Assembly: GCA_046727255.1 (NCBI GenBank)
Contig: JBKPCG010000034.1
Location: 6,465-70,464, forward strand
DNA from: Acidobacteriota bacterium
GTDB taxonomy: Bacteria > Acidobacteriota > Terriglobia > Terriglobales > Acidobacteriaceae
Length of the DNA stretch: 64,000 bases
Reading direction: 5' to 3'
Shown: in pieces, positions 1 to 64,000 of the stretch
Layout: every line of letters starts with the position of its first letter
Position numbering within the stretch: the first letter of the stretch is position 1
Made by a program: the position numbers and the translations under genes
Notes under the pieces: generated by a model
What the model was told of the DNA's origin: nothing
Databases searched by the model: none
The model's input: the letters and a program-made list of their open reading frames with translations, nothing else

Positions 1-1359
<1,359 letters not shown>

Positions 1360-1454
1360 AAGCGAAATCCTTTAGAGGACACTGGTCCTAAGTGTATGAA
1401 ATTAAGCCTAGCACATTAGATGCGGTAGGGATTGGACGGGCTCACCGCGCGCCG

Positions 1455-1874
1455 CTACAGAAAAGGATTCTCGACCACGAGTTCGCCGAATCGGCGCCCG
1501 CGTTGCAGATCCTCGCTGTAGAGCACTTTGCAACCTGACTGTAGGGCGGCTGCCACGATGAGCGCATCGTACCAAGAAAGCTGGTCGCGGCGAGCAAGAT
1601 TCAATGCCCTCCAATACAGTTCGGGAGTGAAGTAGACCGTAAGCAGCGGAAGTAGAGTTGTCTGGCAGTAGTCTTCAATATCTTCAAACCTCATTGGAAT
1701 ACGAAAGCGGCGCACAACCGCGGTGAACTCCTGCATCACTTGGTAACTGATCACGCCCTGTTTCGTAGCAAGAGCTTCGTAGATCAATTCTTCGGCTCTC
1801 CTCCCTTTCTGCGGTGCGGAGGTGTCAAAGCAATAAACAAAAATATTGGTAACCAGAAAGGATCTAGCGTTCAT
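1455..1874 (-). CDS. vapC: PIN-domain ribonuclease toxin (VapC-type)
   Basis: 139 aa. It has PIN-like acidic residues (FVYCFDTS..., ...WYDALIVAAAL..., ...LYSEDLQ). It overlaps a small upstream ORF by 11 nt, the classic antitoxin-toxin layout. Confidence 0.8.
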   Translation of the reverse strand: MNARSFLVTNIFVYCFDTSAPQKGRRAEELIYEALATKQGVISYQVMQEFTAVVRRFRIPMRFEDIEDYCQTTLLPLLTVYFTPELYWRALNLARRDQLSWYDALIVAAALQSGCKVLYSEDLQRGRRFGELVVENPFL

Positions 1875-2121
1875 TCATCTCATCGCGCGTAAACTTGCGG
1901 CCAGCATCTACATACCGTAAGCGTTTCATGAGCGCACGGAACTCCTCTGCCTTCGAGGGGGAGTCCCCGTTCCCATACACTTTCAGCCAGTCGCGGAACG
2001 CTTCGTTCAGGGTTGTGTGGCGACTGCGGGCGACCTCTCGGCCCCGCTCAATGGCGGCATCGTCGGCGCTAAGGGTGATGTTTTTTCGCACTACGATAGT
2101 GTACACCATTACTGTGCGCAA
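1864..2121 (-). CDS. vapB: VapB-type antitoxin (small DNA-binding protein); the start may instead be the internal Met at 2109
   Basis: 85 aa. It lies immediately upstream of and overlaps the PIN gene. The N-terminal segment KNITLSADDAAIERGREVA is typical of antitoxin DNA-binding folds. Confidence 0.65.
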   Translation of the reverse strand: MRTVMVYTIVVRKNITLSADDAAIERGREVARSRHTTLNEAFRDWLKVYGNGDSPSKAEEFRALMKRLRYVDAGRKFTRDEMNER

Positions 2122-2202
2122 GGCAACGTGTGCACCCGCTTGCTTGCCCCAGTCAGATTGGCATGGCCTGACCTTCCTTGTATCATTTCGCCCTTACGAC
2201 CC

Positions 2203-4977
2203 ATGCCCACCTTCTACGAGCGTTTTCAGCAATCGGCCCAGCAGTTTCCCGACAAGATCGCCCTTGAAATCCAGCGACAGGACCATACCGAGAGCCTGAC
2301 GTTTGCCCAACTGCAGGGGATGGCGGAGAGGGTGGGGAGTTGGCTGACGGGAAAGGTAGAACGCGATTCGCGGGTCGCCATCCTGGCGGCGAACCATCCG
2401 CGATGGGTGGCGGCTTATCTGGGGATTATCTGTGCGGGACGGGTGGCGGTTCCTCTCGACACTGCTTTCCACGCCGACCAGGTTGCGAAGCTGCTGAAAG
2501 ATAGCGGGGCTTCAATTCTCTTCTGTGACGCCAAACATCTGGCGGTGGCGCAGCAAGCAGCGGAAGGACTGCCAGTTGGGTTGGTGATGACTTCGGCGGC
2601 CAATGAGCAGGTGGCTGCGACCCCGAAGTCGCCGGGAGGCCCACAGCCTGTCGCCGATTTGGATTCGATCTTTGCAGCGGGCTCGGGCGGATTCAAACCG
2701 GTGGTGCCGGCTGAAGGCGATCTTGCGGCGCTTCTCTATACCTCCGGCACGACCGCCGATCCCAAGGGCGTGATGCTGACTCACGGCAATCTGGTCGGCG
2801 AAGCGAATGCAGTCTTCCAGGTCCTCTCGATCGGGCCCAGTGACGCGTTACTTGGAATCCTGCCAATGTTCCACGTGCTCGCACAGATGGCCAACCTGTT
2901 TCTGCCATTGTTCAATGGCGCCCGCGTCGTCTACCTCGAAACGCTGAACACAACCGAGTTGCTGCGCGCGCTACAGGAACGTCGGATCACAGCGTTTTGT
3001 GTTGTGCCGCAATTTTTCTATCTGATTCACGAGCGCATTTTCAAGGAACTGAACAAGCGCGGGAAGCTGACGGTTCGGCTGGTTCGTGCGCTGATGGGAC
3101 TCAATCGCGGGCTTCGGCGAGTTGGAATCAATGCGGGCAAGCTGTTCTTCGGGAAGATTCACGCCACGTTTGGCATGCAGATGCGGTATCTGGTGACGGG
3201 CGGTTCGCGCTTTGATACCGCAATTTGGAGTGACTTTCAAGCTTTCGGAATTGACTTGCTGAACGCCTACGGACTGACCGAAACGACTGGTGGCGCATTC
3301 CTCAATCGGCCCGGGAAAGTGGTCATCGGTTCGGTGGGACCACCGTTTCCAACGGTGGAAGTCAAGATCATCGATACGAAGCCGATGGAAGAAGGCGGCC
3401 CAGCGGTGGGCGAGATTACGTTGCGCGCGCCGATTGTGATGAAGGGATACTGGAATCGCCCGGATGCGACGGCCGCCGTTTTGCGTGACGGTTGGTTCTA
3501 CACGGGCGATCTGGGATACCTCGATTCGGGCGGGAACCTGTTCATCACGGGCAGGGGCAAAGAAGTGATTGTGCTGGCCAATGGGAAGAATGTCTATCCG
3601 GAAGAGATCGAAGCCCATTATCAGCAATCGCCGTTCATCAAGGAAATCTGCGTGATGGCGCTGGAAGCTCGGCCCGGCGATCCGACTTCCGAGCGGTTGT
3701 ATGGCGTGATCGTGCCGAACTTCGAAGTGCTGCGCGAGCATAAAATCGTGAACTCCAAAGAGGCGATTCGGTTTGACATCGAGAGTCTGTCGCACAAGAT
3801 TGCGACGACCAAGCGGCTGGGCGGTTACGAAATCTGGCAGGAAGATCTGCCGCGTACGACGACTCGCAAACTGAAACGGTTCCAGATTGAAAAAAAGGTA
3901 CGGGAGCTGCAAAAGAGCGGCGGCCCGGGCGAGGCGGAGGTCGGAACAGAAAAGCCGCTGACTGATGAGGAGCGGGCATGGCTCGAACGTGACGATGTGA
4001 AGCGGGCGCTGGAAATTGTGCGAGAGTCGGCGCGGAATAAGATTGCCGAGATCCATCCCACGCACAATCTGGAGCTCGATCTGGGGCTCGACTCCATGCA
4101 GCGGGTCGAGCTGTTGACGGCGCTCGAACAGCAGCTTGGAGGCGATGTCCCGGAGGCGCAGCTGGCGGAAGTCTATTCGGTGCGCGATCTGGTGGATGCC
4201 ATTCTGGAGAGCGCAAGCCGCGGAGAGGGCGGGGCGAAAGCAGTGGCGCCACCATGGTCCACTATTCTCGCGGAGCCGGTCACCGACCCTGAGGTGCTGG
4301 GGCTGGCGCGCCAACAGTGGCTGGCCGAAATATTTTTCTTTCTGCTGGGACGGTTGCTCTACCTGGTCGCGCTCGATCTCTTCCACTTGAAAGTGAAGGG
4401 GCTGGAAAACCTGCCGGAGAAAGGACCGTATCTGCTGTGCTCAAATCACCAGAGTTACATTGATCCGGTGGTGATGGGATCGGTCTTGCCGTGGCATCGG
4501 TTTCGCAATACGTTTGCGCTGGGCACGAGCGACATTTTTGGCCAGGGATTGATGCGGCGGCTGGTGCGATGGATTCGTGTCGTCGTGCTCGATCCCGACG
4601 CCAACCTCATTCCCGCCATGCGCGCGGGAGCTTTCGGGCTGCGTCAGGGGAGCGTGCTGGTGCTCTATCCGGAGGGCGAACGCTCGGACACGGGCAAGCC
4701 AAGAGTATTTCGTAAGGGCGCGGCGATTCTCTCCATTCACGAGCAGGCGCCGATTGTTCCGGTTGCGATTGAAGGGTTCTATGACGCATGGCCGCGGCAT
4801 CAGAAGTGGCCGAAACTGGCGAAGCTGCGGCTCGTGTTCGGCAAGCCGATTGTGCCGCCTCCCGTGAGTGAGGCGAGCGAAGCGGCGTATGAGAAGTTAA
4901 CGGCAGAGTTGAAGGAGCGAGTCGTGGGGATGTGGCAGGAGTTGCGGCGGGCGGAGGGTAAGTCGACGGAACTTTAG
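2203..4977 (+). CDS. Tri-domain fusion: fatty-acyl-AMP/CoA ligase, acyl-carrier domain and lysophospholipid (PlsC-type) acyltransferase
   Basis: AMP-binding cores are LLYTSGTTADPKGVMLTHGNL and GWFYTGDLGYLD. The carrier-domain motif is LDLGLDSMQRVELL. LPLAT motifs are NHQSYIDP (HX4D), YPEGERSDTG and PIVPVAIEG. I picked the ATG at 2203 (MPTFYERFQQSAQQFPDKIALE); the track ORF start at 2017 overlaps the divergent vapB gene. Confidence 0.85.
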   Translation: MPTFYERFQQSAQQFPDKIALEIQRQDHTESLTFAQLQGMAERVGSWLTGKVERDSRVAILAANHPRWVAAYLGIICAGRVAVPLDTAFHADQVAKLLKDSGASILFCDAKHLAVAQQAAEGLPVGLVMTSAANEQVAATPKSPGGPQPVADLDSIFAAGSGGFKPVVPAEGDLAALLYTSGTTADPKGVMLTHGNLVGEANAVFQVLSIGPSDALLGILPMFHVLAQMANLFLPLFNGARVVYLETLNTTELLRALQERRITAFCVVPQFFYLIHERIFKELNKRGKLTVRLVRALMGLNRGLRRVGINAGKLFFGKIHATFGMQMRYLVTGGSRFDTAIWSDFQAFGIDLLNAYGLTETTGGAFLNRPGKVVIGSVGPPFPTVEVKIIDTKPMEEGGPAVGEITLRAPIVMKGYWNRPDATAAVLRDGWFYTGDLGYLDSGGNLFITGRGKEVIVLANGKNVYPEEIEAHYQQSPFIKEICVMALEARPGDPTSERLYGVIVPNFEVLREHKIVNSKEAIRFDIESLSHKIATTKRLGGYEIWQEDLPRTTTRKLKRFQIEKKVRELQKSGGPGEAEVGTEKPLTDEERAWLERDDVKRALEIVRESARNKIAEIHPTHNLELDLGLDSMQRVELLTALEQQLGGDVPEAQLAEVYSVRDLVDAILESASRGEGGAKAVAPPWSTILAEPVTDPEVLGLARQQWLAEIFFFLLGRLLYLVALDLFHLKVKGLENLPEKGPYLLCSNHQSYIDPVVMGSVLPWHRFRNTFALGTSDIFGQGLMRRLVRWIRVVVLDPDANLIPAMRAGAFGLRQGSVLVLYPEGERSDTGKPRVFRKGAAILSIHEQAPIVPVAIEGFYDAWPRHQKWPKLAKLRLVFGKPIVPPPVSEASEAAYEKLTAELKERVVGMWQELRRAEGKSTEL

Positions 4978-5113
4978 GAGGTCCGGAAGAAGCTAGTTTC
5001 TGATCCGCATTCTAACTCGGCGGCTAAGCCCCTGAGAAGTGTCATTAGAGTCCGAGGGGGCGTAGTTGCTGCTAATGCGCCTGTTCACAACAGTTGTCTC
5101 GAGCACTTCGCAG

Positions 5114-5726
5114 TCAATTTGGAATAGGAAATACGAAAAGACCCCGATACGCCTTTCCGTTAATCCAAAGATCCTCACCCTTGAGTGTGTTGGGGTCAAA
5201 GTAGATGGCACAGAACGGCTCGATGTCCCGAGTTTCGATGAAGTGCCCCTTAAACGGCCAAGACTCCCAAAAACCCCTGCGCGGAATCGTCCGCCCGTAG
5301 ATTAGGACACCACCTTGCCACGGAATGGCTTCGTACAAGTCGAAAACATCGACCTTCCCCTAATTCACCCTTCTTTCCATCCCAGTAAAGATCATGGTGC
5401 TGTGTCGTGAGCCGCGAGAGGAGGGAACGTGACCGAATCCAGTCTGCTGATGCCTTCTCGTCGGCCTTGATGGCAACCAGGTGTCCGTCCCACGCTACTT
5501 CCGCGCTCTTCTTTCGGCCGTCTGTGCTCGTTAGGCAGACCTCCTCGATCGAAAGGTGACCATTCCGAACCATGACCGCGTCGCAGTGTGAGGAGTCACC
5601 CATCAACACTCTCGGCTGCATGCCCTTAGGAGCATCTAGCGCCAAAGCAAAAAAATGCAGCGCCACAAGCCCTGCTCCACCCAAAAGCGACTGCGCCAAG
5701 TGTCTTATCTCAATTCTTCCATGCAT
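5114..5726 (-). pseudogene. Hypothetical secreted protein split into two frames (5250..5726 and 5114..5338), either a frameshifted gene or two small ORFs
   Basis: ORF 5250..5726 has a hydrophobic N-terminus (LAQSLLGGAGLVALHFFALALDA). Its protein-like sequence stops making sense near 5345. At that point the adjacent frame continues as GKVDVFDLYEAIPWQGGVLIYGRTIP...FVFPIPN*. The junction lies at a G-run (gaattaggggaagg). The region looks more AT-rich than its flanks. Confidence 0.3.
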
Positions 5727-6751
5727 TGTTCGAGCGCTTCGCGGCTTGGGCGCGTGGCTGATTCCGGCAGGGTCGCCAGGGGCTGGTCAGTTACGTTCAA
5801 CATGTCGAGGAAAGTTGGGGTATTGGCGTTGATGTAAAACACTCCGGTCAGCACTTCGCCTTTGGCATGCGCTTCCATGAGGCGGGTTACCGCTTGAATC
5901 TTGTCGGTGGGATCGTACTCTTCCTCCAGCTTACGCAGGCGCAAGTGCGAGCCGTCGTGCATGGTGACTTCAAATGCCGTGCCGGCATCATACTCGACGC
6001 TGATGTTCTCAAACACCGGTACGAAATCCACTTCGTGCAACGGTTCCTCGTGGTCGAGCACGTACTTGTAGGACTTGGTTGAGCCTTCATGATCGTTGAA
6101 GGTCACGCAGGGCGAGACTACGTCGAGCATGACGGTGCCTTTGTGGGCGATGGCGGCTTTGAGCATCGCGTGCAGCTGTTTCTTGTCGCCGGAGAAAGAA
6201 CGCCCTACAAACGTCGCCCCGAGTTGGATTGCCATGATGCAGGTATCGACCGGAGGAAGGTCGTTCACGATGCCGGTCTTCAGTGTCGATCCCAGATCGG
6301 CGGTAGCGGAAAACTGGCCTTTGGTCAGACCGTAGCACCCGTTGTCCTCGATCACGTAAATGATCGGCAGATTGCGACGCATGAGGTGGACGAATTGTCC
6401 GGCGCCGATTGAGACGGTGTCGCCATCGCCTGTGACTCCGAGTGCAATGAGATTCTTGTTGGCGAGCATCGCTCCGGTTGCTACCGACGGCATGCGTCCG
6501 TGGACCGAGTTGAAGCTATGCGAGCGGTTCATGAAGTACGCCGGACTCTTCGACGAGCAACCAATCCCACTGAACTTGGCTACGCTCTCGGGCTTGACTC
6601 CCATTTCGTACATGGCGTCGATGATGCGTTCGGAGATGGCGTTGTGCCCGCAACCGGCGCAGAGAGTGGTCTTGCCCCCGCGATAGTCGACGACCTGCAA
6701 TCCTATGCGGTTTACTTTTGGCTTGGGCGTGCTGGTGGGCGTGGTTGCCAT
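5705..6751 (-). CDS. korB: 2-oxoglutarate/2-oxoacid:ferredoxin oxidoreductase, beta (TPP-binding) subunit
   Basis: 348 aa with the motifs CAGCGHN, GIGCSS and GVTGDGD (TPP motif). It directly abuts the alpha-subunit gene. Confidence 0.92.
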   Translation of the reverse strand: MATTPTSTPKPKVNRIGLQVVDYRGGKTTLCAGCGHNAISERIIDAMYEMGVKPESVAKFSGIGCSSKSPAYFMNRSHSFNSVHGRMPSVATGAMLANKNLIALGVTGDGDTVSIGAGQFVHLMRRNLPIIYVIEDNGCYGLTKGQFSATADLGSTLKTGIVNDLPPVDTCIMAIQLGATFVGRSFSGDKKQLHAMLKAAIAHKGTVMLDVVSPCVTFNDHEGSTKSYKYVLDHEEPLHEVDFVPVFENISVEYDAGTAFEVTMHDGSHLRLRKLEEEYDPTDKIQAVTRLMEAHAKGEVLTGVFYINANTPTFLDMLNVTDQPLATLPESATRPSREALEQCMEELR

Positions 6752-8590
6752 TTACTTACCCTCCATCATCATAAGTTCGTCGGTTACGGAACGGGCGTCG
6801 ATCGGTAATCCGTGAATGTGGCAGATCGAACGGAGACGCGGCGTTAGCTCGGCCTTGATATCAAGCTTGAGCAGGGTGGCCATCTGTCCATCGCGGTTCT
6901 GCTCCACTACATATATGCGGTCGTGTTGCTCGATGAAGTCATGCACTTCGCGAGTGAAGGGATACGACCTCAGGCGCAGGTAGTCGGTCTCCACTTTGTG
7001 TTCGTTGCGCAACTGGTCGCGGCTTTCGGTGATGGCCCAGTGAGTGGTACCGAACGCGATGATGCCGATTTTCGACTTGCCATTCGCGACGACATCGGGC
7101 CGGGGCACAAACGATCGCGCCGTCTCGAACTTTTTGCTGATGCGCTCCATGTTGCGTTCGAAGTCGTCCGGACGTTCGCTGTACTGCCCTTTCTCGTTGT
7201 GGCCGCTGCCGCGCGCGAAGTACGCCGCTGCCGGATGATCGGTACCGGGCAAGGTGCGATAACCGACTCCGTCGCCATCGATGTCTTTGTACCGGGAGAA
7301 ACTACCCAACTTTTCCAGATCTTCCTTCGTCAAAATCTTGCCGCGCTTAATCGGCTTCTCGGGGTATGGGAAAGGATCGGCCATCCAGTTGTTCATGCCT
7401 AGGTCGAGATCGGACATGACGAAAACCGGTGTTTGGAATTGTTCTGCCAGATCGAATGCGTCCTGTGCCAGCGTGAAGCACTCCTCAGGTGAAGACGGGA
7501 ACAGCAGGATGTGTTTGGTATCGCCGTGGCTCAGAAATGCGGTGGACAGTATGTCGCCCTGCGAAGTGCGCGTGGGCAAGCCGGTGGACGGGCCAACACG
7601 CTGAATGTCCCAGATGACGGCTGGAATCTCGACGTAATAAGCAAGGCCGGTGAATTCCGCCATAAGCGAGATGCCTGGCCCCGCCGTCGCAGTCATGGAG
7701 CGCGCTCCCGCCCAGGCTGCGCCGATCACCATGCCAACCGCGGCCAGTTCATCTTCAGACTGCACAATGGCGAAGGTTGCTTTGCCATCGGGACCTATGC
7801 GGTGGTCCTTCATGTACTCGATCATGGTTTCGACGAGCGAAGACGAGGGCGTAATCGGATACCACGTCACCACCGTGCAGCCGGCAAACATGCAGCCCAG
7901 GGCGGCTGCTGAGTTGCCGTCGATAATGATCTTGCCTTGAGTCTTGTCCGTGCGCGCGATCACGAAGGGATCACGTTTCGTGAGATTTGCGGCGGCGTAG
8001 TCGTAGCCCGCCTTGACTGCTGCCAGGTTGAGATTCGCGGCCTTTACTTTCTTCGCAAACTGCTTGCGGATTGCTCTCTCTACCTCAGCCGGATCGATTT
8101 CAAGCAGCTGCGCCACGACCCCGACGTAGATCATGTTCTTGACCAGCTTGCGCAGTTTGGCTTCCGGGCAGACTGGCGCTACCAACTTGTCATAGGGAAC
8201 GGAGTAGAAGATCAGATCGTTGCGTAGTTTATCGAGGGCAAGGGGTTCGTCGTACAGAACGGAGGCTCCCGGCGCCAGTGACTTCGTGTCCTCCTGGGCC
8301 GTCTCAGCGTTCATCGCGACCAGGAGATCGATCTCTTTCTTGCGCGCGATGTAACCGTCTTTGTTGGCGCGAATCGTGAACCAGGTCGGCAGTCCAGCAA
8401 TGTTCGATGGGAAGAGATTTTTGCCGGAGACCGGCACGCCCATCTGGAAAATGCTGCGCAGCAGGACCGTGTTGGAACTCTGCGACCCGGAGCCGTTCAC
8501 GGTCGCAACCTGAATACTCATGTCATTGACGACACGCTTTTGCCCCAAGTGGCCGGATGATTCCTGGGGCACGACATCGATTGTGGCCAT
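6752..8590 (-). CDS. korA: 2-oxoglutarate/2-oxoacid:ferredoxin oxidoreductase, alpha subunit
   Basis: 612 aa with the typical KorA architecture (N-terminal gamma-like domain plus pyruvate-flavodoxin oxidoreductase core). Its stop is contiguous with the korB start. Confidence 0.92.
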   Translation of the reverse strand: MATIDVVPQESSGHLGQKRVVNDMSIQVATVNGSGSQSSNTVLLRSIFQMGVPVSGKNLFPSNIAGLPTWFTIRANKDGYIARKKEIDLLVAMNAETAQEDTKSLAPGASVLYDEPLALDKLRNDLIFYSVPYDKLVAPVCPEAKLRKLVKNMIYVGVVAQLLEIDPAEVERAIRKQFAKKVKAANLNLAAVKAGYDYAAANLTKRDPFVIARTDKTQGKIIIDGNSAAALGCMFAGCTVVTWYPITPSSSLVETMIEYMKDHRIGPDGKATFAIVQSEDELAAVGMVIGAAWAGARSMTATAGPGISLMAEFTGLAYYVEIPAVIWDIQRVGPSTGLPTRTSQGDILSTAFLSHGDTKHILLFPSSPEECFTLAQDAFDLAEQFQTPVFVMSDLDLGMNNWMADPFPYPEKPIKRGKILTKEDLEKLGSFSRYKDIDGDGVGYRTLPGTDHPAAAYFARGSGHNEKGQYSERPDDFERNMERISKKFETARSFVPRPDVVANGKSKIGIIAFGTTHWAITESRDQLRNEHKVETDYLRLRSYPFTREVHDFIEQHDRIYVVEQNRDGQMATLLKLDIKAELTPRLRSICHIHGLPIDARSVTDELMMMEGK

Positions 8591-8611
8591 CCCAGTGCCT
8601 TTCTGATCGTG

Positions 8612-8640
8612 GCCGGGCGAACCTGTTTCGCCCGGCGTTT
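8612..8640 (+). terminator. Perfect 10-bp GC-rich hairpin (GCCGGGCGAA-cctgt-TTCGCCCGGC) followed by GTTTTCG on the + strand
   Basis: Read directly from the sequence. It lies between the mazF 3' end and the korA start (both minus-strand genes). The T-tract sits on the + strand side only, so its role is ambiguous: korAB leader structure, mazEF terminator or antisense terminator. Confidence 0.4.
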
Positions 8641-8714
8641 TCGCGGAATGAAGGGCGAAAACCCTTTATTATACGCCCGTGCAGAGGAGCCCCCAACGCA
8701 AAGCTATGACTCTC

Positions 8715-9029
8715 CTAGTTTAGGTCCAGAGCAATGCGTAGTCTCTCATCGAGCGCGTTCAGCAACAGCTGGTCCAGCTTGCCCAGGTGCTTGCCGAGCC
8801 GATCGGTTGTGATCGCTCGCACTTGCTCGCACATCGCGACCGAATCCAAAGCCAATCCAACGGCGCCTTTCCGCAGCAACAATTGGCTGGGATAGATTTT
8901 CTTGCAGTTGGCTGCGTCCGTACAGGGAACGCACACTATTACGCTGCTATTGTGATTGATCGCATCGCGGCTGACGACAATAACCGGTCTGGAACCTGCC
9001 TGCTCAGAGCCTCGGGTAGGATCGAGCAA
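8715..9029 (-). CDS. mazF: MazF/PemK-family endoribonuclease toxin; the true N-terminus probably extends to about 9070
   Basis: LDPTRGSEQAGSRPVIVVSRD plus AITTDRLGK are MazF/PemK hallmarks. The conserved upstream I-P-S-R-G-D-V-F-F segment is in frame but precedes the first ATG/GTG/TTG. Confidence 0.85.
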   Translation of the reverse strand: MLDPTRGSEQAGSRPVIVVSRDAINHNSSVIVCVPCTDAANCKKIYPSQLLLRKGAVGLALDSVAMCEQVRAITTDRLGKHLGKLDQLLLNALDERLRIALDLN

Positions 9030-9067
9030 CGCGAAGAAGACGTCGCCACGGGATGGAATCTGACGAG

Positions 9068-9391
9068 CTATGAGTTTTTGCTTTCATCCGCCACGCGCAG
9101 AGTCTCACGGTCGCTGGCGGCAAACTGCTGGGCGATGACTGCAGATTCCCGCTGATATTGCCGATCGTTTTTCATTTGCTCGAACTCTCGATCAATGAGT
9201 TCACGATGTAAACGCTTGAGCCGTTCTTCAAGAGATTGCACAAGAAGATCGTTTAGACTGCTGGCTTCGGTATCGCCCTTTTCCAACGCGCGCCGAGCTT
9301 CCTCGTAAAGATGGCGAGGCAATCGCACAGTGGTTGTCTGCAAGGGGGACTTGCGTGACGTGGCAGGCATTGGTGCGTCTCCCGATATCAT
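9068..9391 (-). CDS. Ribbon-helix-helix (CopG-like) antitoxin partnered with MazF
   Basis: 107 aa. TTTVRLPRHLYEEARRALEKG is an RHH strand-helix signature. Its stop codon lies just upstream of the toxin reading frame. Confidence 0.8.
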   Translation of the reverse strand: MISGDAPMPATSRKSPLQTTTVRLPRHLYEEARRALEKGDTEASSLNDLLVQSLEERLKRLHRELIDREFEQMKNDRQYQRESAVIAQQFAASDRETLRVADESKNS

Positions 9392-9455
9392 AAAATGATA
9401 TCATAAGTAACCTAGTTGCGAAATCAAGAATGATATCACATTGCTGGATCTGTTG
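9384..9455 (-). promoter_or_regulatory. Candidate promoter and operator of the antitoxin-mazF operon, with three GATATC-centred palindromes
   Basis: (A)TGATATCA(T) occurs three times, with cores at about 9384-9389 (overlapping the ATG), 9397-9402 (the 10-bp perfect palindrome ATGATATCAT) and 9432-9437. On the minus strand, TTGATT-N16-TATGAT sits between them, and the -10 overlaps the central palindrome. Confidence 0.5.
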
Positions 9456-9500
9456 ATGTATGCTATTGAAAATGCTAATTTTATCTAGATTATTTGAAGC

Positions 9501-10460
9501 TCACGCTTCCACTTGGAAGAACTGCGCCATATTGCGGAACTTCGCGTAGCGGGCATTGAGAAGATCGCTCACCGGCAGTCGTTTCAATTCCGCTAACTGT
9601 TGCTGCAACACGCCGTCCAGTAACTCAGCAGCCTGAGCGTGATCGGTGTGGGCGCCTCCGGGCGGCTCCGTCACAATCCCGTCGATGATGCCCAATTCGC
9701 CGAGGTCCTTGGGAGTAATCTTCATGGCAGCCGCAGCGATGTTGCGCTTGGTTGGGTCCCGCCACATGATCGAGGCACATCCCTCCGGCGAGATTACCGA
9801 GTAGATCGAATTCTCCATCATCAGGACACGATCGCCAACGGCGATGGCCAGTGCGCCGCCGCTGCCTCCCTCGCCCGTAATTGTCACTATAATGGGAACT
9901 TCTATCCTGACCATCTCGCGCAGGTTGTAGGCGATGGCCTCGGCCTGTCCCCGCTCTTCCGCGCCCAATCCCGGATACGCACCGGGGGTATCTATAAAGG
10001 TAAAGATCGGCCGGCGAAACTTGGCTGCGACCTGCATCACTCGCAACGCTTTCCGGTAGCCTTCGGGATTCGGCATTCCGAAATTGCGATACACCTTCTG
10101 CTTGGTGTCGCGAGCCTTTTGGTGGCCGACGACAAGAACTTCTTCCGCGTGGAAACGCGCCATGCCGCAGACGATTGCCGGATCGTCGGCAAAGCCGCGG
10201 TCGCCGTGGATCTCGCTCCAGTCGGTGAAGATGCGCTCCACGTAATCCAATGTGTAGGGGCGCTGGGGATGACGCGCCATCTCGGTGCGCTCCCAGGGAT
10301 TCAGGTGGGACGAGACTTCTCGGCGTAGATCGTTCACACGATCATGCAATTGCTGGACCTGGCGGCGGGTTTCTTCGTTCTGCCCTTCCAGAGCCTGCAA
10401 GCGCTCGATCTGCTGCTCGATTTTTTCCAGTTCCTGTTGGGCTTTGAATCCAGAATCCAT
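9501..10460 (-). CDS. accA: Acetyl-CoA carboxylase carboxyltransferase alpha subunit
   Basis: ARHPQRPYTLDYV, FIDTPGAYPG and GEGGSGGALA motifs. I picked the Met at 10460 (320 aa, with ARHPQRPY at about residue 63 as in E. coli AccA). The track ORF extends to 10592. Confidence 0.9.
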   Translation of the reverse strand: MDSGFKAQQELEKIEQQIERLQALEGQNEETRRQVQQLHDRVNDLRREVSSHLNPWERTEMARHPQRPYTLDYVERIFTDWSEIHGDRGFADDPAIVCGMARFHAEEVLVVGHQKARDTKQKVYRNFGMPNPEGYRKALRVMQVAAKFRRPIFTFIDTPGAYPGLGAEERGQAEAIAYNLREMVRIEVPIIVTITGEGGSGGALAIAVGDRVLMMENSIYSVISPEGCASIMWRDPTKRNIAAAAMKITPKDLGELGIIDGIVTEPPGGAHTDHAQAAELLDGVLQQQLAELKRLPVSDLLNARYAKFRNMAQFFQVEA

Positions 10461-10618
10461 CGTGTTGAGATTTCCATTCCCGTCGACGTTATGCGCTTCC
10501 ACCATCGACAGCAAAAACTCGGTCCCCATAATGGCGGGAATCCCGGCGCTGCTCCCGGAATGTTGCGCTCGGGTTATTTTCGCTCGACTCACTCGCCGAA
10601 CCTGTTAACGGGTAGGGA

Positions 10619-13600
10619 TTAACTGATTACGCGCACGCTGCCGCGTCCGCACAGCTCTTCCACGCGGCCAATGAAATTCCGGTCCGGCATCACATTATAG
10701 CCTTCGGCTTCCATCACCACCATGAAATCGCCCTGCCGTTCGACGTCGAACAACACTTTGGCCTCGCCCGGGCGGTCGTGAAACAGGGCTTGCAGGGCGC
10801 CAACTGTGTCTGCGGACGCGCTTTCAAGAGGAATACGGATGCGCAGCGCCTTGGGTAGCGGAACCTTCGCCTCATCGAGCGGGATGATGTCGTTGACCGT
10901 CAACTTTGCATTCGCGCCATCTTCAATACGTACGCCCCCACGGATCAGCACCGGAACTTCAAGTTTCACTTTCTCCCCAAGTTTCCGGAAGGACTCCGGG
11001 AAAATCAGCAATTCCACTTTTCCGGACATGTCTTCGAGTCCGCCTTGCGCCCACAGTTCGCCTCGCTTCGACTTTGCTACTCGCAAGCCCGTGATTAGAC
11101 CGGCAGTGGTGATGTTTTCATCTTTGTTCGTCGACCGCTTCATGCCATTGATGTCTTCAGTGCAGAGGGCGCTCAGGTCGAGCAGCTTCTCTCTGTATTT
11201 TTCCAGCGGGTGCCCGGTGATGAAAAATCCTAGAATCTCTTTCTCGGCGGCCAGGCGGGTGTGCTCATCCCAGTCCGGAGTCTCGGGAAGAGCGTTGTTG
11301 TCGTGCGGGGCGGGCTCGTCCGCGAATACGCCGAAGAGCCCGTGCTGGCCGGATTCGGCGTCCCGTTGGGTCTTCTGGGCGCGGTCGATGGCTTTGTCGA
11401 GCGCCTGCATGAGTTGCGCACGGCGGCCGAGAGAATCCATGGCTCCGCTCTTGATCAGCGACTCGAGCACGCGCTTGTTGAGAAGCCGAAGGTCCACTTC
11501 TTCGCAGAATTCAAAAAGCGAGCGGAGATTCCGGCCGAGCTTCTTGCGCGCTGCAACAATCGACTCGATCGCATTGCCGCCGACATTCTTCACTGCCGCC
11601 AGTCCGAAGCGGATCGCCTGTCCATGCGGAGTGAAGTTGGCATCGCTCCCATTGATATCCGGCGGCTCGACGGCGATGCCCATCTCGCGGCATTCGTTGA
11701 TGTACTTCACCACATCGTCGGTACTGCCCGTGACCGAGGTCAGCAACGCCGCCATGAACTCGAACGGGTGGTGCGTCTTCAGATAAGCAGTGTGATACGC
11801 GAGAAGAGCATAGGCGGCCGAGTGCGACTTGTTGAAGCCGTAGCCTGCGAACTGCGCCATCAGGTCAAAGATCTTTTCAATCTTCTTGGGCGGATAGCCA
11901 TTCTTGACGGAACCCTGTACGAAGCGCTCCCGCTGCGCCGCCATTTCTTCGGCTTTCTTCTTGCCCATGGCGCGGCGGAGAAGGTCGGCATCGCCCAGGG
12001 AGTATCCGGCGAGGCGATTGGCGATCTGCATTACCTGTTCCTGGTAGACGATGACGCCCAGCGTTTCCTGGAGAATCTCTTTCAATTCGGGCAGTTCGAA
12101 TTCAACTCTCCTGCGTCCATGTTTGCGCTCGACGAAATCGTCAATCATGCCGCCCTGGATCGGACCGGGACGGTAGAGCGCGTTCAAGGCGGTCAGGTCC
12201 TCAATCGAGTTCGGGCGGTAGCGGCGAAGGACGTCTCGCATGCCGTGCGATTCAAACTGGAATACGCCCGAGGTGAGTCCGCTGTGGAAGACTTTTTCGT
12301 AGGTTTCCTGGTCTTCGAGCGGGATGTCATCGAGTGTGGCGCGGGCGCCGCCGCCCGCGTCTTTCCCTTGAGTCTGGGCGATCAACTTGAGTGTGTCATC
12401 GAGAATAGTCAGCGTTGTCAGCCCAAGGAAGTCCATCTTGAGCAGGCCCATCTTTTCGATGGCAACCATGTCGAAGGCGGTGACGATTTCGTCGTTCTTG
12501 GTCTTGTGCAGCGGCACCAGTTCGATCAAAGGCCGCGGCGAAATCACCACACCCGCCGCGTGCACGCCCGAGTTGCGGACCAACCCTTCCAGCTTCCGGG
12601 CAGTGTCCAACAACTGTCGCACCTGCGGGTCTTTGTCGTATGCCTCCTGCATTTGTGCTGATTCTTTGATCGCGTCGTCGAGCTTGATGTTGAGCGTGGT
12701 CGGAACCATCTTGGCGATGCGATCCACGTCGGTGTACGGCATATCCATTGCGCGGCCGACGTCCTTGATCGCGGCTTTCGCCGCCATGGTGCCGAAGGTA
12801 ATGATCTGCGCTACGTTTTCTCGGCCGTACTTTTCGGTGACGTAATTGATCACCTCGCCGCGCCGGTTCATGCAGAAGTCGATGTCGATGTCAGGCAATG
12901 AAATGCGCTCGGGGTTGAGAAAGCGTTCGAACAGGAGCGCATGCTGGAGTGGATCAATATCGGTAATGCCTAGGGAATAGGCGACCAGAGCGCCGGCGGC
13001 TGACCCGCGGCCGGGGCCTACGGGGATGTTGCGTTCTTTCGCATAGCGGATGAAGTCCCACACGATCAGGAAATAGCCGGAGAACTTCATCTGCTGAATG
13101 ATCGCCAGCTCGCGCGCCAGACGCTGCTCGTAGTCAGAGAGCGGATGCTTCAGCCGGCCCTGCTCCGAGAGGACGCGCAGGACGTCCAATCGCCGCGCGA
13201 ACCCTTGCCTGGTAATGTGCTCGAAGTAAGTGTCGATCGTGAATCCGTCGGGAACTTCGAAATGCGGGAACGGGGTTGGAACTTTCTCGAGCCGGAGACT
13301 GCAGCGCTCGGCGATATCGATAGTGCGCGAGAGCACTTCGGGAGAGTCCTTGAACACGCGATACATTTCGTCGTGACTCTTGACGAAAAACTGCGTGCCC
13401 TCAAATTTCATCCGGTTCGTATCCTGAATGGACTTGCCGGTCTGAATGCAGACCATGACATCTTGCGCGTGAGCGTCTTCTTCGCAGAGATAGTGGCTGT
13501 CGTTGGTGGCAACCATCGGCAGCGCTAGGTCTTTCTCCAGTTGGAACAAGCCGGAACGAATGCGATGCTCTTGCTCCAGCCCCTGGTCCTGAATCTCAAG

Positions 13601-14125
13601 AAAGAAATTGTCCTTGCCGAATAAGTCTCGATAGAACCCAGCCGCCTCGCGCGCGGCGTCGTAGTTGTTCTCCATCAGGCGCTCGGCAACTTCGCCTTTG
13701 AGGCACCCGGAAAGTCCGATCAATCCCTGGGAATGCTCGGCCAGAAATTTCTTGCTGACGCGCGGTTTGTAGTAGAAGCCGTGCAGCGACGCTTCCGAGG
13801 TGATCTTGACCAGATTGCGATAGCCTTCCTCGTTCTCGGCCAGAACCAAGAGGTGGTTGTAAGTGTCGCCATCGGGCGGAGTACGCTCGATGTTGTGGTC
13901 GTCTTTCTTGCACACGTACAGTTCGCATCCCACGATCGGCTTGACGCCTTCTTTGTGTGCCGCATTGACGAAATGCACGGCTCCAAAAATATTGCCGTGA
14001 TCGGTCATGGCCACGGCCGGCATCCCGAGCTCTTTCACACGATGGACGAGCTTTTCGACGTCGCAGGCGCCGTCCAGAAGCGAGTAATCGGTATGAAGAT
14101 GCAGGTGGACGAATTGATCGCTCAT
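10619..14125 (-). CDS. dnaE: DNA polymerase III alpha subunit
   Basis: MSDQFVHLHLHTDYSLLDGA is a PHP-domain start, and the full-length Pol IIIa core follows. I picked the start at 14125 (1168 aa); the track ORF extends to 14299. Confidence 0.95.
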   Translation of the reverse strand: MSDQFVHLHLHTDYSLLDGACDVEKLVHRVKELGMPAVAMTDHGNIFGAVHFVNAAHKEGVKPIVGCELYVCKKDDHNIERTPPDGDTYNHLLVLAENEEGYRNLVKITSEASLHGFYYKPRVSKKFLAEHSQGLIGLSGCLKGEVAERLMENNYDAAREAAGFYRDLFGKDNFFLEIQDQGLEQEHRIRSGLFQLEKDLALPMVATNDSHYLCEEDAHAQDVMVCIQTGKSIQDTNRMKFEGTQFFVKSHDEMYRVFKDSPEVLSRTIDIAERCSLRLEKVPTPFPHFEVPDGFTIDTYFEHITRQGFARRLDVLRVLSEQGRLKHPLSDYEQRLARELAIIQQMKFSGYFLIVWDFIRYAKERNIPVGPGRGSAAGALVAYSLGITDIDPLQHALLFERFLNPERISLPDIDIDFCMNRRGEVINYVTEKYGRENVAQIITFGTMAAKAAIKDVGRAMDMPYTDVDRIAKMVPTTLNIKLDDAIKESAQMQEAYDKDPQVRQLLDTARKLEGLVRNSGVHAAGVVISPRPLIELVPLHKTKNDEIVTAFDMVAIEKMGLLKMDFLGLTTLTILDDTLKLIAQTQGKDAGGGARATLDDIPLEDQETYEKVFHSGLTSGVFQFESHGMRDVLRRYRPNSIEDLTALNALYRPGPIQGGMIDDFVERKHGRRRVEFELPELKEILQETLGVIVYQEQVMQIANRLAGYSLGDADLLRRAMGKKKAEEMAAQRERFVQGSVKNGYPPKKIEKIFDLMAQFAGYGFNKSHSAAYALLAYHTAYLKTHHPFEFMAALLTSVTGSTDDVVKYINECREMGIAVEPPDINGSDANFTPHGQAIRFGLAAVKNVGGNAIESIVAARKKLGRNLRSLFEFCEEVDLRLLNKRVLESLIKSGAMDSLGRRAQLMQALDKAIDRAQKTQRDAESGQHGLFGVFADEPAPHDNNALPETPDWDEHTRLAAEKEILGFFITGHPLEKYREKLLDLSALCTEDINGMKRSTNKDENITTAGLITGLRVAKSKRGELWAQGGLEDMSGKVELLIFPESFRKLGEKVKLEVPVLIRGGVRIEDGANAKLTVNDIIPLDEAKVPLPKALRIRIPLESASADTVGALQALFHDRPGEAKVLFDVERQGDFMVVMEAEGYNVMPDRNFIGRVEELCGRGSVRVIS

Positions 14126-14331
14126 TGGGGAACAGGGGCAGACATTGGTTCTAGCTTCTATTCTAGCGGCTTGGCGAAGATGCGCAACGCCGGAGAATGG
14201 TGCAATCCGGGGCCGGTGGTAGGATGCTTTCAGTGAAATTGACAAGTAAAAATCGCGCGGCAATGGCGCGCCGGAGATCAAAATCGGGCGTATCCACATC
14301 GGGGACGCAGAAGCGTTCTCGGCGATTCGTC

Positions 14332-14499
14332 ATGTGCGTGCGTAATGACGAGAATCCTGCCGCGCTCAAACTGCGAAAGACATATGAGGTCGTCCCGGAC
14401 GCCAAGGCTGCCGCAAATCATTTGATTCGTGTCGTGGACGAGCTGGGCGAGGATTATCTCTACCCGGAAGACTATTTCGTCGCCGTAAAAAATTCCTGA
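14332..14499 (+). CDS. Small conserved hypothetical protein (about 55 aa)
   Basis: MCVRNDENPAALKLRKTYEVVPDAKAAANHLIRVVDELGEDYLYPEDYFVAV resembles a widespread family of about 60-aa proteins (…YxVxPD…GLIRVIDESGEDYLYP…). There is no clear SD sequence. Confidence 0.5.
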   Translation: MCVRNDENPAALKLRKTYEVVPDAKAAANHLIRVVDELGEDYLYPEDYFVAVKNS

Positions 14500-14556
14500 C
14501 GGCGGTCCCGAAAAGTAGGTGTCGCACGACGGAATCTGTGTCGCCAATGGTCTTTC

Positions 14557-14634
14557 GCCCCTTCGGGGCTGAATCAATTCCCAGAATCACCCACGGCTTG
14601 CGCCGTGGGCTTTAATCTTGCGCCGCTTCGCGGC
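14557..14634. repeat. REP-like element made of three tandem GC hairpins
   Basis: The hairpins are GCCCC-ttc-GGGGC (about 14557-14569), CCCACGGC-ttgc-GCCGTGGG (about 14590-14609) and GCCGC-ttc-GCGGC (about 14622-14634). They lie between convergent genes. Confidence 0.6.
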
Positions 14635-14649
14635 TGGAGTGCGGCTGAG

Positions 14650-16248
14650 CTAGCGCTTTTTCTTGGCCTTGGGTTTGCTCTTTGCTTTGGCGGCGGACTT
14701 GGCTGCAGGCTTGGCGGGCTTGCTCGAGACCTTCTTGGCTGGAGCTTTCTCGGGCTTGGCCGGTGCTTTGTCCGGTTTACCTTTGACAACCACTGCGGAC
14801 TTTGGCGCGGTTTCTTGCTTGGGCGCGGCTGCAACAGGCGCTACTGCTACTGCTGCCTTTCCTTTTCCCTTGACGCCCGGCTTGGCGGGAGCAGCCGGGG
14901 CTGCTGCGGCAGCTGCGGCGGCGGCTTTGCCACGTCCTCGTTTCGCGGGCGGGGGCGGCGGAGGTGGCGGGGGCGGGGGCGCAAGCGGCTTCAAGAACTT
15001 GAGAGTTTCGGTCCGCGAACGCAGCTTCCCGTCCAACAGCATGAGGAAGACATCGTTGGCAATCTTGGGATACGTCGGGAGCTGCGGAATGATGTGCAAT
15101 TCGGTCATCTCCGGGAGCGGAACCTTTTGCTGCACCTGACGCCATTTGGTGAAGAAGTTCTTAATCTTCTGGACGACGGACTGCTGGCGCGCGGTGACCG
15201 CGAGGAACAGAACCATCTCCGGCCGCGCCGACGACAACAGCTGCCAGGTTCGCGACGGCGTCGCTGCCTCCTTGCCCGATAACCGCTTGGCCAGATCTTT
15301 CGCGTGATCCTCAAGATCTTTCCAGGCCTCAACCAGATCTTTGCGAGGAATTGCTTTGCGGATCTCGGCTACATCTTTGTCGCCCAGGCGTGCGCTCAGG
15401 AAATGGAGAACAGCCGGGGCGACATCGGGCGAATACCCTAGCTCGTTCATCTGCTGACGAGTCTTCATCAGCGCGCCCAGGCCGACAGTGTCCGCCTTGG
15501 CTGAACTCCAATGGGCGTTCAGCACCTTCAGCCATCCCTCTTTTTCGTACACCTTCAGGATGTTGAGAGGATCGTCCTCATAGGCAAGCTGCTCGATCTC
15601 GTGGCCGACGGCCGAATGCCGGAGGTATTCGATGTAGCCGTTTTCCTTGGCGGCGTCGTAGCGCTGCTGGGTGCGCTCCTCCATCGGCCAGTGAAAGCGA
15701 GCCGCAAAGCGCGTGGCGCGGATCAGGCGCGACGGATCTTCCAGAAACGCGTAGTTGTGCAGCACGCGCAGCAGCTTGGCCTCAATATCGGCGGCGCCAT
15801 TGAACGGATCCATCAGTAAACCGCGCGACCCCTCATTGAGAGATAGAGCCATCGCGTTGACGGTGAAATCGCGCCGCCGAAGATCCTCGATTATGGTGGC
15901 GGGCAAAATGTGCGGAGGCTTGCCGGTCTTTTCGTAGCGTTCCGAGCGCGCCATGGCGATCTCAGCTCGCACGTTGCCGGGCAGCGTCAGCAGGAGGGCT
16001 TTGGTCTCATCGTCAGCGTCGCCCACCACCGCGCCGGCGCGCTCCAGATCTTTCTGTAACTTGAGTGCATTCCCCTGAACGGTGAAATCCAGATCGCGGA
16101 TGGGAAAGCCGGTAATAATGTCGCGAATGGCGCCACCGGTGAGGTACAGGTTCATGTCCGCCGCTTTGGCGACGTCCTGTACCAGGGTGACTGCTTTTTG
16201 CTGGTCCGGCGAAAGCCGGGTCTCCAGGGTGTAGATGTAATCGGCCAT
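14650..16248 (-). CDS. Poly(A) polymerase / CCA-adding nucleotidyltransferase family protein with a Pro11 tract and a ~110-aa Ala/Lys/Pro-rich basic tail
   Basis: The N-terminus LYLTGGAIRDIITGFPIRDLDF matches the GGxxRD...DxD head domain. The C-terminus is PPPPPPPPPPPAKRGRGKAAAAAAAAAPAAPAKPGVKGKGK...KAKSKPKAKKKR. Confidence 0.8.
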   Translation of the reverse strand: MADYIYTLETRLSPDQQKAVTLVQDVAKAADMNLYLTGGAIRDIITGFPIRDLDFTVQGNALKLQKDLERAGAVVGDADDETKALLLTLPGNVRAEIAMARSERYEKTGKPPHILPATIIEDLRRRDFTVNAMALSLNEGSRGLLMDPFNGAADIEAKLLRVLHNYAFLEDPSRLIRATRFAARFHWPMEERTQQRYDAAKENGYIEYLRHSAVGHEIEQLAYEDDPLNILKVYEKEGWLKVLNAHWSSAKADTVGLGALMKTRQQMNELGYSPDVAPAVLHFLSARLGDKDVAEIRKAIPRKDLVEAWKDLEDHAKDLAKRLSGKEAATPSRTWQLLSSARPEMVLFLAVTARQQSVVQKIKNFFTKWRQVQQKVPLPEMTELHIIPQLPTYPKIANDVFLMLLDGKLRSRTETLKFLKPLAPPPPPPPPPPPAKRGRGKAAAAAAAAAPAAPAKPGVKGKGKAAVAVAPVAAAPKQETAPKSAVVVKGKPDKAPAKPEKAPAKKVSSKPAKPAAKSAAKAKSKPKAKKKR

Positions 16249-16554
16249 GCCTTCCTAGTCGCCGTGCCGGGGCTGGAGCGGGGCGTTATTCACAAGATTT
16301 CCACAGGCGGGCGTATTGGGCCTGATGAGACTGCCCTGCCCAGCAGAATCTAACTCTCTCTAGACATTAGAGTTATACAGTGAGCCCTGAATTACGGCAA
16401 GCAACAGAAAATAACACAAAGGTTTACCGTTTGGCTACTGTGAACGGACAAACTCGCCCAATTCGGCAGGAAAGTGCGAGAATCCCACTGGCAGCCTTCA
16501 AAATGCGCAGCGGACTCCGCTCTCCGCGCGGACTTTGAAAGCGTCCCGGCCCCT

Positions 16555-17031
16555 ATGCCTTCGACCCACAAGAAAGTCATTGTACGGAAAGCTGACCGCG
16601 ACTCCGTCAGCGGCTACGTGTCCCCGTCGAATTTTGTCGTCGATGGCAAGCTGGAGTTGCTCAATACCTCCGGCAATGTGGTAGCGGTGGACCTGCGGGA
16701 CATCAAGGCAGTTTATTTTGTCCGCGAGTTTTCCGATTCAGAGGTCATGAGCCGGAAGACCTTCACGACCCGGCCCCGAACCGAAGGATTGTGGGTGCGC
16801 CTCAAGTTCAAGGACAACGAAGTGATCGAGGGCCTCATGCCCAACGATCTCGCCCAGAATCCCGCCGAAGGATTTCTGATTAACCCTCCTGATCTAAGGT
16901 CGAACACGCAGCGGGTTTTTGTGCCCCGTGCTTCGTTGACTTCGGTAGCGGTGATTGCGGTGATTGGGGCGGCCCGTCGGCGGCGCAAGGGGCCGCCGGA
17001 TACGCGGCAAGTTACGCTGTTTGAACCGTAG
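16555..17031 (+). CDS. Conserved hypothetical protein (about 158 aa)
   Basis: The ORF shows protein-like composition from MPSTHKKVIVRK... I picked the internal Met at 16555. I do not recognise a domain with confidence. Confidence 0.55.
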   Translation: MPSTHKKVIVRKADRDSVSGYVSPSNFVVDGKLELLNTSGNVVAVDLRDIKAVYFVREFSDSEVMSRKTFTTRPRTEGLWVRLKFKDNEVIEGLMPNDLAQNPAEGFLINPPDLRSNTQRVFVPRASLTSVAVIAVIGAARRRRKGPPDTRQVTLFEP

Positions 17032-17036
17032 AAGAG

Positions 17037-17203
17037 CAGGTGTCAGGTCTAAGGTCTCAGGTCTGAGGAAACCAACCGCTCTTCTTTGCGTCCTTTGCGA
17101 TTTCTCCGGGAGCTTTGCGGTTAAAGGCTTTTCCGTTCCTCCTACAATCTCTAATTGAGGGGGGAGCCTTTCCTGACACCTAACACCTGAGACCTGACAC
17201 CTG
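17037..17203. repeat. Heptad-periodic inverted repeat (NCAGGTS subfamily) with a nested 'TGCGTCCT...GCGGTTAAA' unit in the spacer
   Basis: The left arm is CAGGTGT CAGGTCT AAGGTCT CAGGTCT GAGG (17037-17068). The right arm is CCTGACACCTAACACCTGAGACCTGACACCTG (17172-17203). The outer 14 bp are perfectly complementary. The element starts 5 nt after the upstream stop codon. Confidence 0.75.
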
Positions 17204-17231
17204 ATCCGCTACAATTCCCCGAGACTCCGCC

Positions 17232-18236
17232 ATGAAACTCATTGCCATTGCTTCTGCTCTGAATGCTCGCGTCGAGAACGGTTCGGCTGACATCGACATC
17301 ACTGGCGTCGCCGGCATTGAACAAGCTGGCCCCGGCCAACTTACTTTTGTCGCCAATGCCAAGTACGCATCGGCTGCGAAGACTACGAAAGCTTCTGCTG
17401 TGATTGTTGCTGAGGACTTCCCTGCTATTCCGACGGCGATGTTGCGCAGCAAGAACCCTTATTGGGCATGGGCGAAGGCGCTGGAACTTTTCTACCAGCC
17501 GCCGGAATATGCCGCCGGAGCGCATCCGACTGCGGTCGTCCATCCTTCGGCCAAGATTGGAAAGAAGGCCCACGTCGGCCCCTACGTGGTAGTCGACGAA
17601 GACGTCGAGATTGGAGACAACGCTGTCCTGCTTGCTCATGTCGTTATTTATCGGGGGGCGAGGATTGGCGACAATTTCTTCGCGCACGCCCATGCCGTGG
17701 TGCGCGAATTCTGCCGGCTTGGAGACAACGTGCTGCTTCAGAACGGCGTGGTCATAGGTTGCGACGGGTTTGGCTTTGCCAAGGACGATTCCGGTCACTG
17801 GCACAAGATCGTTCAATCGGGCACGGCTGTCCTGGAAGACGAGGTCGAAGTGCAAGCCAATAGTTGCATCGATCGCGCCAGTATCGGCGAGACTCGCATC
17901 GCGCGCGGCGCCAAGGTCGACAACATGGTCCAGGTCGGCCACGGCTGCACTGTGGGTACCGACACGCTGCTGTGCGCGCAAGTCGGCCTGGCCGGGAGCA
18001 CCGACGTTGGAAACAACGTGGTCCTCGCCGGACAAGTTGGAGTTGCGGGACACTGCAAGGTCGGGGACGGCGCGATCGCCACCGCCCAGAGTGGCATCCC
18101 TAACGACGTACCATCCGGCGCGACCGTCAGTGGCTATCCCGCGATCGATAATAAGCTGTGGTTGAAGTGCTCGGCGGCATTCCGGAGGCTGCCAGAGATT
18201 GCCAGGGCGGTGAGAAAGATTTCGGATCGAGGTTGA
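17232..18236 (+). CDS. lpxD: UDP-3-O-(3-hydroxyacyl)glucosamine N-acyltransferase
   Basis: 334 aa with the LpxD N-terminal domain followed by hexapeptide repeats (…GDNVLLQNGVVIGCDGFGF…). Confidence 0.92.
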   Translation: MKLIAIASALNARVENGSADIDITGVAGIEQAGPGQLTFVANAKYASAAKTTKASAVIVAEDFPAIPTAMLRSKNPYWAWAKALELFYQPPEYAAGAHPTAVVHPSAKIGKKAHVGPYVVVDEDVEIGDNAVLLAHVVIYRGARIGDNFFAHAHAVVREFCRLGDNVLLQNGVVIGCDGFGFAKDDSGHWHKIVQSGTAVLEDEVEVQANSCIDRASIGETRIARGAKVDNMVQVGHGCTVGTDTLLCAQVGLAGSTDVGNNVVLAGQVGVAGHCKVGDGAIATAQSGIPNDVPSGATVSGYPAIDNKLWLKCSAAFRRLPEIARAVRKISDRG

Positions 18237-18294
18237 GGCGCTCTACGCGTTTCCGAAGCCGCCTGCGTCTGATTTTTGGTTTGACAAATGCGGA

Positions 18295-18325
18295 GGGCGC
18301 ACTTCAAAGCTGCGCCCCCTTTCTA
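18295..18325. terminator. Hairpin GGGCGCA-cttcaaagc-TGCGCCC followed by CCTTTCT, between convergent lpxD and the amidase gene
   Basis: A 7-bp GC stem read from the sequence with a pyrimidine/T-rich tail on the + strand. The position fits a terminator that serves both genes. Confidence 0.5.
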
Positions 18326-18345
18326 CCATTAGATCCAAGACAGAA

Positions 18346-20148
18346 TCACAAGTGGTGCGGCCGCCTGAGCTCCTTTCCTGGCTGCCTTTTCTCGCCGTTC
18401 GGAGCCGCTGGGTTTCGGCTCTCTGCCGGGGGAACATTGCGGAGATGCGGCGGCGTCAACGTTGTACCGGAGATGTGGTCGAACGGCACGGTCCGCGCGA
18501 ACGTTGGCAAGTTGTGCTTGCGCACGTGGGTGACCGCCTCGAACCCGGAAGCAAGCTTGATGAGCGTGGGCTCGCTGAACGCGGTTCCGAAGAAGCTGAC
18601 GCCGAGCGGCGCGCCGAACACCATACCCGCCGGAACCTGCACGATCGGATAACCGGGCCCGGCCGCGAGCCCCGAGGTGCCGAAGATGAAGTGATCGCCG
18701 AAGATCAGATCGGTGGCCCAGGCAGGATTGTCGGTGGCGCTGACCACCGCATCGAGATGGAATTGGGTCAGCGCTGCGTCGATGCCGTTGACTCCGGCAT
18801 TCTGGTCGATGGCAAGTGCCTGGTTGTACGTCATTCCGCCGAAGATCGGCTGCGGATCGTCGGGCCCGGGCGCGAGCGAATCGCAGAGATCCCAAATATC
18901 CTGATTAAAAAATGGCATCTCGGCCTTCGCGTGGGCGTTGTTGTAAGCGATGGCGTCCGTCAAGGTCTTACCCGCCATTGGTACTCCCGCACGAGTGGCG
19001 AAGTAAGCCTTAAGGTCATTTCGGAACTCGAAGCAGAGCACAAGAAATTCGCCGTCAGCTGTAGCGAACGTGAAACCGGCGGCGTCAAGGTCGATGATGG
19101 TAGCTCCTGCGTCAGCCATTGCTTGGAGAGCGGCCTCGAATTGTGCCAGCACGAGCGGCGGCGTGGGGACGAAGGGGTCGAATCCGTTGAGTCCGACCCG
19201 GGTCACGCCGAGGCGCGCACCCTGGAGGCCGTGCTTGTTGAGGAATTGCGTGTACTCGATCGGAATGTTTGTTGGTCGCGTGAAGCGGCCCTGCCATCCC
19301 AACGGAACTCCAGCAGTCGCGGGATCGCGGCCATCATAGCTGCGACTCTGCACCACGCCCAGGGCAACAGCTGCGTCGGCTACGGTGCGACCGTGCGGAC
19401 CGAAGGTGTCCTGGGTGTGAGAGATGGGCACGATGCCCGCACGACTGGTTAGGCCTACGGTCGGCTTGATACCAACTACGCCATTCGCGTTGGCAGGGCA
19501 CACGATGCTGCCATCCGTCTCCGTCCCGAACGACACTGCGGCGAAGTTCGCCGAGGCCGCCGCGCCTGACCCGGAACTGGAGCCGCAGGGATTGCGATTA
19601 ATGCCATAGGGATTGTTCGTTTGTCCGCCCCGGCCCGACCATCCGCTGACCGATTCGAAGGAGCGGAAGTTGGCCCACTCCGACAGGTTCGTCTTGCCCA
19701 GGATCACCGCGCCGCCCGCACGCAGGTTGGCGGCCACCGTGGAGTCTTGAAGCGCCGGCCTTCCGAGTAGAGCGAACGAGCCCGCCGTGGTCTGCATCAT
19801 GTCGCCGGTGTCGACATTGTCTTTGAGCAGCACCGGTATCCCGTGCAACGGGCCAAGTACGACTCCGTGCCTACGCAGCACGTCAGCAGTGCGCGCCATT
19901 TCGAGCGCGTCGGGATTCAACTCGATCACCGAGTTGACCCCCGGTCCATCCTGGTCCAGCGCGACGATGCGCGCGATGTATTCCTTGGTCAACTGCACCG
20001 AGGTGAGTTTGCCGGAAGCCATCTCCGCCTGGAGTTGCGCTACCGTTGCTTCGTTGTGCTGGGTTGGAACGTTCTGATCATTTGCTGCCGCCGAAGGGAG
20101 CGCCAGCAATGCTGCAAGAAAGAGGGTGCGTACGGCTGGGACAATCAT
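18346..20148 (-). CDS. Secreted amidase-signature family amidase
   Basis: Signal peptide MIVPAVRTLFLAALLALPSAAA. The amidase signature is GGSSSGSGAA...GTETDGSIVCPA. Confidence 0.85.
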   Translation of the reverse strand: MIVPAVRTLFLAALLALPSAAANDQNVPTQHNEATVAQLQAEMASGKLTSVQLTKEYIARIVALDQDGPGVNSVIELNPDALEMARTADVLRRHGVVLGPLHGIPVLLKDNVDTGDMMQTTAGSFALLGRPALQDSTVAANLRAGGAVILGKTNLSEWANFRSFESVSGWSGRGGQTNNPYGINRNPCGSSSGSGAAASANFAAVSFGTETDGSIVCPANANGVVGIKPTVGLTSRAGIVPISHTQDTFGPHGRTVADAAVALGVVQSRSYDGRDPATAGVPLGWQGRFTRPTNIPIEYTQFLNKHGLQGARLGVTRVGLNGFDPFVPTPPLVLAQFEAALQAMADAGATIIDLDAAGFTFATADGEFLVLCFEFRNDLKAYFATRAGVPMAGKTLTDAIAYNNAHAKAEMPFFNQDIWDLCDSLAPGPDDPQPIFGGMTYNQALAIDQNAGVNGIDAALTQFHLDAVVSATDNPAWATDLIFGDHFIFGTSGLAAGPGYPIVQVPAGMVFGAPLGVSFFGTAFSEPTLIKLASGFEAVTHVRKHNLPTFARTVPFDHISGTTLTPPHLRNVPPAESRNPAAPNGEKRQPGKELRRPHHL

Positions 20149-20319
20149 CGTGTTCCTCCTGTGGTGTGTGAGGGCCTTGGTCGCGGGTTATTGCCGGGAA
20201 TCCTGCTACTCTCGCATCAGATTGTCAAGGGGTTCATGCAAATGTATTCCTGGGCTGTGGGCACGGGAATGCCGCACCCCGCTTGGGCTCCAGCCATTAA
20301 CTTTTAGGGAGTCTATCGG

Positions 20320-21039
20320 CTACTCGTTACTGACTGTCCTTAGCTTCTGCGGCAACCCCCCATTGATCACCTCCCGCACCTTCGCCATCAGGCAGTCGCG
20401 GTCGCCGAAATCCGCGGGCTCAATCGGATCATGAAACTGCACGGTCACCGTTCCCGGCTGGATCGCAAAACGCGCCTTCGGCATCACTTCCTGCGTGCCG
20501 GAGATGGTGATCGGCACCACCGGCACTTTGCAGTCTTCCGCCAGGTAGAACGGGCCTTTTTTGAAGGGCAGCAGGCGGCCATCGAAGGAACGTTTGCCTT
20601 CAATGTAGATCGTCATGTTGAGGCCTTGCTGGATTGCTTTGACTGCTTCGCGCACAGCGGAGATGCCGGCATCGCGATTTGCGCGGTCCACCGGCACCAG
20701 CGAGCCGATCTGCATGATCTTGCCCAAGATCGGGTAGCTGAATAATTCTTTCTTCACCATCACCGAGGTCCGTCGTGGAATCAGCGGCAAAGTTATTGGC
20801 GGGTCAAGGTTCGAAATGTGATTGGACATGAAGATATAACTGCGCGACGGATCAATCTTGTCCAAGCCCACAGTCTGTACGCGGACACCGGCGATGCGCA
20901 CTCCTGTAAATGCCGCCCACATACACATGCGGTACAGGAAGCTAACGTCTTGGGTGAGATAGGTCCATGGGAATCCAAACAACGCCGCGATTGGCAGAGC
21001 TCCCGCCCAGAACGCCAGCATGAGGATGGTGCGGAACAT
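20320..21039 (-). CDS. plsC: 1-acyl-sn-glycerol-3-phosphate acyltransferase
   Basis: 239 aa with NHISNLDP (HX4D), an N-terminal TM segment and an EGKRS motif. Confidence 0.88.
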   Translation of the reverse strand: MFRTILMLAFWAGALPIAALFGFPWTYLTQDVSFLYRMCMWAAFTGVRIAGVRVQTVGLDKIDPSRSYIFMSNHISNLDPPITLPLIPRRTSVMVKKELFSYPILGKIMQIGSLVPVDRANRDAGISAVREAVKAIQQGLNMTIYIEGKRSFDGRLLPFKKGPFYLAEDCKVPVVPITISGTQEVMPKARFAIQPGTVTVQFHDPIEPADFGDRDCLMAKVREVINGGLPQKLRTVSNE

Positions 21040-21066
21040 GTCTCCTTAAAAGGCGCTAAGAAACTT

Positions 21067-21159
21067 GCAGCGCCAGCATCCGCCAGCTGTCGCGAGGGCA
21101 TCTTGCCCTCGCGTGTGGGCGGGAAGCCCCCACGACAGCCGCCGGGATGGCAGCGCTAC
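21067..21159. repeat. REP-like three-way-junction element
   Basis: An imperfect outer stem (GCAGCGCCAGCATCCGCCAGCTGTCG / CGACAGCCGCCGGGATGGCAGCGCT) encloses two hairpins: GCGAGGGCA-tct-TGCCCTCGC (9 bp) and GTGGGCGG-gaag-CCCCCAC. It lies between the mpl 3' end and the plsC start. Confidence 0.55.
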
Positions 21160-21183
21160 TCTCGAACCGATGACGACAGTTTT

Positions 21184-22605
21184 CTATGCCCCAACCCCGA
21201 GCCTGCGCAGACGCTCTGGCAGCTTCTCATAGATGCCGCCGAATCCGCCATTGGAGAGGATGGCAACCACATCGCCCGATCGCAACTCAGGTGCGATCAC
21301 ACGGACGATGGCATCCGCGTCGGCCAGGATTCGACCACTACGACCCTGCTTTTGGATTTCTTCCACTACACGATTCAGATCAAGGCGTTCTGCTTCCGGA
21401 ATCGCTTCCGACTTGAAGACATTCGCTACGACCACTTCGTCCGCCAATGCGAGGCTTCGCCCAAGGGCCTCCTGCAGCACATTGCGCCGCATGGTATTCG
21501 AGCGCGGCTCCAGCACGGCCCACAGGCGCGCCGCTGGATATCGCGAACGCAGCGCCTGGAGCGTCTGCCCGATTGCGGTGGGATGATGCGCAAAGTCATC
21601 AATAATGGTGATTCCGTTGACATGCGCCTTGACTTCCAAGCGCCGCTTCACGCTCTGGAAAGATCGAAGAGCCTCCCCAATCACTTCTCTCGGAACTCCG
21701 TAGTCCGCGGCCAGTGCCGCCGCTGCGGTTGCGTTCCAGACGTTGTATTCACCCGCCAGTGGAAATTCGAATTCTGCCCAGCGCTTTCCTTCGCACAGCA
21801 CCGACCACGAGGTTCTTTCTGGGCCGAGTTTGAGATTCGCAATCTGCCAGGTTGCACGCCCCGTCGAACCGTAGCGTTCTACCGGACAGAGCGCCGGCTG
21901 CAAGCACCGCTCGACACTCTCCCCGGTGTCGAATGCAATGACCCGTCCGCGCCTCGGCACCAGGTTCACGAGTCGCCTGAAGGCCGTTTCCACTGCCTCC
22001 AGATCTTTGTAGATATCGGCGTGGTCGAATTCGACGGATGTGAGGATGACCGCATCAGGAAAGTAGTGCAGGAACTTTGGGCCTTTGTCGAAGAACGCCG
22101 TGTCGTATTCGTCGCCTTCGAGCAGGAAGTAGCGGCCTTCGCCGAGTCCGAAACTGCTGCCGAAGTTTTCGGCGATTCCGCCGATGAGAAACGATGGCCG
22201 CAGGCCGGCCGTTTCGAAAATCCACGCCAGCATGGATGTGGTTGTCGTCTTGCCGTGCGTGCCCGCTACCACCAGCACATCTTTCCCGACCAGAAATTCA
22301 TCGTGCAGAATCTGGGGCAGTGAGGAGAAAGGGATACGCTCGTCGAGCACATACTCCAGTTCCGCATTGCCGCGCGAGATCGCGTTTCCCACTACTACGA
22401 GATCGGGCCGCGGTTTCAAATTACCTTCAGCAAAAGGCTGCGCCAGCGGAATGCTCAGCGACTCAAGAAACGTCGACATGGGCGGATAGGCCGCAGCGTC
22501 CGAGCCGGTGACGCGAAATCCACGCTGCTTGAGCATTCCTGCCAGCGACGCCATGGCGGTGCCGCAGATTCCGATCAGGTGAACGTGTTTTGGGTTGGCG
22601 TTCAT
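21184..22605 (-). CDS. mpl: UDP-N-acetylmuramate:L-Ala-gamma-D-Glu-meso-DAP ligase (murein peptide ligase)
   Basis: HLIGICGTAMASLAGMLKQRGFRVTGSD and a Mur-ligase core (GTHGKTTTT). Confidence 0.9.
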   Translation of the reverse strand: MNANPKHVHLIGICGTAMASLAGMLKQRGFRVTGSDAAAYPPMSTFLESLSIPLAQPFAEGNLKPRPDLVVVGNAISRGNAELEYVLDERIPFSSLPQILHDEFLVGKDVLVVAGTHGKTTTTSMLAWIFETAGLRPSFLIGGIAENFGSSFGLGEGRYFLLEGDEYDTAFFDKGPKFLHYFPDAVILTSVEFDHADIYKDLEAVETAFRRLVNLVPRRGRVIAFDTGESVERCLQPALCPVERYGSTGRATWQIANLKLGPERTSWSVLCEGKRWAEFEFPLAGEYNVWNATAAAALAADYGVPREVIGEALRSFQSVKRRLEVKAHVNGITIIDDFAHHPTAIGQTLQALRSRYPAARLWAVLEPRSNTMRRNVLQEALGRSLALADEVVVANVFKSEAIPEAERLDLNRVVEEIQKQGRSGRILADADAIVRVIAPELRSGDVVAILSNGGFGGIYEKLPERLRRLGVGA

Positions 22606-22658
22606 CTTAGTAGGTAGTTATCAGCCCAGTAGTTCACCGTGACCCCGTGTCCCCGTGG

Positions 22659-23609
22659 TTAAGATTTCTCGGTTGCCGACTCCAAAATCCGGAGCTTCAC
22701 TTCGCCTTCAACATCCAACCGCGCTCGCACTCCAATCGGCAGCGTGATGTTGGCGCGTGAGACATGTCCCGACCTCAGCCCAAATGCCACTGGAATCTTC
22801 AGATTCCCGACCACACGCAGCACCACTTCTTCCAGCGTGTAGTCCTGGTCAGCGCTCTGTCGGCAGTCGAGCATTTCGCCAAAAACAATTCCGCGCACTC
22901 CGTTTAACTTCCCAGCCAGCTTCAACTGCATCAGCATGCGATCGATCTGGAAGGGCTTGGCTGCCACGTCCTCCAGAAACAAGATCGTGCCTTCGGTGCG
23001 AATCTCGTTCCGCGTTCCCAGCGATGCGACCAGGATTGACAGACACCCCCCATACAGAATGCCTTCTGCCTGTCCATGGACCATCAGACCCGCTCCGGAG
23101 CCAGCGCCGATCTCCCACTCGGCCGCGCCGCTCAACGCCGCCGCCCACGAGGCTATGTCCACGCCGTCGTCACTTGCGAAATCCTTGGTCACCATGGGCC
23201 CGTGAAACGTCACCAAGTTGACGGAGTCCGCGAAGCACGTCAGCAGACTCGTCAGGTCGCTGTAGCCGACGAAAATCTTGGGATGCGCGGCGATCTTTCT
23301 CAGGTCGAGCCTATTCAACAGATAGTTCGATCCGTAGCCGCCACGGGCGCAGATGATTGCTCGCACGTCCTGGCGCTCGAACATCTCCTCCAGTTCCCGC
23401 GACCGCCGCTCCACTAACCCCGCAAAATACAAGTCCCGTTCCATGATCGAATCGGAGTAAAGCGGCTCATATCCCATACGACAGAGCGCCGCGCTGCCTT
23501 GCTCAAGCAATTCAGGCTTGATGTTTGAGGCAGGAGCGACAATCCCAACCTTGTCTCCGGCGCGGAGCGCTGGCGGCTTGATGCGCGAAAGTCTGGGAGT
23601 GGAAACCAT
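22659..23609 (-). CDS. ldcA: LD-carboxypeptidase (peptidase S66)
   Basis: 316 aa. GDKVGIVAPAS...ARGGYGS...GYSDLTSL...FGLRSGH is the S66 pattern. It is adjacent to mpl, consistent with murein recycling. Confidence 0.88.
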   Translation of the reverse strand: MVSTPRLSRIKPPALRAGDKVGIVAPASNIKPELLEQGSAALCRMGYEPLYSDSIMERDLYFAGLVERRSRELEEMFERQDVRAIICARGGYGSNYLLNRLDLRKIAAHPKIFVGYSDLTSLLTCFADSVNLVTFHGPMVTKDFASDDGVDIASWAAALSGAAEWEIGAGSGAGLMVHGQAEGILYGGCLSILVASLGTRNEIRTEGTILFLEDVAAKPFQIDRMLMQLKLAGKLNGVRGIVFGEMLDCRQSADQDYTLEEVVLRVVGNLKIPVAFGLRSGHVSRANITLPIGVRARLDVEGEVKLRILESATEKS

Positions 23610-23620
23610 GTTGTCCGATC

Positions 23621-24418
23621 TTAAATGAAGAACTCTCCCCGGCAGATCAGCGTCGCAGGACCTTGCAAGTAAACGCGGCCTTCCCAGCGAACTGTCTGCG
23701 TTCCTCCGGGAGCAACGACCTTCACCGGAGGTGCAACCCGGCGGCTGGAAATCGCCGACACCGTCGCAGCGCAGGAACCGGTTCCCGATGACAGGGTCTC
23801 TCCTACGCCCCGCTCGAAGAGCCGGATTTCAATTTCACTCGGTCCGCGCACCACGACATATTCCACATTCGTGCCTTCGGGAAATGCCGGTTGAGTCGCG
23901 ATCAGAGCCGCCTGCCGCTGCCATCCTTCCTGAAATCCATCTACGAAAATCACAAAATGTGGATTGCCCATCGACACTTTCGTCCCGACCGCCCGGACCC
24001 ACATCGTTTCAATTGCCAGTTCCCCCGTCACCACAGGCTCGCCCATATCGGCTTCGAACTCAAACGTGGCGCCTTGTTGTCCGATGAGGCGGCAGGTTTT
24101 GGGGCCTGCACCGGTCAGAACGATTACTTCTCTCTTGTTCTCCTGCGCACCCAAATAGGCCGCTACGCAACGAGTACCATTGCCTGAGACCTCGGCCTCC
24201 GAGCCATCGGCGTTAAAGAGCTGCGCCCTTGCGTCTGCACCGGGATCCGGAAACAGCCACTCGACGCCGTCAGCGCCAATGCCGTTGTGACGATCGCATA
24301 AGCGGCGGCTGATTGCGCCCAGGTCTCCGCTTAGTGCTGCGCCTTCGATAATCAGAAAATCATTTCCGCAGGCCGAGGCTTTGGTGAAAGGAATTGACTT
24401 GCCGGAAAGCGGGTTCAT
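23621..24418 (-). CDS. dapF: Diaminopimelate epimerase
   Basis: CGNDFLII, MGNPHFV and SGTGSCA catalytic-Cys motifs. Confidence 0.93.
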   Translation of the reverse strand: MNPLSGKSIPFTKASACGNDFLIIEGAALSGDLGAISRRLCDRHNGIGADGVEWLFPDPGADARAQLFNADGSEAEVSGNGTRCVAAYLGAQENKREVIVLTGAGPKTCRLIGQQGATFEFEADMGEPVVTGELAIETMWVRAVGTKVSMGNPHFVIFVDGFQEGWQRQAALIATQPAFPEGTNVEYVVVRGPSEIEIRLFERGVGETLSSGTGSCAATVSAISSRRVAPPVKVVAPGGTQTVRWEGRVYLQGPATLICRGEFFI

Positions 24419-25152
24419 TCGTGTTCCGTGGTACCGACGGTCGCCACGCTCGCGAACACGTTCGATTCATGCAATCGGAGAGTAAGGACGTTCCGGTCTT
24501 CGGGCGCGCAATCGACGCCAAAAATCAGGCGCGACTGCCCGTCCATCGGAGCGAGATGAACGTCGTGCATGGTGAGCTTCTCGCCTTCCAGAATGCGATT
24601 CACTTCGCGCAGCATCGCTTCCACGTTGGTGCCCGTCACCTCAAACGTGGTGAGCGTGGTCTTCAACGCAAAGCGGCCTTCCAGATTCCCCAGCACGGCA
24701 AGCGCGACCAAAATCAGGACCGTCGCAAACACCGCCGTAATATACAACCCGCCGCCCACGGCCATACCCACCGACGCCACCACAAACAAGGTCGCCGCCG
24801 TGGTCAGCCCGGTCACCGACCCTCGCGAATGCAGGATCGAACCCGCGCCAATAAAACCAATCCCGGGAATAATCTGCGCCGCGATGCGTGTGCTGTCGGC
24901 GTCGGTCGCAGCCAGTTGCTTGGAAAGGACCGTGAACATCGCCGCGCCGAAACAGATAAACATATTCGTACGCAACCCGGCAGGTTTGTGGCGCAGTTGC
25001 CGCTCCAGTCCGATGATCCCGCCCAGGATGGCCGCCACCAGCAGACGATCGATCGTCGAGGAAAGCACTCGCCCCATCTCTGTGAAGAACGGATCCATCA
25101 TCGAATGGAGACTAGGCATGGTCGGAAACCGATTTTGAGCGGATTCTAACAC
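24415..25152 (-). CDS. MgtC/SapB-family membrane protein with a C-terminal ACT-like domain
   Basis: GLERQLRHKPAGLRTNMFICFGAAMF is the MgtC signature. It overlaps the dapF start by 4 nt. Confidence 0.85.
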   Translation of the reverse strand: MLESAQNRFPTMPSLHSMMDPFFTEMGRVLSSTIDRLLVAAILGGIIGLERQLRHKPAGLRTNMFICFGAAMFTVLSKQLAATDADSTRIAAQIIPGIGFIGAGSILHSRGSVTGLTTAATLFVVASVGMAVGGGLYITAVFATVLILVALAVLGNLEGRFALKTTLTTFEVTGTNVEAMLREVNRILEGEKLTMHDVHLAPMDGQSRLIFGVDCAPEDRNVLTLRLHESNVFASVATVGTTEHE

Positions 25153-25190
25153 CGCTGCCGGGTTTGCTCTGTTGACTTGCGAGGTGAAAG

Positions 25191-26912
25191 TTAACGCGAT
25201 TGATTCATGGCAGCCCGCGCCGCGTAGATTCTGGCACGCGCCTGCCCCGAAGTATGTATCTCCGTTAGCAGCCTGAGGCCCTTCTTCTCCAATCGCTGGT
25301 CGACGGCATCGCCATCATAAGCGATGACAAAGTCCACGTTTTCCACTGGGTCGACGAGCGCCTTCTCCCACAAGCCCTCCGGGTCTGCAGGCTTCTTCCA
25401 CGGCCGGTGATTCCCTTCATTGATGACTTGCCGCAGAGGCACTCCCGCCTGCTGGAATATGCCGACATGGTCGCCAACGTACATTAGGTATGTGGAATTA
25501 AGCGGCAGAGCTGAGACAGCTTTCGCCACCGACGATTCCAGCGCCAGCTTGCTCCGCGAGTTCACCCAGGCTTCAGTGAAACACAGAGGCTGCGCCTTCC
25601 AGACGAAGAAGTAGCTCAAGGCGACGAAAACCAAAACCACTACCCAAGTCCCGCGCCAAAGCAGGTTCGTATCAGGCCATCGCTTCAGCGATGGCGCAAC
25701 TTGCCTCTTTTCGATAGCCCCTTCAGGGGCTGCGATGGCAGCCACCGCCGACACAATCACTGCCGCAGACACGGCAAACAGCGGCAGCAACTGCAATCCG
25801 TAGCGCAGGTTGTACCACGTAAATGGCCACCACGCGGGCAGGAACAGCGGCACTCCGCCATACGCAATCGAAAGAGCGTAGAACACTACTGGCACCCAGA
25901 GGAGCAGAACGGCCCGCTGCGCCGGGATTTTCATCGCCAGAAAGAAACCGGCCAGCGCAATCACGATCCAGATCCTGCCCCAGTTCCCTTGCGCCATGTT
26001 CAGTTCGGCGGACTTAAGAAAGAAGCTCGCCGCCGTAACGACGTTCGCGGCTCCCGGATGCGTCGGGTATCCTGGCTGAGCCGTCCGCTGCTCAATCGCC
26101 TTCGCCGAGTACGGACCGTTCGCGAACTCCAGTGGATTTCCATAGACGGCAGCGTTGTACGCAAGCCACAACAGCGGCGCGGCCGCGATCCTTGCCAGGA
26201 ATTTCAGCGCCGCTCGCCGAAAAGTGCGGTCGCTCAATCGGCGTAAAAGCAGGAAAAACACGACCGACCCGATTACGGCGGCAAGAAACCATCCGTCGTA
26301 GCGCGTCAGTTCGGCGCCAGCGAGGCACGCGGCACATCGATAGAGCGAACGGCCTGAGGCGGAGCTGTCCATCAACTCTGGCGCGGAGTATCGCAGCGAC
26401 CGCAAAAACTCCGCAAAGTACACCACCGCCCAGATGAAAAGAGCCAGATACAGCGACTCGGTCATGGCGGTCGTCTGCAGATAAATCAGGTTTGGATTCG
26501 CCCCATAGACCAAAGCCGCCAGCCACGCGCCGGAACGCGACCACATTCGGGTCCGATCATCGTCTTCCAACAAGCTGCGTGTGAACCGGAAGATTCCAAT
26601 CACTCCCAGAACGTACGCGATCATCGATGGAATCGACCCGCCTACCCCGCTTCGCCACATCTTGTCCGAAACCAGAAATGGAATCATCAGCAGGTGCGGC
26701 AGCGGTAGCCACACTGTCCCCAACTGCAATAGGCCGGGAGTTTGGGAATCGAAGACGCGACGCGCGATATTGATGTGCGCAACGGCGTCCCCGTAGAGCA
26801 AAGTCTCTCCTCGCTGGAAATAGTAAAGAAAGGACAGCAGCGACACCGCGGAAGCGATCGTCGCGACCAGCTTGAGATCAAGGTCGAAGATGCGTTTGGT
26901 GGGAATGCTCAC
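25191..26912 (-). CDS. Large polytopic membrane protein, GT-C (ArnT/PMT-like) glycosyltransferase family; start uncertain
   Basis: More than 10 predicted TM segments. The first 19 codons of the track ORF (to 26969) are encoded by the heptad repeat, so I prefer the GTG at about 26912 (VSIPTKRIFDL...). Confidence 0.6.
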   Translation of the reverse strand: MSIPTKRIFDLDLKLVATIASAVSLLSFLYYFQRGETLLYGDAVAHINIARRVFDSQTPGLLQLGTVWLPLPHLLMIPFLVSDKMWRSGVGGSIPSMIAYVLGVIGIFRFTRSLLEDDDRTRMWSRSGAWLAALVYGANPNLIYLQTTAMTESLYLALFIWAVVYFAEFLRSLRYSAPELMDSSASGRSLYRCAACLAGAELTRYDGWFLAAVIGSVVFFLLLRRLSDRTFRRAALKFLARIAAAPLLWLAYNAAVYGNPLEFANGPYSAKAIEQRTAQPGYPTHPGAANVVTAASFFLKSAELNMAQGNWGRIWIVIALAGFFLAMKIPAQRAVLLLWVPVVFYALSIAYGGVPLFLPAWWPFTWYNLRYGLQLLPLFAVSAAVIVSAVAAIAAPEGAIEKRQVAPSLKRWPDTNLLWRGTWVVVLVFVALSYFFVWKAQPLCFTEAWVNSRSKLALESSVAKAVSALPLNSTYLMYVGDHVGIFQQAGVPLRQVINEGNHRPWKKPADPEGLWEKALVDPVENVDFVIAYDGDAVDQRLEKKGLRLLTEIHTSGQARARIYAARAAMNQSR

Positions 26913-26922
26913 GGAAGCGATT

Positions 26923-27008
26923 GTAGAAGTTAGAAGTAAGATTGCAGAAGTAAAAGCCCCGACAACCAACAGAATTTTACTTCTACAGTGGGACTTCTGA
27001 CTTCTAAC
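26923..27008. repeat. Heptad-periodic inverted repeat (YAGAAGT flavour)
   Basis: The left arm is GTAGAAGT TAGAAGT AAGATTG CAGAAGT AAAA (26923-26955). The right arm is TTTT ACTTCTA CAGTGGG ACTTCTG ACTTCTA AC (26975-27008). The right arm ends 1 nt before the pfkB-family stop codon. Confidence 0.75.
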
Positions 27009-27009
27009 T

Positions 27010-27933
27010 TTATTCGAGGTGTGTCAGTTCGCGGAAGATCTGGAAGCGCGCGTCAATCTCTTCCCGCGTCAGATTCTGGAGTCGCTCTGTGCCGAAGCGT
27101 TCCACCGCGAACGAGCCCATCACGCCCCCATAAAAGAGGGCGCGCTTGAGCACCTCGCGATTGATCTCGCCCTGCGAAGCGATGTATCCCATGAACCCGC
27201 CCGCAAATGAGTCGCCCGCACCCGTCGGATCTTTCACCTCTTCGATGGGCAGCGCGGGCGCGCGGAACGGGTGCTTGCCGATGCCAAATGCTCCTTCGCG
27301 GAAAAAGATGGTGGCTCCGTACTCACCGTGTTTGACGACGAGCGCCTGCGGCCCCATGGTCAGCACTTTCCGGGATGCACGTAGAAGATTCTTCTCGCCC
27401 GCGAGCATCTTGACCTCGGTATCGTTGATCAGGAGAACGTTAACCAACTTCAATGTCTCCGCAAGTTCTTTCGGAGTCCGCTGGATCCAGAAATTCATGG
27501 TGTCGCAGCCCGTCAGACGCACGCCGTTCATTTCCCGTCGCACGGCCGCCTGCAGCGTCGGATCTATATTGGCCAGGAAGAGAAACTGGGTATCCGCGTA
27601 CTCCTTCGGGATGCGCGGCTGAAACTTCTCGAATACGTTCAGTTCCGTGAAGTCGGTCTTGGCTTCGTTGAGGTTGTCGAGATATTGGCCGCCCCAGCGG
27701 AATGTCTTGCCCTTGGCGCGCTCGATTCCGCGCGTGTCCACGCCGTGACCCTTCAAAACGGCTTCATCCTTTGCGGCGAAGTCGTCGCCTACAACCGCGA
27801 CCACGCGCACGTCGGTGAAGTAACTTGCGGCTAACGAAAAATACGTCGCCGCCCCTCCCAGAATGTTCTCAACGCGGCCGGAGGGCGTGGCAATGTCGTC
27901 AAAGGCAACGGAACCGACTACCAGAATGCTCAT
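27010..27933 (-). CDS. PfkB-family sugar/nucleoside kinase
   Basis: 307 aa. The N-terminus is VGSVAFDDI... and the C-terminus has DPTGAGDSFAGGF (the PfkB signature). Confidence 0.85.
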   Translation of the reverse strand: MSILVVGSVAFDDIATPSGRVENILGGAATYFSLAASYFTDVRVVAVVGDDFAAKDEAVLKGHGVDTRGIERAKGKTFRWGGQYLDNLNEAKTDFTELNVFEKFQPRIPKEYADTQFLFLANIDPTLQAAVRREMNGVRLTGCDTMNFWIQRTPKELAETLKLVNVLLINDTEVKMLAGEKNLLRASRKVLTMGPQALVVKHGEYGATIFFREGAFGIGKHPFRAPALPIEEVKDPTGAGDSFAGGFMGYIASQGEINREVLKRALFYGGVMGSFAVERFGTERLQNLTREEIDARFQIFRELTHLE

Positions 27934-27946
27934 CAGTCTCCAAAGG

Positions 27947-28021
27947 GGTGGTTAGTCGATGGTCGTTAGTCGTTGGCAAACCAGAGCGAACGACTCGCGT
28001 CTGACGACCAACGACGACTAC
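27947..28021. repeat. Heptad-periodic inverted repeat (TAGTCGT flavour)
   Basis: The left arm is GGTGGT TAGTCGA TGGTCGT TAGTCGT TGG. The right arm is CGAACGACTCGCGTCTGACGACCAACGACGACTAC. The right arm contains the mtnP stop codon (CTA at 28018-28020). The pfkB-family SD (GGAGA) follows the left arm in the transcript sense. Confidence 0.7.
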
Positions 28022-28878
28022 AAATACTTTCCCACGATTAACCTCAACTTCTCTTTCGTCGCCGCCGGAATCTTGTCCCGCTCCGTCAAAATGGCGTGGG
28101 CCAGTGCTGACCCGCACTTGCAGGATCGCGCCTCTGGCATTCCGGCTACACTTGCCTTCACAACTTTGGCGGCGTTCTCCGCGTTTTTGACCAGGACCGA
28201 AATGATCTGATCCACCGTTACTGAATCGTGGTGCGGATGCCAGCAGTCGTAATCCGTCACCATGGCAACCGTCACGTAACAAATCTCCGCTTCGCGCGCC
28301 AGCTTCGCTTCCTGCAAGTTGGTCATGCCGATCACATCTGCGCCCCAACTGCGGTATACGTTCGACTCGGCCTTGGTCGAAAATTGCGGCCCTTCCATAC
28401 AGACGTAAGTTCCTCCAAGCTTGGCATTCACATCGACGCTTTTGCAGGCGCTCTCGACCACTCGCGCCATCTCGCCGCACACCGGATCGCCAAAGCCAAC
28501 GTGGGCGACGAGGCCGTTGCCGAAGAAAGTATCCACGCGGTGGCGCGTACGATCGAAGAACTGGTCGGGGATGACGAAATCGAGCGGCTTGTGCTCTTCC
28601 TTGAGCGACCCGACGGCCGAGACCGACACGATGCGCTCAACGCCCAGCTGCTTGAATCCATAAATATTGGCGCGAAAATTCAGTTCCGTCGGCAGAAGTT
28701 TGTGGCCGCGATCGTGGCGCGCCAGGAATGCCACACTGCGCCTTTCCAGTGTGCCAAGAATGTAAGCATCGGAGGGAGCACCGAAGGGAGTCTCTTGCTG
28801 GACTTCCCGCACGTCCGAAAAGCCCGGCATGCTGTACAGACCACTGCCGCCGATGATGCCGATCTCTGCCTGTGGCAA
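28018..28878 (-). CDS. mtnP: S-methyl-5'-thioadenosine phosphorylase
   Basis: IGIIGGSGLY...MEGPQFST...TNLQEAKLAREAEI is the MTAP family pattern. It has a TTG start with a GGAGAAGAAGG SD. Confidence 0.92.
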   Translation of the reverse strand: MPQAEIGIIGGSGLYSMPGFSDVREVQQETPFGAPSDAYILGTLERRSVAFLARHDRGHKLLPTELNFRANIYGFKQLGVERIVSVSAVGSLKEEHKPLDFVIPDQFFDRTRHRVDTFFGNGLVAHVGFGDPVCGEMARVVESACKSVDVNAKLGGTYVCMEGPQFSTKAESNVYRSWGADVIGMTNLQEAKLAREAEICYVTVAMVTDYDCWHPHHDSVTVDQIISVLVKNAENAAKVVKASVAGMPEARSCKCGSALAHAILTERDKIPAATKEKLRLIVGKYL

Positions 28879-28932
28879 GCCTTCTTCTCCTGATTGGTCT
28901 GGGAATGATTAAGGAACCGGTGATTATAACAA

Positions 28933-29033
28933 GGTCAGAGGTCAGAGGTTAGATTGCAGAGGTGAATGCTTATGATACGCGGCGACTTGCCGAGAGTTGG
29001 TTTTTACCTCTGAAATCTGACCTCTGCATTTCC
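28933..29033. repeat. Heptad-periodic inverted repeat (CAGAGGT flavour)
   Basis: The left arm is GGT CAGAGGT CAGAGGT TAGATTG CAGAGGT GAA (28933-28966). The right arm is TTTTT ACCTCTG AAATCTG ACCTCTG CATTTCC (29001-29033). The right arm encodes the last 8 codons and the stop of the upstream protease gene. Confidence 0.75.
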
Positions 29034-30581
29034 GTCTAATTTACGGGTCCCGCCCCAAAAATCTACCGCCGACCGTTTCGTCGTGTCTTCATCCAAACTC
29101 TCGCTGATCAAGATCGCGTCTCCGCGGACTTCAATCACCACCGGCCCCTCTTCGGTCAACCACGCATGGTACCCTCGCAGCGTCCTCCAGGAATCCACTG
29201 GCGGGGCATCGTCTGTGACTTTGCCGTCCGCGCCCAAACCTCTTGGCCGCTTGTAACGCTGTGCCAGCGACTTCGCGTACACCGCCGCGAACTCCGCCGC
29301 CTTCGCCGGACTCGACCAGCGTGACACGTACAACAATCCCAACGGCGCCGACTTATCTCCCTTCGGACGTCCCGCAAAGTAATATCCGCCGCGCCAGTGC
29401 GGGTACAACTCCCGCGCCTCGTCGCCGCCCGCGTACTGCTCCACGAGTACCGCCACATCGAACTCGCCGATCGCGCCGATATCGAACCGGTCGTAGCCCT
29501 TGAAGTCCTTGTCAAAATCGAGGAGTTTCAGCGGCGCGACCTTTTCGTGCGAAAGATAAGTCTGCGGCTCCATGATCTCTCGGGTCGTGGTCGGCGGATT
29601 CTTGAACACCTCGCCAAACGCCAGCTCTTTGCCTCCAGCATTAAGCAGCGCCGCTGTGAAGTCGATTCCGTACCGATACGGAAAAGTCAGCGTCTCTTTG
29701 AGAAAGACGGGCGCCGAGCGAAACGTGGGCGTGTCGGCGGTGCCCACTAACATGCCCTGCTTCAAAGCGTCCGCGATCTGAGGAGCATCCAGCAGCGTTT
29801 TGCCCGTGGGCGCAAGCGAATAATCGAGCAGGGTGACCATCGCCTGTCCTTCGATCACTGCCTGCCGCGCGGATTGCATTTCGTCAGTCGCGATGTCATC
29901 CGGTGAAGGATCGCGGGCGTGGTTCGACTGCTCGCCTGTCTGCATCCATTTCTCCAGGCCAAAAGACTGGTCCTGGAGCGCATGCGTCAGTTCGTGCGCC
30001 AGCACTGGACGCTGCGATTCCGCGTCCACCCAGTTCAGCAGGTTTACCGTCTTGGTCTTGGGATCGTAATATCCCGCCACTTGCTCCTTGAGGAGCGCAA
30101 CCAGAAACGTTTTCAGATCGAAATCGCGTGGCAAGAGTCCAAATTTCTTCAGCACAATTTCCGAGCGTTCCAGCCGTTGCGCGTCCTTGTCCTCTTTCAT
30201 GTTCTTCTCGATGAAGGACTGCACTTCGCTGCGCTCCACCAGCCGCCGCTTGACTTCCTCTTTGATAGGCAGCTTGGTCTCGCGGCTGGCAAACTCCAGA
30301 ATCTCGTCAACCGACTTGAAAAGCTCCTTGGCCTCCCGCGGGGAGATGATCTTTTCTGGCGTGGCCGGTGTGGCTTTTGTGGTTTGTGTGGCGCGGGCCC
30401 CCTCGCCCGCGTGGGCCGTCGACTGCTGCTGATCCTGAACCTGCAGACCGAGCTCGTCGAGGTTCTTGCCCGGAGCAGGACTGCTCTGCTGCAGAGCAGT
30501 CTGAGCCCAGACGGGTAGAGCCAGCAGCATGGCAAGCAGAACAAGTTTGCTATTGCGGATTCTCATTGTCACAGATGGCAC
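29004..30581 (-). CDS. Secreted HExxH-motif protein (putative zinc metallopeptidase)
   Basis: Signal peptide MRIRNSKLVLLAMLLALPVWAQ. It has an HELTHALQDQ motif. The family is otherwise unassigned. Confidence 0.65.
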   Translation of the reverse strand: MPSVTMRIRNSKLVLLAMLLALPVWAQTALQQSSPAPGKNLDELGLQVQDQQQSTAHAGEGARATQTTKATPATPEKIISPREAKELFKSVDEILEFASRETKLPIKEEVKRRLVERSEVQSFIEKNMKEDKDAQRLERSEIVLKKFGLLPRDFDLKTFLVALLKEQVAGYYDPKTKTVNLLNWVDAESQRPVLAHELTHALQDQSFGLEKWMQTGEQSNHARDPSPDDIATDEMQSARQAVIEGQAMVTLLDYSLAPTGKTLLDAPQIADALKQGMLVGTADTPTFRSAPVFLKETLTFPYRYGIDFTAALLNAGGKELAFGEVFKNPPTTTREIMEPQTYLSHEKVAPLKLLDFDKDFKGYDRFDIGAIGEFDVAVLVEQYAGGDEARELYPHWRGGYYFAGRPKGDKSAPLGLLYVSRWSSPAKAAEFAAVYAKSLAQRYKRPRGLGADGKVTDDAPPVDSWRTLRGYHAWLTEEGPVVIEVRGDAILISESLDEDTTKRSAVDFWGGTRKLDGNAEVRFQR

Positions 30582-30627
30582 CCTGAGCGGGATCGAAGGT
30601 GGGCTAGTGATTCTCTCCGACAGAAAT

Positions 30628-31698
30628 TTATCCGCCTGAAACGCGATTTACGACCCACTCGCCCGCCTCCCGCGTGCCCAGTGACCCACCAATGTCCGTA
30701 GTGGTCTTCTTCTCCCGTACCGCTTCAAGCACTACCGCTTCAATCTTCTCGGCCTGGGCAGTCATCCCGAGATGCGCCAACATCATGGCTGCAGTCAGAA
30801 TCGCGCCCAACGGGTTGGCAATGTCCTTCCCCACGAGGGGAGGCGCCGATCCATGCACCGGCTCGAACATCGAAGTCTTCCCCGGATGCAGGTTGCCACT
30901 CGCGGCCATGCCCAAGCCACCCTGCAGCCCTGCGGCGAGGTCGGTGATGATGTCGCCAAACATGTTGTTGGTCACGATCACATCGAACCCGCGCGGATCG
31001 CGCACCATCTGCATGCACAGCGCGTCCACGTACAGGTGCTGCTTTTCAATCTGCGGATACTCCCCGCCGACTTCCTTGAACACGCGCTGCCAGAGCCCAC
31101 CCGCATGAGTCATGGCGTTAGACTTGTCGCACAACAGCACACGACGGCGGCGCGAGCCGTCCAACTTCTTGCGAGCAGCGCAGTACTCGAACGCATAACG
31201 TATGATGCGCTCCACGCCCTTGCGAGTATTCACGTCTTCCTGAATTGCGATCTCATCGGGAGTTCCCTGCTTGAAAACTCCGCCCAGGTCACCGTACACG
31301 CCTTCGGTATTTTCGCGGATCACGACGAAATCCACGTCCTTCGGCTCGACGCCCTTGAGCGGACAAAGCAACGCATCCATCAGCCGCACTGGCCGGATGT
31401 TCGCGTACAAGTCCATCTTGAGTCTCATGCCGAGCAGGATTTCCTTGGCGTGAATGTTCGAGGGCACACGCGGATCGCCGAACGCGCCGACCAGGATTGC
31501 GTCGAAGTCGCGAGCGAGCACCGCGAATCCGTCGGGCGGCACGGTGGTCTTATCGGCGAGATAGCGGTCGGCACCCCAGTCGAAGTGGGTAAAGGCCAGG
31601 TCAGCACCTGCCGCCTCGAGCACGCGTAACGCTTGCGGGATGACTTCTTTGCCGATGCCGTCGCCGGGAATGACTGCGATTCGTCTCTTTGCGCTCAC
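30628..31698 (-). CDS. Isopropylmalate/tartrate dehydrogenase-family oxidative decarboxylase; start uncertain (track ORF extends to 31821)
   Basis: IAVIPGDGIGKEV, NMFGDIITDLAAGLQGGLGMAASGNL and HGSAP. A GTG at about 31698 gives about 356 aa, the usual size for this family. Confidence 0.85.
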   Translation of the reverse strand: MSAKRRIAVIPGDGIGKEVIPQALRVLEAAGADLAFTHFDWGADRYLADKTTVPPDGFAVLARDFDAILVGAFGDPRVPSNIHAKEILLGMRLKMDLYANIRPVRLMDALLCPLKGVEPKDVDFVVIRENTEGVYGDLGGVFKQGTPDEIAIQEDVNTRKGVERIIRYAFEYCAARKKLDGSRRRRVLLCDKSNAMTHAGGLWQRVFKEVGGEYPQIEKQHLYVDALCMQMVRDPRGFDVIVTNNMFGDIITDLAAGLQGGLGMAASGNLHPGKTSMFEPVHGSAPPLVGKDIANPLGAILTAAMMLAHLGMTAQAEKIEAVVLEAVREKKTTTDIGGSLGTREAGEWVVNRVSGG

Positions 31699-31845
31699 TC
31701 GCACGAAGATATCAGAATCCACTGGGGATACATACCGATGCGCTTCCATTTGCGGGGGAACATATGCATGCCGAATCTTTCGCAGCCGACATCCAACTGG
31801 CTCCCACTCAGCCGTCGTCATCCTCCGCTATAATCGAAGTAATAC

Positions 31846-32856
31846 GTGAAAACTGCCTTACAAGGCGATTCGACACAAGGCCAAGCGCCTGACTTCGGCG
31901 ACCTTCGCGCTGAGTTTCAAGCCCTACTCTCGGGCTCTGGCGTGTACGACCTCAGTGCGCGCGCCAAGATTGCGCTGACTGGCGGCGACCGCGTCCGCTG
32001 GTTGAACGGGATGATTTCCAACAACGTCCGCGATCTTGCGCCGCGGCACGGCGTCTACTCCTTCCTGCTCAACGCCCAGGGACGCATCCAGGGCGACTTG
32101 TATGCCTTCAACCGAGGCGAATCCGTGCTGGTTGACACCGAGCGAGCGCAACGCGACAGAGTTTGGGAGTTGTTCGATCACTACATCATTGCGGACGACG
32201 TTGAAATGGCCGATGTCAGCGACAAGATCGCTGCCTTGGGCCTGACAGGTCCCGAGTCGCACGCTGTGCTCGAGCGCGCGGGCATTCCCGTGCCGGAACT
32301 CGCCTATCTGCAGTTCGCGGATGTTCAATGGCGGCAGATAGCGGTCACCGTGCTGCGGGCGGGAGAAGAGGCCAAGGAATCGTGGCAAATCTGGATCGGC
32401 CCCGAGCACGTCAACACTCTGTGGGATACGTTGGTCAAGGCAGGGGCGAAGCCGACGGGCTCCGCGGCGCTGAATCTGTTCCGCATCGCGCGTGGAATTC
32501 CGCAGTTCGGACAGGACATCCGCGACCGTGACTTGCCGCAGGAAACTGGCCAAACGCGCGCGCTGAATTTCACGAAGGGTTGCTATCTGGGTCAGGAAAT
32601 CGTCGAACGCATTCGTTCGCGGGGCGCGGTGCATCGGCAATTCACAGCGTTCGCAGTCGAGGGTCCGCTGCCGGAACCGGGCAGCAAGATTCAAGCGGAC
32701 GGAAAAGAAGTCGGCGAAATTACCAGCAGTGCGATCTTGCCTTTGCCGAGTGGAGACTGCGCGGCTGCTCTCGGCTACTTGCGGCGTGAGGCGGCGGCGA
32801 AAGAACTGGTCGCCGGGGAAACAAAGCTGGCTCCGACTCAGACCACTATCGCTTAG
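31846..32856 (+). CDS. ygfZ: Folate-binding YgfZ / GcvT-like protein
   Basis: The KGCYLGQE signature together with an aminomethyltransferase-like fold. Confidence 0.85.
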   Translation: MKTALQGDSTQGQAPDFGDLRAEFQALLSGSGVYDLSARAKIALTGGDRVRWLNGMISNNVRDLAPRHGVYSFLLNAQGRIQGDLYAFNRGESVLVDTERAQRDRVWELFDHYIIADDVEMADVSDKIAALGLTGPESHAVLERAGIPVPELAYLQFADVQWRQIAVTVLRAGEEAKESWQIWIGPEHVNTLWDTLVKAGAKPTGSAALNLFRIARGIPQFGQDIRDRDLPQETGQTRALNFTKGCYLGQEIVERIRSRGAVHRQFTAFAVEGPLPEPGSKIQADGKEVGEITSSAILPLPSGDCAAALGYLRREAAAKELVAGETKLAPTQTTIA

Positions 32857-32899
32857 CTGGGTGCGTGATGCCGAAGAGAACGCAAGACGGAATCAACTT

Positions 32900-33466
32900 A
32901 TGGCAGAACACAAGAAAGATTCAGCAATTAAAGTCAACGACCGGCGTCTGTTTACCGCGGATGGCGACCTACGCGACAGCGTCGAGGAAAATTCCGCTGC
33001 GGCTTCCGAAACACCAACTCAGGTCGCCACGGCCAATTCGCCTGTCGCGGACGCGCCCTCGTCCGACGTGCCTCCTCCGCCGACCACCGGTGAGCAGGAG
33101 GCGCAGCATGATGCCTACAAACAATCTTCGCGCGACCTTGACGCGCGTGTCGAACTGAGCGGCCACTCTGCGAAGGAGCTCGAAGTCAGCTTCGAACGTT
33201 TTCTGGCCTCGCTTTACATGACTGCCATGATGCAACTCGGTTTGATGGTGGAACAGGGCGGCGCCCCGCATGTTGATCTGATCGGCGCTCGCCAGACGAT
33301 CGACACGCTCGGCATGCTCGGTGAAAAGACCAAAGGCAACCTCACGCCGAAAGAGCAGGCCTTCATCCAGAACGCGCTCTACGAGCTGCGGATGGCGTAT
33401 GTCGAAGTCACGAACGCTCTGGCGCATCCTCCCCAGCCCGGCCCCAGCACAGGAACCAACGGCTGA
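32900..33466 (+). CDS. DUF1844-like small acidic protein
   Basis: MAEHKKDSAIKVNDRRLF... and FLASLYMTAMMQLGL... resemble DUF1844. I picked the internal Met, because the upstream part of the track ORF overlaps ygfZ. Confidence 0.65.
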   Translation: MAEHKKDSAIKVNDRRLFTADGDLRDSVEENSAAASETPTQVATANSPVADAPSSDVPPPPTTGEQEAQHDAYKQSSRDLDARVELSGHSAKELEVSFERFLASLYMTAMMQLGLMVEQGGAPHVDLIGARQTIDTLGMLGEKTKGNLTPKEQAFIQNALYELRMAYVEVTNALAHPPQPGPSTGTNG

Positions 33467-34239
33467 TGCAGGCCACGCTGACGGTACTCGGCAGCGGCAC
33501 TTCGATGGGAGTCCCCACGATCGGCTGCGACTGTGCCGTCTGCCGCTCGTCCGATCCGCGCGACCGCCGCACCCGGCCGTCGGTAATGATCAGCTTCAAC
33601 GGGCACCACGTCCTGATTGACACTACACCCGATTTCCGCGAGCAGGCGCTGCGCGAGAAGATCACCGCGGTGGACGCCGTTCTTTACACTCATACTCACG
33701 CCGACCACATTCTTGGAATTGACGATCTGCGCCCGCTGAGCTTTGCGCACAAGCCGGGCAGATTGCCTCTGTATGCGGATCCCGCAGCAGCTGAGTTTCT
33801 GCGCAACATGTTCCGCTATATCTTCGACGCCGACTACAAATTCGGCGGTCTGCCTCAGGTGGAGCTGAAACCCATCGACGGCCCGGTTGAATTGTTCGGC
33901 GCGCGGTTTGAGCCGGTGACCGTGATCCACGGAGAGACTCCCATACTGGCCTTTCGGTTCGGATCGGCCGCCTACCTCACCGACCACAGCGACGTGCCGC
34001 CCGACTCTCTGGACCGGCTGCGGAATCTCGATATCTTGTTTCTGGATGCGCTGCGCTACAAGCCCCATCCGACGCACTCCACGGTTGAGCAGGCGTTGCG
34101 GATCGTTAACGAAGTAAAGCCTAAGCGAGCTTTCTTCACTCATATCTGTCACGACTTGTCCCATGCAGCGACCGATAGCTCGCTGCCACCTGGAGTCCGA
34201 CTGGCGTACGACGGAATGAAATTGGAGTTTGAGATCTAG
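33466..34239 (+). CDS. MBL-fold metallo-hydrolase (PhnP/GPMB-like)
   Basis: The HTHADH motif. Its start overlaps the previous stop (TGATG). Confidence 0.8.
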   Translation: MQATLTVLGSGTSMGVPTIGCDCAVCRSSDPRDRRTRPSVMISFNGHHVLIDTTPDFREQALREKITAVDAVLYTHTHADHILGIDDLRPLSFAHKPGRLPLYADPAAAEFLRNMFRYIFDADYKFGGLPQVELKPIDGPVELFGARFEPVTVIHGETPILAFRFGSAAYLTDHSDVPPDSLDRLRNLDILFLDALRYKPHPTHSTVEQALRIVNEVKPKRAFFTHICHDLSHAATDSSLPPGVRLAYDGMKLEFEI

Positions 34240-34317
34240 GAGGCTCTGAAAACTGATTCCTGGGGAGGTTGTTGACCTCGGCCGCTAAAGCCGAATCTCA
34301 AGGCAAACCGGTTATTC

Positions 34318-34335
34318 GCAGCGCTGAAGCGCTGC
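34318..34335. repeat. Short GC hairpin GCAGCGC-tgaa-GCGCTGC in the MBL-ribF gap (REP-like)
   Basis: A 7-bp perfect stem read from the sequence. A second 5-bp hairpin (TCGGC-cgctaaa-GCCGA) lies about 35 nt upstream. Confidence 0.4.
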
Positions 34336-34360
34336 CACCCAAAATCAGCTGGCACACTCG

Positions 34361-35305
34361 ATGCAGGTCTTCCACAAACTCGAAGACGTTCCTGCCGACT
34401 TCGGCCCCACACTGGTGAGCGTCGGCAACTTCGACGGCGTACACCGCGCGCACCGCTTTGTGCTCAGCGAAATTGTGAAGCGGGCCAAAGGCCTCAAGGC
34501 GAAGTCGATGGCGGTGACCTTCGAGCCGCATCCCACTCGCATCCTGCGTCCGGATTCCAATTTCAAATTGCTCACGCCGACACCGGAAAAATTGCGGCTG
34601 CTAGCCGCGACTGGAGTTGACGCGGTTCTGCCGCTTCCTTTCACGCGCGACTTGTCGCTGATGACCCCGCGCCAGTTTGCCCACGAGATTCTGAAGAAAC
34701 GCCTGCGCGCCTGCGAAGTTCATGAGGGCTACAACTTTCATTTCGGACACAAGGCCTCAGGCAACATTCACACTCTGCGTGAACTGGGCCGGCAGATGGG
34801 TTTTGAGGTGCACGACTACCCTGAGATGCGCCTGCGCGGCGAGCCGGTGTCGAGCAGCCATATCCGGCAACTGCTCCGCGAAGGCCGTGTCAGCCGGGCG
34901 CGGCATCTACTGGCCCGTCCGTTCAGCATTCTTTCAACCGCAGGCCGCGGGCGCGGCTACGGATCAAAATACACCGTGCCAACCATCAACCTGGCGCGCT
35001 ACGAAGAGCTTGTACCGAAAGACGGCGTCTACATCTCGCGGACCCGCGTGGGCGACGAGTGTTTTGATTCGGTCACCAATATCGGTAATCGTCCGACGTT
35101 CGGCGCCGATTCTTTCGCCGTCGAAAGCCATCTGCTGAATTTTCATCCCCTCGAAGTCACGGCGGATACGGAAGTCGAAATACATTTTCTTGATCGGCTA
35201 CGCGACGAAATAAAATTCCCGTCAGTTGAGGCGCTGAGAGAGCAGATCGGCCGTGATGTTGCAAAGTCGCAGAAGTATTTCCGGCGGCTGAAAATTCGTA
35301 GTTAG
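34361..35305 (+). CDS. ribF: Bifunctional riboflavin kinase / FAD synthetase
   Basis: GNFDGVHRAH, SSSHIR and PTINL...GVY...NIGNRPTF motifs. Confidence 0.93.
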   Translation: MQVFHKLEDVPADFGPTLVSVGNFDGVHRAHRFVLSEIVKRAKGLKAKSMAVTFEPHPTRILRPDSNFKLLTPTPEKLRLLAATGVDAVLPLPFTRDLSLMTPRQFAHEILKKRLRACEVHEGYNFHFGHKASGNIHTLRELGRQMGFEVHDYPEMRLRGEPVSSSHIRQLLREGRVSRARHLLARPFSILSTAGRGRGYGSKYTVPTINLARYEELVPKDGVYISRTRVGDECFDSVTNIGNRPTFGADSFAVESHLLNFHPLEVTADTEVEIHFLDRLRDEIKFPSVEALREQIGRDVAKSQKYFRRLKIRS

Positions 35306-35393
35306 TGGTTAGTGGTTGGTCCTTGGCCGTGGGTCTCACTGGCTGCGCAGTTCTGAAACTAGACCAATCACCAACCACTAACCACCAATCACT
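35298..35393. repeat. Heptad-periodic inverted repeat (TAGTGGT flavour)
   Basis: The left arm is GTAGT TAGTGGT TAGTGGT TGGTC and contains the ribF stop (TAG at 35303-35305). The right arm is GACC AATCACC AACCACT AACCACC AATCACT. A 16-bp perfect core, GTGGTTAGTGGTTGGT / ACCAACCACTAACCAC, is present. Confidence 0.75.
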
Positions 35394-35412
35394 GCTGTAC
35401 AATCGCCCCCGC

Positions 35413-36684
35413 ATGGCCATTGGCCCCATCCAACTTCTGCGCCAAGCCACTCCCGGCCAACGTCGCACTCTGCTCGCTGCCGCACTCGGATGGATGCTCG
35501 ACTCCTTCGACGCTATGCTCTACGCCCTAGTGCTGGCGCACGTCATGCGCGATTTCGGCATGTCGAAGGCCACCGCCGGCCTGCTCTACACGCTGACATT
35601 GGTGGCATCGGGAATTGGCGGCGTGTTGTTTGGCTTCCTCGCCGATCGAATCGGACGCAAGCGCGCTCTGATGCTGAGCATCCTGACCTATTCAATCTGT
35701 TCGTTCGCTTCCGGGCTCTCCACTGGCATCGTGAGCTTAGCGATATTTCGATTCATTCTCGGCCTGGGCATGGGTGGAGAGTGGAATACGGGCGCGACCC
35801 TGGTCGCCGAGACCTGGCCCGACGAACTGCGAGCCAAGGCGATCGCCCTGGTGCAGAGCTCGTGGGCAATTGGCTTTGCTCTGGCGGCGCTGGTTGCGGG
35901 CGTTGTCTTGCGTTATGCCAACTGGCGTGCTGTGTTCTTTGTCGGGATTCTGCCGGCCGCGATCACTCTCTGGATTCAAAATCGCGTGCCCGAATCGGAG
36001 ATGTGGAAAGAGCAGCAACGCCGGCCCGTAGGTTCTGAACTCGTTACATCAGCAGTGAAGCAGCGCGATCACGATTCCTTTCTCCAGATCTTCCGACCGC
36101 CATATGCGAAGAGCACGATCACTCTGCTCCTGTTGAATTTTTTCGGAATGTTCGCCTGGTGGGGATTGTTCACATGGCTGCCACCTTATCTGTCGCTTCC
36201 CGTCGAGCAGGGTGGGCGCGGCTTTGGCGTGATGGGGACCACCTCGCTGCTCGTCGTTCTCAATCTGTTCGGCATGTTTCCCGGATACGCCAGCTTCGGC
36301 TGGGTTGCAGACCATCTCGGCCGCCGCCGCTCTTTCATTCTTTACACGTTCACGGCAGCGCTGCTGGTGCCGCTGTACGCCATGGCGCGTTCCCCGGCCG
36401 TCCTGCTGGTACTGGGCGTAGTTGTTGCATTTTTCGGGACCGGATTCTTTTCTGGCTCGGGGATAATCGGAAGCGAAATCTTCCCGACTCGCGTACGCGC
36501 CCGCGCTCTCGGTTTTACCTACAACGGAGCACGAACGATGAGTTCGCTTGCGCCTCTCACCATTGGATGGGTAGGTCAAATCAAGGGGCTGAGCTGGGCG
36601 TTCTTTCTCTGCGCCGCGGCATTCTTCCTGGCCAGCATAATGGCAACGCAGTTGCCCGAGACGAAGGGAAAGAGTCTCGACTGA
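35413..36684 (+). CDS. MFS transporter
   Basis: 12-TM pattern, DRIGRKRAL loop motif. I picked the Met at 35413, because the track ORF start at 35305 lies inside the repeat. Confidence 0.85.
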   Translation: MAIGPIQLLRQATPGQRRTLLAAALGWMLDSFDAMLYALVLAHVMRDFGMSKATAGLLYTLTLVASGIGGVLFGFLADRIGRKRALMLSILTYSICSFASGLSTGIVSLAIFRFILGLGMGGEWNTGATLVAETWPDELRAKAIALVQSSWAIGFALAALVAGVVLRYANWRAVFFVGILPAAITLWIQNRVPESEMWKEQQRRPVGSELVTSAVKQRDHDSFLQIFRPPYAKSTITLLLLNFFGMFAWWGLFTWLPPYLSLPVEQGGRGFGVMGTTSLLVVLNLFGMFPGYASFGWVADHLGRRRSFILYTFTAALLVPLYAMARSPAVLLVLGVVVAFFGTGFFSGSGIIGSEIFPTRVRARALGFTYNGARTMSSLAPLTIGWVGQIKGLSWAFFLCAAAFFLASIMATQLPETKGKSLD

Positions 36685-36692
36685 GGCATATT

Positions 36693-37830
36693 TCAAGTCT
36701 TTCCGATGATTCGGGTTCTCGAGCCCAGAACCGCTGCCGCCAAATCTCTTTCCAACATGATGGACCAGGCGACCGTCACCAGTAACAGTCCCCAAGAGAA
36801 AAATAAGGACGCCTCGAACGATTTCACTCCAAAGCGCAACAAAAACAGCCACAGTACGGTCAGGAAAATCCCGATGTAGAAAGAATTTCGGCGAACTCGT
36901 TCTGACCAGGGCACCGATGTTGTACACGCTGATTGGAAGATCAATGCGAATGGGAATGCGACGATCAGGTCTGCAAGGTAGTGCTCCCCTAACGCCAACG
37001 TCGCGAAGACGGTGGCCGGCACAAACAGCCCAACCAGTAGTCTTCCCCACCGCGGCCAATGGCGGGAGTTCCACCAAACCAGCAGAGCAGCTCCCAGGCG
37101 GATGGAAGGCATGCAGTTGCGCGGACTGTCGGGAACCGCCATCGGCTCCAGGATGATCTCGGCCAAGGACGGTGGCGCCTGGGGGTACATTCCAGCGAAC
37201 GCATAGCGCGGACCCACCGCGGGGTACACACTGTAGTACTGCGCGAAGCCCAGAATTGTTAGGGTGAGGAATAGAACCAGGATGGCAACAGGCTTTTTGG
37301 TTCGCATGCGGTCCGATGCATAGAGGATGCAAACGGTGAGTGGCAAAGCGTAGTACACAATCTTGGTCAGATTCCGGGCTGTTGGGTTTTGAAGTAGGAA
37401 TTGACCCAGCATGAAACTCGGTTGAAATCCCAAGCTACCGTCAAACGCTAGCAGAAAAGCATCGTAGGTCTTGTGACGAAGCCATATGTTGAGCGGGGAC
37501 CGAATAGCCCTCCACCAAAGCCAGCATGGGACAGACGGCTCCCGAATAAAAAGTTCGGAGATATGATTTCTTTGCGGCCCCATGCGACCAGACGACTTGA
37601 CCCGCGAGAACGATACGGACGCCGATTCCCAGAAACGTCCCCCAACTGATCCAACGGACGCCGTAGTAGTCCCCCACGCTCCCATTCAACCTTATGCACA
37701 AGGTGCGCAGGCAGCCGGCGAGGATCAGAATCGGGATTAACGTCCAGCGAGGTGGACGAGTCCACATGTTTATGAAAAACGTCCCCAGCAGAGTAAAGGC
37801 TAACGTCGGATACAACTCGAAAGGATGCAT
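36693..37830 (-). pseudogene. PAP2_3-like (phosphatase / sphingolipid-synthase-type) membrane protein, apparently split by a frameshift near 37560-37590
   Basis: ORF 37441..37830 encodes three TM-like helices (MHPFELYPTLAFTLLGTFFINMW...). From about 37580 it loses protein character, while ORF 36693..37685 gains it (...PCWLWWRAIRSPLNIW... to ...LGEHYLADLIVAFP, a PAP2 C3-like H...D). The junction is at an A-rich run. Confidence 0.45.
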
Positions 37831-37910
37831 ACTCTTCGTCAGTCAAAAACGAGTTTGTTCGAGCAGCAGGAATTCGGTTCAGCTGATCGAAAATCAGGCA
37901 ATCATTCCAA

Positions 37911-38861
37911 TCACTCCATCGGCTCGAGGATGAGTTCTTCGCGGCTGGTCGCGTCCGGCCACTGAATCAGCACTATCGCAACCAGTACGACGACTATGCC
38001 CAGGGTTTGCACTGGCCGCAAAAGTTCTCCCAGCGCGATGGCGGCAATCACGATGCTGAACACCGGCTCCAGGCAACTGGCCACAACCGCGCGCGTGGGT
38101 TCCAGATGTTGCAGGCCCGCAAAGTAGCAAGAGAATGGACCCAGCACCGAAACCAGTGAAAAGATCAGCATGAATCCCCACTGCTCGCGACTGTAGTGGG
38201 CGGCCACGATCTTCCACGGAGGATTAACAAACATCCAGAACGTCGCCGCCGATGCCAGCACCCACAGCAGCACTTTCCAGCGATCGTAGCGCGCGAGCAC
38301 GCGGTGTCCGCCGATGTTGTAGAACGCAAATGAAAATGCCGCCAGCAGAGCGGCGCTCACGCCCACGGGATCCAAACCCAGTCCGCCCGAACCGACGAAA
38401 CCTACTGCCAGCGCGCATCCTACGACCGCCAGTCCGACGGCGGCGCTGCGACGCAATGAAGGCCGCTGGCCTCCGCGCAGGACTGAGTACAACAGCACCC
38501 AGACCGGCGCCGTGTACTGCAGGATAATCGCGGTTGCGACATTCGTCCGTTGAATCGCGAGGTAGTAGAGGAAGTTGGAGGCGGCCACTCCCAGCACGCC
38601 GATCAGCAGGAAACGTACCAGATCGCGTCCCGGTACTCGCAGCGCTGGCGCTCCCCGCCGGATCAAAAGCACTGGCAGCAGAACCAGAAGCGAGAGCGTG
38701 GTCCGGCTTTGCGAGAGGATCAGGGGATCAATCGCCGCCAGCGTTATGCCGGGAAGCCGTCCCGTAAAAGCGGCGCGGCCGAGGGTGGCTGCGACCCCCC
38801 AGAACAGAGCAGCGCTCCCGATGTAGAGATAACCCCGCAGCCGATGCGCGCCAGCTGTCAC
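37911..38861 (-). CDS. EamA/DMT-family transporter
   Basis: 10-TM duplicated EamA pattern. I picked the GTG at 38861, which overlaps the osmC-family stop (GTGA). The track ORF start at 38924 would overlap that gene by 67 nt. Confidence 0.8.
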   Translation of the reverse strand: MTAGAHRLRGYLYIGSAALFWGVAATLGRAAFTGRLPGITLAAIDPLILSQSRTTLSLLVLLPVLLIRRGAPALRVPGRDLVRFLLIGVLGVAASNFLYYLAIQRTNVATAIILQYTAPVWVLLYSVLRGGQRPSLRRSAAVGLAVVGCALAVGFVGSGGLGLDPVGVSAALLAAFSFAFYNIGGHRVLARYDRWKVLLWVLASAATFWMFVNPPWKIVAAHYSREQWGFMLIFSLVSVLGPFSCYFAGLQHLEPTRAVVASCLEPVFSIVIAAIALGELLRPVQTLGIVVVLVAIVLIQWPDATSREELILEPME

Positions 38862-39259
38862 GCCGTGTGCTCGATGGTGTAGGTGATCGTTGCAGTCTTC
38901 CCGAGCATCGCAGAAACGGAACAATACTTTTCTTTCGAAAGATGCACGGCGTCTTCCATCGCCTTCTTTGATACCTGGCCGCGGACAATGTAGGTGAGGT
39001 GGATCTCCGTGTAGACTGCTGGATAGCCGGTGGCCCGTTCGCCCTTAGCGCGTACTTCGAGGGCAGTGAAGGGCTCACGCTTCTTGCGAAGGATTCCGAT
39101 AACGTCGGACGCGGTGCAGCCACAAAGCGCGATGAGCACGAGTTCCATCGGGCTGTTGGCGGTTTTCTCTTTGCCGGCATCCACAACGATCGCGTGGCCG
39201 GAGCTGGCTTGGCCGATGAATCGATCCTGGTCTGACCAATTTAATGATGCTTCGATCAT
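38858..39259 (-). CDS. OsmC/Ohr-family peroxiredoxin-like protein
   Basis: 133 aa with the conserved pair of Cys motifs (ALCGCTASD... and ...KYCSVSAML). Confidence 0.88.
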   Translation of the reverse strand: MIEASLNWSDQDRFIGQASSGHAIVVDAGKEKTANSPMELVLIALCGCTASDVIGILRKKREPFTALEVRAKGERATGYPAVYTEIHLTYIVRGQVSKKAMEDAVHLSKEKYCSVSAMLGKTATITYTIEHTA

Positions 39260-39335
39260 TTCGCCTCTTCTCCGGATTGTCAGCAGACGGCACCAGTGCC
39301 GTCCTTTGCGGCTGGAGCGCAGCAGAACTGCCTCC

Positions 39336-40766
39336 TTACCGCCGGTTGTCTGTCATCGGTTCGGGATGAATCAGCACGCGGAACAACTCCGGCGCTTCCT
39401 GCTTAAACCGTATTTCGAGCGCGGTCTGCACATCGTGCACGCGCGAGAGCGGCATTTCATCGGGCAGCGTGCAGTGGCAAGAAACGTACAACCGGTCGCG
39501 AATCTTCTTGAATTGAAATTCATGTATATCAATCACTTCCGGGAACTCTCTGACAATTTTCTTTAAATGTCTTTCGAGTCGAGGCTCCTGCACGATCTGC
39601 TCTCCCCTCTCAATGGTCGCAGGCTCGCTTTCGATGTGCGTCAGGATGGTCGAAATCTCGGGCACCTCGTTGCGCATTTCAGTTTCGAGACGGGTAACCT
39701 CATCGTGCGCCTGCTTCATGCTGAGCTGCTCGTCGAGTTCCAGATGCTGCTCCACGTGAAGCTTGCCATTCAGGTCCTGCACGCTGACGTCATGGACGTT
39801 TAGATTGTTCCGCGTCGCCACGGCCCGAACGCGGTCGAAGATATTTTCCGAGCGGCGCGCGCGCGGAACCGAGTGCACCATGACGTCGGCATTGGGTAGA
39901 ACCTGGTGAACCTGTGCCGTCACCTCATCCGCAATCTGCTCGGAGCGCTGGAAGGTGAAGTTGCGGGAGAGTCCCACTGAGACATCGGCGAAGTAGCGGT
40001 TCCCCGCTTTGCGGATGCGCGCGCGGCCCACTTCAAGCACGCCGTCGACGTTACGAATCCTTTCCAGGATCTGGTTGCGCACACCGGGAGGAGCAGCGTC
40101 CAGCAGAGCATCAACCGTTCTCCGCGCCAGCCGCCAACTGACAGAGACCACCACGCCGGCAACGAATAGGGCCGCAATCGGATCGGCTTTGCTGAGCCAG
40201 GTGACGTGGTAGCTCCGCCCCAACTGCACCAGGGCTAGACCCAGTATCACAACGGAACTTGACCAAATGTCGGTCGAAAAGTGCAGCGCATCGGCTTCCA
40301 GAGCCTGGCTGTCGTACTTCGTGGCAATGCGCCCCAGCGCGCGGGATCGCCAGGCATCCACCAGGATGGAAAGAAGCATCACGACAAAAGCCGCGGCGCT
40401 CGGCTCGATTTCCACGCTGTGAAAGAAGAGCCGCTTCACGGCCTCGGAGATGATCCAGATGCAGGTCAGCAGCAGCAAGCCGGTCTCGATGAAAGCCGAG
40501 AAATTCTCGACTTTGCCGTGCCCGTACTGGTGATCGGCGTCGGCCGGCTTGTCGGAGACACGGACGGAAAAAAACGTCACCAGGGCCGCGATCAGGTCCA
40601 GTCCGGAGTGAGCCGCCTCGGAGAGAATTCCCAGCGAGCCGGTCGTAAATCCCACCACGATTTTCAGGGCGGTAATCGCGAAGGCCGCTAAAACAGAATT
40701 CCCGGCGACCGCGCGTTTCTCCGCGCGCATCGACTCGGGGCTGAAGGCGGTCTGCATTTCCGGCAT
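39336..40766 (-). CDS. Cation diffusion facilitator (CDF) transporter with two tandem C-terminal cytoplasmic domains
   Basis: AAHSGLDLIAALVTF...HQYGHGKVENF is the CDF TMD signature. Two ZT_dimer-like segments follow (…VHDVSVQDLNGKLHVEQHLEL… and …IHEFQFKKIRDRLYVSCHCTL…). Confidence 0.85.
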   Translation of the reverse strand: MPEMQTAFSPESMRAEKRAVAGNSVLAAFAITALKIVVGFTTGSLGILSEAAHSGLDLIAALVTFFSVRVSDKPADADHQYGHGKVENFSAFIETGLLLLTCIWIISEAVKRLFFHSVEIEPSAAAFVVMLLSILVDAWRSRALGRIATKYDSQALEADALHFSTDIWSSSVVILGLALVQLGRSYHVTWLSKADPIAALFVAGVVVSVSWRLARRTVDALLDAAPPGVRNQILERIRNVDGVLEVGRARIRKAGNRYFADVSVGLSRNFTFQRSEQIADEVTAQVHQVLPNADVMVHSVPRARRSENIFDRVRAVATRNNLNVHDVSVQDLNGKLHVEQHLELDEQLSMKQAHDEVTRLETEMRNEVPEISTILTHIESEPATIERGEQIVQEPRLERHLKKIVREFPEVIDIHEFQFKKIRDRLYVSCHCTLPDEMPLSRVHDVQTALEIRFKQEAPELFRVLIHPEPMTDNRR

Positions 40767-40878
40767 ACCGCATTATCGCTTCCGATTCGAGTACCGCCAA
40801 CCCCCGGTAACTGCCTATCTGGGCCGCGGCATGCTAGGATGACACTTCGCGGTAATTCCCTTCTGGAGGACTATTTTC

Positions 40879-41952
40879 ATGCGCAATCGGTGGCTCGTGT
40901 GTCTCTTGGTCGGAGGCCTCGCTTATGGACAAGCGGCTAAACCGGCACCACCACCCAATCCACATCCTGCGGCCGCGCCGAAGGCGGAGCCGAAAGCAGA
41001 TGCCGATGAGAAGCCGACTGAAACCAAAGTCAGCCCCAGCGATCCTGTCATCACCGTGAAGGGCGCGTGTACCGATCCTGCAAAGAAAGGGGAGACGTGC
41101 GAGACGGTGGTCACGCGCGAGCAATTCGAAAAGCTCGCCGAAGCCTTGCAGCCGAACATGGCGGCCCCCATCAAGCTCCGACTGGCTAATGCTTACTCCC
41201 GGCTGATCGGGATGAGCAAGGAAGCGGAGAAGCGCGGGCTCGACAAGCAGCCCAAATTCGAAGCCAACATGGGCTTCGCGCGCATGCAGATCCTTTCCCA
41301 GCAGTTGACCAGCAGCTTGCAGGAAGAATCGCAGAAAGTCTCCGACGCCGACATCGAGAAGTACTACAAGGACAAGATCGACACTTACCAGGAAGCAACC
41401 CTGCAACGGATTTTCATCCCGCGCACACAACAGGTTACGCCACCCAAGGTCGCCGCAGCCGTCAAGAAGGATAAAGCAACCGAACAGAAGGAAGCCGAAG
41501 CCCGCGAAAAGGCCGGCGAAGCGGCCATGACCAAGACTGCTGCCGCTCTGCGGGTTCGTGCCGCCAAAGGCGAAAGCTTCGACACGCTGGAGAAAGAAGC
41601 CTATTTGGCCGCTGGCCTGACAGGAAATCCGCCATCGACCAAGATGGACAAGGTTCGGCCTACGACTCTGCCTCCCGCGCACCATGCCGCTTTGCAACTG
41701 AAACCCGGAGAGGTAACGGAAGTGATCTCCGATGCCACCGGGCACTACATCTACAAACTGGTGAGCAAGCAGTCACTGCCGCTGGATACTGTCAAACCGG
41801 AAATCAAGAATTGGATTGCCACGCAGCGCTTTCGCGATGCCATGCAGGAATTTCAGGGCACCTCACAGCTGAACGACGCCTACTTCGGGATCAAGCCCAA
41901 GCCTCCGGCGCAGCCCGGGCAACCCGAGCCGGGCGATGTCGACCCCGACTAA
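40879..41952 (+). CDS. Secreted parvulin-type peptidyl-prolyl isomerase (SurA/PpiD-like)
   Basis: Signal peptide MRNRWLVCLLVGGLAYGQ. It has a SurA-N-like region and a parvulin segment (…GEVTEVISDATGHYIYKL…). Confidence 0.75.
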   Translation: MRNRWLVCLLVGGLAYGQAAKPAPPPNPHPAAAPKAEPKADADEKPTETKVSPSDPVITVKGACTDPAKKGETCETVVTREQFEKLAEALQPNMAAPIKLRLANAYSRLIGMSKEAEKRGLDKQPKFEANMGFARMQILSQQLTSSLQEESQKVSDADIEKYYKDKIDTYQEATLQRIFIPRTQQVTPPKVAAAVKKDKATEQKEAEAREKAGEAAMTKTAAALRVRAAKGESFDTLEKEAYLAAGLTGNPPSTKMDKVRPTTLPPAHHAALQLKPGEVTEVISDATGHYIYKLVSKQSLPLDTVKPEIKNWIATQRFRDAMQEFQGTSQLNDAYFGIKPKPPAQPGQPEPGDVDPD

Positions 41953-43008
41953 ATGGAAACGGCGAAACCAACCGTCATTGTGACGGGCATTTCGGGCAAT
42001 CTCGGGCAGCGTCTCGTGCCGTTGCTCTCCGATTACACGGTGGTGGGGATTGATGTCTCGCCTCCCGCCGTCCCGATTCAGCGCTTCGTGCCGCTCGACC
42101 TGGGAAAGGAAGAGTCCACTCGCGAGTTGTTTCTCTTGATGCGCGAGCTGCAGCCAGCGTCGGTGGTGCACCTGGCGTTCGTCATCGATCCCCAACGCTC
42201 CGGCGTTCTCGATGTGGATCGGATGTGGCAGATTAACGTCGCCGGGACCGCCCGTGTAATGGAAGCCGTTACCGAAGCCAACCGCAGCGCCGGCGCCCAC
42301 ATTCGCCAGTTCATTTTCCCCAGCAGTGTGTCGGCATACGGTTCTGACACGCCTCAAGCCGTTACCGAAGACGCTCCACTCGAAGCCCACACGCTGCCCT
42401 ACGCGATCCACAAGAAAGAAAGCGACCTGGTGGTGCAGCAGCGGGCCCCGGCACTGCGGGGCTGCAGCGTGTTTATTTTGCGGCCCCATATTTTTGCCGG
42501 AGCCACCGTCGAGAACTATCTGATGGGAGCGTTCCGGGGAACGCCCAATGGCAAAAGCAAGCGCGCGGCCCGCATGCGCCAGCGGGGCAAACGCCTGCCC
42601 TACATGCTCCCCTTTGGGAAAACGTATCTCGACAACCAGATTCAATTCGTCCACGTGGACGACATGGCGCGACTCATCACCTGGCTCTTGCAGCGTGAGC
42701 CCGAAGCGCGACGCTTGACAACTTTGAATGTCGCTGGACGTGGCGAACCTTTGACCTTAGAGCAGTGTATCCGCATAGCCCAGGCGAAGTTGCTGCGCGT
42801 CCCAGGAAAGTGGGGCATGCGCCAGGTGCTGCGATGGTTGTGGCGTTTGAAACTTTCAGCCATCCCCCCGGATGCGGTCCCCTACATGACCGGGCAGTAC
42901 ATCATGAACACCGACCGATTGAAGAAATTCCTGGGGCCGGATTACGAGCAGGTGATCCGCTACACGATTGCCGACGCCTTTGCGGATTCATTCCGGAAAA
43001 ACGCCTGA
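41953..43008 (+). CDS. NAD-dependent epimerase/dehydratase (extended SDR)
   Basis: The VTGISGNLG Rossmann motif and YAIHK (YxxxK). Confidence 0.85.
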   Translation: METAKPTVIVTGISGNLGQRLVPLLSDYTVVGIDVSPPAVPIQRFVPLDLGKEESTRELFLLMRELQPASVVHLAFVIDPQRSGVLDVDRMWQINVAGTARVMEAVTEANRSAGAHIRQFIFPSSVSAYGSDTPQAVTEDAPLEAHTLPYAIHKKESDLVVQQRAPALRGCSVFILRPHIFAGATVENYLMGAFRGTPNGKSKRAARMRQRGKRLPYMLPFGKTYLDNQIQFVHVDDMARLITWLLQREPEARRLTTLNVAGRGEPLTLEQCIRIAQAKLLRVPGKWGMRQVLRWLWRLKLSAIPPDAVPYMTGQYIMNTDRLKKFLGPDYEQVIRYTIADAFADSFRKNA

Positions 43009-43121
43009 CCGCAGAAATAGCTGGGCCCGCAGGGAAAAACAACATGCTGTTCCGCGATCCTGGTTCTGCCCCGCTTCTTCTCCGCGACCTCGGCGTACTC
43101 TGCGGTTAAACGATTTTGGTC

Positions 43122-43874
43122 TCACTTCACCCCGCGATACAGTCCCGCGACGCCAAATGTATAAGACGCCCACGACGCTTCGCGGAACCCTGCTTGACGC
43201 ATACGTTCCAGCATCTCGTCGGGCGGCGGAAAACGCTCGACCGATGCGGGCAGATACTTGTAGGGGCCCTGAACTCCGGAAATTACTGTCCCAAGCGCTG
43301 GCAGTACGCGCTTGAAATAGACACGATAGACTTTTCCGAGCAACCCGCGGGGCTCTCCAAAATCCAAGATCCCGCACTGGGCGCCCGGACGCAGGACCCG
43401 CACCATCTCGCGCAGGCCCGCATCGTAGTCGGCCAGATTGCGAAACCCGAATGCCGCCGTCACCAGGTCGAAATGAACGTCGGGAAACGGCAATCGCAAC
43501 GCGTCGGCCTCGATCCAGCGTAGCGTGGTCTCTCTTCCCTTTACCGCCGCCCGCTGCAGCATGGCGTGAGAGAAATCCGCGCCAATAATCTGCGGACTGC
43601 CGTTGTTGGCGCGCCGCCGCAAAGCAAAGGTCATGTCTCCGGTGCCGCAACACAAGTCGAGTACTCGCGCATCAGGACGCTTCACGATGGAATCAAATGT
43701 CCGTGCCGCCCGCCACCACCAGAACCGGTCAGTGTTAAACGAGAGAACGTGATTGACCAAGTCGTAGCGAGGCGCGATCGAGGTGAACATCTCCCGCACA
43801 GCCTTACCGGCGGACTCCCTGTCCCGGGCGCCCGCAGGAGATGCGCCGACGATCCTATTGATTTCCTGGGTCAT
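43122..43874 (-). CDS. ubiE: Demethylmenaquinone / ubiquinone C-methyltransferase
   Basis: FTSIAPRYDLVNHVLSF, VLDLCCGTGD. I picked the Met at 43874, which overlaps the aroB stop by 4 nt. The track ORF extends to 44156, inside aroB. Confidence 0.9.
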   Translation of the reverse strand: MTQEINRIVGASPAGARDRESAGKAVREMFTSIAPRYDLVNHVLSFNTDRFWWWRAARTFDSIVKRPDARVLDLCCGTGDMTFALRRRANNGSPQIIGADFSHAMLQRAAVKGRETTLRWIEADALRLPFPDVHFDLVTAAFGFRNLADYDAGLREMVRVLRPGAQCGILDFGEPRGLLGKVYRVYFKRVLPALGTVISGVQGPYKYLPASVERFPPPDEMLERMRQAGFREASWASYTFGVAGLYRGVK

Positions 43875-44965
43875 TTGCGTGACAGCTTCCGAATTCCTTC
43901 CACGGCGGCGCGAACAACTGGTGCGGGCACGTCGCTCACAATTTCCACGTTTCCGATCTTCCTCGGCAGGACAAAGTGCACCACTTCCTGCCGGGTCTTC
44001 TTGTCGGAGTGGAGGCGTTTCAAGACTCCCGCCGTCTGGAACTTCATCCGCGGGAGCCTGCCAAAACCGAGAATCGCAGCGCTGATGCGCTCCGCTCCCA
44101 CGCTGTCCAGCTTGCCGGTGGAAAGCGCCATTTGCGTTGCGGCAATCATCCCCCACGCCACGGCTTCTCCATGCAACAGCTGCGTGTAGCGAGTCTCGGC
44201 TTCGAGCGCGTGTCCGATAGTATGCCCCAGGTTGAGTACCTGACGCAGTCCGCCCTCGCGCTCATCCGCACTCACGACCCGCGCCTTAAGCCGCACCGAT
44301 TCAGCAATGACTTTTCCAACCACGCTCGGATCGCGATCCAGTATCTCGCGCCGCCGATCTTCGAAGAGCCGAAACAATCGGGCATTTCCGATGACTCCAC
44401 ACTTGAGCGCCTCATACAGCCCGGCGCGATACTCGCGCGACGGAAGAGTGGTGAGCACATTGGGATCGATCAGTACTACGCGCGGCTGATGGAATGTCCC
44501 GAGTAGATTCTTCCCCGACTGGAGGTTTACGCCGGTCTTGCCGCCAATCGCCGCGTCGACTTGCGCCAACACCGTGGTCGGAATCTGAATCACGTCCACA
44601 CCGCGCATATAGACGGATGCCAGAAACCCTGTGACATCGCACACCACTCCTCCACCCAGCGCGATCAGGGTGGCGCTGCGATCCGCGCCTAGTTTGACAA
44701 GACTCTCAGCCAATTTCTCGAGCGTCGCCAGGCGCTTGAAACGCTCGCCGTCAGCCATCTCCAGCGCGACCGCCCGCACGCCCGCCTCGGCCAGAGCCTG
44801 GAGAAGAACTTTCCCCCAGCGTCGGCGAACCGGCGGCACGGTGATCACAAACACCCGGCGACGTCCGACGAGTTTGCCCAAGTGCTCTCCCGCGCGCGCG
44901 AGCAGGCCGCTGCCGAGGAGCACCTGATAGGACCGCGAGGGCGTGCGTACGGGGATGCGAATCAT
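43871..44965 (-). CDS. aroB: 3-dehydroquinate synthase
   Basis: GGGVVCDVTGF, NLGHTIGHALE motifs. Confidence 0.93.
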   Translation of the reverse strand: MIRIPVRTPSRSYQVLLGSGLLARAGEHLGKLVGRRRVFVITVPPVRRRWGKVLLQALAEAGVRAVALEMADGERFKRLATLEKLAESLVKLGADRSATLIALGGGVVCDVTGFLASVYMRGVDVIQIPTTVLAQVDAAIGGKTGVNLQSGKNLLGTFHQPRVVLIDPNVLTTLPSREYRAGLYEALKCGVIGNARLFRLFEDRRREILDRDPSVVGKVIAESVRLKARVVSADEREGGLRQVLNLGHTIGHALEAETRYTQLLHGEAVAWGMIAATQMALSTGKLDSVGAERISAAILGFGRLPRMKFQTAGVLKRLHSDKKTRQEVVHFVLPRKIGNVEIVSDVPAPVVRAAVEGIRKLSRK

Positions 44966-45057
44966 GAAGTTTCATCATAGCGTATGGCTCTCGCCGTTCG
45001 GCAGGGCGCAGAGTTCGCAGAGGTTCGTGGCTTCTATCGCGTGGTACCATTTTTTCG

Positions 45058-46629
45058 GTGACGAAGCAGACTCCCACCGAATGCGATTTCCTGGTCGTCG
45101 GCGCCGGGGTCGCCGGGCTGCGGGCTGCGATTGAACTTGCAGACGCCGGCAGGGTGCTCGTGCTCGCCAAGCGTCAGGTGCGCGACTCCGCTACGCACTA
45201 CGCGCAGGGAGGAATCGCCGCCGCTCTCAGCGACGAGGACGAAGTGAGCCTGCACCTCCAGGACACACTTGTTGCCGGAGACGGCCTCTGCAATGTCGAA
45301 GCCGTCCGCGTGCTCGTCGAAGAAGGTCCGCCTCGCATTGAAGAACTGATCGAGTGGGGCACACAGTTCGATCGCAACGGAACCAAGCTTGCATTCACGC
45401 GCGAGGGCGCCCATAGCCGCAACCGGGTCCTCCACGCGCAGGGCGATTCGACCGGACAAGAAATCTTGCGCGCGCTCTACGCCAAAGCCAAGACACTCAA
45501 GAACATCTCGGTGCTGGAATTCGAGATGTCATCCGACCTGTTGCTCGAAGACGGCCGCGTGGTGGGCGTATCGGTGATCGGCGACGGGGGACAGCTCCAA
45601 CAGATCATCGCTTCCGCCGTGTTGCTCGCGACCGGCGGCCTCGGACAGCTCTATCGCAATACCACGAATCCCGAAGTCGCGACGGGGGACGGCGTCGCCA
45701 TGGCTTACTTAGCGGGAGCCGAAGTCAGCGACATGGAATTCATTCAATTCCACCCGACCGCGCTTTATCTGAAGAACGCCCCGCGTTTTCTGATTTCAGA
45801 AGCTTTGCGCGGGGAAGGCGCTTACCTCCGCAACATGGAGATGGATCGCTTCATGCACAAATACCACGCGCTCGGCGAATTGGCTCCGCGCGATGTAGTC
45901 GCCCGCGCCATCGTGCACGAACTTGAAATCACTCGCAGTCCCGAACCCATCGCTTACCTCGACCTCACCCATCTCAAGCCCGATCATGTGCAGCACCGCT
46001 TCCCGCGTATTTACTCCACATGCATGGAGTACAACATCGACATCACTACCGAGGTAATTCCGATCCGTCCCGCGGCCCACTATGCCATGGGCGGAGTGCG
46101 CAGCGATCTCTCCGGACAAACGAGTGTGCCGGGACTCTATGCGGCCGGCGAAGCCGGTGCCACCGGCGTTCATGGAGCGAATCGTCTGGCCAGCAATTCC
46201 CTGCTCGAAGGATTGGTGTATGGCGCGCGGGCAGGTCAGGCGATGCGAGGCAATCTTCGCCACGGCTCTCCCCGTTTAAACCCAAAGCGGGCGGCTTCAT
46301 CCAACGGGCCGGTGGATTCCGGTATTGAGGAATTGATCAGCCATGTTCGTGACGTGATGTGGAACAAAATCGGCATCGTCCGCGAAGGTTCCGGTCTGCG
46401 CCAAGCGTTCGAAACATTGCGGAGCCTCCAACCTCGAGTCGCGCATCCGGGGACACGCCGCGCCTTTGAGGCTCGCAACATTCTGACGTCAGGTCTGCTG
46501 GTGGCTCGGTCTGCGCTGGCCCGCGAGGAAAGCCGTGGAGCCCACTACCGCACCGACTACCCTTCCCACGACGACGCAAAGTTCTTGAAGCACTCCGTGA
46601 TGCTCGGCGAGAAGATTTCCTTTCAGTGA
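45058..46629 (+). CDS. nadB: L-aspartate oxidase
   Basis: DFLVVGAGVAGLRAA is a FAD motif. HYAMGG and ESRGAHYR motifs are also present. Confidence 0.93.
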   Translation: MTKQTPTECDFLVVGAGVAGLRAAIELADAGRVLVLAKRQVRDSATHYAQGGIAAALSDEDEVSLHLQDTLVAGDGLCNVEAVRVLVEEGPPRIEELIEWGTQFDRNGTKLAFTREGAHSRNRVLHAQGDSTGQEILRALYAKAKTLKNISVLEFEMSSDLLLEDGRVVGVSVIGDGGQLQQIIASAVLLATGGLGQLYRNTTNPEVATGDGVAMAYLAGAEVSDMEFIQFHPTALYLKNAPRFLISEALRGEGAYLRNMEMDRFMHKYHALGELAPRDVVARAIVHELEITRSPEPIAYLDLTHLKPDHVQHRFPRIYSTCMEYNIDITTEVIPIRPAAHYAMGGVRSDLSGQTSVPGLYAAGEAGATGVHGANRLASNSLLEGLVYGARAGQAMRGNLRHGSPRLNPKRAASSNGPVDSGIEELISHVRDVMWNKIGIVREGSGLRQAFETLRSLQPRVAHPGTRRAFEARNILTSGLLVARSALAREESRGAHYRTDYPSHDDAKFLKHSVMLGEKISFQ

Positions 46630-46709
46630 CTTTGAGCCAAGGCGCCGAAATGCTCTGAGTCCTCTGTGACCCCTGTGTCCCCTCTAGTGAAGAAGTTTGC
46701 CGACACCTT

Positions 46710-47618
46710 CTAGACTTTCTTCTTCTTCGGGTGTCGCAGCGAAGCCACTATCGACGTTCCCAGCACAAGCACAATGACAGCCAGCGTCCAGATTGTCGGG
46801 ATGTGGAAATAATGCGCGCCGATCATCTTCACTCCGACAAAAATCAGCACAACCGACAACCCATAGTGGAGGAAGTGAAACAGATCCATCATCCCGGCCA
46901 AGGCGAAATACATCGAGCGCAGCCCGAGAATTGCGAAGACGTTGGACGTATAAACGATGAATGCATCGAGCGTGATCGCGAGCACCGCCGGAATCGAATC
47001 CACGGCAAACAGCACATCGGTGGTTTCGATCAGGATCAGCACGACCAGGAGCGGTGTCGCATAAAGGCCCGGATTGCGGACCAGAAACTTTCCGCCAACG
47101 TAGTCCTTCGTGACCGGCATCACCTTGCGAAATAGTCGGAGCACCGGGTTCTTCTCCGGATGGATTTCCGTTTCTCCCTGGCGAAACAGCTTGATCCCCG
47201 AATAAACCAGCAGGGCCCCGAAGAAATACGTGATCCATTCGAAGCGCCGGATCAAAGTGACGCCCGCCAGGATGAACAGCCCGCGCATGACAAGCGCGCC
47301 TACGATCCCCCAGAACAACACCTTGTGCTGATGGTCATCGTGTACTTTGAAATAGCGGAAGATCACCAGGAAGACAAACAGGTTATCGACGCTGAGCGAG
47401 AGCTCAACGACGTATCCGGTGACGAACTCCAGCATGCTGGTGCGGCCATGCCAGAAAAGAACGAACACGGCAAAACCGGCGGCCAGCGCGATCCAAACGC
47501 CCGACCAGATCAACGCTTCGCGAAAACCGACTCGATGGGATCGGCGATTCAGCACTCCCAGATCGAGTACCAACATCGCCACGACGAAGAGGTTAAAAAG
47601 AATCCAGAAGAGGAGCAC
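46710..47618 (-). CDS. terC: TerC/Alx-family integral membrane protein
   Basis: 302 aa with typical TerC N-terminal and repeated motifs (…LSVDNLFVFLVIF… and …AVDSIPAVLAIT…). GTG start. Confidence 0.9.
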   Translation of the reverse strand: MLLFWILFNLFVVAMLVLDLGVLNRRSHRVGFREALIWSGVWIALAAGFAVFVLFWHGRTSMLEFVTGYVVELSLSVDNLFVFLVIFRYFKVHDDHQHKVLFWGIVGALVMRGLFILAGVTLIRRFEWITYFFGALLVYSGIKLFRQGETEIHPEKNPVLRLFRKVMPVTKDYVGGKFLVRNPGLYATPLLVVLILIETTDVLFAVDSIPAVLAITLDAFIVYTSNVFAILGLRSMYFALAGMMDLFHFLHYGLSVVLIFVGVKMIGAHYFHIPTIWTLAVIVLVLGTSIVASLRHPKKKKV

Positions 47619-47632
47619 AGGAGAATAGTACG

Positions 47633-47805
47633 ACAGGTCACAGGCCAGAGGTCAGAGGTCACAGGTGGTAGGTCGCAGGTCGCCGAAAAGGCAAAGCCAA
47701 ACGGGTTGCAAGGTCGATACAATTTTGCGTAGAGACGCGGCGTGCCAGGTCTCTTGTCCCCACCAGGGTCCCAGGTTTTCCTGCCACCTGCCACCTGAGA
47801 CCTGC
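47633..47805. repeat. Heptad-periodic inverted repeat (NCAGGTS subfamily) filling the peptidase-terC gap
   Basis: The left arm has 7 units: ACAGGTC ACAGGCC AGAGGTC AGAGGTC ACAGGTG GTAGGTC GCAGGTC (47633-47684). The right arm is CCTGCCACCTGCCACCTGAGACCTGC (47780-47805), followed by TTTTT and, 7 nt on, the peptidase stop. About 22 of 26 positions are complementary. Confidence 0.75.
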
Positions 47806-47812
47806 TTTTTCC

Positions 47813-49282
47813 CTACTTCACCCTCCCGCGTTTCCCATTCGCCCACTCGTCCCACATGCCCATCGATTTCATTTCGTCGTCCATGTGGGTCTCGTGCAGC
47901 GTTTGTTCAATCTGCGCGCGATCCAGGCGTGGACCAACGCGTTCGGAAGCATTCGCCAGGGCAAAGCTGAGGGCCGCGGCTTCGGCAACGTGTTTCTTGA
48001 GTTGCGGGAAATCAACTTTGTCGTAGGTGTCCGACGTGGCATGGTAATTCACCAGGTAGTTCGCTTCGTCCTGTTCGGCGACGAACGTCGGCACGCCCTC
48101 GAGCATGAAATCGAAGTGATCGGTGCCGGCTTCCGCAGTCGGGATCAGCTTAGCGGCACCGAATTGCTCGAGCGGCGCGACCAGCGCTACGGCCGACGAC
48201 ACGACATCCTTACGTCCACCGGTGGAAAACGAGGTTGTCTTGCCGGTTCCCGCATCGAAGACGACCACCCCGGCAGCTTTGTCGAGTTCATTGCGGTGAG
48301 CGACGGTGTACATGCGCGAGCCGATCAGTCCCTGTTCCTCTCCCGAAAACAAAATGAAACGCATGGAGCGGCGTGGCTTCAGTCCTGAGGCCTTGATAGC
48401 GCGTAGCGTGTCGATTACCAACGTGGCGTTGCAGCCGTTGTCGAGCGCTCCCGTCCCGAGTTCCCATGAATCCAGGTGGGCGCCGAGGATGACGAACTCC
48501 TCGGGCTTGTCGCTGCCGCGGATCTCAGCCACCACGTTCCAGGATTTGATCGGGCCACCAATCCGGTTGGGAATCGCGAGATCCGCCCACACCGGGTTCG
48601 CCGACGCTAGCAGGCGGGCAATCCGCTCTCCGTCCTCTCGCGCAACAATTACCATCGGCAGCTGATCGATTTCGCCGGCTCCGGAATTGGTATGCCGATA
48701 GAGAATGTCGTTATCGCGTGTGGCCATGAATGCGATGGCTTTGGCTTTTCCCTTGACGGCAAGCGCAATCACTGCTGGCGCTTGCTCGTACTCTAAGAAA
48801 AGATCAGCCCATGTCGCCAGAACCTTCGTGTGCACCAGCAGGAGTTTGCCGGAAACGTCTCCAGCTTTGGCAAAATCGGCTTCGCTGCCCTGACCCACGT
48901 CCATGACGGGAACATGTTTCACGGCCGCCAGCGCGGGCGCCCAGGCGATCGACACTGCGCGGACCGGGAAGGCCGTGCCAGAATAGGTCGCCGCGGTCAT
49001 GGAGGTTGCACCTTCGGCCCACGATTGCTGAATCGTGAACTCTTCGGTGTGAACATTTTCGGCGCCGGTGGCCTTGAACGCGGCCACGCCCCAGTCCACC
49101 GCGCGCTGCATCGCCGGAGTACCGGGAACGCGGCCGCCAATTTCGTCGGTTAGACGGCGAAGGTTGTTTTCCAGCGGCGATGGTTTCAGTGCTTCCTGAA
49201 TCAATCGGTCGGTAGAGTTGTCAGTGGCAAACAGCGCCAGAGAAAAGAATGTTAGGCCCAACCACGCGAGTTTCCGAAGCAT
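47813..49282 (-). CDS. Secreted M28-family aminopeptidase with a PA domain
   Basis: Signal peptide MLRKLAWLGLTFFSLALFA. GAHLDSWELGTGALDNGCNA is the M28 metal-site pattern. I picked the Met at 49282, because the upstream 53 codons of the track ORF are translated heptad repeat (ATCDLRP x3). Confidence 0.85.
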   Translation of the reverse strand: MLRKLAWLGLTFFSLALFATDNSTDRLIQEALKPSPLENNLRRLTDEIGGRVPGTPAMQRAVDWGVAAFKATGAENVHTEEFTIQQSWAEGATSMTAATYSGTAFPVRAVSIAWAPALAAVKHVPVMDVGQGSEADFAKAGDVSGKLLLVHTKVLATWADLFLEYEQAPAVIALAVKGKAKAIAFMATRDNDILYRHTNSGAGEIDQLPMVIVAREDGERIARLLASANPVWADLAIPNRIGGPIKSWNVVAEIRGSDKPEEFVILGAHLDSWELGTGALDNGCNATLVIDTLRAIKASGLKPRRSMRFILFSGEEQGLIGSRMYTVAHRNELDKAAGVVVFDAGTGKTTSFSTGGRKDVVSSAVALVAPLEQFGAAKLIPTAEAGTDHFDFMLEGVPTFVAEQDEANYLVNYHATSDTYDKVDFPQLKKHVAEAAALSFALANASERVGPRLDRAQIEQTLHETHMDDEMKSMGMWDEWANGKRGRVK

Positions 49283-49323
49283 AGCGGGAGCATTAGAAAT
49301 GAAATTGAAGGAAAGGGAAAGAG

Positions 49324-49401
49324 GCAGGTCGCAGGGTCGCAGGTCGCAGGTCGCAGGTCGCAGGTCGCAGGTCGCAGGTCGCAGGTCGCAGGTCGCAGGT
49401 A
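49324..49401. repeat. Tandem heptanucleotide array: GCAGGTC, about 11 units with 9 consecutive perfect (GTCGCAG register 49336-49398)
   Basis: Counted directly. The + strand track ORF reads (RRSQVAG)x3 and the - strand reads (ATCDLRP)x3, which confirms 63 nt of exact 7-nt periodicity. It lies 41 nt upstream of the peptidase ATG. Confidence 0.9.
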
Positions 49402-49470
49402 ACACAAAATCTATCGACTCTAGGTGACAAGTGACTCGCAAGGAACCTGCCCCATTCGGAAATGGGTGTT

Positions 49471-49503
49471 CCTGAGACCTGTCACCTGCCCCCTGCGACC
49501 TGC
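49471..49503. repeat. Partner arm of the 49324-49401 array (CCTGAGACCTGTCACCTGCCCCCTGCGACCTGC)
   Basis: Its reverse complement, GCAGGTC GCAGGGG GCAGGTG ACAGGTC TCAGG, matches the start of the array. TTTT follows it and then the permease stop codon, the same junction as at 47805-47815. The spacer contains an extra hairpin, CCCATT-cgga-AATGGG. Confidence 0.7.
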
Positions 49504-49507
49504 TTTT

Positions 49508-50266
49508 CTACGCTGGCACCAGTCCCCAGCGCTCTTGCAGTTTGCGCTCCATGGTGCGGAAGACGAGGCCGTCGATGATGAAACCCAGGATAATGATCAG
49601 GATCATCACCGCGATGACCTGGTTCATATCGTTAAGGTCGCGGCCCATCATCAGTAGTTGGCCGAGGCCCAGACTCAGGAAAATCATTTCGGCCTGGATC
49701 AGCGAGCGCCAGCCGAAAGCGAAACCCTGTTTCAGACCTGAGACGATAAATGGCAAGCTGGCGGGCAACAGCACCGACCAGAACAGACGAAATCCCTTCG
49801 CTCCCAGATTGCGTCCAGCCATTCCGTAGATCTTCGGCATTTGTTTGCGGCCGTCTTCCATTGCAATCGTCACCGAGAGCAGCGAGCCCATCAGCACGAC
49901 GAACAGGATAGCCTTCTCCGTCAATCCGAACCAGAGGACCGCCAGCGGGATCCAGCAGATGCTCGGCAGCGACTGGAGGCTTACCAGCAATCCACCGAGC
50001 GTGTCTTCCAGGAACTTGTAGCTGCCCACGACCAGTCCCAGGATCATCCCAAGCACAACCGACAGGCTGTAGCCCACCAGCATGCGCTTCATGGTGACGC
50101 TGATTCCAATCCAGAAGCTGTGATCCTGAAAGCCGGCCCACAACGCTTCGGCGACGCCCCACGGCGGCGGGAACAGATACGGCGGCCAGAAGTGCAACTT
50201 CGCCAGCAGGGCCCATATCCCGATCAGTGCGCTATAAAAGAGGACTTGTTTACTTAGCTTTTTCAT
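49508..50266 (-). CDS. ABC transporter permease (NitT/TauT, sulfonate/nitrate/taurine type)
   Basis: A BPD-transporter EAA-like loop and 6 TM segments. I picked the Met at 50266 (MKKLSKQVLFYS...). Confidence 0.88.
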   Translation of the reverse strand: MKKLSKQVLFYSALIGIWALLAKLHFWPPYLFPPPWGVAEALWAGFQDHSFWIGISVTMKRMLVGYSLSVVLGMILGLVVGSYKFLEDTLGGLLVSLQSLPSICWIPLAVLWFGLTEKAILFVVLMGSLLSVTIAMEDGRKQMPKIYGMAGRNLGAKGFRLFWSVLLPASLPFIVSGLKQGFAFGWRSLIQAEMIFLSLGLGQLLMMGRDLNDMNQVIAVMILIIILGFIIDGLVFRTMERKLQERWGLVPA

Positions 50267-51176
50267 CGGCGTACTCCACTTCCAGGGACTTGTTGATCTC
50301 TTCGCGCAGACAATCCAAAATCTCGCGCGCCGTGCGTGCCACGTCGGTCTCTTCAATATGACGCGGACGGGGCAGAGCGATCGGAAACTCCTGCTTGACC
50401 CGGCCCGGACGGAAGGTCATCAGAACCACGCGATCTCCCAGACGCACTGCTTCACGCACGTTGTGGGTGACGAAAATGATGGTGCGGCCGGTTTCCGCCC
50501 AAATGCGCTCCAACTCGTCGTGCAGCAGGTCGCGAGTCTGGGCATCGAGCGCGGCGAACGGTTCGTCCATGAGCAGAACATCCGGCTCGGTAGCTAATGC
50601 GCGGGCCAGAGCAACTCTCTGCCGCATGCCGCCCGAAAGCTGATGCGTGTAGCTGTCGCGAAACTTGGAAAGATGGACCAGCCGCAGGTAGTACTGAATT
50701 TTCTCTTCGCGTTCGGCCTTGGAGATGTTCTTCATCTTCATGCCAAACTCAACGTTCTCGCCCACCTTCAGCCAAGGAAACAACCCCAGTTCCTGAAAGA
50801 TCAGGATGCGATCTGTCCCAGGTCCGCTGACGGGCTTGCCGTCCACGAACACCTGGCCTGAACTCTGCTGGTGCAGGCCGGCAATCAGGTGCAGCAGTGT
50901 GGACTTGCCACATCCCGACGGCCCAACGACACACACAAACTCTCCCGGCTTAACTTGCAAACTAATGTTGTCGAGCGCGACCAAACGTCCCTTCGCATTC
51001 GTTTTGTAGGTCAGCGAGATGCCATCCAGCGAAACCTTGGGAACAACATTCGCGACTTCTGGCCGCATCGGAATTACGGTCACGGAAGCGGCCGGCTTAC
51101 CACGCAATACGCTGGTGCGCCCGACTCCCCGGTGATCGGATGGAATCGGATACGCGTTCTGAGGATTCGTGCTCAT
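50250..51176 (-). CDS. ABC transporter ATP-binding protein (NitT/TauT family)
   Basis: GPSGCGKST (Walker A), LSGGMRQRVALARAL and LLMDEPF. About 40 N-terminal residues may be extra. Confidence 0.9.
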   Translation of the reverse strand: MSTNPQNAYPIPSDHRGVGRTSVLRGKPAASVTVIPMRPEVANVVPKVSLDGISLTYKTNAKGRLVALDNISLQVKPGEFVCVVGPSGCGKSTLLHLIAGLHQQSSGQVFVDGKPVSGPGTDRILIFQELGLFPWLKVGENVEFGMKMKNISKAEREEKIQYYLRLVHLSKFRDSYTHQLSGGMRQRVALARALATEPDVLLMDEPFAALDAQTRDLLHDELERIWAETGRTIIFVTHNVREAVRLGDRVVLMTFRPGRVKQEFPIALPRPRHIEETDVARTAREILDCLREEINKSLEVEYADEKAK

Positions 51177-52192
51177 TGAATGGCCTTCTTTCCCTTTTCC
51201 GCAAGAACCTGATTCAGAAGCGAGAGATCGTAGAGACTTGAAAGGTCCGGCATCTGGCGGCCCAGGAAGCCGGCGTCAAATGCCGACTTCGCCGCCGTCA
51301 TGAGCGACGACCGCAGCGGATCGTAAGTCACCGTCATGCGGCCAAAAGCGTCGTCCAGTAGCGGATCCGCCAATGGTTTCCCGGTTTCTTTCTTGATCTG
51401 CATGTTCAGCAACTTCTTGGCCTCGGGTAAATGGGCGCCGATCCACTCCGTCACTTCGACGTGGGCTCGGATCCAGTCCTTAACCAGGTCCGGATGCTCT
51501 TTCAGAAATTGCGTGCGAACGATGAGATGGGAAGTCACGAATTGTCTATTGGGCCAAAGCTCGCGCTCGTCCAGGAACAAGCGTCCGTTGCCCTCGCGGA
51601 TCAGGCGCGTTGCCCACGGCTCCGGAGCCCATGCCCCGTCGAGTTCCTTCTTCATGAAGAGTGTGAGCTGGTCCGGATTCGCCAGCGGGATTACCTGCAC
51701 GTCCCCGCCTTTGTCCGTGGACTTCATGCCGTGCGCGATGAGCCAGGCGCGAAGTGCGACGTCCTGCGTGTTGCCCATTTGTGGCGAAGCTACTTTCTTG
51801 CCATGAAAATCTTCGGGCTTCTGAATTCCAGAGTCGTTGCGGACCACCAGAGCCGCTCCTCCGCTGGTCGCGCCGGCCACGATACGCAGCGCTTCTCCAT
51901 TCGATCGAACGTAGCCGGAGATGGCCGGGTTCGGACCGATGTAAGTCATATCGATCGCGCCCGCGAAGAGCGCTTCGATCGCGGAAGGTCCGGCATTAAA
52001 ACTCTTCCAATCGATCGTGACCTTGGGCCCCATGCGTTTTTCAAACCAGCCGTTGGCCTTGCCCACCATAGCCTGCGAATGAGTAATGTTGGGAAACGCT
52101 CCGACGTGGATGACGGTTTGCGCCGACGCGATGATCCCGAACAGTAGGACGAACAATGAAAAGATTGCAGTGATGAAGCCCCGCTTAGTCAT
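51173..52192 (-). CDS. ABC transporter substrate-binding protein (SsuA / NMT1-like)
   Basis: A signal/TM anchor followed by NMT1/THI5-like periplasmic binding fold sequence. It overlaps its neighbours by 4 nt and 8 nt. Confidence 0.85.
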   Translation of the reverse strand: MTKRGFITAIFSLFVLLFGIIASAQTVIHVGAFPNITHSQAMVGKANGWFEKRMGPKVTIDWKSFNAGPSAIEALFAGAIDMTYIGPNPAISGYVRSNGEALRIVAGATSGGAALVVRNDSGIQKPEDFHGKKVASPQMGNTQDVALRAWLIAHGMKSTDKGGDVQVIPLANPDQLTLFMKKELDGAWAPEPWATRLIREGNGRLFLDERELWPNRQFVTSHLIVRTQFLKEHPDLVKDWIRAHVEVTEWIGAHLPEAKKLLNMQIKKETGKPLADPLLDDAFGRMTVTYDPLRSSLMTAAKSAFDAGFLGRQMPDLSSLYDLSLLNQVLAEKGKKAIQ

Positions 52193-52691
52193 GACCCTCT
52201 TTCCCGCCAGCGTGCACCATCAAGGGCAGCACAGTGGTTTCTGCCTTTTTCTTTTTGCTCCCGCGCTTCCCCGAACCGGCAGCGGGCTTGGTCATCAAGT
52301 CGGCGAGCGTTGTGTTTTCGAGAATCTTCGCCGCCGCATCCCGCACGTCCAGGAACACCTGGTAGAGGGCGCGGTGGTCAGCATCGCGGGTGATGAGGCC
52401 CCGTAACTGTTCGGCGTCGCCGAAGGGCGCCAGCGGACCGTCAATCAGGCGGATGATTTCGCTGAGCCGGATCTCCGCGGGCGGGCGACGCAATTGATAT
52501 CCACCCTTGGCGCCCCGCGCGCTTTCCACGATCCGTGCATTCTTCAGTTCCAGAAGAATCAGTTCCAGGAACTTTTCCGGCAGGTTCTCTTCATAGGCGA
52601 TGTCACGGATGCGGATCGCCCCCTGGCTATAACGACGCGTCAGCATCATCAGAGCCTGCAACGCATACAACCCTTTTTGAGAGATCTTCAT
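52185..52691 (-). CDS. Rrf2-family transcriptional regulator
   Basis: MKISQKGLYALQALMMLTR... is the Rrf2 wHTH N-terminus. It is the first gene of the ABC operon. Confidence 0.9.
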   Translation of the reverse strand: MKISQKGLYALQALMMLTRRYSQGAIRIRDIAYEENLPEKFLELILLELKNARIVESARGAKGGYQLRRPPAEIRLSEIIRLIDGPLAPFGDAEQLRGLITRDADHRALYQVFLDVRDAAAKILENTTLADLMTKPAAGSGKRGSKKKKAETTVLPLMVHAGGKEGHD

Positions 52692-52710
52692 TTACGCCCC
52701 TGTAACAATC

Positions 52711-52757
52711 CCTATCGGATTAATAGGCATTATAGGCAATTGCAAGCGCGATGCCAA
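52711..52757 (-). promoter_or_regulatory. Candidate sigma70-type promoter TTGGCA-N17-TATAAT with an adjacent CCTAT-N7-ATAGG inverted repeat
   Basis: Minus-strand reading gives TTGGCA (52757-52752), a 17-nt spacer, TATAAT (52734-52729), then g CCTAT taatccg ATAGG (52727-52711). This lies about 20 nt before the Rrf2 ATG, a plausible autoregulatory operator. Confidence 0.45.
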
Positions 52758-52910
52758 AGGCAGAATCCTCAGAACGAAAAATGAAGTCGTAGATTCAGCA
52801 GGTTACAGGTAGAAGAACCAGCGCTCGACAGGCATTGTGCAGGGATTTGCACTTCGACGCCAGGCGGCCCGTCCCGGACGGTCCAAGAGATTGTCAAGGA
52901 ATGAAACTGG

Positions 52911-53699
52911 TCAACTTACGCGCAGGATCTGGAGGGTGATGTTATCCGGCCCACCCCGCTCGCGGGCCAGTTCGATCAGTTCGCGGCCGGCCACTTCCGG
53001 GCTCTGATCCTGCACCACTTTCAGGATTTCCGCATCGTGCACCTGTCCCCACAAGCCGTCGGTGCATACCACCAGCACGTCCCGCGGTTGAAGAGGTTCC
53101 GGCTGCTCCGGAGACTCCATGATGAGATCAGCACTGGTTCCCAATGCCGCCGTCAGGATATTGCGCTGGGGATGTTTCTCCGCCTCTTCCCGGCTGATCA
53201 CGCCCGATTCCACCAACCGCCCGACGTAGGAATGGTCGTGGGTGATCTGCGTGATCTGCCCATCCCGGATCAAATAAAGCCGCGTGTCTCCAACATGCAC
53301 GTAATGCAGCGCATGCCCGACCAGCGCGATCGCAGTACAGGTCGTTCCCATCCCGCGCATTCGCGGGTGCGCAAAACCATGCTGCCGGACACGCTCGTGG
53401 GCAGTCTGCAAAGCTTCGTTTAATGTCTGTTGGGGATCGTCGCTGTCCAGGTCGCGATAGAACGAAGACACGGTCTCGACCGCCAGATGGCTGGCTTCCT
53501 GACCACCTTCGTAGCCGCCCATGCCATCGGCCACGATTGCCAGCCGCCCTTTGCGGAGAAATTGCTCATCATCCTCCGGCTCCCAATAGCCGAAGGAATC
53601 CTCATTGTTCTCGCGCTGGCAGCCGATATCGGACTGACCAGAGATTTCGACTCCGGGACGAACTTTCATCAAAGTGTCAGTGGTGCCGATCGGGTTCAT
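52911..53699 (-). CDS. PP2C-family Ser/Thr protein phosphatase
   Basis: ADGMGG, VCTDGLW and GGPDNITL motifs. Confidence 0.9.
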   Translation of the reverse strand: MNPIGTTDTLMKVRPGVEISGQSDIGCQRENNEDSFGYWEPEDDEQFLRKGRLAIVADGMGGYEGGQEASHLAVETVSSFYRDLDSDDPQQTLNEALQTAHERVRQHGFAHPRMRGMGTTCTAIALVGHALHYVHVGDTRLYLIRDGQITQITHDHSYVGRLVESGVISREEAEKHPQRNILTAALGTSADLIMESPEQPEPLQPRDVLVVCTDGLWGQVHDAEILKVVQDQSPEVAGRELIELARERGGPDNITLQILRVS

Positions 53700-54025
53700 G
53701 GGACAGGGAAACCCGCATGCAGGCGAAACACATGATTATAGAGGCTGAGGGGCGCGGTACTCAAACTGCGGACTGGAGACGATGGGTCGATAGAGAGGAA
53801 GACGGCAGCGACGAAGCGCCGTCCCCGAAGATCAGATATTTAGGAGTGCCAGAGCTTACGGACCGCAGGAGCCATCAGGCGCGTCGCCGGCCGCTGAGGC
53901 GACGGTAACGAAGGCCTGCTGTGAAGGGAGGCAGGCTTCGCGAAAGCTGCCATGAAAACATTGGGCGCGTCGCGGAGCAAAACAGAAGTCCCCCGTTCTT
54001 GCGAGTACAATTGAGCCGCACGTTT

Positions 54026-54616
54026 ATGCCTGACAACCCTGCAATTCCGCCCGCCCCGCCGCCACCTGGGCCACCGCTAAAAGCACAAACCGATTTTCAG
54101 ATTGGAGAAGAGTTTGGAACCGCCCGGCGCACGTTGCCCCCAGCGGGGATTGTCCTGCTGTGCATTGCGGCCGTGGCCGTGATCGTGGGCGCGGTCGCCT
54201 ACTTCAATCGCCAGAAGCCGCAAGCGTCCGGCTCGATCGATTACGTCACCGCCGTCGAAGTTCCCAGCCAGAACACGACCATGGTTGCCGTGACTCTGAC
54301 TTTGCGCAACAGCGGGGAAAGGTCGCTTTGGATTCATACACTGAAAGCCCAACTCACCGACGTCGACGGCAAAACCTTCGACGACGAAGCCGCTTCCGGT
54401 GTGGATTTCGACCGCTATTTCCAGGCGTTTCCCGCCCTGAAGGAGAATTCGCAGCCGCCGCTGTCGCCTGAGGCGAAGCTGCCGCCGGGAGCGGAACAAA
54501 GAGGAACCATTATCGTCAGCTTCCCGGTCACCAAGGACGCCTTCGATAAGCGCAAGTCCGTGACCGTGACCATCCAACCGTATGACCGGCAGCTGCCGGT
54601 GGTGCTGACAAAATAG
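54026..54616 (+). CDS. Membrane-anchored hypothetical protein (Pro-rich N-terminus, one TM, beta-rich ectodomain)
   Basis: MPDNPAIPPAPPPPGPP..., the TM segment GIVLLCIAAVAVIVGAVAYF and a DUF4352-like beta sandwich character. I picked the internal Met. Confidence 0.55.
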   Translation: MPDNPAIPPAPPPPGPPLKAQTDFQIGEEFGTARRTLPPAGIVLLCIAAVAVIVGAVAYFNRQKPQASGSIDYVTAVEVPSQNTTMVAVTLTLRNSGERSLWIHTLKAQLTDVDGKTFDDEAASGVDFDRYFQAFPALKENSQPPLSPEAKLPPGAEQRGTIIVSFPVTKDAFDKRKSVTVTIQPYDRQLPVVLTK

Positions 54617-54622
54617 AATGAC

Positions 54623-54714
54623 AATTTACCGCGGAGGACGCAGAGATCGCGGAGATTTCTGAAATCTCAATTCCTGATCTTCCTCAGCGCGCTCTGCGTC
54701 CTCAGCGGTAAATT
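54623..54714. repeat. Long hairpin: 32-nt arms (AATTTACCGCGGAGGACGCAGAGATCGCGGAG / CTCAGCGCGCTCTGCGTCCTCAGCGGTAAATT) with a ~28-nt loop
   Basis: Read from the sequence. The arms are about 27/32 complementary. It lies between convergent genes, 6 nt and 4 nt from the two stop codons. It carries the CTCTGCGTCCTC...GCGGTAAA motif that is also seen at 17079-17126 and 43075-43112. Confidence 0.7.
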
Positions 54715-54718
54715 GCAT

Positions 54719-55600
54719 CTACTCTGCGAGGAGTTGTTTGCGGGCTGCTGCCAGTTCCGCTTTCCGCTCGCCATCTACTTTCGGATATGCCAATTTCAAA
54801 CCCTTGAGCGCGTCTACTATCGCTGCCGCCACTACCAATCGTGTGAACCATTTGTTGTCGGCGGGCACTACGTACCAGGGGGCATTCGGGCTCGCGGTAT
54901 TCTGGATCATGTCCTCGTAAGCGTCCTGATAATCGTCCCAATGCTTGCGCTCCCCGACATCGGCGGCTGAGAATTTCCAATTCTTCTCCGGCCGGTCGAG
55001 TCTTTCCATGAAGCGGCGTTTCTGTTCCTTCTTGGAAAGGTGCAGGAAGAACTTGAGGATCGCGATTCCATTGCGAGTCAAATAACGCTCTAGAGCATTG
55101 ATATCTTCAAACCGATCTCGCCAGATGTGCTTGATCACCAAAGGAGCGGGCAGCTTCTCTTTCTGTAGCACCTCGGGATGAACTCGCACCACCAGAACTT
55201 CCTCGTAATATGAGCGATTAAAGATGCCGATGTCACCGCGCTCTGGAAAATGTTTCATGGTCCGCCACAAGAAGTCGTGGTCCTGTTCCTCGCTAGAGGG
55301 CGCTTTGAACGAGGTCACCTGGACCCCCTGCGGATTCACGCCTGACATCACGTGTTTGATCGTTCCATCCTTGCCGGCCGCGTCCATGGCCTGGAAGACC
55401 AGCAGCAGTCCCCACCGATTCTGAGCGGCCAGAACGTCCTGCAGGCGCGCAAGCTCCTCCACGCCTTTTGTGAGCAACTCTCGCGCCTCAGGTTTACCCT
55501 CCGATTTCAGTCCGTGCGTGTCGCCGGGATCGTGATCCTTCAGTCGGAAGTGTTTTCCTTCCTCGATCCGGTAGCGGTTGAGGATTTTTTCGATTTTCAT
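54719..55600 (-). CDS. ppk2: Polyphosphate kinase 2 family protein
   Basis: LLVFQAMDAAGKDGTIKHV (Walker A-like) and other PPK2 motifs; 293 aa. Confidence 0.92.
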   Translation of the reverse strand: MKIEKILNRYRIEEGKHFRLKDHDPGDTHGLKSEGKPEARELLTKGVEELARLQDVLAAQNRWGLLLVFQAMDAAGKDGTIKHVMSGVNPQGVQVTSFKAPSSEEQDHDFLWRTMKHFPERGDIGIFNRSYYEEVLVVRVHPEVLQKEKLPAPLVIKHIWRDRFEDINALERYLTRNGIAILKFFLHLSKKEQKRRFMERLDRPEKNWKFSAADVGERKHWDDYQDAYEDMIQNTASPNAPWYVVPADNKWFTRLVVAAAIVDALKGLKLAYPKVDGERKAELAAARKQLLAE

Positions 55601-55618
55601 GGTGTGACGTTCTGCTAT

Positions 55619-56344
55619 TTACGGTTGCTGGTGATAGACGGGGTTTTCCGGTGTGGGCGCGTCGTAATCGCGACCGTATTTGTTCTTGTGCGCCAGACTT
55701 TGTCCGTTGACTGCTGGAACGCGAATTACGCCCAGCGACGTCGAACTCTCGGCAATGGTGATGTCGCGCGCTGCGGGCTCTGCGTTCTCCGGTCCCGTGC
55801 CTTCACTCCAGACGTGCAACAGGTAGCGTCCATAAGGAACGTTTGCGATGTGGAGTTGGCCTTCGCCATTCACGACAGCATAGAACGGCGTTGCCAGCGT
55901 GATTACGACAGCGCTCATCTCCGGATGGATGTTACAAAAGATGTAGCTGATCCCGGGCCGGTCGAAGTGCACCATTCGCGAGCTGCCCGCTTCATACAGG
56001 CCAAGATCGAATCGTTTCCCTTCAAATAACGAAAAAACATTATGGAAGAAGGGATCACGATTGGGGAATTCCACGGCGGAACCGGCGGGTACCACCAGAA
56101 CGTGAGGCTCAAAGCTCTTGTTCCTCTGCGTCAGCCGAAGGGTCGCCCGCGTATCGGCCGCTGCCGGTGCGGGCTCAACCGTCGCTCCTGACACTGGCGT
56201 CAACCATATGACGGTATTGGGAAAAGGAGTATGTCCGGTCTTCGCGGACCCTGTCACCTCGACGCGGCCCCGCACGGTCGCGACCTGCGCGAGCATGCCG
56301 GTGCAAAGCACCAACACAGCCATAAAGGTTCGCGCATGCGTCAT
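55619..56344 (-). CDS. Secreted protein with a cupredoxin-like segment
   Basis: A signal peptide, then …VPAGSAVEFPNRDPFFHNVFS…YIFCNIHPEM…, which is a plastocyanin-like pattern. The flanks are beta-rich. Confidence 0.55.
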   Translation of the reverse strand: MTHARTFMAVLVLCTGMLAQVATVRGRVEVTGSAKTGHTPFPNTVIWLTPVSGATVEPAPAAADTRATLRLTQRNKSFEPHVLVVPAGSAVEFPNRDPFFHNVFSLFEGKRFDLGLYEAGSSRMVHFDRPGISYIFCNIHPEMSAVVITLATPFYAVVNGEGQLHIANVPYGRYLLHVWSEGTGPENAEPAARDITIAESSTSLGVIRVPAVNGQSLAHKNKYGRDYDAPTPENPVYHQQP

Positions 56345-56367
56345 GGTTCAGCTTTCGTTGTGAGCCC

Positions 56368-57972
56368 TCAGAACAGCACGCCCATCATCAGATTGACGTG
56401 GTCTGCATTGTAGGTCCCGTTGTCGGTCGTGAACGTCTTTAAGTGCCGGAATTCGGCGGAAAACAAGAGGTCGGAACGCGGCCGATAGATCACACTCACC
56501 AGGCCCCCTTGATTCTTCGTCAGCGTTGGATCTCCATACGCCTGCGGGTTGGGGAACGCCCGAATGTCCGCCATGTAGGGAGCATCTTGTCCGAACGCTC
56601 CATTGAACTCAAGTTTGCTCGCCGGCCGATATTTCAGTTGAGCCCAGCCGCCGGCGGAATTCAAGCCGCGTACTTGGGTATAGAGCGATCCCGGATCGCC
56701 GCTAAAAAACGCACTGCGTCCGATGCCACCGCCCAGTCCGCCCAGTCCCTTTCCCCGGTAGAACTTTCCGCTTAACGACAATTGGTGGCCCAGCGGCAAG
56801 TCCCAGTCCGTCATTCCCGCCCAGCCATCCACGTTCCTGTCGAACCCATAACTTTGCCGGCCATAGTAGCCGCCAACCCCCACCCGCAGCGGCTGTCCGA
56901 ACAGGCTGCGCGACCAAGCCACCCGCGTCGCATAGGCCGGTTGACGGGATCTTTCCCCTGCCTGCGGAGTTCGGTAGTAGTCGAATACCGGCGGTTCCCC
57001 GCTTTGGGAATCAAGGATTCCCCCCTGCACCAGCAGGCTCGAATCTTCTCCCAGAGTAAATCTGTGCTCCACCCGCACCTGCGGAACCCAACTCCACAAA
57101 TTGCCGGCATACGAAAATGCCGGGACTGCCAGCGACGCGAACGACGTCGGCGAATTTGGAGAGAAGAACAATCCATCCTGTCCCGCAACGATTGAAGTGT
57201 GTGCCCAGTCCAGACGCATGGTGCCGGTCCGCAGACGCAACAATCCGAAATTCACGCCGTTCAACGCCCGTGGAAATCCGCCTCCAAGGTCCAGCTGCAA
57301 ATCGGCTTTGGTTCTTGCGCCTGCCACTTGCGGACCGAACACTTCAAGCCCGATCTGCGACTGCCGCAAAGACCCGCCGAAGCTCCCGCCTGATCCACCC
57401 GGCGGCCGGTCATACGCGATCGACGGAATATCCGCATTGTCCACCGTTCCCACGTTGCTGAAAAGATTCAGTAGCACAATTCCCGACAAGCGCATGCGGT
57501 ATTTGGACGCGCTCTCGACCTTGGTCTGATACTGCTCATCGACCTTCCCGCTCAGCAGCTGGTATTCCTCTTCCAGAGTGGCGGCGTGCTGCATTTTCTG
57601 ATCCTCTTGCGGTTCGGTGGCCGGCGGCGCGACAGCTGGACCGTAGCCACTCGTTCCGGCGGCAACCTCGGGCGCGGCCGGATTGCCCGGGACCGAAGCC
57701 GTGCGCACCGCCTGAAGTTCCTTGCGCAACTCGGTGGTCTCCGCGCGGTATTGTTGCGCCTCGGACCGGATCTCAGTCACCGCCGCCTGCAACTCGCGAA
57801 TCTGCTGGCGCAGTTCGAGGACCGAGTCGTTCAGCGAAGCCGCCGAAGACGCCTCCGTCGGGCCCGCCGGCTCCTGCGCGGCGCTCACGCCCGACCAGAG
57901 AAGAAGACCCGCCAACATCGCGGACCGCAAAGCATCGTACGTATGCCTCGTACTCATGTCGCCTCCTGCCAC
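56368..57972 (-). CDS. Outer-membrane beta-barrel protein with an N-terminal coiled coil (porin O/P-like)
   Basis: A signal peptide, a coiled coil (LELRQQIRELQAAVTEIRSEAQQYRAETTELRKELQ), alternating beta-strand pattern and a C-terminal …MMGVLF aromatic terminus. Confidence 0.65.
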   Translation of the reverse strand: MAGGDMSTRHTYDALRSAMLAGLLLWSGVSAAQEPAGPTEASSAASLNDSVLELRQQIRELQAAVTEIRSEAQQYRAETTELRKELQAVRTASVPGNPAAPEVAAGTSGYGPAVAPPATEPQEDQKMQHAATLEEEYQLLSGKVDEQYQTKVESASKYRMRLSGIVLLNLFSNVGTVDNADIPSIAYDRPPGGSGGSFGGSLRQSQIGLEVFGPQVAGARTKADLQLDLGGGFPRALNGVNFGLLRLRTGTMRLDWAHTSIVAGQDGLFFSPNSPTSFASLAVPAFSYAGNLWSWVPQVRVEHRFTLGEDSSLLVQGGILDSQSGEPPVFDYYRTPQAGERSRQPAYATRVAWSRSLFGQPLRVGVGGYYGRQSYGFDRNVDGWAGMTDWDLPLGHQLSLSGKFYRGKGLGGLGGGIGRSAFFSGDPGSLYTQVRGLNSAGGWAQLKYRPASKLEFNGAFGQDAPYMADIRAFPNPQAYGDPTLTKNQGGLVSVIYRPRSDLLFSAEFRHLKTFTTDNGTYNADHVNLMMGVLF

Positions 57973-58015
57973 ACGGCTGTCCCCAGGGAATTCGACACTA
58001 ACCTTATCTTGCCTA

Positions 58016-59812
58016 CTAGGTCGCGTTCTTCACCGCCAGAGCATTCTCGGACGACGGATTCAGCGGCACGCTGACTCTGAACGTCGTGCCCTCCGGCGAA
58101 CTCTGTTCCACCGCCACATCGCCGCCATGGTCCTGCAGAATTTTTTGCACGACCGTCAACCCCATACCCGTTCCATTCTCTTTACCATAGCTGACAAAGG
58201 GCTCAAACAACTTGCCCCGCACCGCTTCCGCAATTCCCGGCCCGTTGTCGCTGATCCTTATTTCCAGATTCTTCTCATTACGCCGCAACTCAACTTCGAT
58301 CTGCCCGTTCTCTACCGGCACCACCTCGCAAGCGTTAAGCAGCAGGTTCAGCAATGCCCGCTCCAGTTTCTTGAAGTCGAACCAGCCCTCGGTCGTCCCT
58401 TCCCATGAAACGCGAATCCGCACGCGCTGAAATTCCGGATGCGCCTTCAACGACTTGATCGCCGACTCCACTGCCTCCCGCACATCCCCATAAGAAGGAT
58501 GCAGTGACTCCCGCGTTCTGGAAAACTCCAGCAGCGATTCAATCAGATCCGTCATTTGTTTGACCGCAATCCGAATCTCCGCATACAAATCCTCGCGTTG
58601 CCCCGGAGTGAGATTGCTTTCACACAAAAATTCCGCATTGGCCATCACCGCCGCCAACGAGTGCCGCAGATCATGCGAGATCGAGCTAGCCATGCGCCCG
58701 ATAGTTGCCAGCCGCTCCGCATCCAGCAATTCGCGCTGTGTAGTTTGCAGACTGGTGCGCATCCGGTCAAAAGCGCCCGTCACCTCCGCCACCTCATCTC
58801 CGCCCTGCGGCGATAGCGGATATGCATAGTCGCCGTGCCCGAGCGCGCGAACTCCCGCCACCAGGGATCCCAGCGGCCGAGTAAACGTATGGGAGATCAC
58901 AAACACCAGCAGGCTCCCCGCCAACACCGCCGCTAAACCCAAACCCAGGAGCAGCTCATTCAGGCTGATCAAGAAGGCTGTAGCCTGATCGAACGACTTC
59001 AAAACCCATAACCGCAAACCCGGAGTAGTCGGAGAAGACAAATCGACGGTTGTGGCAAGAAAGCGTTCGTCGCCGAGCCGGAGCTGATCCGGCGTACCCG
59101 CGTCTCCCCACGCCTTCTGCCCCGTCCGCAGCAGCTCCTCTTCCTGCGACGGCTTCAACGTGCTCCGGACAATTGCGTCCCCGTACCCGAATGCCACTTC
59201 GCTGGCGGAAACCTGGCTCAACTCGCGCACTACACGGTCGTCGATTTCATATCCGAGCACCAGATATCCCAGCACCTGTTGACCGCTAGCGGGCCCAAAG
59301 TAAATGTCCTGGAGAAATACCTCATAGAGATGTCCCTCGACATACCACCAGTGCCGAGTCTCCGCGCGCGAGACAACTTTGGGAAAGAACTCCTGCGCGC
59401 GCGGCACGGTAATCTCCGGCGGACTAGCCTGCAAGGCCATCACTTTCCCGGACGGATCGGCGAGCAGAAGCAGGTCGCTACCCGCCAGGTTCCACAGATC
59501 GTGCGACGCATCCTGAATGGTCGCCGCGTCGCGTGTAGTCATCAGCGCGCGGACATTCGGCAAGTCGGCCAGCAGCGCCGCGGAGCGCTCGAGCGTCACC
59601 TCACGTTGTTTTTGGAAATTGCGGAAGGCGGAAACTGAATTCTGCAGATCGCGCTGGATTTCCAGCCGCACCTGCCGTTGCACAGTGTGCCGTACCAAGA
59701 ACAGAGTTGTGAAGGTTAGCGCAGCGGTAACCGCGACCATGGAAAGCAGGAACTTGGTCCGCAGCCGAAGTCCACCCATGGTGCTCCTTCCCTGCGCGAT
59801 GCGACTCAACAT
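58016..59812 (-). CDS. Sensor histidine kinase (2 TM, large extracytoplasmic domain, HAMP, HisKA, HATPase)
   Basis: H-box SHDLRHSL. N and G boxes are NLLLNACE and DNGPGI...GTGMGL. Confidence 0.9.
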   Translation of the reverse strand: MLSRIAQGRSTMGGLRLRTKFLLSMVAVTAALTFTTLFLVRHTVQRQVRLEIQRDLQNSVSAFRNFQKQREVTLERSAALLADLPNVRALMTTRDAATIQDASHDLWNLAGSDLLLLADPSGKVMALQASPPEITVPRAQEFFPKVVSRAETRHWWYVEGHLYEVFLQDIYFGPASGQQVLGYLVLGYEIDDRVVRELSQVSASEVAFGYGDAIVRSTLKPSQEEELLRTGQKAWGDAGTPDQLRLGDERFLATTVDLSSPTTPGLRLWVLKSFDQATAFLISLNELLLGLGLAAVLAGSLLVFVISHTFTRPLGSLVAGVRALGHGDYAYPLSPQGGDEVAEVTGAFDRMRTSLQTTQRELLDAERLATIGRMASSISHDLRHSLAAVMANAEFLCESNLTPGQREDLYAEIRIAVKQMTDLIESLLEFSRTRESLHPSYGDVREAVESAIKSLKAHPEFQRVRIRVSWEGTTEGWFDFKKLERALLNLLLNACEVVPVENGQIEVELRRNEKNLEIRISDNGPGIAEAVRGKLFEPFVSYGKENGTGMGLTVVQKILQDHGGDVAVEQSSPEGTTFRVSVPLNPSSENALAVKNAT

Positions 59813-59814
59813 CG

Positions 59815-60552
59815 CTAGGGCACGAACTTGTAACCGGCGCTGTGCACGGTGCGGAAGTGCACCGGATTGGCAGGATCCCGTTCCAGCTTCTGGCGCAGCT
59901 TCAGGATGTGATTATCCACGGTCCGCGTGCTCGGATAATTCCTATACCCCCAAACGTGATTCAGCAACTCCTCGCGCGAAAGCACGCGTTCCGAATTCTG
60001 GATCATGAACTTCAGCACTTTGAATTCCTGCGCGGTCAACTGGACGAGCGCGCCGTTGCGGTGCAGCTCCATTTTCAAGAAATCGACTCTCACTTCTCCG
60101 AACGAGAAGGCTTCCGCGGTAGGAGTCCGACTCGAGCGCCGCATCGCAGTACGCACCCGAGCCAGCAATTCCCTCGGACTGAAAGGCTTGGTTACATAAT
60201 CATGCGCGCCCAGTTCGAGCAGCAGCACTTTGTCCATCACATCGGTGCGTGCGCTAAGAATGATGATCGGCAGCGAGGGCGCAGCCGCGCTGATCTCGCG
60301 GCAGACATCCTGTCCCAGCATTCCGGGCAGGCGCAGATCGAGTATCACCACCGACGGCGCCGCAGCGCGAAACAACTCCAGCCCCTCGGCGCCGTTGCCC
60401 GCCACGTCCACCGGGAATCCTTCGCCCTCGAACAATCTGCGCAGAGCCTTCTGGACTGCGCGGTCGTCCTCGATCACCAGCACGCGGTCGTTCCCGGCGG
60501 GTGCTTCCGCCGTCTCAGTCGCCAACAAGCTGTTGTCCTCCGCAGTTCTCAT
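59815..60552 (-). CDS. OmpR/PhoB-family response regulator
   Basis: VLVIEDD, DLRLPGM and a winged-helix C-terminus (…LTAQEFKVLKFM…HFRTVHSAGYKFV). I picked the Met at 60552. Confidence 0.9.
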   Translation of the reverse strand: MRTAEDNSLLATETAEAPAGNDRVLVIEDDRAVQKALRRLFEGEGFPVDVAGNGAEGLELFRAAAPSVVILDLRLPGMLGQDVCREISAAAPSLPIIILSARTDVMDKVLLLELGAHDYVTKPFSPRELLARVRTAMRRSSRTPTAEAFSFGEVRVDFLKMELHRNGALVQLTAQEFKVLKFMIQNSERVLSREELLNHVWGYRNYPSTRTVDNHILKLRQKLERDPANPVHFRTVHSAGYKFVP

Positions 60553-60617
60553 GCCGAAGAGGAATGATACCGCGAAAAACCCGCGAATTTCACCGATTGG
60601 CTGGAAACCGCCCCTTA

Positions 60618-60636
60618 ATTGACAGGAATTTGACAA
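60618..60636 (-). promoter_or_regulatory. Pho-box-like direct repeat TTGTCAA-ATTC-CTGTCAA-T upstream of the response-regulator gene
   Basis: Two 7-bp repeats with 11-bp periodicity on the minus strand, about 66 nt upstream of the chosen ATG. The E. coli Pho box is CTGTCATAWAWCTGTCAY. Confidence 0.4.
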
Positions 60637-60744
60637 ATCCGCTCAAGATCGTGTGGCGCGCGCCCCCGCCCGCGTAGACCTGCCATAAGTCGTGCAGTTA
60701 CCAGGTTTGGTGAGGCACGCCGAGGTGTGCCCTCGTCCTTCTAC

Positions 60745-60970
60745 TCAGGCCTGGTCCTTATTGCCGCGCAGTACTCTCAGTTCGTGCATCAGGATCTCGC
60801 GGAGAGCTCCTTCGAGTTCCAGTCGCTCGGGATCAAGTAGCGGCTATTGTTGCCAGCTCAAGCACACGATCATTAATCGCGCGACGGGCAAGGTCGCACG
60901 CGTCCGACACCCTGGCGGGATCGCGCTCGCCGAGGGCAGAGTCGTACCGCATCCGCCAGTCGGTGGGCAT
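60745..60970 (-). pseudogene. Small (~74 aa) helical protein gene split by a +1 frameshift near 60836-60844
   Basis: Frame A reads MPTDWRMRYDSALGERDPARVSDACDLARRAINDRVLELATIAAT* (stop at 60833). The overlapping frame reads (P)LLDPERLELEGALREILMHELRVLRGNKDQA* (stop at about 60745). Together they read as one small protein. Confidence 0.45.
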
Positions 60971-61177
60971 GGGGAAGAAGCCAGCGTTGCATTGACGGCT
61001 GCGCGATGCGGGCACTCAGCGACATATGAGGCCGCGCACGAACTATCTCGTGCGGCCTTGCGCCGCTCAGCAGCCGGTGACACGCCGGTCCGACTGTCGC
61101 GCGAAGCTTAGCACCACTAGACCGGCCACTCAGCAACAAAGGGAACGCCGGTTCTGGTCCAGAAATATCGGCGAGTC

Positions 61178-61212
61178 TTGCACATGAGAAAATACGCATG
61201 TAGCATTGACGG
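61178..61212 (+). promoter_or_regulatory. Candidate promoter TTGCAC-N17-TAGCAT ending 6 nt before the ATG (implies a leaderless mRNA)
   Basis: Read from the sequence: TTGCAC (61178-83), a 17-nt spacer containing ACATG...CATGT, TAGCAT (61201-06), tgacgg, then ATG (61213). There is no SD. Confidence 0.35.
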
Positions 61213-61569
61213 ATGGCGAAGGTCCGTCCCATTCTGGTCGTGAGTTCGCTAGTTTTGTGGACGGTCGCGCCTGCGCTCGCCTGTTTGCCCAACCGCCAAA
61301 TGACCCAGGCGGAGATGGACTGCTGTAAGAAGATGGCGGGCGATTGCCATCGCGGACCCAGTCAACATCCCTGCTGTAAGACCACCCCAAATATCGATAC
61401 CCCCGTTGTAACAGTTCAACAGACTCTGCAGGTTCATCCGAACGTCGCCGTTCTCTACCTCAGCCAGAGCTTCCAGCCAGAACCAACAGCTGACGGTGAA
61501 GTTGTTCAAGTCCATCCAGGCCTTCCGCCACCTGCCCCACCCGGCCTCAACTCCATTCTAAGAATCTAG
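61213..61569 (+). CDS. Small secreted Cys/His-rich protein (putative periplasmic metal-binding protein)
   Basis: Signal peptide MAKVRPILVVSSLVLWTVAPALA|C. It has the cluster MDCCKKMAGDCHRGPSQHPCC and repeated VHP motifs. It lies directly upstream of cusA. Confidence 0.55.
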   Translation: MAKVRPILVVSSLVLWTVAPALACLPNRQMTQAEMDCCKKMAGDCHRGPSQHPCCKTTPNIDTPVVTVQQTLQVHPNVAVLYLSQSFQPEPTADGEVVQVHPGLPPPAPPGLNSILRI

Positions 61570-61639
61570 ACTCCGCCTCGTTTCCTCGCGCACGGAGGAA
61601 ACGCACACGTGTATATCCGCGCACTACGGAGGAGAAACT

Positions 61640-61822
61640 ATGAGACGTGCAGTATTCCTGCTCGTTCTGGGTCTGCCCTGGTTTGCTGTTGCATCCGGGC
61701 ATGGACCGGTCTTCGGGCTAGCTACACCTACGAATTCGCAAGGGGAATGGAGCTTCGACGCGGGTTTATTCGGCCGAAGTGCGGTCGCTCGAGGAGACTG
61801 GCATGATCGACCGGCTTATTGA
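61640..61822 (+). pseudogene. 60-codon remnant: signal peptide plus conserved [27 protein letters not shown] start of a larger periplasmic/OM protein, cut off where cusA begins
   Basis: A strong SD (GGAGGAGAAACT-ATG) and a good signal peptide. The ORF loses sense and stops 20 nt into cusA. Confidence 0.3.
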
Positions 61823-64000
61823 GATTTCGTTGCACAATCGATTCCTCGTCGTCGCGTTTTGGGTTGGCATTGCGGCTTGGGGACTCTGGGCCATGCTGCG
61901 CGCCCCAATTGACGCCATTCCTGACCTCAGTGACAACCAAGTGATTGTCTTCACCGACTGGTCGGGGCGGAGCCCGCAGGAAGTGGAAGACCAGATCACG
62001 TATCCGCTGACGGTGAATCTGCAGGGTCTGCCCGGCGTGAAGGTAGTGCGTTCTTCGTCGGCGTTTGGTTTCTCCATGATTTTCGTCATCTTCGAGGACG
62101 ACGTTGATCTCTATTTTGCCCGCACGCGCGTGCTGGAGCGGCTCAACCTCGTGACTAAACAGCTTCCTGCGGGCGTTGTCCCTACACTTGGCCCGGATGC
62201 GACGGGCGTGGGCCATGTGTTCTGGTACACGGTGGAAGGCGGTGGACTCAGCCTGAGAGACCTCCGTTCACTGCAGGACTGGTACGTGCGCTACCAACTC
62301 AACTCCGTGCCAGGCGTGGCTGAAGTCGCGAGCGTGGGCGGTACGGTCCAGCAATACCAGATCGATATCGATCCTAATCGATTGCGCAGCTATGGAGTGC
62401 CTCTAGGCGATGTGGTTCGCGCTGTTCGGGCAAGCAACTCGAACGTGGGCGGTAATGTGATCTCCGCAAACGGCTCATGGTCGATTGTGCGCGGGCTCGG
62501 CTTGATTGGAAGTCTCGATGATATCCGCAATATTGTCGTCAACTCGCACAACGGGACGCCGGTCTATGTCAAAGACGTGGGCACGGTGCAAATCGGTGAT
62601 GCCTTCCGAACGGCCTCTCTGGTCAAGAACAGCTCCGAGGCGGTTGGCGGTGTGGTAGTGGCCCGAGTGGGCGAGAACACTAAGGAAGTGATCGACCGTG
62701 TAAAGGAAAAGATTAGGCAAATCGAACCTGGCCTACCGCCTGGCGTGCATATTGTTGCGTTTTATGACCGCTCGGAGCTGATTGAGGCCACTGTCGCAAC
62801 CCTTCGTCATGCACTCATCGAGGAGATCATTCTTGTCACCCTCGCACACGTAGTCTTCCTTATGCACTTCCGCAGCATCCTGGTTGTCACGCTCCCACTG
62901 CCGCTGGCCGTGCTCGGTTCGTTCCTCCTAATGCACTACATGCATGTCACCTCGAACGTAATGTCTCTTGCTGGCATAGCAATCGCTATCGGCGTCTTAG
63001 TGGATGCTGGAATCGTCGTCACGGAAAATGCTTTCCGGCATCTTGAGGGTGTGGACACAAGGGACCGTGGGCGGGTGATGGAGACAGTGCTCCGTGCGAC
63101 CAAGCTGGTTGGCCGTCCGACATTCTTCTCAATGGCTATTATCGTCCTCGCCTTCGTGCCCGTATTCGCGCTTACCGGGCAGGAGGGCAAGCTCTTCCGG
63201 CCGCTGGCATTTGCAAAGACCTTCGCGATGGCGAGCGCGACAGCAATTGCTCTCACGTTGATACCGATCCTTTGCACGCTGCTGCTTCGGGGCAAGTTTC
63301 ACTCGGAAGACCAGAATCCAGTGATGCGGTTTCTCCAGCGTCTTTATCGTCCTGCGCTGGCGTGGGCGCTCGAGCACCGCCTAATCACTCTTGGCTTTGC
63401 GTTTGCCCTTTTTGCCGGTGCCGTGGTGCTGGCCTCAGGCATCGGCAGTGAATTTATGCCGCCCCTCGACGAGGGCGACATCATGTTCATGCCGATCGCG
63501 GATGCGAGCATCTCGCTTGCGCAGAACACGGAATTTGCAAAGCGGCAAGATGCAGTGCTGAGCCGCTTCCCCGAAGTCGCCTATGTGGCGGCGAAGGTGG
63601 CGCGGGCGGAAACGTCGACCGATCCGGCGGGACTGAACATGACGGAGACGATTGTGCACTTGAAACCGAGCGCCCAGTGGCGGCCAGGTATGACACTGTC
63701 AAAACTGAAAAGCGAGATGGATCGCGCCGTCTCCCTGCCTGGCGTTGCCAACATCTGGACGCAACCAATCATCAATCGAATCGACATGCTCACCACCGGC
63801 ATCCGGTCGGAGATTGGGGTCAAGGTGTTCGGCTCCGATCTGACGATGCTTGAACAAAAGGCCCGCGAAATCGCCGACGTTGTGCGCGCCGTGCACGGAG
63901 CCAGCGACGTATACCCCGAGCAGGTGACGGGCGGCTTGTATCTCGATATCCGCCCGAATCGCGAGGCAGCGGCCCGCTACGGTATTGATGTCGGTGCGAT
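61803..64000 (+). CDS. cusA: CusA/CzcA-family heavy-metal efflux RND pump, N-terminal ~732 aa (runs off the window)
   Basis: [53 protein letters not shown]...[19 protein letters not shown]... is the HME-RND family pattern. It is missing from the ORF track because it is truncated by the window edge. The ATG position was fixed by counting back from the stop of ORF 61640..61822. Confidence 0.93.

Follow-up and report, generated by a model that had tools for sequence, protein, structure and literature searches.

Seven intergenic loci of a 64-kb stretch of DNA from a soil member of the Acidobacteriota (64,000 nucleotides, hereafter the window) carry tandem arrays of 7-nt units that face a complementary array 20-110 nt away. 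We hold it to be slightly more probable than not that these elements form a superfamily of short palindromic repeats, dispersed through the DNA of the Terriglobales, i.e., REP/REPIN/MITE-like repeats shaped by slippage plus arm-to-arm correction. Judged from the sequences, their different flavours are dispersed repeat families and not locus-specific structures. The arms stay complementary through changes of family and flavour without strand bias, unit numbers change between near-identical strains, and orthologous gaps differ by gain, loss or replacement of elements.

Results

Period-7 arrays with inverted partners

The first-pass annotation had reported seven heptad inverted-repeat loci in 64 kb, three of them in consecutive gaps, and all were recovered where it had placed them (E1-E7, Table 1). 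All lie in intergenic gaps between co-directional genes. Within the window, we count 8 period-7 arrays (at least 12/14 matches) vs. 0.15 expected from Markov shuffles; the other periods among 4-12 yield 0-5 arrays, which are coding and found at multiples of 3. Comparison material is given by the window plus 20-kb loci from relatives. In 1.61 Mb from 84 Terriglobales genomes, 72 period-7 arrays are present, 40/72 with an inverted partner, and other periods that are non-multiples of 3 show 1-12 arrays with at most 2 partners. A 7-nt period combined with an inverted partner is supported as a specific and recurrent architecture.

Typically, two inverted arms of 3-6 units each (occasionally up to ~16) enclose a variable loop of ~10-100 nt. 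The unit has in most cases the form (T)YAG+4 nt, and TCAG or TTAG occurs in 176/371 arrays vs. 9% expected, given a sample that is biased toward one family. Among the sequence families are CAGGTCT, CAGAGGT/CAGAAGT+CAGATTG, TAGTCGT, CAGTGGT and others. The window alone shows at least 4 flavours, and relatives show more than 8. The E1 centre (99 nt) hosts a nested TTTGCG-type repeat. In E7, the promoter-proximal arm comprises ~11 perfect GCAGGTC units and the other arm 4-5 degenerate ones. E4 is a paralogue of E2: both match unit by unit including an odd unit (TAGATTG / AAGATTG), and their AGG/AAG difference comes with matching partner arms (ACCTCTG/ACTTCTG), just as first described.

Table 1. 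Heptad elements E1-E7 and neighbouring promoter features (positions within the window)
Feature	Family	Position	Strand	Arms	Context
E1	CAGGTCT family	17036-17207	+	17036-17069 (5'), 17169-17207 (3')	DUF6982 gene (stop 17029-17031) to lpxD (ATG 17232)
lpxD -10 box TACAAT		17210-17215	+		directly 3' of E1 3' arm; outside the repeat
E2	AGAAGT subfamily with odd unit AGATTG	26923-27009	-	26923-26954, 26975-27007	PfkB stop 27010-27012 to TACAAT 26920-25 and GTG 26912 of the next gene
E3	TAGTCGT family	27947-28021	-		between mtnP and PfkB SD/ATG (27933)
mtnP promoter TGTTATAAT		28921-28929	-		comes after E4
E4	AGAGGT subfamily with odd unit AGATTG	28927-29033	-	28931-28963, 29004-29026	
E5	TAGTGGT family	35295-35393	+		between ribF and MFS gene (TACAAT 35398, ATG 35413)
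E6	CAGGT family	47633-47805	-		M28 peptidase stop 47813-47815 to TACTAT 47625 and GTG 47618 of terC
E7	CAGGT family	49324-49503	-	49324-49400, 49471-49503	ABC permease stop 49508-49510 to M28 peptidase ATG 49282

The labels of the genes around E2-E4 are confirmed for PfkB and PNP_UDP_1 (mtnP-like), and the product of 29004-30581, annotated as an HExxH protease, shows a HELTH motif plus a weak DUF6782 metallopeptidase match; the GT-C label for 25191-26912, on the other hand, finds no Pfam match. Arrays were said to start usually 0-7 nt from the upstream stop codon. This holds for E1, E2, E3, E5 and E7 (0-5 nt) but not for E6 (~12 nt) or for E4, whose arm includes the stop (29004-29006) and the ~9 codons before it that end the HExxH protein. 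The TAG stops of mtnP (28018-28020) and ribF (35303-35305) fall inside the first unit of E3 and E5, respectively.

A dispersed family

To sample the E2/E4 family widely, metagenome sequences were searched with the 16-mer AGATTGCAGARGTAAA. More than 120 metagenome stretches match (a lower bound), and among the 127 matches listed there are 53 complete elements with different flanks. That is, the E2/E4 arms are near-identical over 35 nt in at least 53 unrelated metagenomic contexts, with the family consensus GGTCAGAGGTTAGAGGTCAGATTGCAGAGGTAAAA-loop-TTCACCTCTGCAATCTGACCTCTAACCTCTGACC and the termini (G)AGGT...ACCT(C). The loop is variable, and the copies fall into AGG and AAG subfamilies, with hybrids and nested copies as well; nested or clustered copies are found in L132, L159 and L183. 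The respective contigs also hold extra copies and other heptamer families. In a control on viral contigs, 120 matches of the same 16-mer include 0 complete elements, i.e., they are chance matches only, and a plasmid collection shows no match. This wide sampling covers E2/E4, while the multi-context dispersal of the other flavours is seen from a handful of loci.

Copies from different contexts can share their loop (L181/L195; window E4/L199), which indicates that the element is copied as a whole. Across species, the odd unit CAGATTG keeps its position in both arms. Against the reading that we favour, pure slippage would tend to erase this unit.

The first-pass annotation had taken the AGG/AAG difference as evidence for covariation. 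Since it mainly separates two subfamilies of one dispersed repeat, this 'covariation' reduces to few events. In mixed elements, of which too few clean copies are at hand, no signal of unit-level covariation is seen, with a concordance of 8/12 at matched vs. 16/24 at unmatched positions. The case of recent, identical insertions of one palindromic MITE, which had been named as fatal to the structural interpretation, is approached by the E2/E4 family, but its copies are neither identical nor all recent.

Arm pairing and strand symmetry

We compared RNAduplex energies of arm combinations. Arms of the same locus reach -38.8 kcal/mol vs. -18.5 kcal/mol for arms of different loci, so that the comparison on which the structural interpretation had been staked turns out in its favour. 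In addition, 90.4% of the arm positions are paired vs. 87.8% in shuffles (0/500). E1-E7 fold as hairpins on either strand with z-scores from -3.2 to -6.8 (E6 is the exception with -1.7). The suggested folding of both strands thus yields hairpins on each of them but no preference for the sense strand: antisense folding is equal or better in 6/7 elements and, as ssDNA, both strands fold equally. This is also reflected in the arm mismatches, which show no sense-strand G:U bias (wobble-compatible: 47 sense vs. 56 antisense) and, in a second count, no strand asymmetry (GU 4 vs. AC 4). Selection acting on the transcript is not evident from these values.

Rfam was searched at gathering level for the window plus five loci, with no relevant match, and at E up to 5 for 26.8-29.2 kb, with only chance miRNA-like matches. 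There are no tRNA genes near the elements. Intrinsic terminators were considered and rejected: no T-run follows the 3' arms and a terminator scan calls none of the elements. Canonical terminator counts do not exceed those of shuffles (22 vs. 20.4; 3 vs. 5.3). Mismatch symmetry, the lack of a U-tract and the lack of an Rfam match point to a hairpin at the DNA level over a sense-RNA motif.

Such a motif could be imagined as follows. The 5' arm would present (Y)AG every 7 nt to a ring protein of the HutP/TRAP kind, whose binding melts or prevents the hairpin and thereby decides between termination and read-through to the gene that follows; variation would be free at the 4 spacer bases, with the 3' arm co-varying. 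HutP recognises XAG motifs at 7-nt spacing at two sites of a terminator hairpin (PMC2425495), i.e., in the Bacillus hut terminator two blocks of NAG triplets flank the hairpin centre. In the window elements, YAG is found at 7-nt spacing in the 5' arms, CAG/TAG is at a fixed unit position in most recurrent flavours, elements begin right after stops and terminate ahead of the following promoter or SD, and in L014 it is only by G:U on the sense strand that the arms pair. Nevertheless, we rate this reading as unlikely. Besides the missing G:U excess, the well-folding antisense strand and the absent U-tract, divergent gaps and 5' UTRs hold elements too, and a projection of hundreds of copies per genome in multi-copy families is unlike a dedicated regulon. 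Furthermore, the second block is the complement of the first and not a further XAG run (except for the CAGGTCT flavour), whereas both blocks of the HutP site are NAG on the same strand. The latter is a single, RNA-read and HutP-dependent site, and HutP is not known outside Bacillus relatives, while the present elements are multi-copy, strand-symmetric and palindromic.

Orthologous gaps

The comparison of orthologous gaps that had been recommended indeed reveals variation in both presence/absence and unit number. E1 has an orthologue in at least 13 related genomes; in L016, L017 and L032, the lpxD gap holds a GTAG-type hairpin instead of an E1-type element. Orthologues of E2 are found in L005, L014 and L052, while its gap is empty in L008 and the genes overlap in L009. 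For E3, we observe orthologues in L008, L014 and L079 as well as flavour variants in L052 and L022. E4 is present in the window lineage only, i.e., the gap is without it in L005, L008 and L009.

Flavour switches that affect both arms at orthologous gaps are seen in L008 (CAGGTC to CAGCTC), L052 and L022 (TCGT to TCGC or GCGAG) and L091, and one-arm intermediates (hybrids) in L018 and L005. The claim that pairing is conserved while sequence is not is therefore borne out by the both-arm switches but not within a flavour, where sequence conservation is strong. Several elements occupy the same orthologous gap across species with LpxD 75-87% identical, their centre being partly conserved. Much of their evolution is therefore local to the gap, a point against the reading that we favour, and such long retention could reflect a host function.

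Unit numbers were compared among strains that we reached via the neighbouring ABC gene. The perfect arm of E7 has ~5, 7, 10 or 15 units among 99.8%-identical strains, and its one-arm expansion (5 to 16 units) is unpaired. E6 is identical in strain L093, and E2-E6 are of constant length among the strains in which E7 varies. Given the one-arm hybrids (L018, L005) and the unpaired E7 expansions, slippage drives much of the pattern.

Could slippage explain everything? In that case, the elements would be local by-products without mobility: slippage expands a unit near a stop codon, a snap-back template switch makes an inverted copy of the array, and repeated template switching keeps the arms alike, such that elements are neutral filler in dispensable spacer. 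The polymorphic unit number among near-identical strains, the E7 arm expanded beyond its partner, the one-arm flavour takeover in L018, the strand-symmetric mismatches and the retention of locus-specific flavours over speciation all agree with this, as does the statement, quoted in PMC4679880, that in many prokaryotes no class of long SSR is commoner than the heptanucleotide repeats. It leaves unexplained, however, why at least 53 unrelated contexts hold arms that are near-identical over 35 nt and in which regular and odd units follow each other in the same order, why loops are common to different contexts, and why, in the window lineage alone, an E2-type copy appears in a new gap at a distance of 2 kb. 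As far as sequence comparison can tell, the dispersed E2/E4 family argues strongly against a local by-product as the sole mechanism, and we see only a slim chance for it.

The varying copy number of the perfect E7 array among strains would also suit contingency (phase-variation) loci, in which changes of the unit number tune the expression of neighbouring genes. Here, the arrays are outside of both the -10/-35 spacer and coding frames, E2-E6 have constant length between the same strains, and the neighbours are housekeeping genes (lpxD, ribF, mtnP), which renders this option extremely improbable.

Position relative to genes and promoters

Flanking genes are arranged in tandem in 19, convergently in 10 and divergently in 5 cases. 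Among 74 element ends, 38 face the 3' end of a gene, and 17/38 of these are located at -3 to +5 nt of the stop. At the other side, the -10 box begins 0-8 nt after the 3' arm in E1, E2, E4, E5 and E6, so that the arm covers the -35/UP region.

This arrangement, together with strand symmetry, would be expected if the elements were arrays of dsDNA sites bound by a nucleoid protein or global regulator, which inverted arrays recruit on both sides of a spacer near promoters. A precedent with the same NNNCTGA core exists in Geobacter metallireducens, for whose paired heptanucleotide sites binding of IHF/HU was proposed (PMC2700814). We deem this idea highly unlikely: with many different flavours side by side in a genome, no single sequence-specific protein can recognise all elements, the position of the -35-like hexamer is unconserved across orthologues of the lpxD gap, the promoter is fully conserved in relatives without the element, and many copies reside in convergent gaps without a promoter. 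Arms acting as -35 elements were discarded, since only E1 reaches a 9/12 promoter match and the -35 position is not conserved in orthologues. TACAAT is not part of the repeat but a box of the downstream gene, and its conservation does not depend on the element: the lpxD TACAAT is conserved in nearly all 80 relatives whether the element is present or absent.

Transposases and target sites

RAYT-like Y1 transposase genes are present in relatives, detected by motif search (L018, L024, L031) and homology (P0176, P0212). All five Y1_Tnp genes, sampled from one RAYT clade, are flanked by a different palindrome (GGGTGGCCCG.CC...GCGAAGG.CGGGG) and by no heptamer arrays, and a link between RAYT and the elements was rejected on this basis for the clade sampled. 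The 37 parsed copies show no target-site duplication, and no target consensus or motif was seen among parsed copies. Within 2.5 Mb of loci, no arm pair encloses a transposase-sized segment as a parent IS would; pairs of arms at distances of 0.3-4 kb seem to be fortuitous or to belong to neighbouring copies.

Relation to known systems

REP/REPIN/BIME sequences share many properties with the window elements: both are short extragenic hairpins with complementary arms, of high density and mostly downstream of genes, that form inverted doublets or clusters, vary in presence among relatives and lack target-site duplications. As for REPs, copies are dispersed (at least 53 in distinct contexts; seven per 64 kb), and in relatives the same gaps are found to hold GTAG-type REP-like hairpins. 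In contrast, a REP is a palindrome of 20-40 nt while we observe tandem 7-nt arrays 20-110 nt long, and the REP tag GTAG/CGTC is not a constant feature; GTAG is found at some loci for the sole reason that the stop codon TAG adjoins the element. Furthermore, the cognate RAYT of REP/REPIN is flanked by the same repeats, which is not the case for the five RAYT-like genes sampled from relatives.

Bacterial MITEs (Correia/NEMIS, ERIC, Nezha, Chunjie) are intergenic multi-copy sequences of ~70-190 bp with terminal inverted repeats, which often abut or overlap gene ends and supply stop codons. Terminal inverted repeats, small size (50-500 bp) and multiple copies are thus MITE-like in our elements. Un-MITE-like are the missing target-site duplication, the failure to find a parent IS with the same ends in 2.5 Mb of loci, the highly variable loop, and inverted repeats that are internally periodic and expand or contract. 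Integron attC sites were dismissed, as the flanking genes are syntenic housekeeping genes and there is no GTTRRRY core.

Direct heptanucleotide repeats are reportedly known as STRR from cyanobacteria, said to go back to Mazel et al. in 1990. The TAACTGA repeats of Beggiatoaceae/cyanobacteria are almost always direct, on one strand and upstream of start codons, with only one inverted case among 170 sets (PMC4679880). They resemble the window elements in being tandem 7-nt units, intergenic, abundant, of variable copy number and with CTGA/TCAG in the unit (TAACTGA reads TCAGTTA on the opposite strand). Both TAACTGA and STRR repeats, however, are built from one unit sequence only and lack a partner arm.

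The first-pass annotation knew of no described class with this architecture, but precedents exist. Xanthomonas genomes hold 70-75 pairs of GGGAATC heptamer arrays, the type being conserved between species and the length variable (Rehm et al. 2015, PMC4692102), and Geobacter metallireducens has 8 pairs of class-3 'global regulator sites' (ATTCTGA/CTCCTGA, 70-115 nt apart; Aklujkar et al. 2009, PMC2700814). In all three systems, tandem 7-nt units are placed convergently on opposite strands, tens of nt apart, in intergenic regions; if the type is defined by at least 2 units per array and a distance of at most ~150 nt, the window elements belong to it. The Geobacter core NNNCTGA is the same as in ACTTCTG-A of the window elements, and the AGAAGT flavour fits the consensus MTYCTGA. 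On the other hand, Xanthomonas and Geobacter use essentially one unit sequence each (GGGAATC; MTYCTGA) compared to at least 8-10 flavours with matched arms here. The Xanthomonas arrays were studied as G-quadruplex formers, while the present units cannot form G4. Dispersal as hairpin elements that have defined termini is reported in neither paper, nor are co-evolving arms or an odd unit retained in both arms.

Discussion

For the dispersed palindromic repeats that we favour, copies would be made by a mechanism acting on a folded single-stranded DNA hairpin, and pairing would therefore outweigh sequence across families. After insertion, replication slippage may alter the unit number and homogenise units within an arm, and intra-hairpin template switching and/or selection for foldability would return the other arm to register. 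It is documented that template switching can make the arms of inverted repeats alike and that hairpins arise and persist through it (PMC8604942; preprint 10.1101/2021.04.15.439925). Elements would accumulate where a few bases are free after a stop codon, ahead of the following promoter or gene end. Their hairpin would therefore form the 3' end of the transcript from the upstream gene, and an effect as terminator, insulator or RNA stabiliser would be plausible by analogy to REPs.

More speculative, and unlikely in our view, is that the (T)YAG+N4 heptad is a recognition code and no accident of slippage, i.e., that a putative protein reads AG/CT every 7 nt on the folded or single-stranded arm, and that the same system underlies the CTGA-core heptanucleotide repeats of Geobacter, Beggiatoaceae and cyanobacteria. 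The reader could be a structure-guided nuclease or transposase of ssDNA hairpins or a HutP/TRAP-like ring on RNA. If true, the arrays would be the footprint of a widespread and undescribed nucleic-acid-protein system whose specificity stems from register and pairing and not from sequence. Any dedicated enzyme or binding protein, should it exist, would represent a new kind of structure- and register-guided recognition.

Heptanucleotide repeats are the most frequent long simple repeats of many bacteria, and the Terriglobales are a favourable case for studying their origin and role, given many coexisting flavours, orthologous series of one- and two-arm switches, copy-number variation between strains and a dispersed family with sharp ends. 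Three mimics of RNA covariation, namely copying, slippage and arm-to-arm correction, are separable here. Caution is needed as apparent compensatory changes in intergenic hairpins can stem from repeat-family structure and template switching instead of RNA selection. For the annotation of genomes and MAGs of acidobacteria, the elements account for many "extra" C-terminal residues, odd stops and intergenic regions of variable length.

Heptad Inverted Repeats in the Window and Across Terriglobales

Using Tandem Repeats Finder and an inverted-repeat finder, we recovered all seven heptad inverted repeats that the first-pass annotation had placed at 17037, 26923, 27947, 28933, 35298, 47633, and 49324 (E1 to E7), and its unit sequences agree with a direct reading of the window. 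Each element consists of tandem 7-nt arrays with a complementary inverted partner array, i.e., two arms and a loop, and co-directional genes flank all seven. At a threshold of at least 12 of 14 matches, the window holds 8 period-7 arrays versus 0.15 in Markov shuffles; arrays of other periods are rare or represent coding repeats at multiples of three.

We also scanned four syntenic relatives together with lpxD-centred loci from 80 species-level genomes (1.61 Mb, 84 genomes). Here, 40 of the 72 period-7 arrays show an inverted partner at most 300 nt away. Periods 4, 5, 8, 10, 11, and 13 yield 1-12 arrays with at most 2 inverted partners, and periods 6, 9, and 12 (coding repeats) about 51 arrays with 1-5 partners. 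Since other periods give so few partners, the combination of heptad and inverted partner is a specific feature of the lineage. The gaps that hold heptad hairpins in the sampled genomes can be tandem, convergent, or divergent, and one further site is a probable 5' UTR. In another clade (L059, also L048 and L062; L numbers denote loci of related genomes, strains, or metagenome contigs), they bracket a DUF6982 gene: the 5' hairpin, in what is probably the 5' UTR of the gene, stops 9 nt ahead of the ATG, and the 3' hairpin occupies the convergent gap past the stop codon and has the opposite polarity, the C-rich arm coming first.

Coordinates of elements and associated features (window unless a locus is named)
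Feature	Locus	Position	Remark
E1	window	17036-17207 (+)	lpxD gap
E1 loop	window	17075-17125	extent of the TTTGCG-type repeat in the element centre
TACAAT in E1 centre	window	17143-17148 (+)	sense
E2	window	26923-27009 (-)	PfkB-downstream gap
E3	window	27947-28021 (-)	mtnP-PfkB gap
E4	window	28927-29033 (-)	HExxH-mtnP gap
E4 coding arm	window	29004-29033	
E5	window	35295-35393 (+)	
E6	window	47633-47805 (-)	
TACAAT in E6 centre	window	47718-47723 (+)	antisense to flanking genes
E7	window	49324-49503 (-)	
-10-like box	window	26912-26925	start codon 26912
-10-like box	window	31829-31848	
-10-like box	window	35398-35415	start codon 35413
-10-like box	window	47616-47630	start codon 47618
Acido-Lenti-1 motif	window	14590-14635 (+)	
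Non-heptad inverted repeat	window	54622-54715	gene ends 54616 and 54719
DUF6982 5' hairpin	L059	7726-7797	
DUF6982 3' hairpin	L059	8301-8345	
lpxD-upstream arms	L014	~9880-9975	
15-16-nt tandem unit	L008	8975-9035	mtnP 5' UTR
GTAG-tagged hairpin	L005	8998-9040	
Y1_Tnp gene	L018	2620-3156	single-copy
Y1_Tnp gene	L024	~15270-15811	single-copy
Y1_Tnp gene	L031	~16306-16842	single-copy
Y1_Tnp gene	L219/L228	1201-1740	single-copy

Dispersed Multi-Copy Families

A metagenome scan with the signature AGATTGCAGARGTAAA of the E2/E4 family (CAGAGGT/CAGAAGT units plus the odd unit CAGATTG) matched at least 120 stretches. Among the 127 matches listed, 53 represent complete elements, and their flanks differ entirely. 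As a control, the signature 16-mer was matched 120 times in viral contigs without a single complete element, which validates the complete-element criterion. The 37 cleanly parsed copies have common termini, (G)AGGT...ACCT(C), and a common unit order, A A B A - loop - A' B' A' A', and no target-site duplication was found around them. Their loops (7-75 nt) mostly differ, and some are common to copies in different contexts. AGG and AAG versions form two subfamilies; hybrids between them are few, and some copies are nested or clustered. The CAGGT flavour also looks like a family, because E1, E6, and E7 have common outer (between AAAG and CAGG) and inner (CAGGAAAACC) boundaries. Further flavours on the same metagenome contigs are CAGGTGT, CAGTGGT, CAGTTGC, CAGTTCT, TAGTCGT, and CAGCTGT. 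The proposal that pairing and period are conserved while sequence is not is partly supported: it applies across families, but each family is itself sequence-conserved and multi-copy.

The E1 loop holds a TTTGCG-type repeat (CTTTGCGTCCTTTGCG...GCGGTTAAAGG) whose motif forms an inverted-repeat element of its own upstream of lpxD in L059, L081, and L087; hairpin loops seem to serve as insertion sites.

Y1 transposases of the RAYT-like kind (REP-associated tyrosine transposases) are frequent in the lineage, and we considered them as mobilisers of the heptad elements. No link was found for the five genes examined: each is single-copy and has a different palindrome on its flanks, i.e., the TIR GGGTGGCCCG(T/G)CC(T)ATCGCG...GCGAAGG(G/C)CGGGG. 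In this, the genes agree with the acidobacterial 'TIRYT' group, described as single-copy and palindrome-flanked (Di Nocera et al. 2013, PMC3733652).

Arm Pairing, Slippage, and Strand Symmetry

Folding both strands predicts a long hairpin on either strand for each of the seven elements, with z-scores of -4.1 to -6.8 for RNA (exception E6, -1.7) and -3.2 to -4.7 for ssDNA. Arms are more complementary within a locus (-38.8 kcal/mol) than between loci (-18.5 kcal/mol). Arms taken from other species at the same orthologous gap reach -35.6 kcal/mol, and permuting arms within gaps gives p-values of 0.04-0.06 in three series. Within the E2/E4 family, 90.4% of arm positions are paired versus 87.8% in shuffles. 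AGG/CCT does covary with AAG/CTT as reported (inner unit: 20 GC, 17 AU, 4 GU, 4 AC), but this reflects subfamily structure, i.e., few events that were then copied. A SNP in strain L001 (29013 A>C) re-establishes pairing to the odd unit.

Among strains that are 99.8% identical elsewhere, the perfect E7 arm comprises about 5, 7, 10, or 15 units, and E6, located 1.7 kb away, is unchanged. The partner arm of E7 has far fewer units, and pairing therefore cannot drive the expansion. Slippage acts in place and contributes to the pattern. Template switching between inverted-repeat arms is documented as a route to arm homogenisation and compensatory-looking changes (PMC8604942; 10.1101/2021.04.15.439925).

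With regard to the level of the constraint, 47 arm mismatches are G:U-compatible on the transcribed strand versus 56 on the opposite strand, beside 119 transversions. The antisense strand folds equally well or better in 6/7 window elements, no U-tract is present at the elements, and an Rfam search of them gave no matches. The constraint is therefore strand-symmetric. A DNA hairpin, cruciform, or copying intermediate fits this better than a sense-RNA motif. With regard to the suggested selection on a hairpin or cruciform structure, the signal is DNA-level, and slippage contributes to it. A host effect may still act at the RNA level, since the hairpin sits exactly at the position of a 3' UTR structure.

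Canonical terminator motifs do not exceed the shuffle level anywhere in the region scanned (hairpin plus U-tract: 22 vs 20.4 shuffled in 16500-36000; 3 vs 5.3 in 46000-51000), and canonical intrinsic terminators may be of little importance in the source organism. A different inverted repeat at 54622-54715 (33-nt arms, 88% complementary, CAATTTACCGCGGAGGACGCAGAGATCGCGGAG), which is not heptad-periodic, fills a convergent gap, possibly as a bidirectional terminator or as a separate repeat family. The window also contains an Acido-Lenti-1 sRNA motif (RF01687; 50.7 bits vs gathering score 37) directly upstream of the minus-strand gene 14650-16248. Homologues of the PfkB protein encoded in the window carry Terriglobales names.

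Turnover in Orthologous Gaps

In a clade comprising at least 14 genomes, the lpxD gap carries an E1-type element, always followed by the conserved lpxD promoter (G/T)TACAAT, which is equally conserved in many relatives without element. The unit is CAGGTCT/AGACCTG apart from three exceptions: in L008 both arms switched (CAGCTC/GAGCTG), in L018 CAGCTCT is confined to the 5' arm, and in L014 the adjacent arms TGTTGGC x4 / GCTGACA x4 pair on the sense strand solely via two G:U in each unit, the single case that looks RNA-specific. In L016, L017, and L032, a GTAG-type REP-like hairpin replaces the heptad element.

For the mtnP-PfkB gap, the TAGTCGT unit occurs in the window, L008, L014, and L079, with variants in L052 (TAGTCGC/GCGACTA) and L022 (TAGCGAG/CTCGCTA) and unrelated hairpins in L005 and L009. 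In the PfkB-downstream gap, the window, L014, and L052 share the AGAAGT type, whose two arms each contain the odd unit AGATTG; L005 combines an AGAGG 5' arm with a mixed 3' arm, L008 has no element, and the genes overlap in L009. Among the relatives compared, the HExxH-mtnP element is restricted to the window lineage. These comparisons thus reveal gain, loss, replacement, and remodelling of elements. The postulated two-arm switches do occur, alongside one-arm intermediates.

GTAG-tagged REP-like hairpins (GTAGGGACAGCCGCC..GGCTGTCC; GTAGCGCCGCC..GGCGGC..CGCTAC) also lie upstream of lpxD in L062, L064, and L071 and are found in L005; the gaps in question carry heptad elements in sister genomes. 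In L008, the mtnP 5' UTR includes a 15-16-nt unit (AGTAACGTTCGGCCC) that is repeated four times in tandem; the corresponding place in the window has no copy.

Gene Context

Array starts had usually been located 0-7 nt from the stop codon. This holds for five elements (0-5 nt), while E6 starts at about 12 nt and the E4 arm includes the stop itself: it encodes the C-terminal ~9 residues (NAEVRFQR) of the HExxH/DUF6782-like protein, whose C-terminal tail is different in each of the four relatives compared. In the E2/E4 family, 38/74 element ends face a gene 3' end, with the stop codon -3 to +5 nt from the element end in 17 of these 38; gaps are tandem (19), convergent (10), or divergent (5). Relatives without elements have the next promoter just 13-40 nt past the stop codon, such that the limited room predicts tight spacing, and targeting need not be assumed.

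TACAAT/TATAAT boxes beside the 3' arms are -10 boxes of the downstream genes, and 5 of the 8 TACAAT occurrences in the window lie in or adjoin elements. The -10-like boxes (TACAAT, TACTAT, TATAAT) are placed 6-11 nt ahead of start codons (6-9 nt for those at 26912, 35413, and 47618), with no Shine-Dalgarno sequence, an arrangement which suggests that many mRNAs of the organism are leaderless. Additional TACAAT boxes inside the E1 and E6 centres could be internal or antisense promoters.

Relation to Known Repeats

Our literature search found no description of such elements in Acidobacteria. Xanthomonas genomes are reported to contain paired convergent heptamer arrays, 70-75 pairs of GGGAATC in each, of a type kept between species (PMC4692102). 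Geobacter metallireducens has eight class-3 heptamer pairs (units ATTCTGA/CTCCTGA), guessed to be IHF/HU sites (PMC2700814), and their consensus MTYCTGA equals the ACTTCTG-A flavour of the acidobacterial elements. The TAACTGA direct repeat of Beggiatoaceae and cyanobacteria has the CTGA core in common with them (PMC4679880). HutP recognises XAG every 7 nt (PMC2425495), a spacing that the acidobacterial heptads resemble. The element type adds a new variant, one with many flavours, to the small palindromic or paired-heptamer repeats already known.
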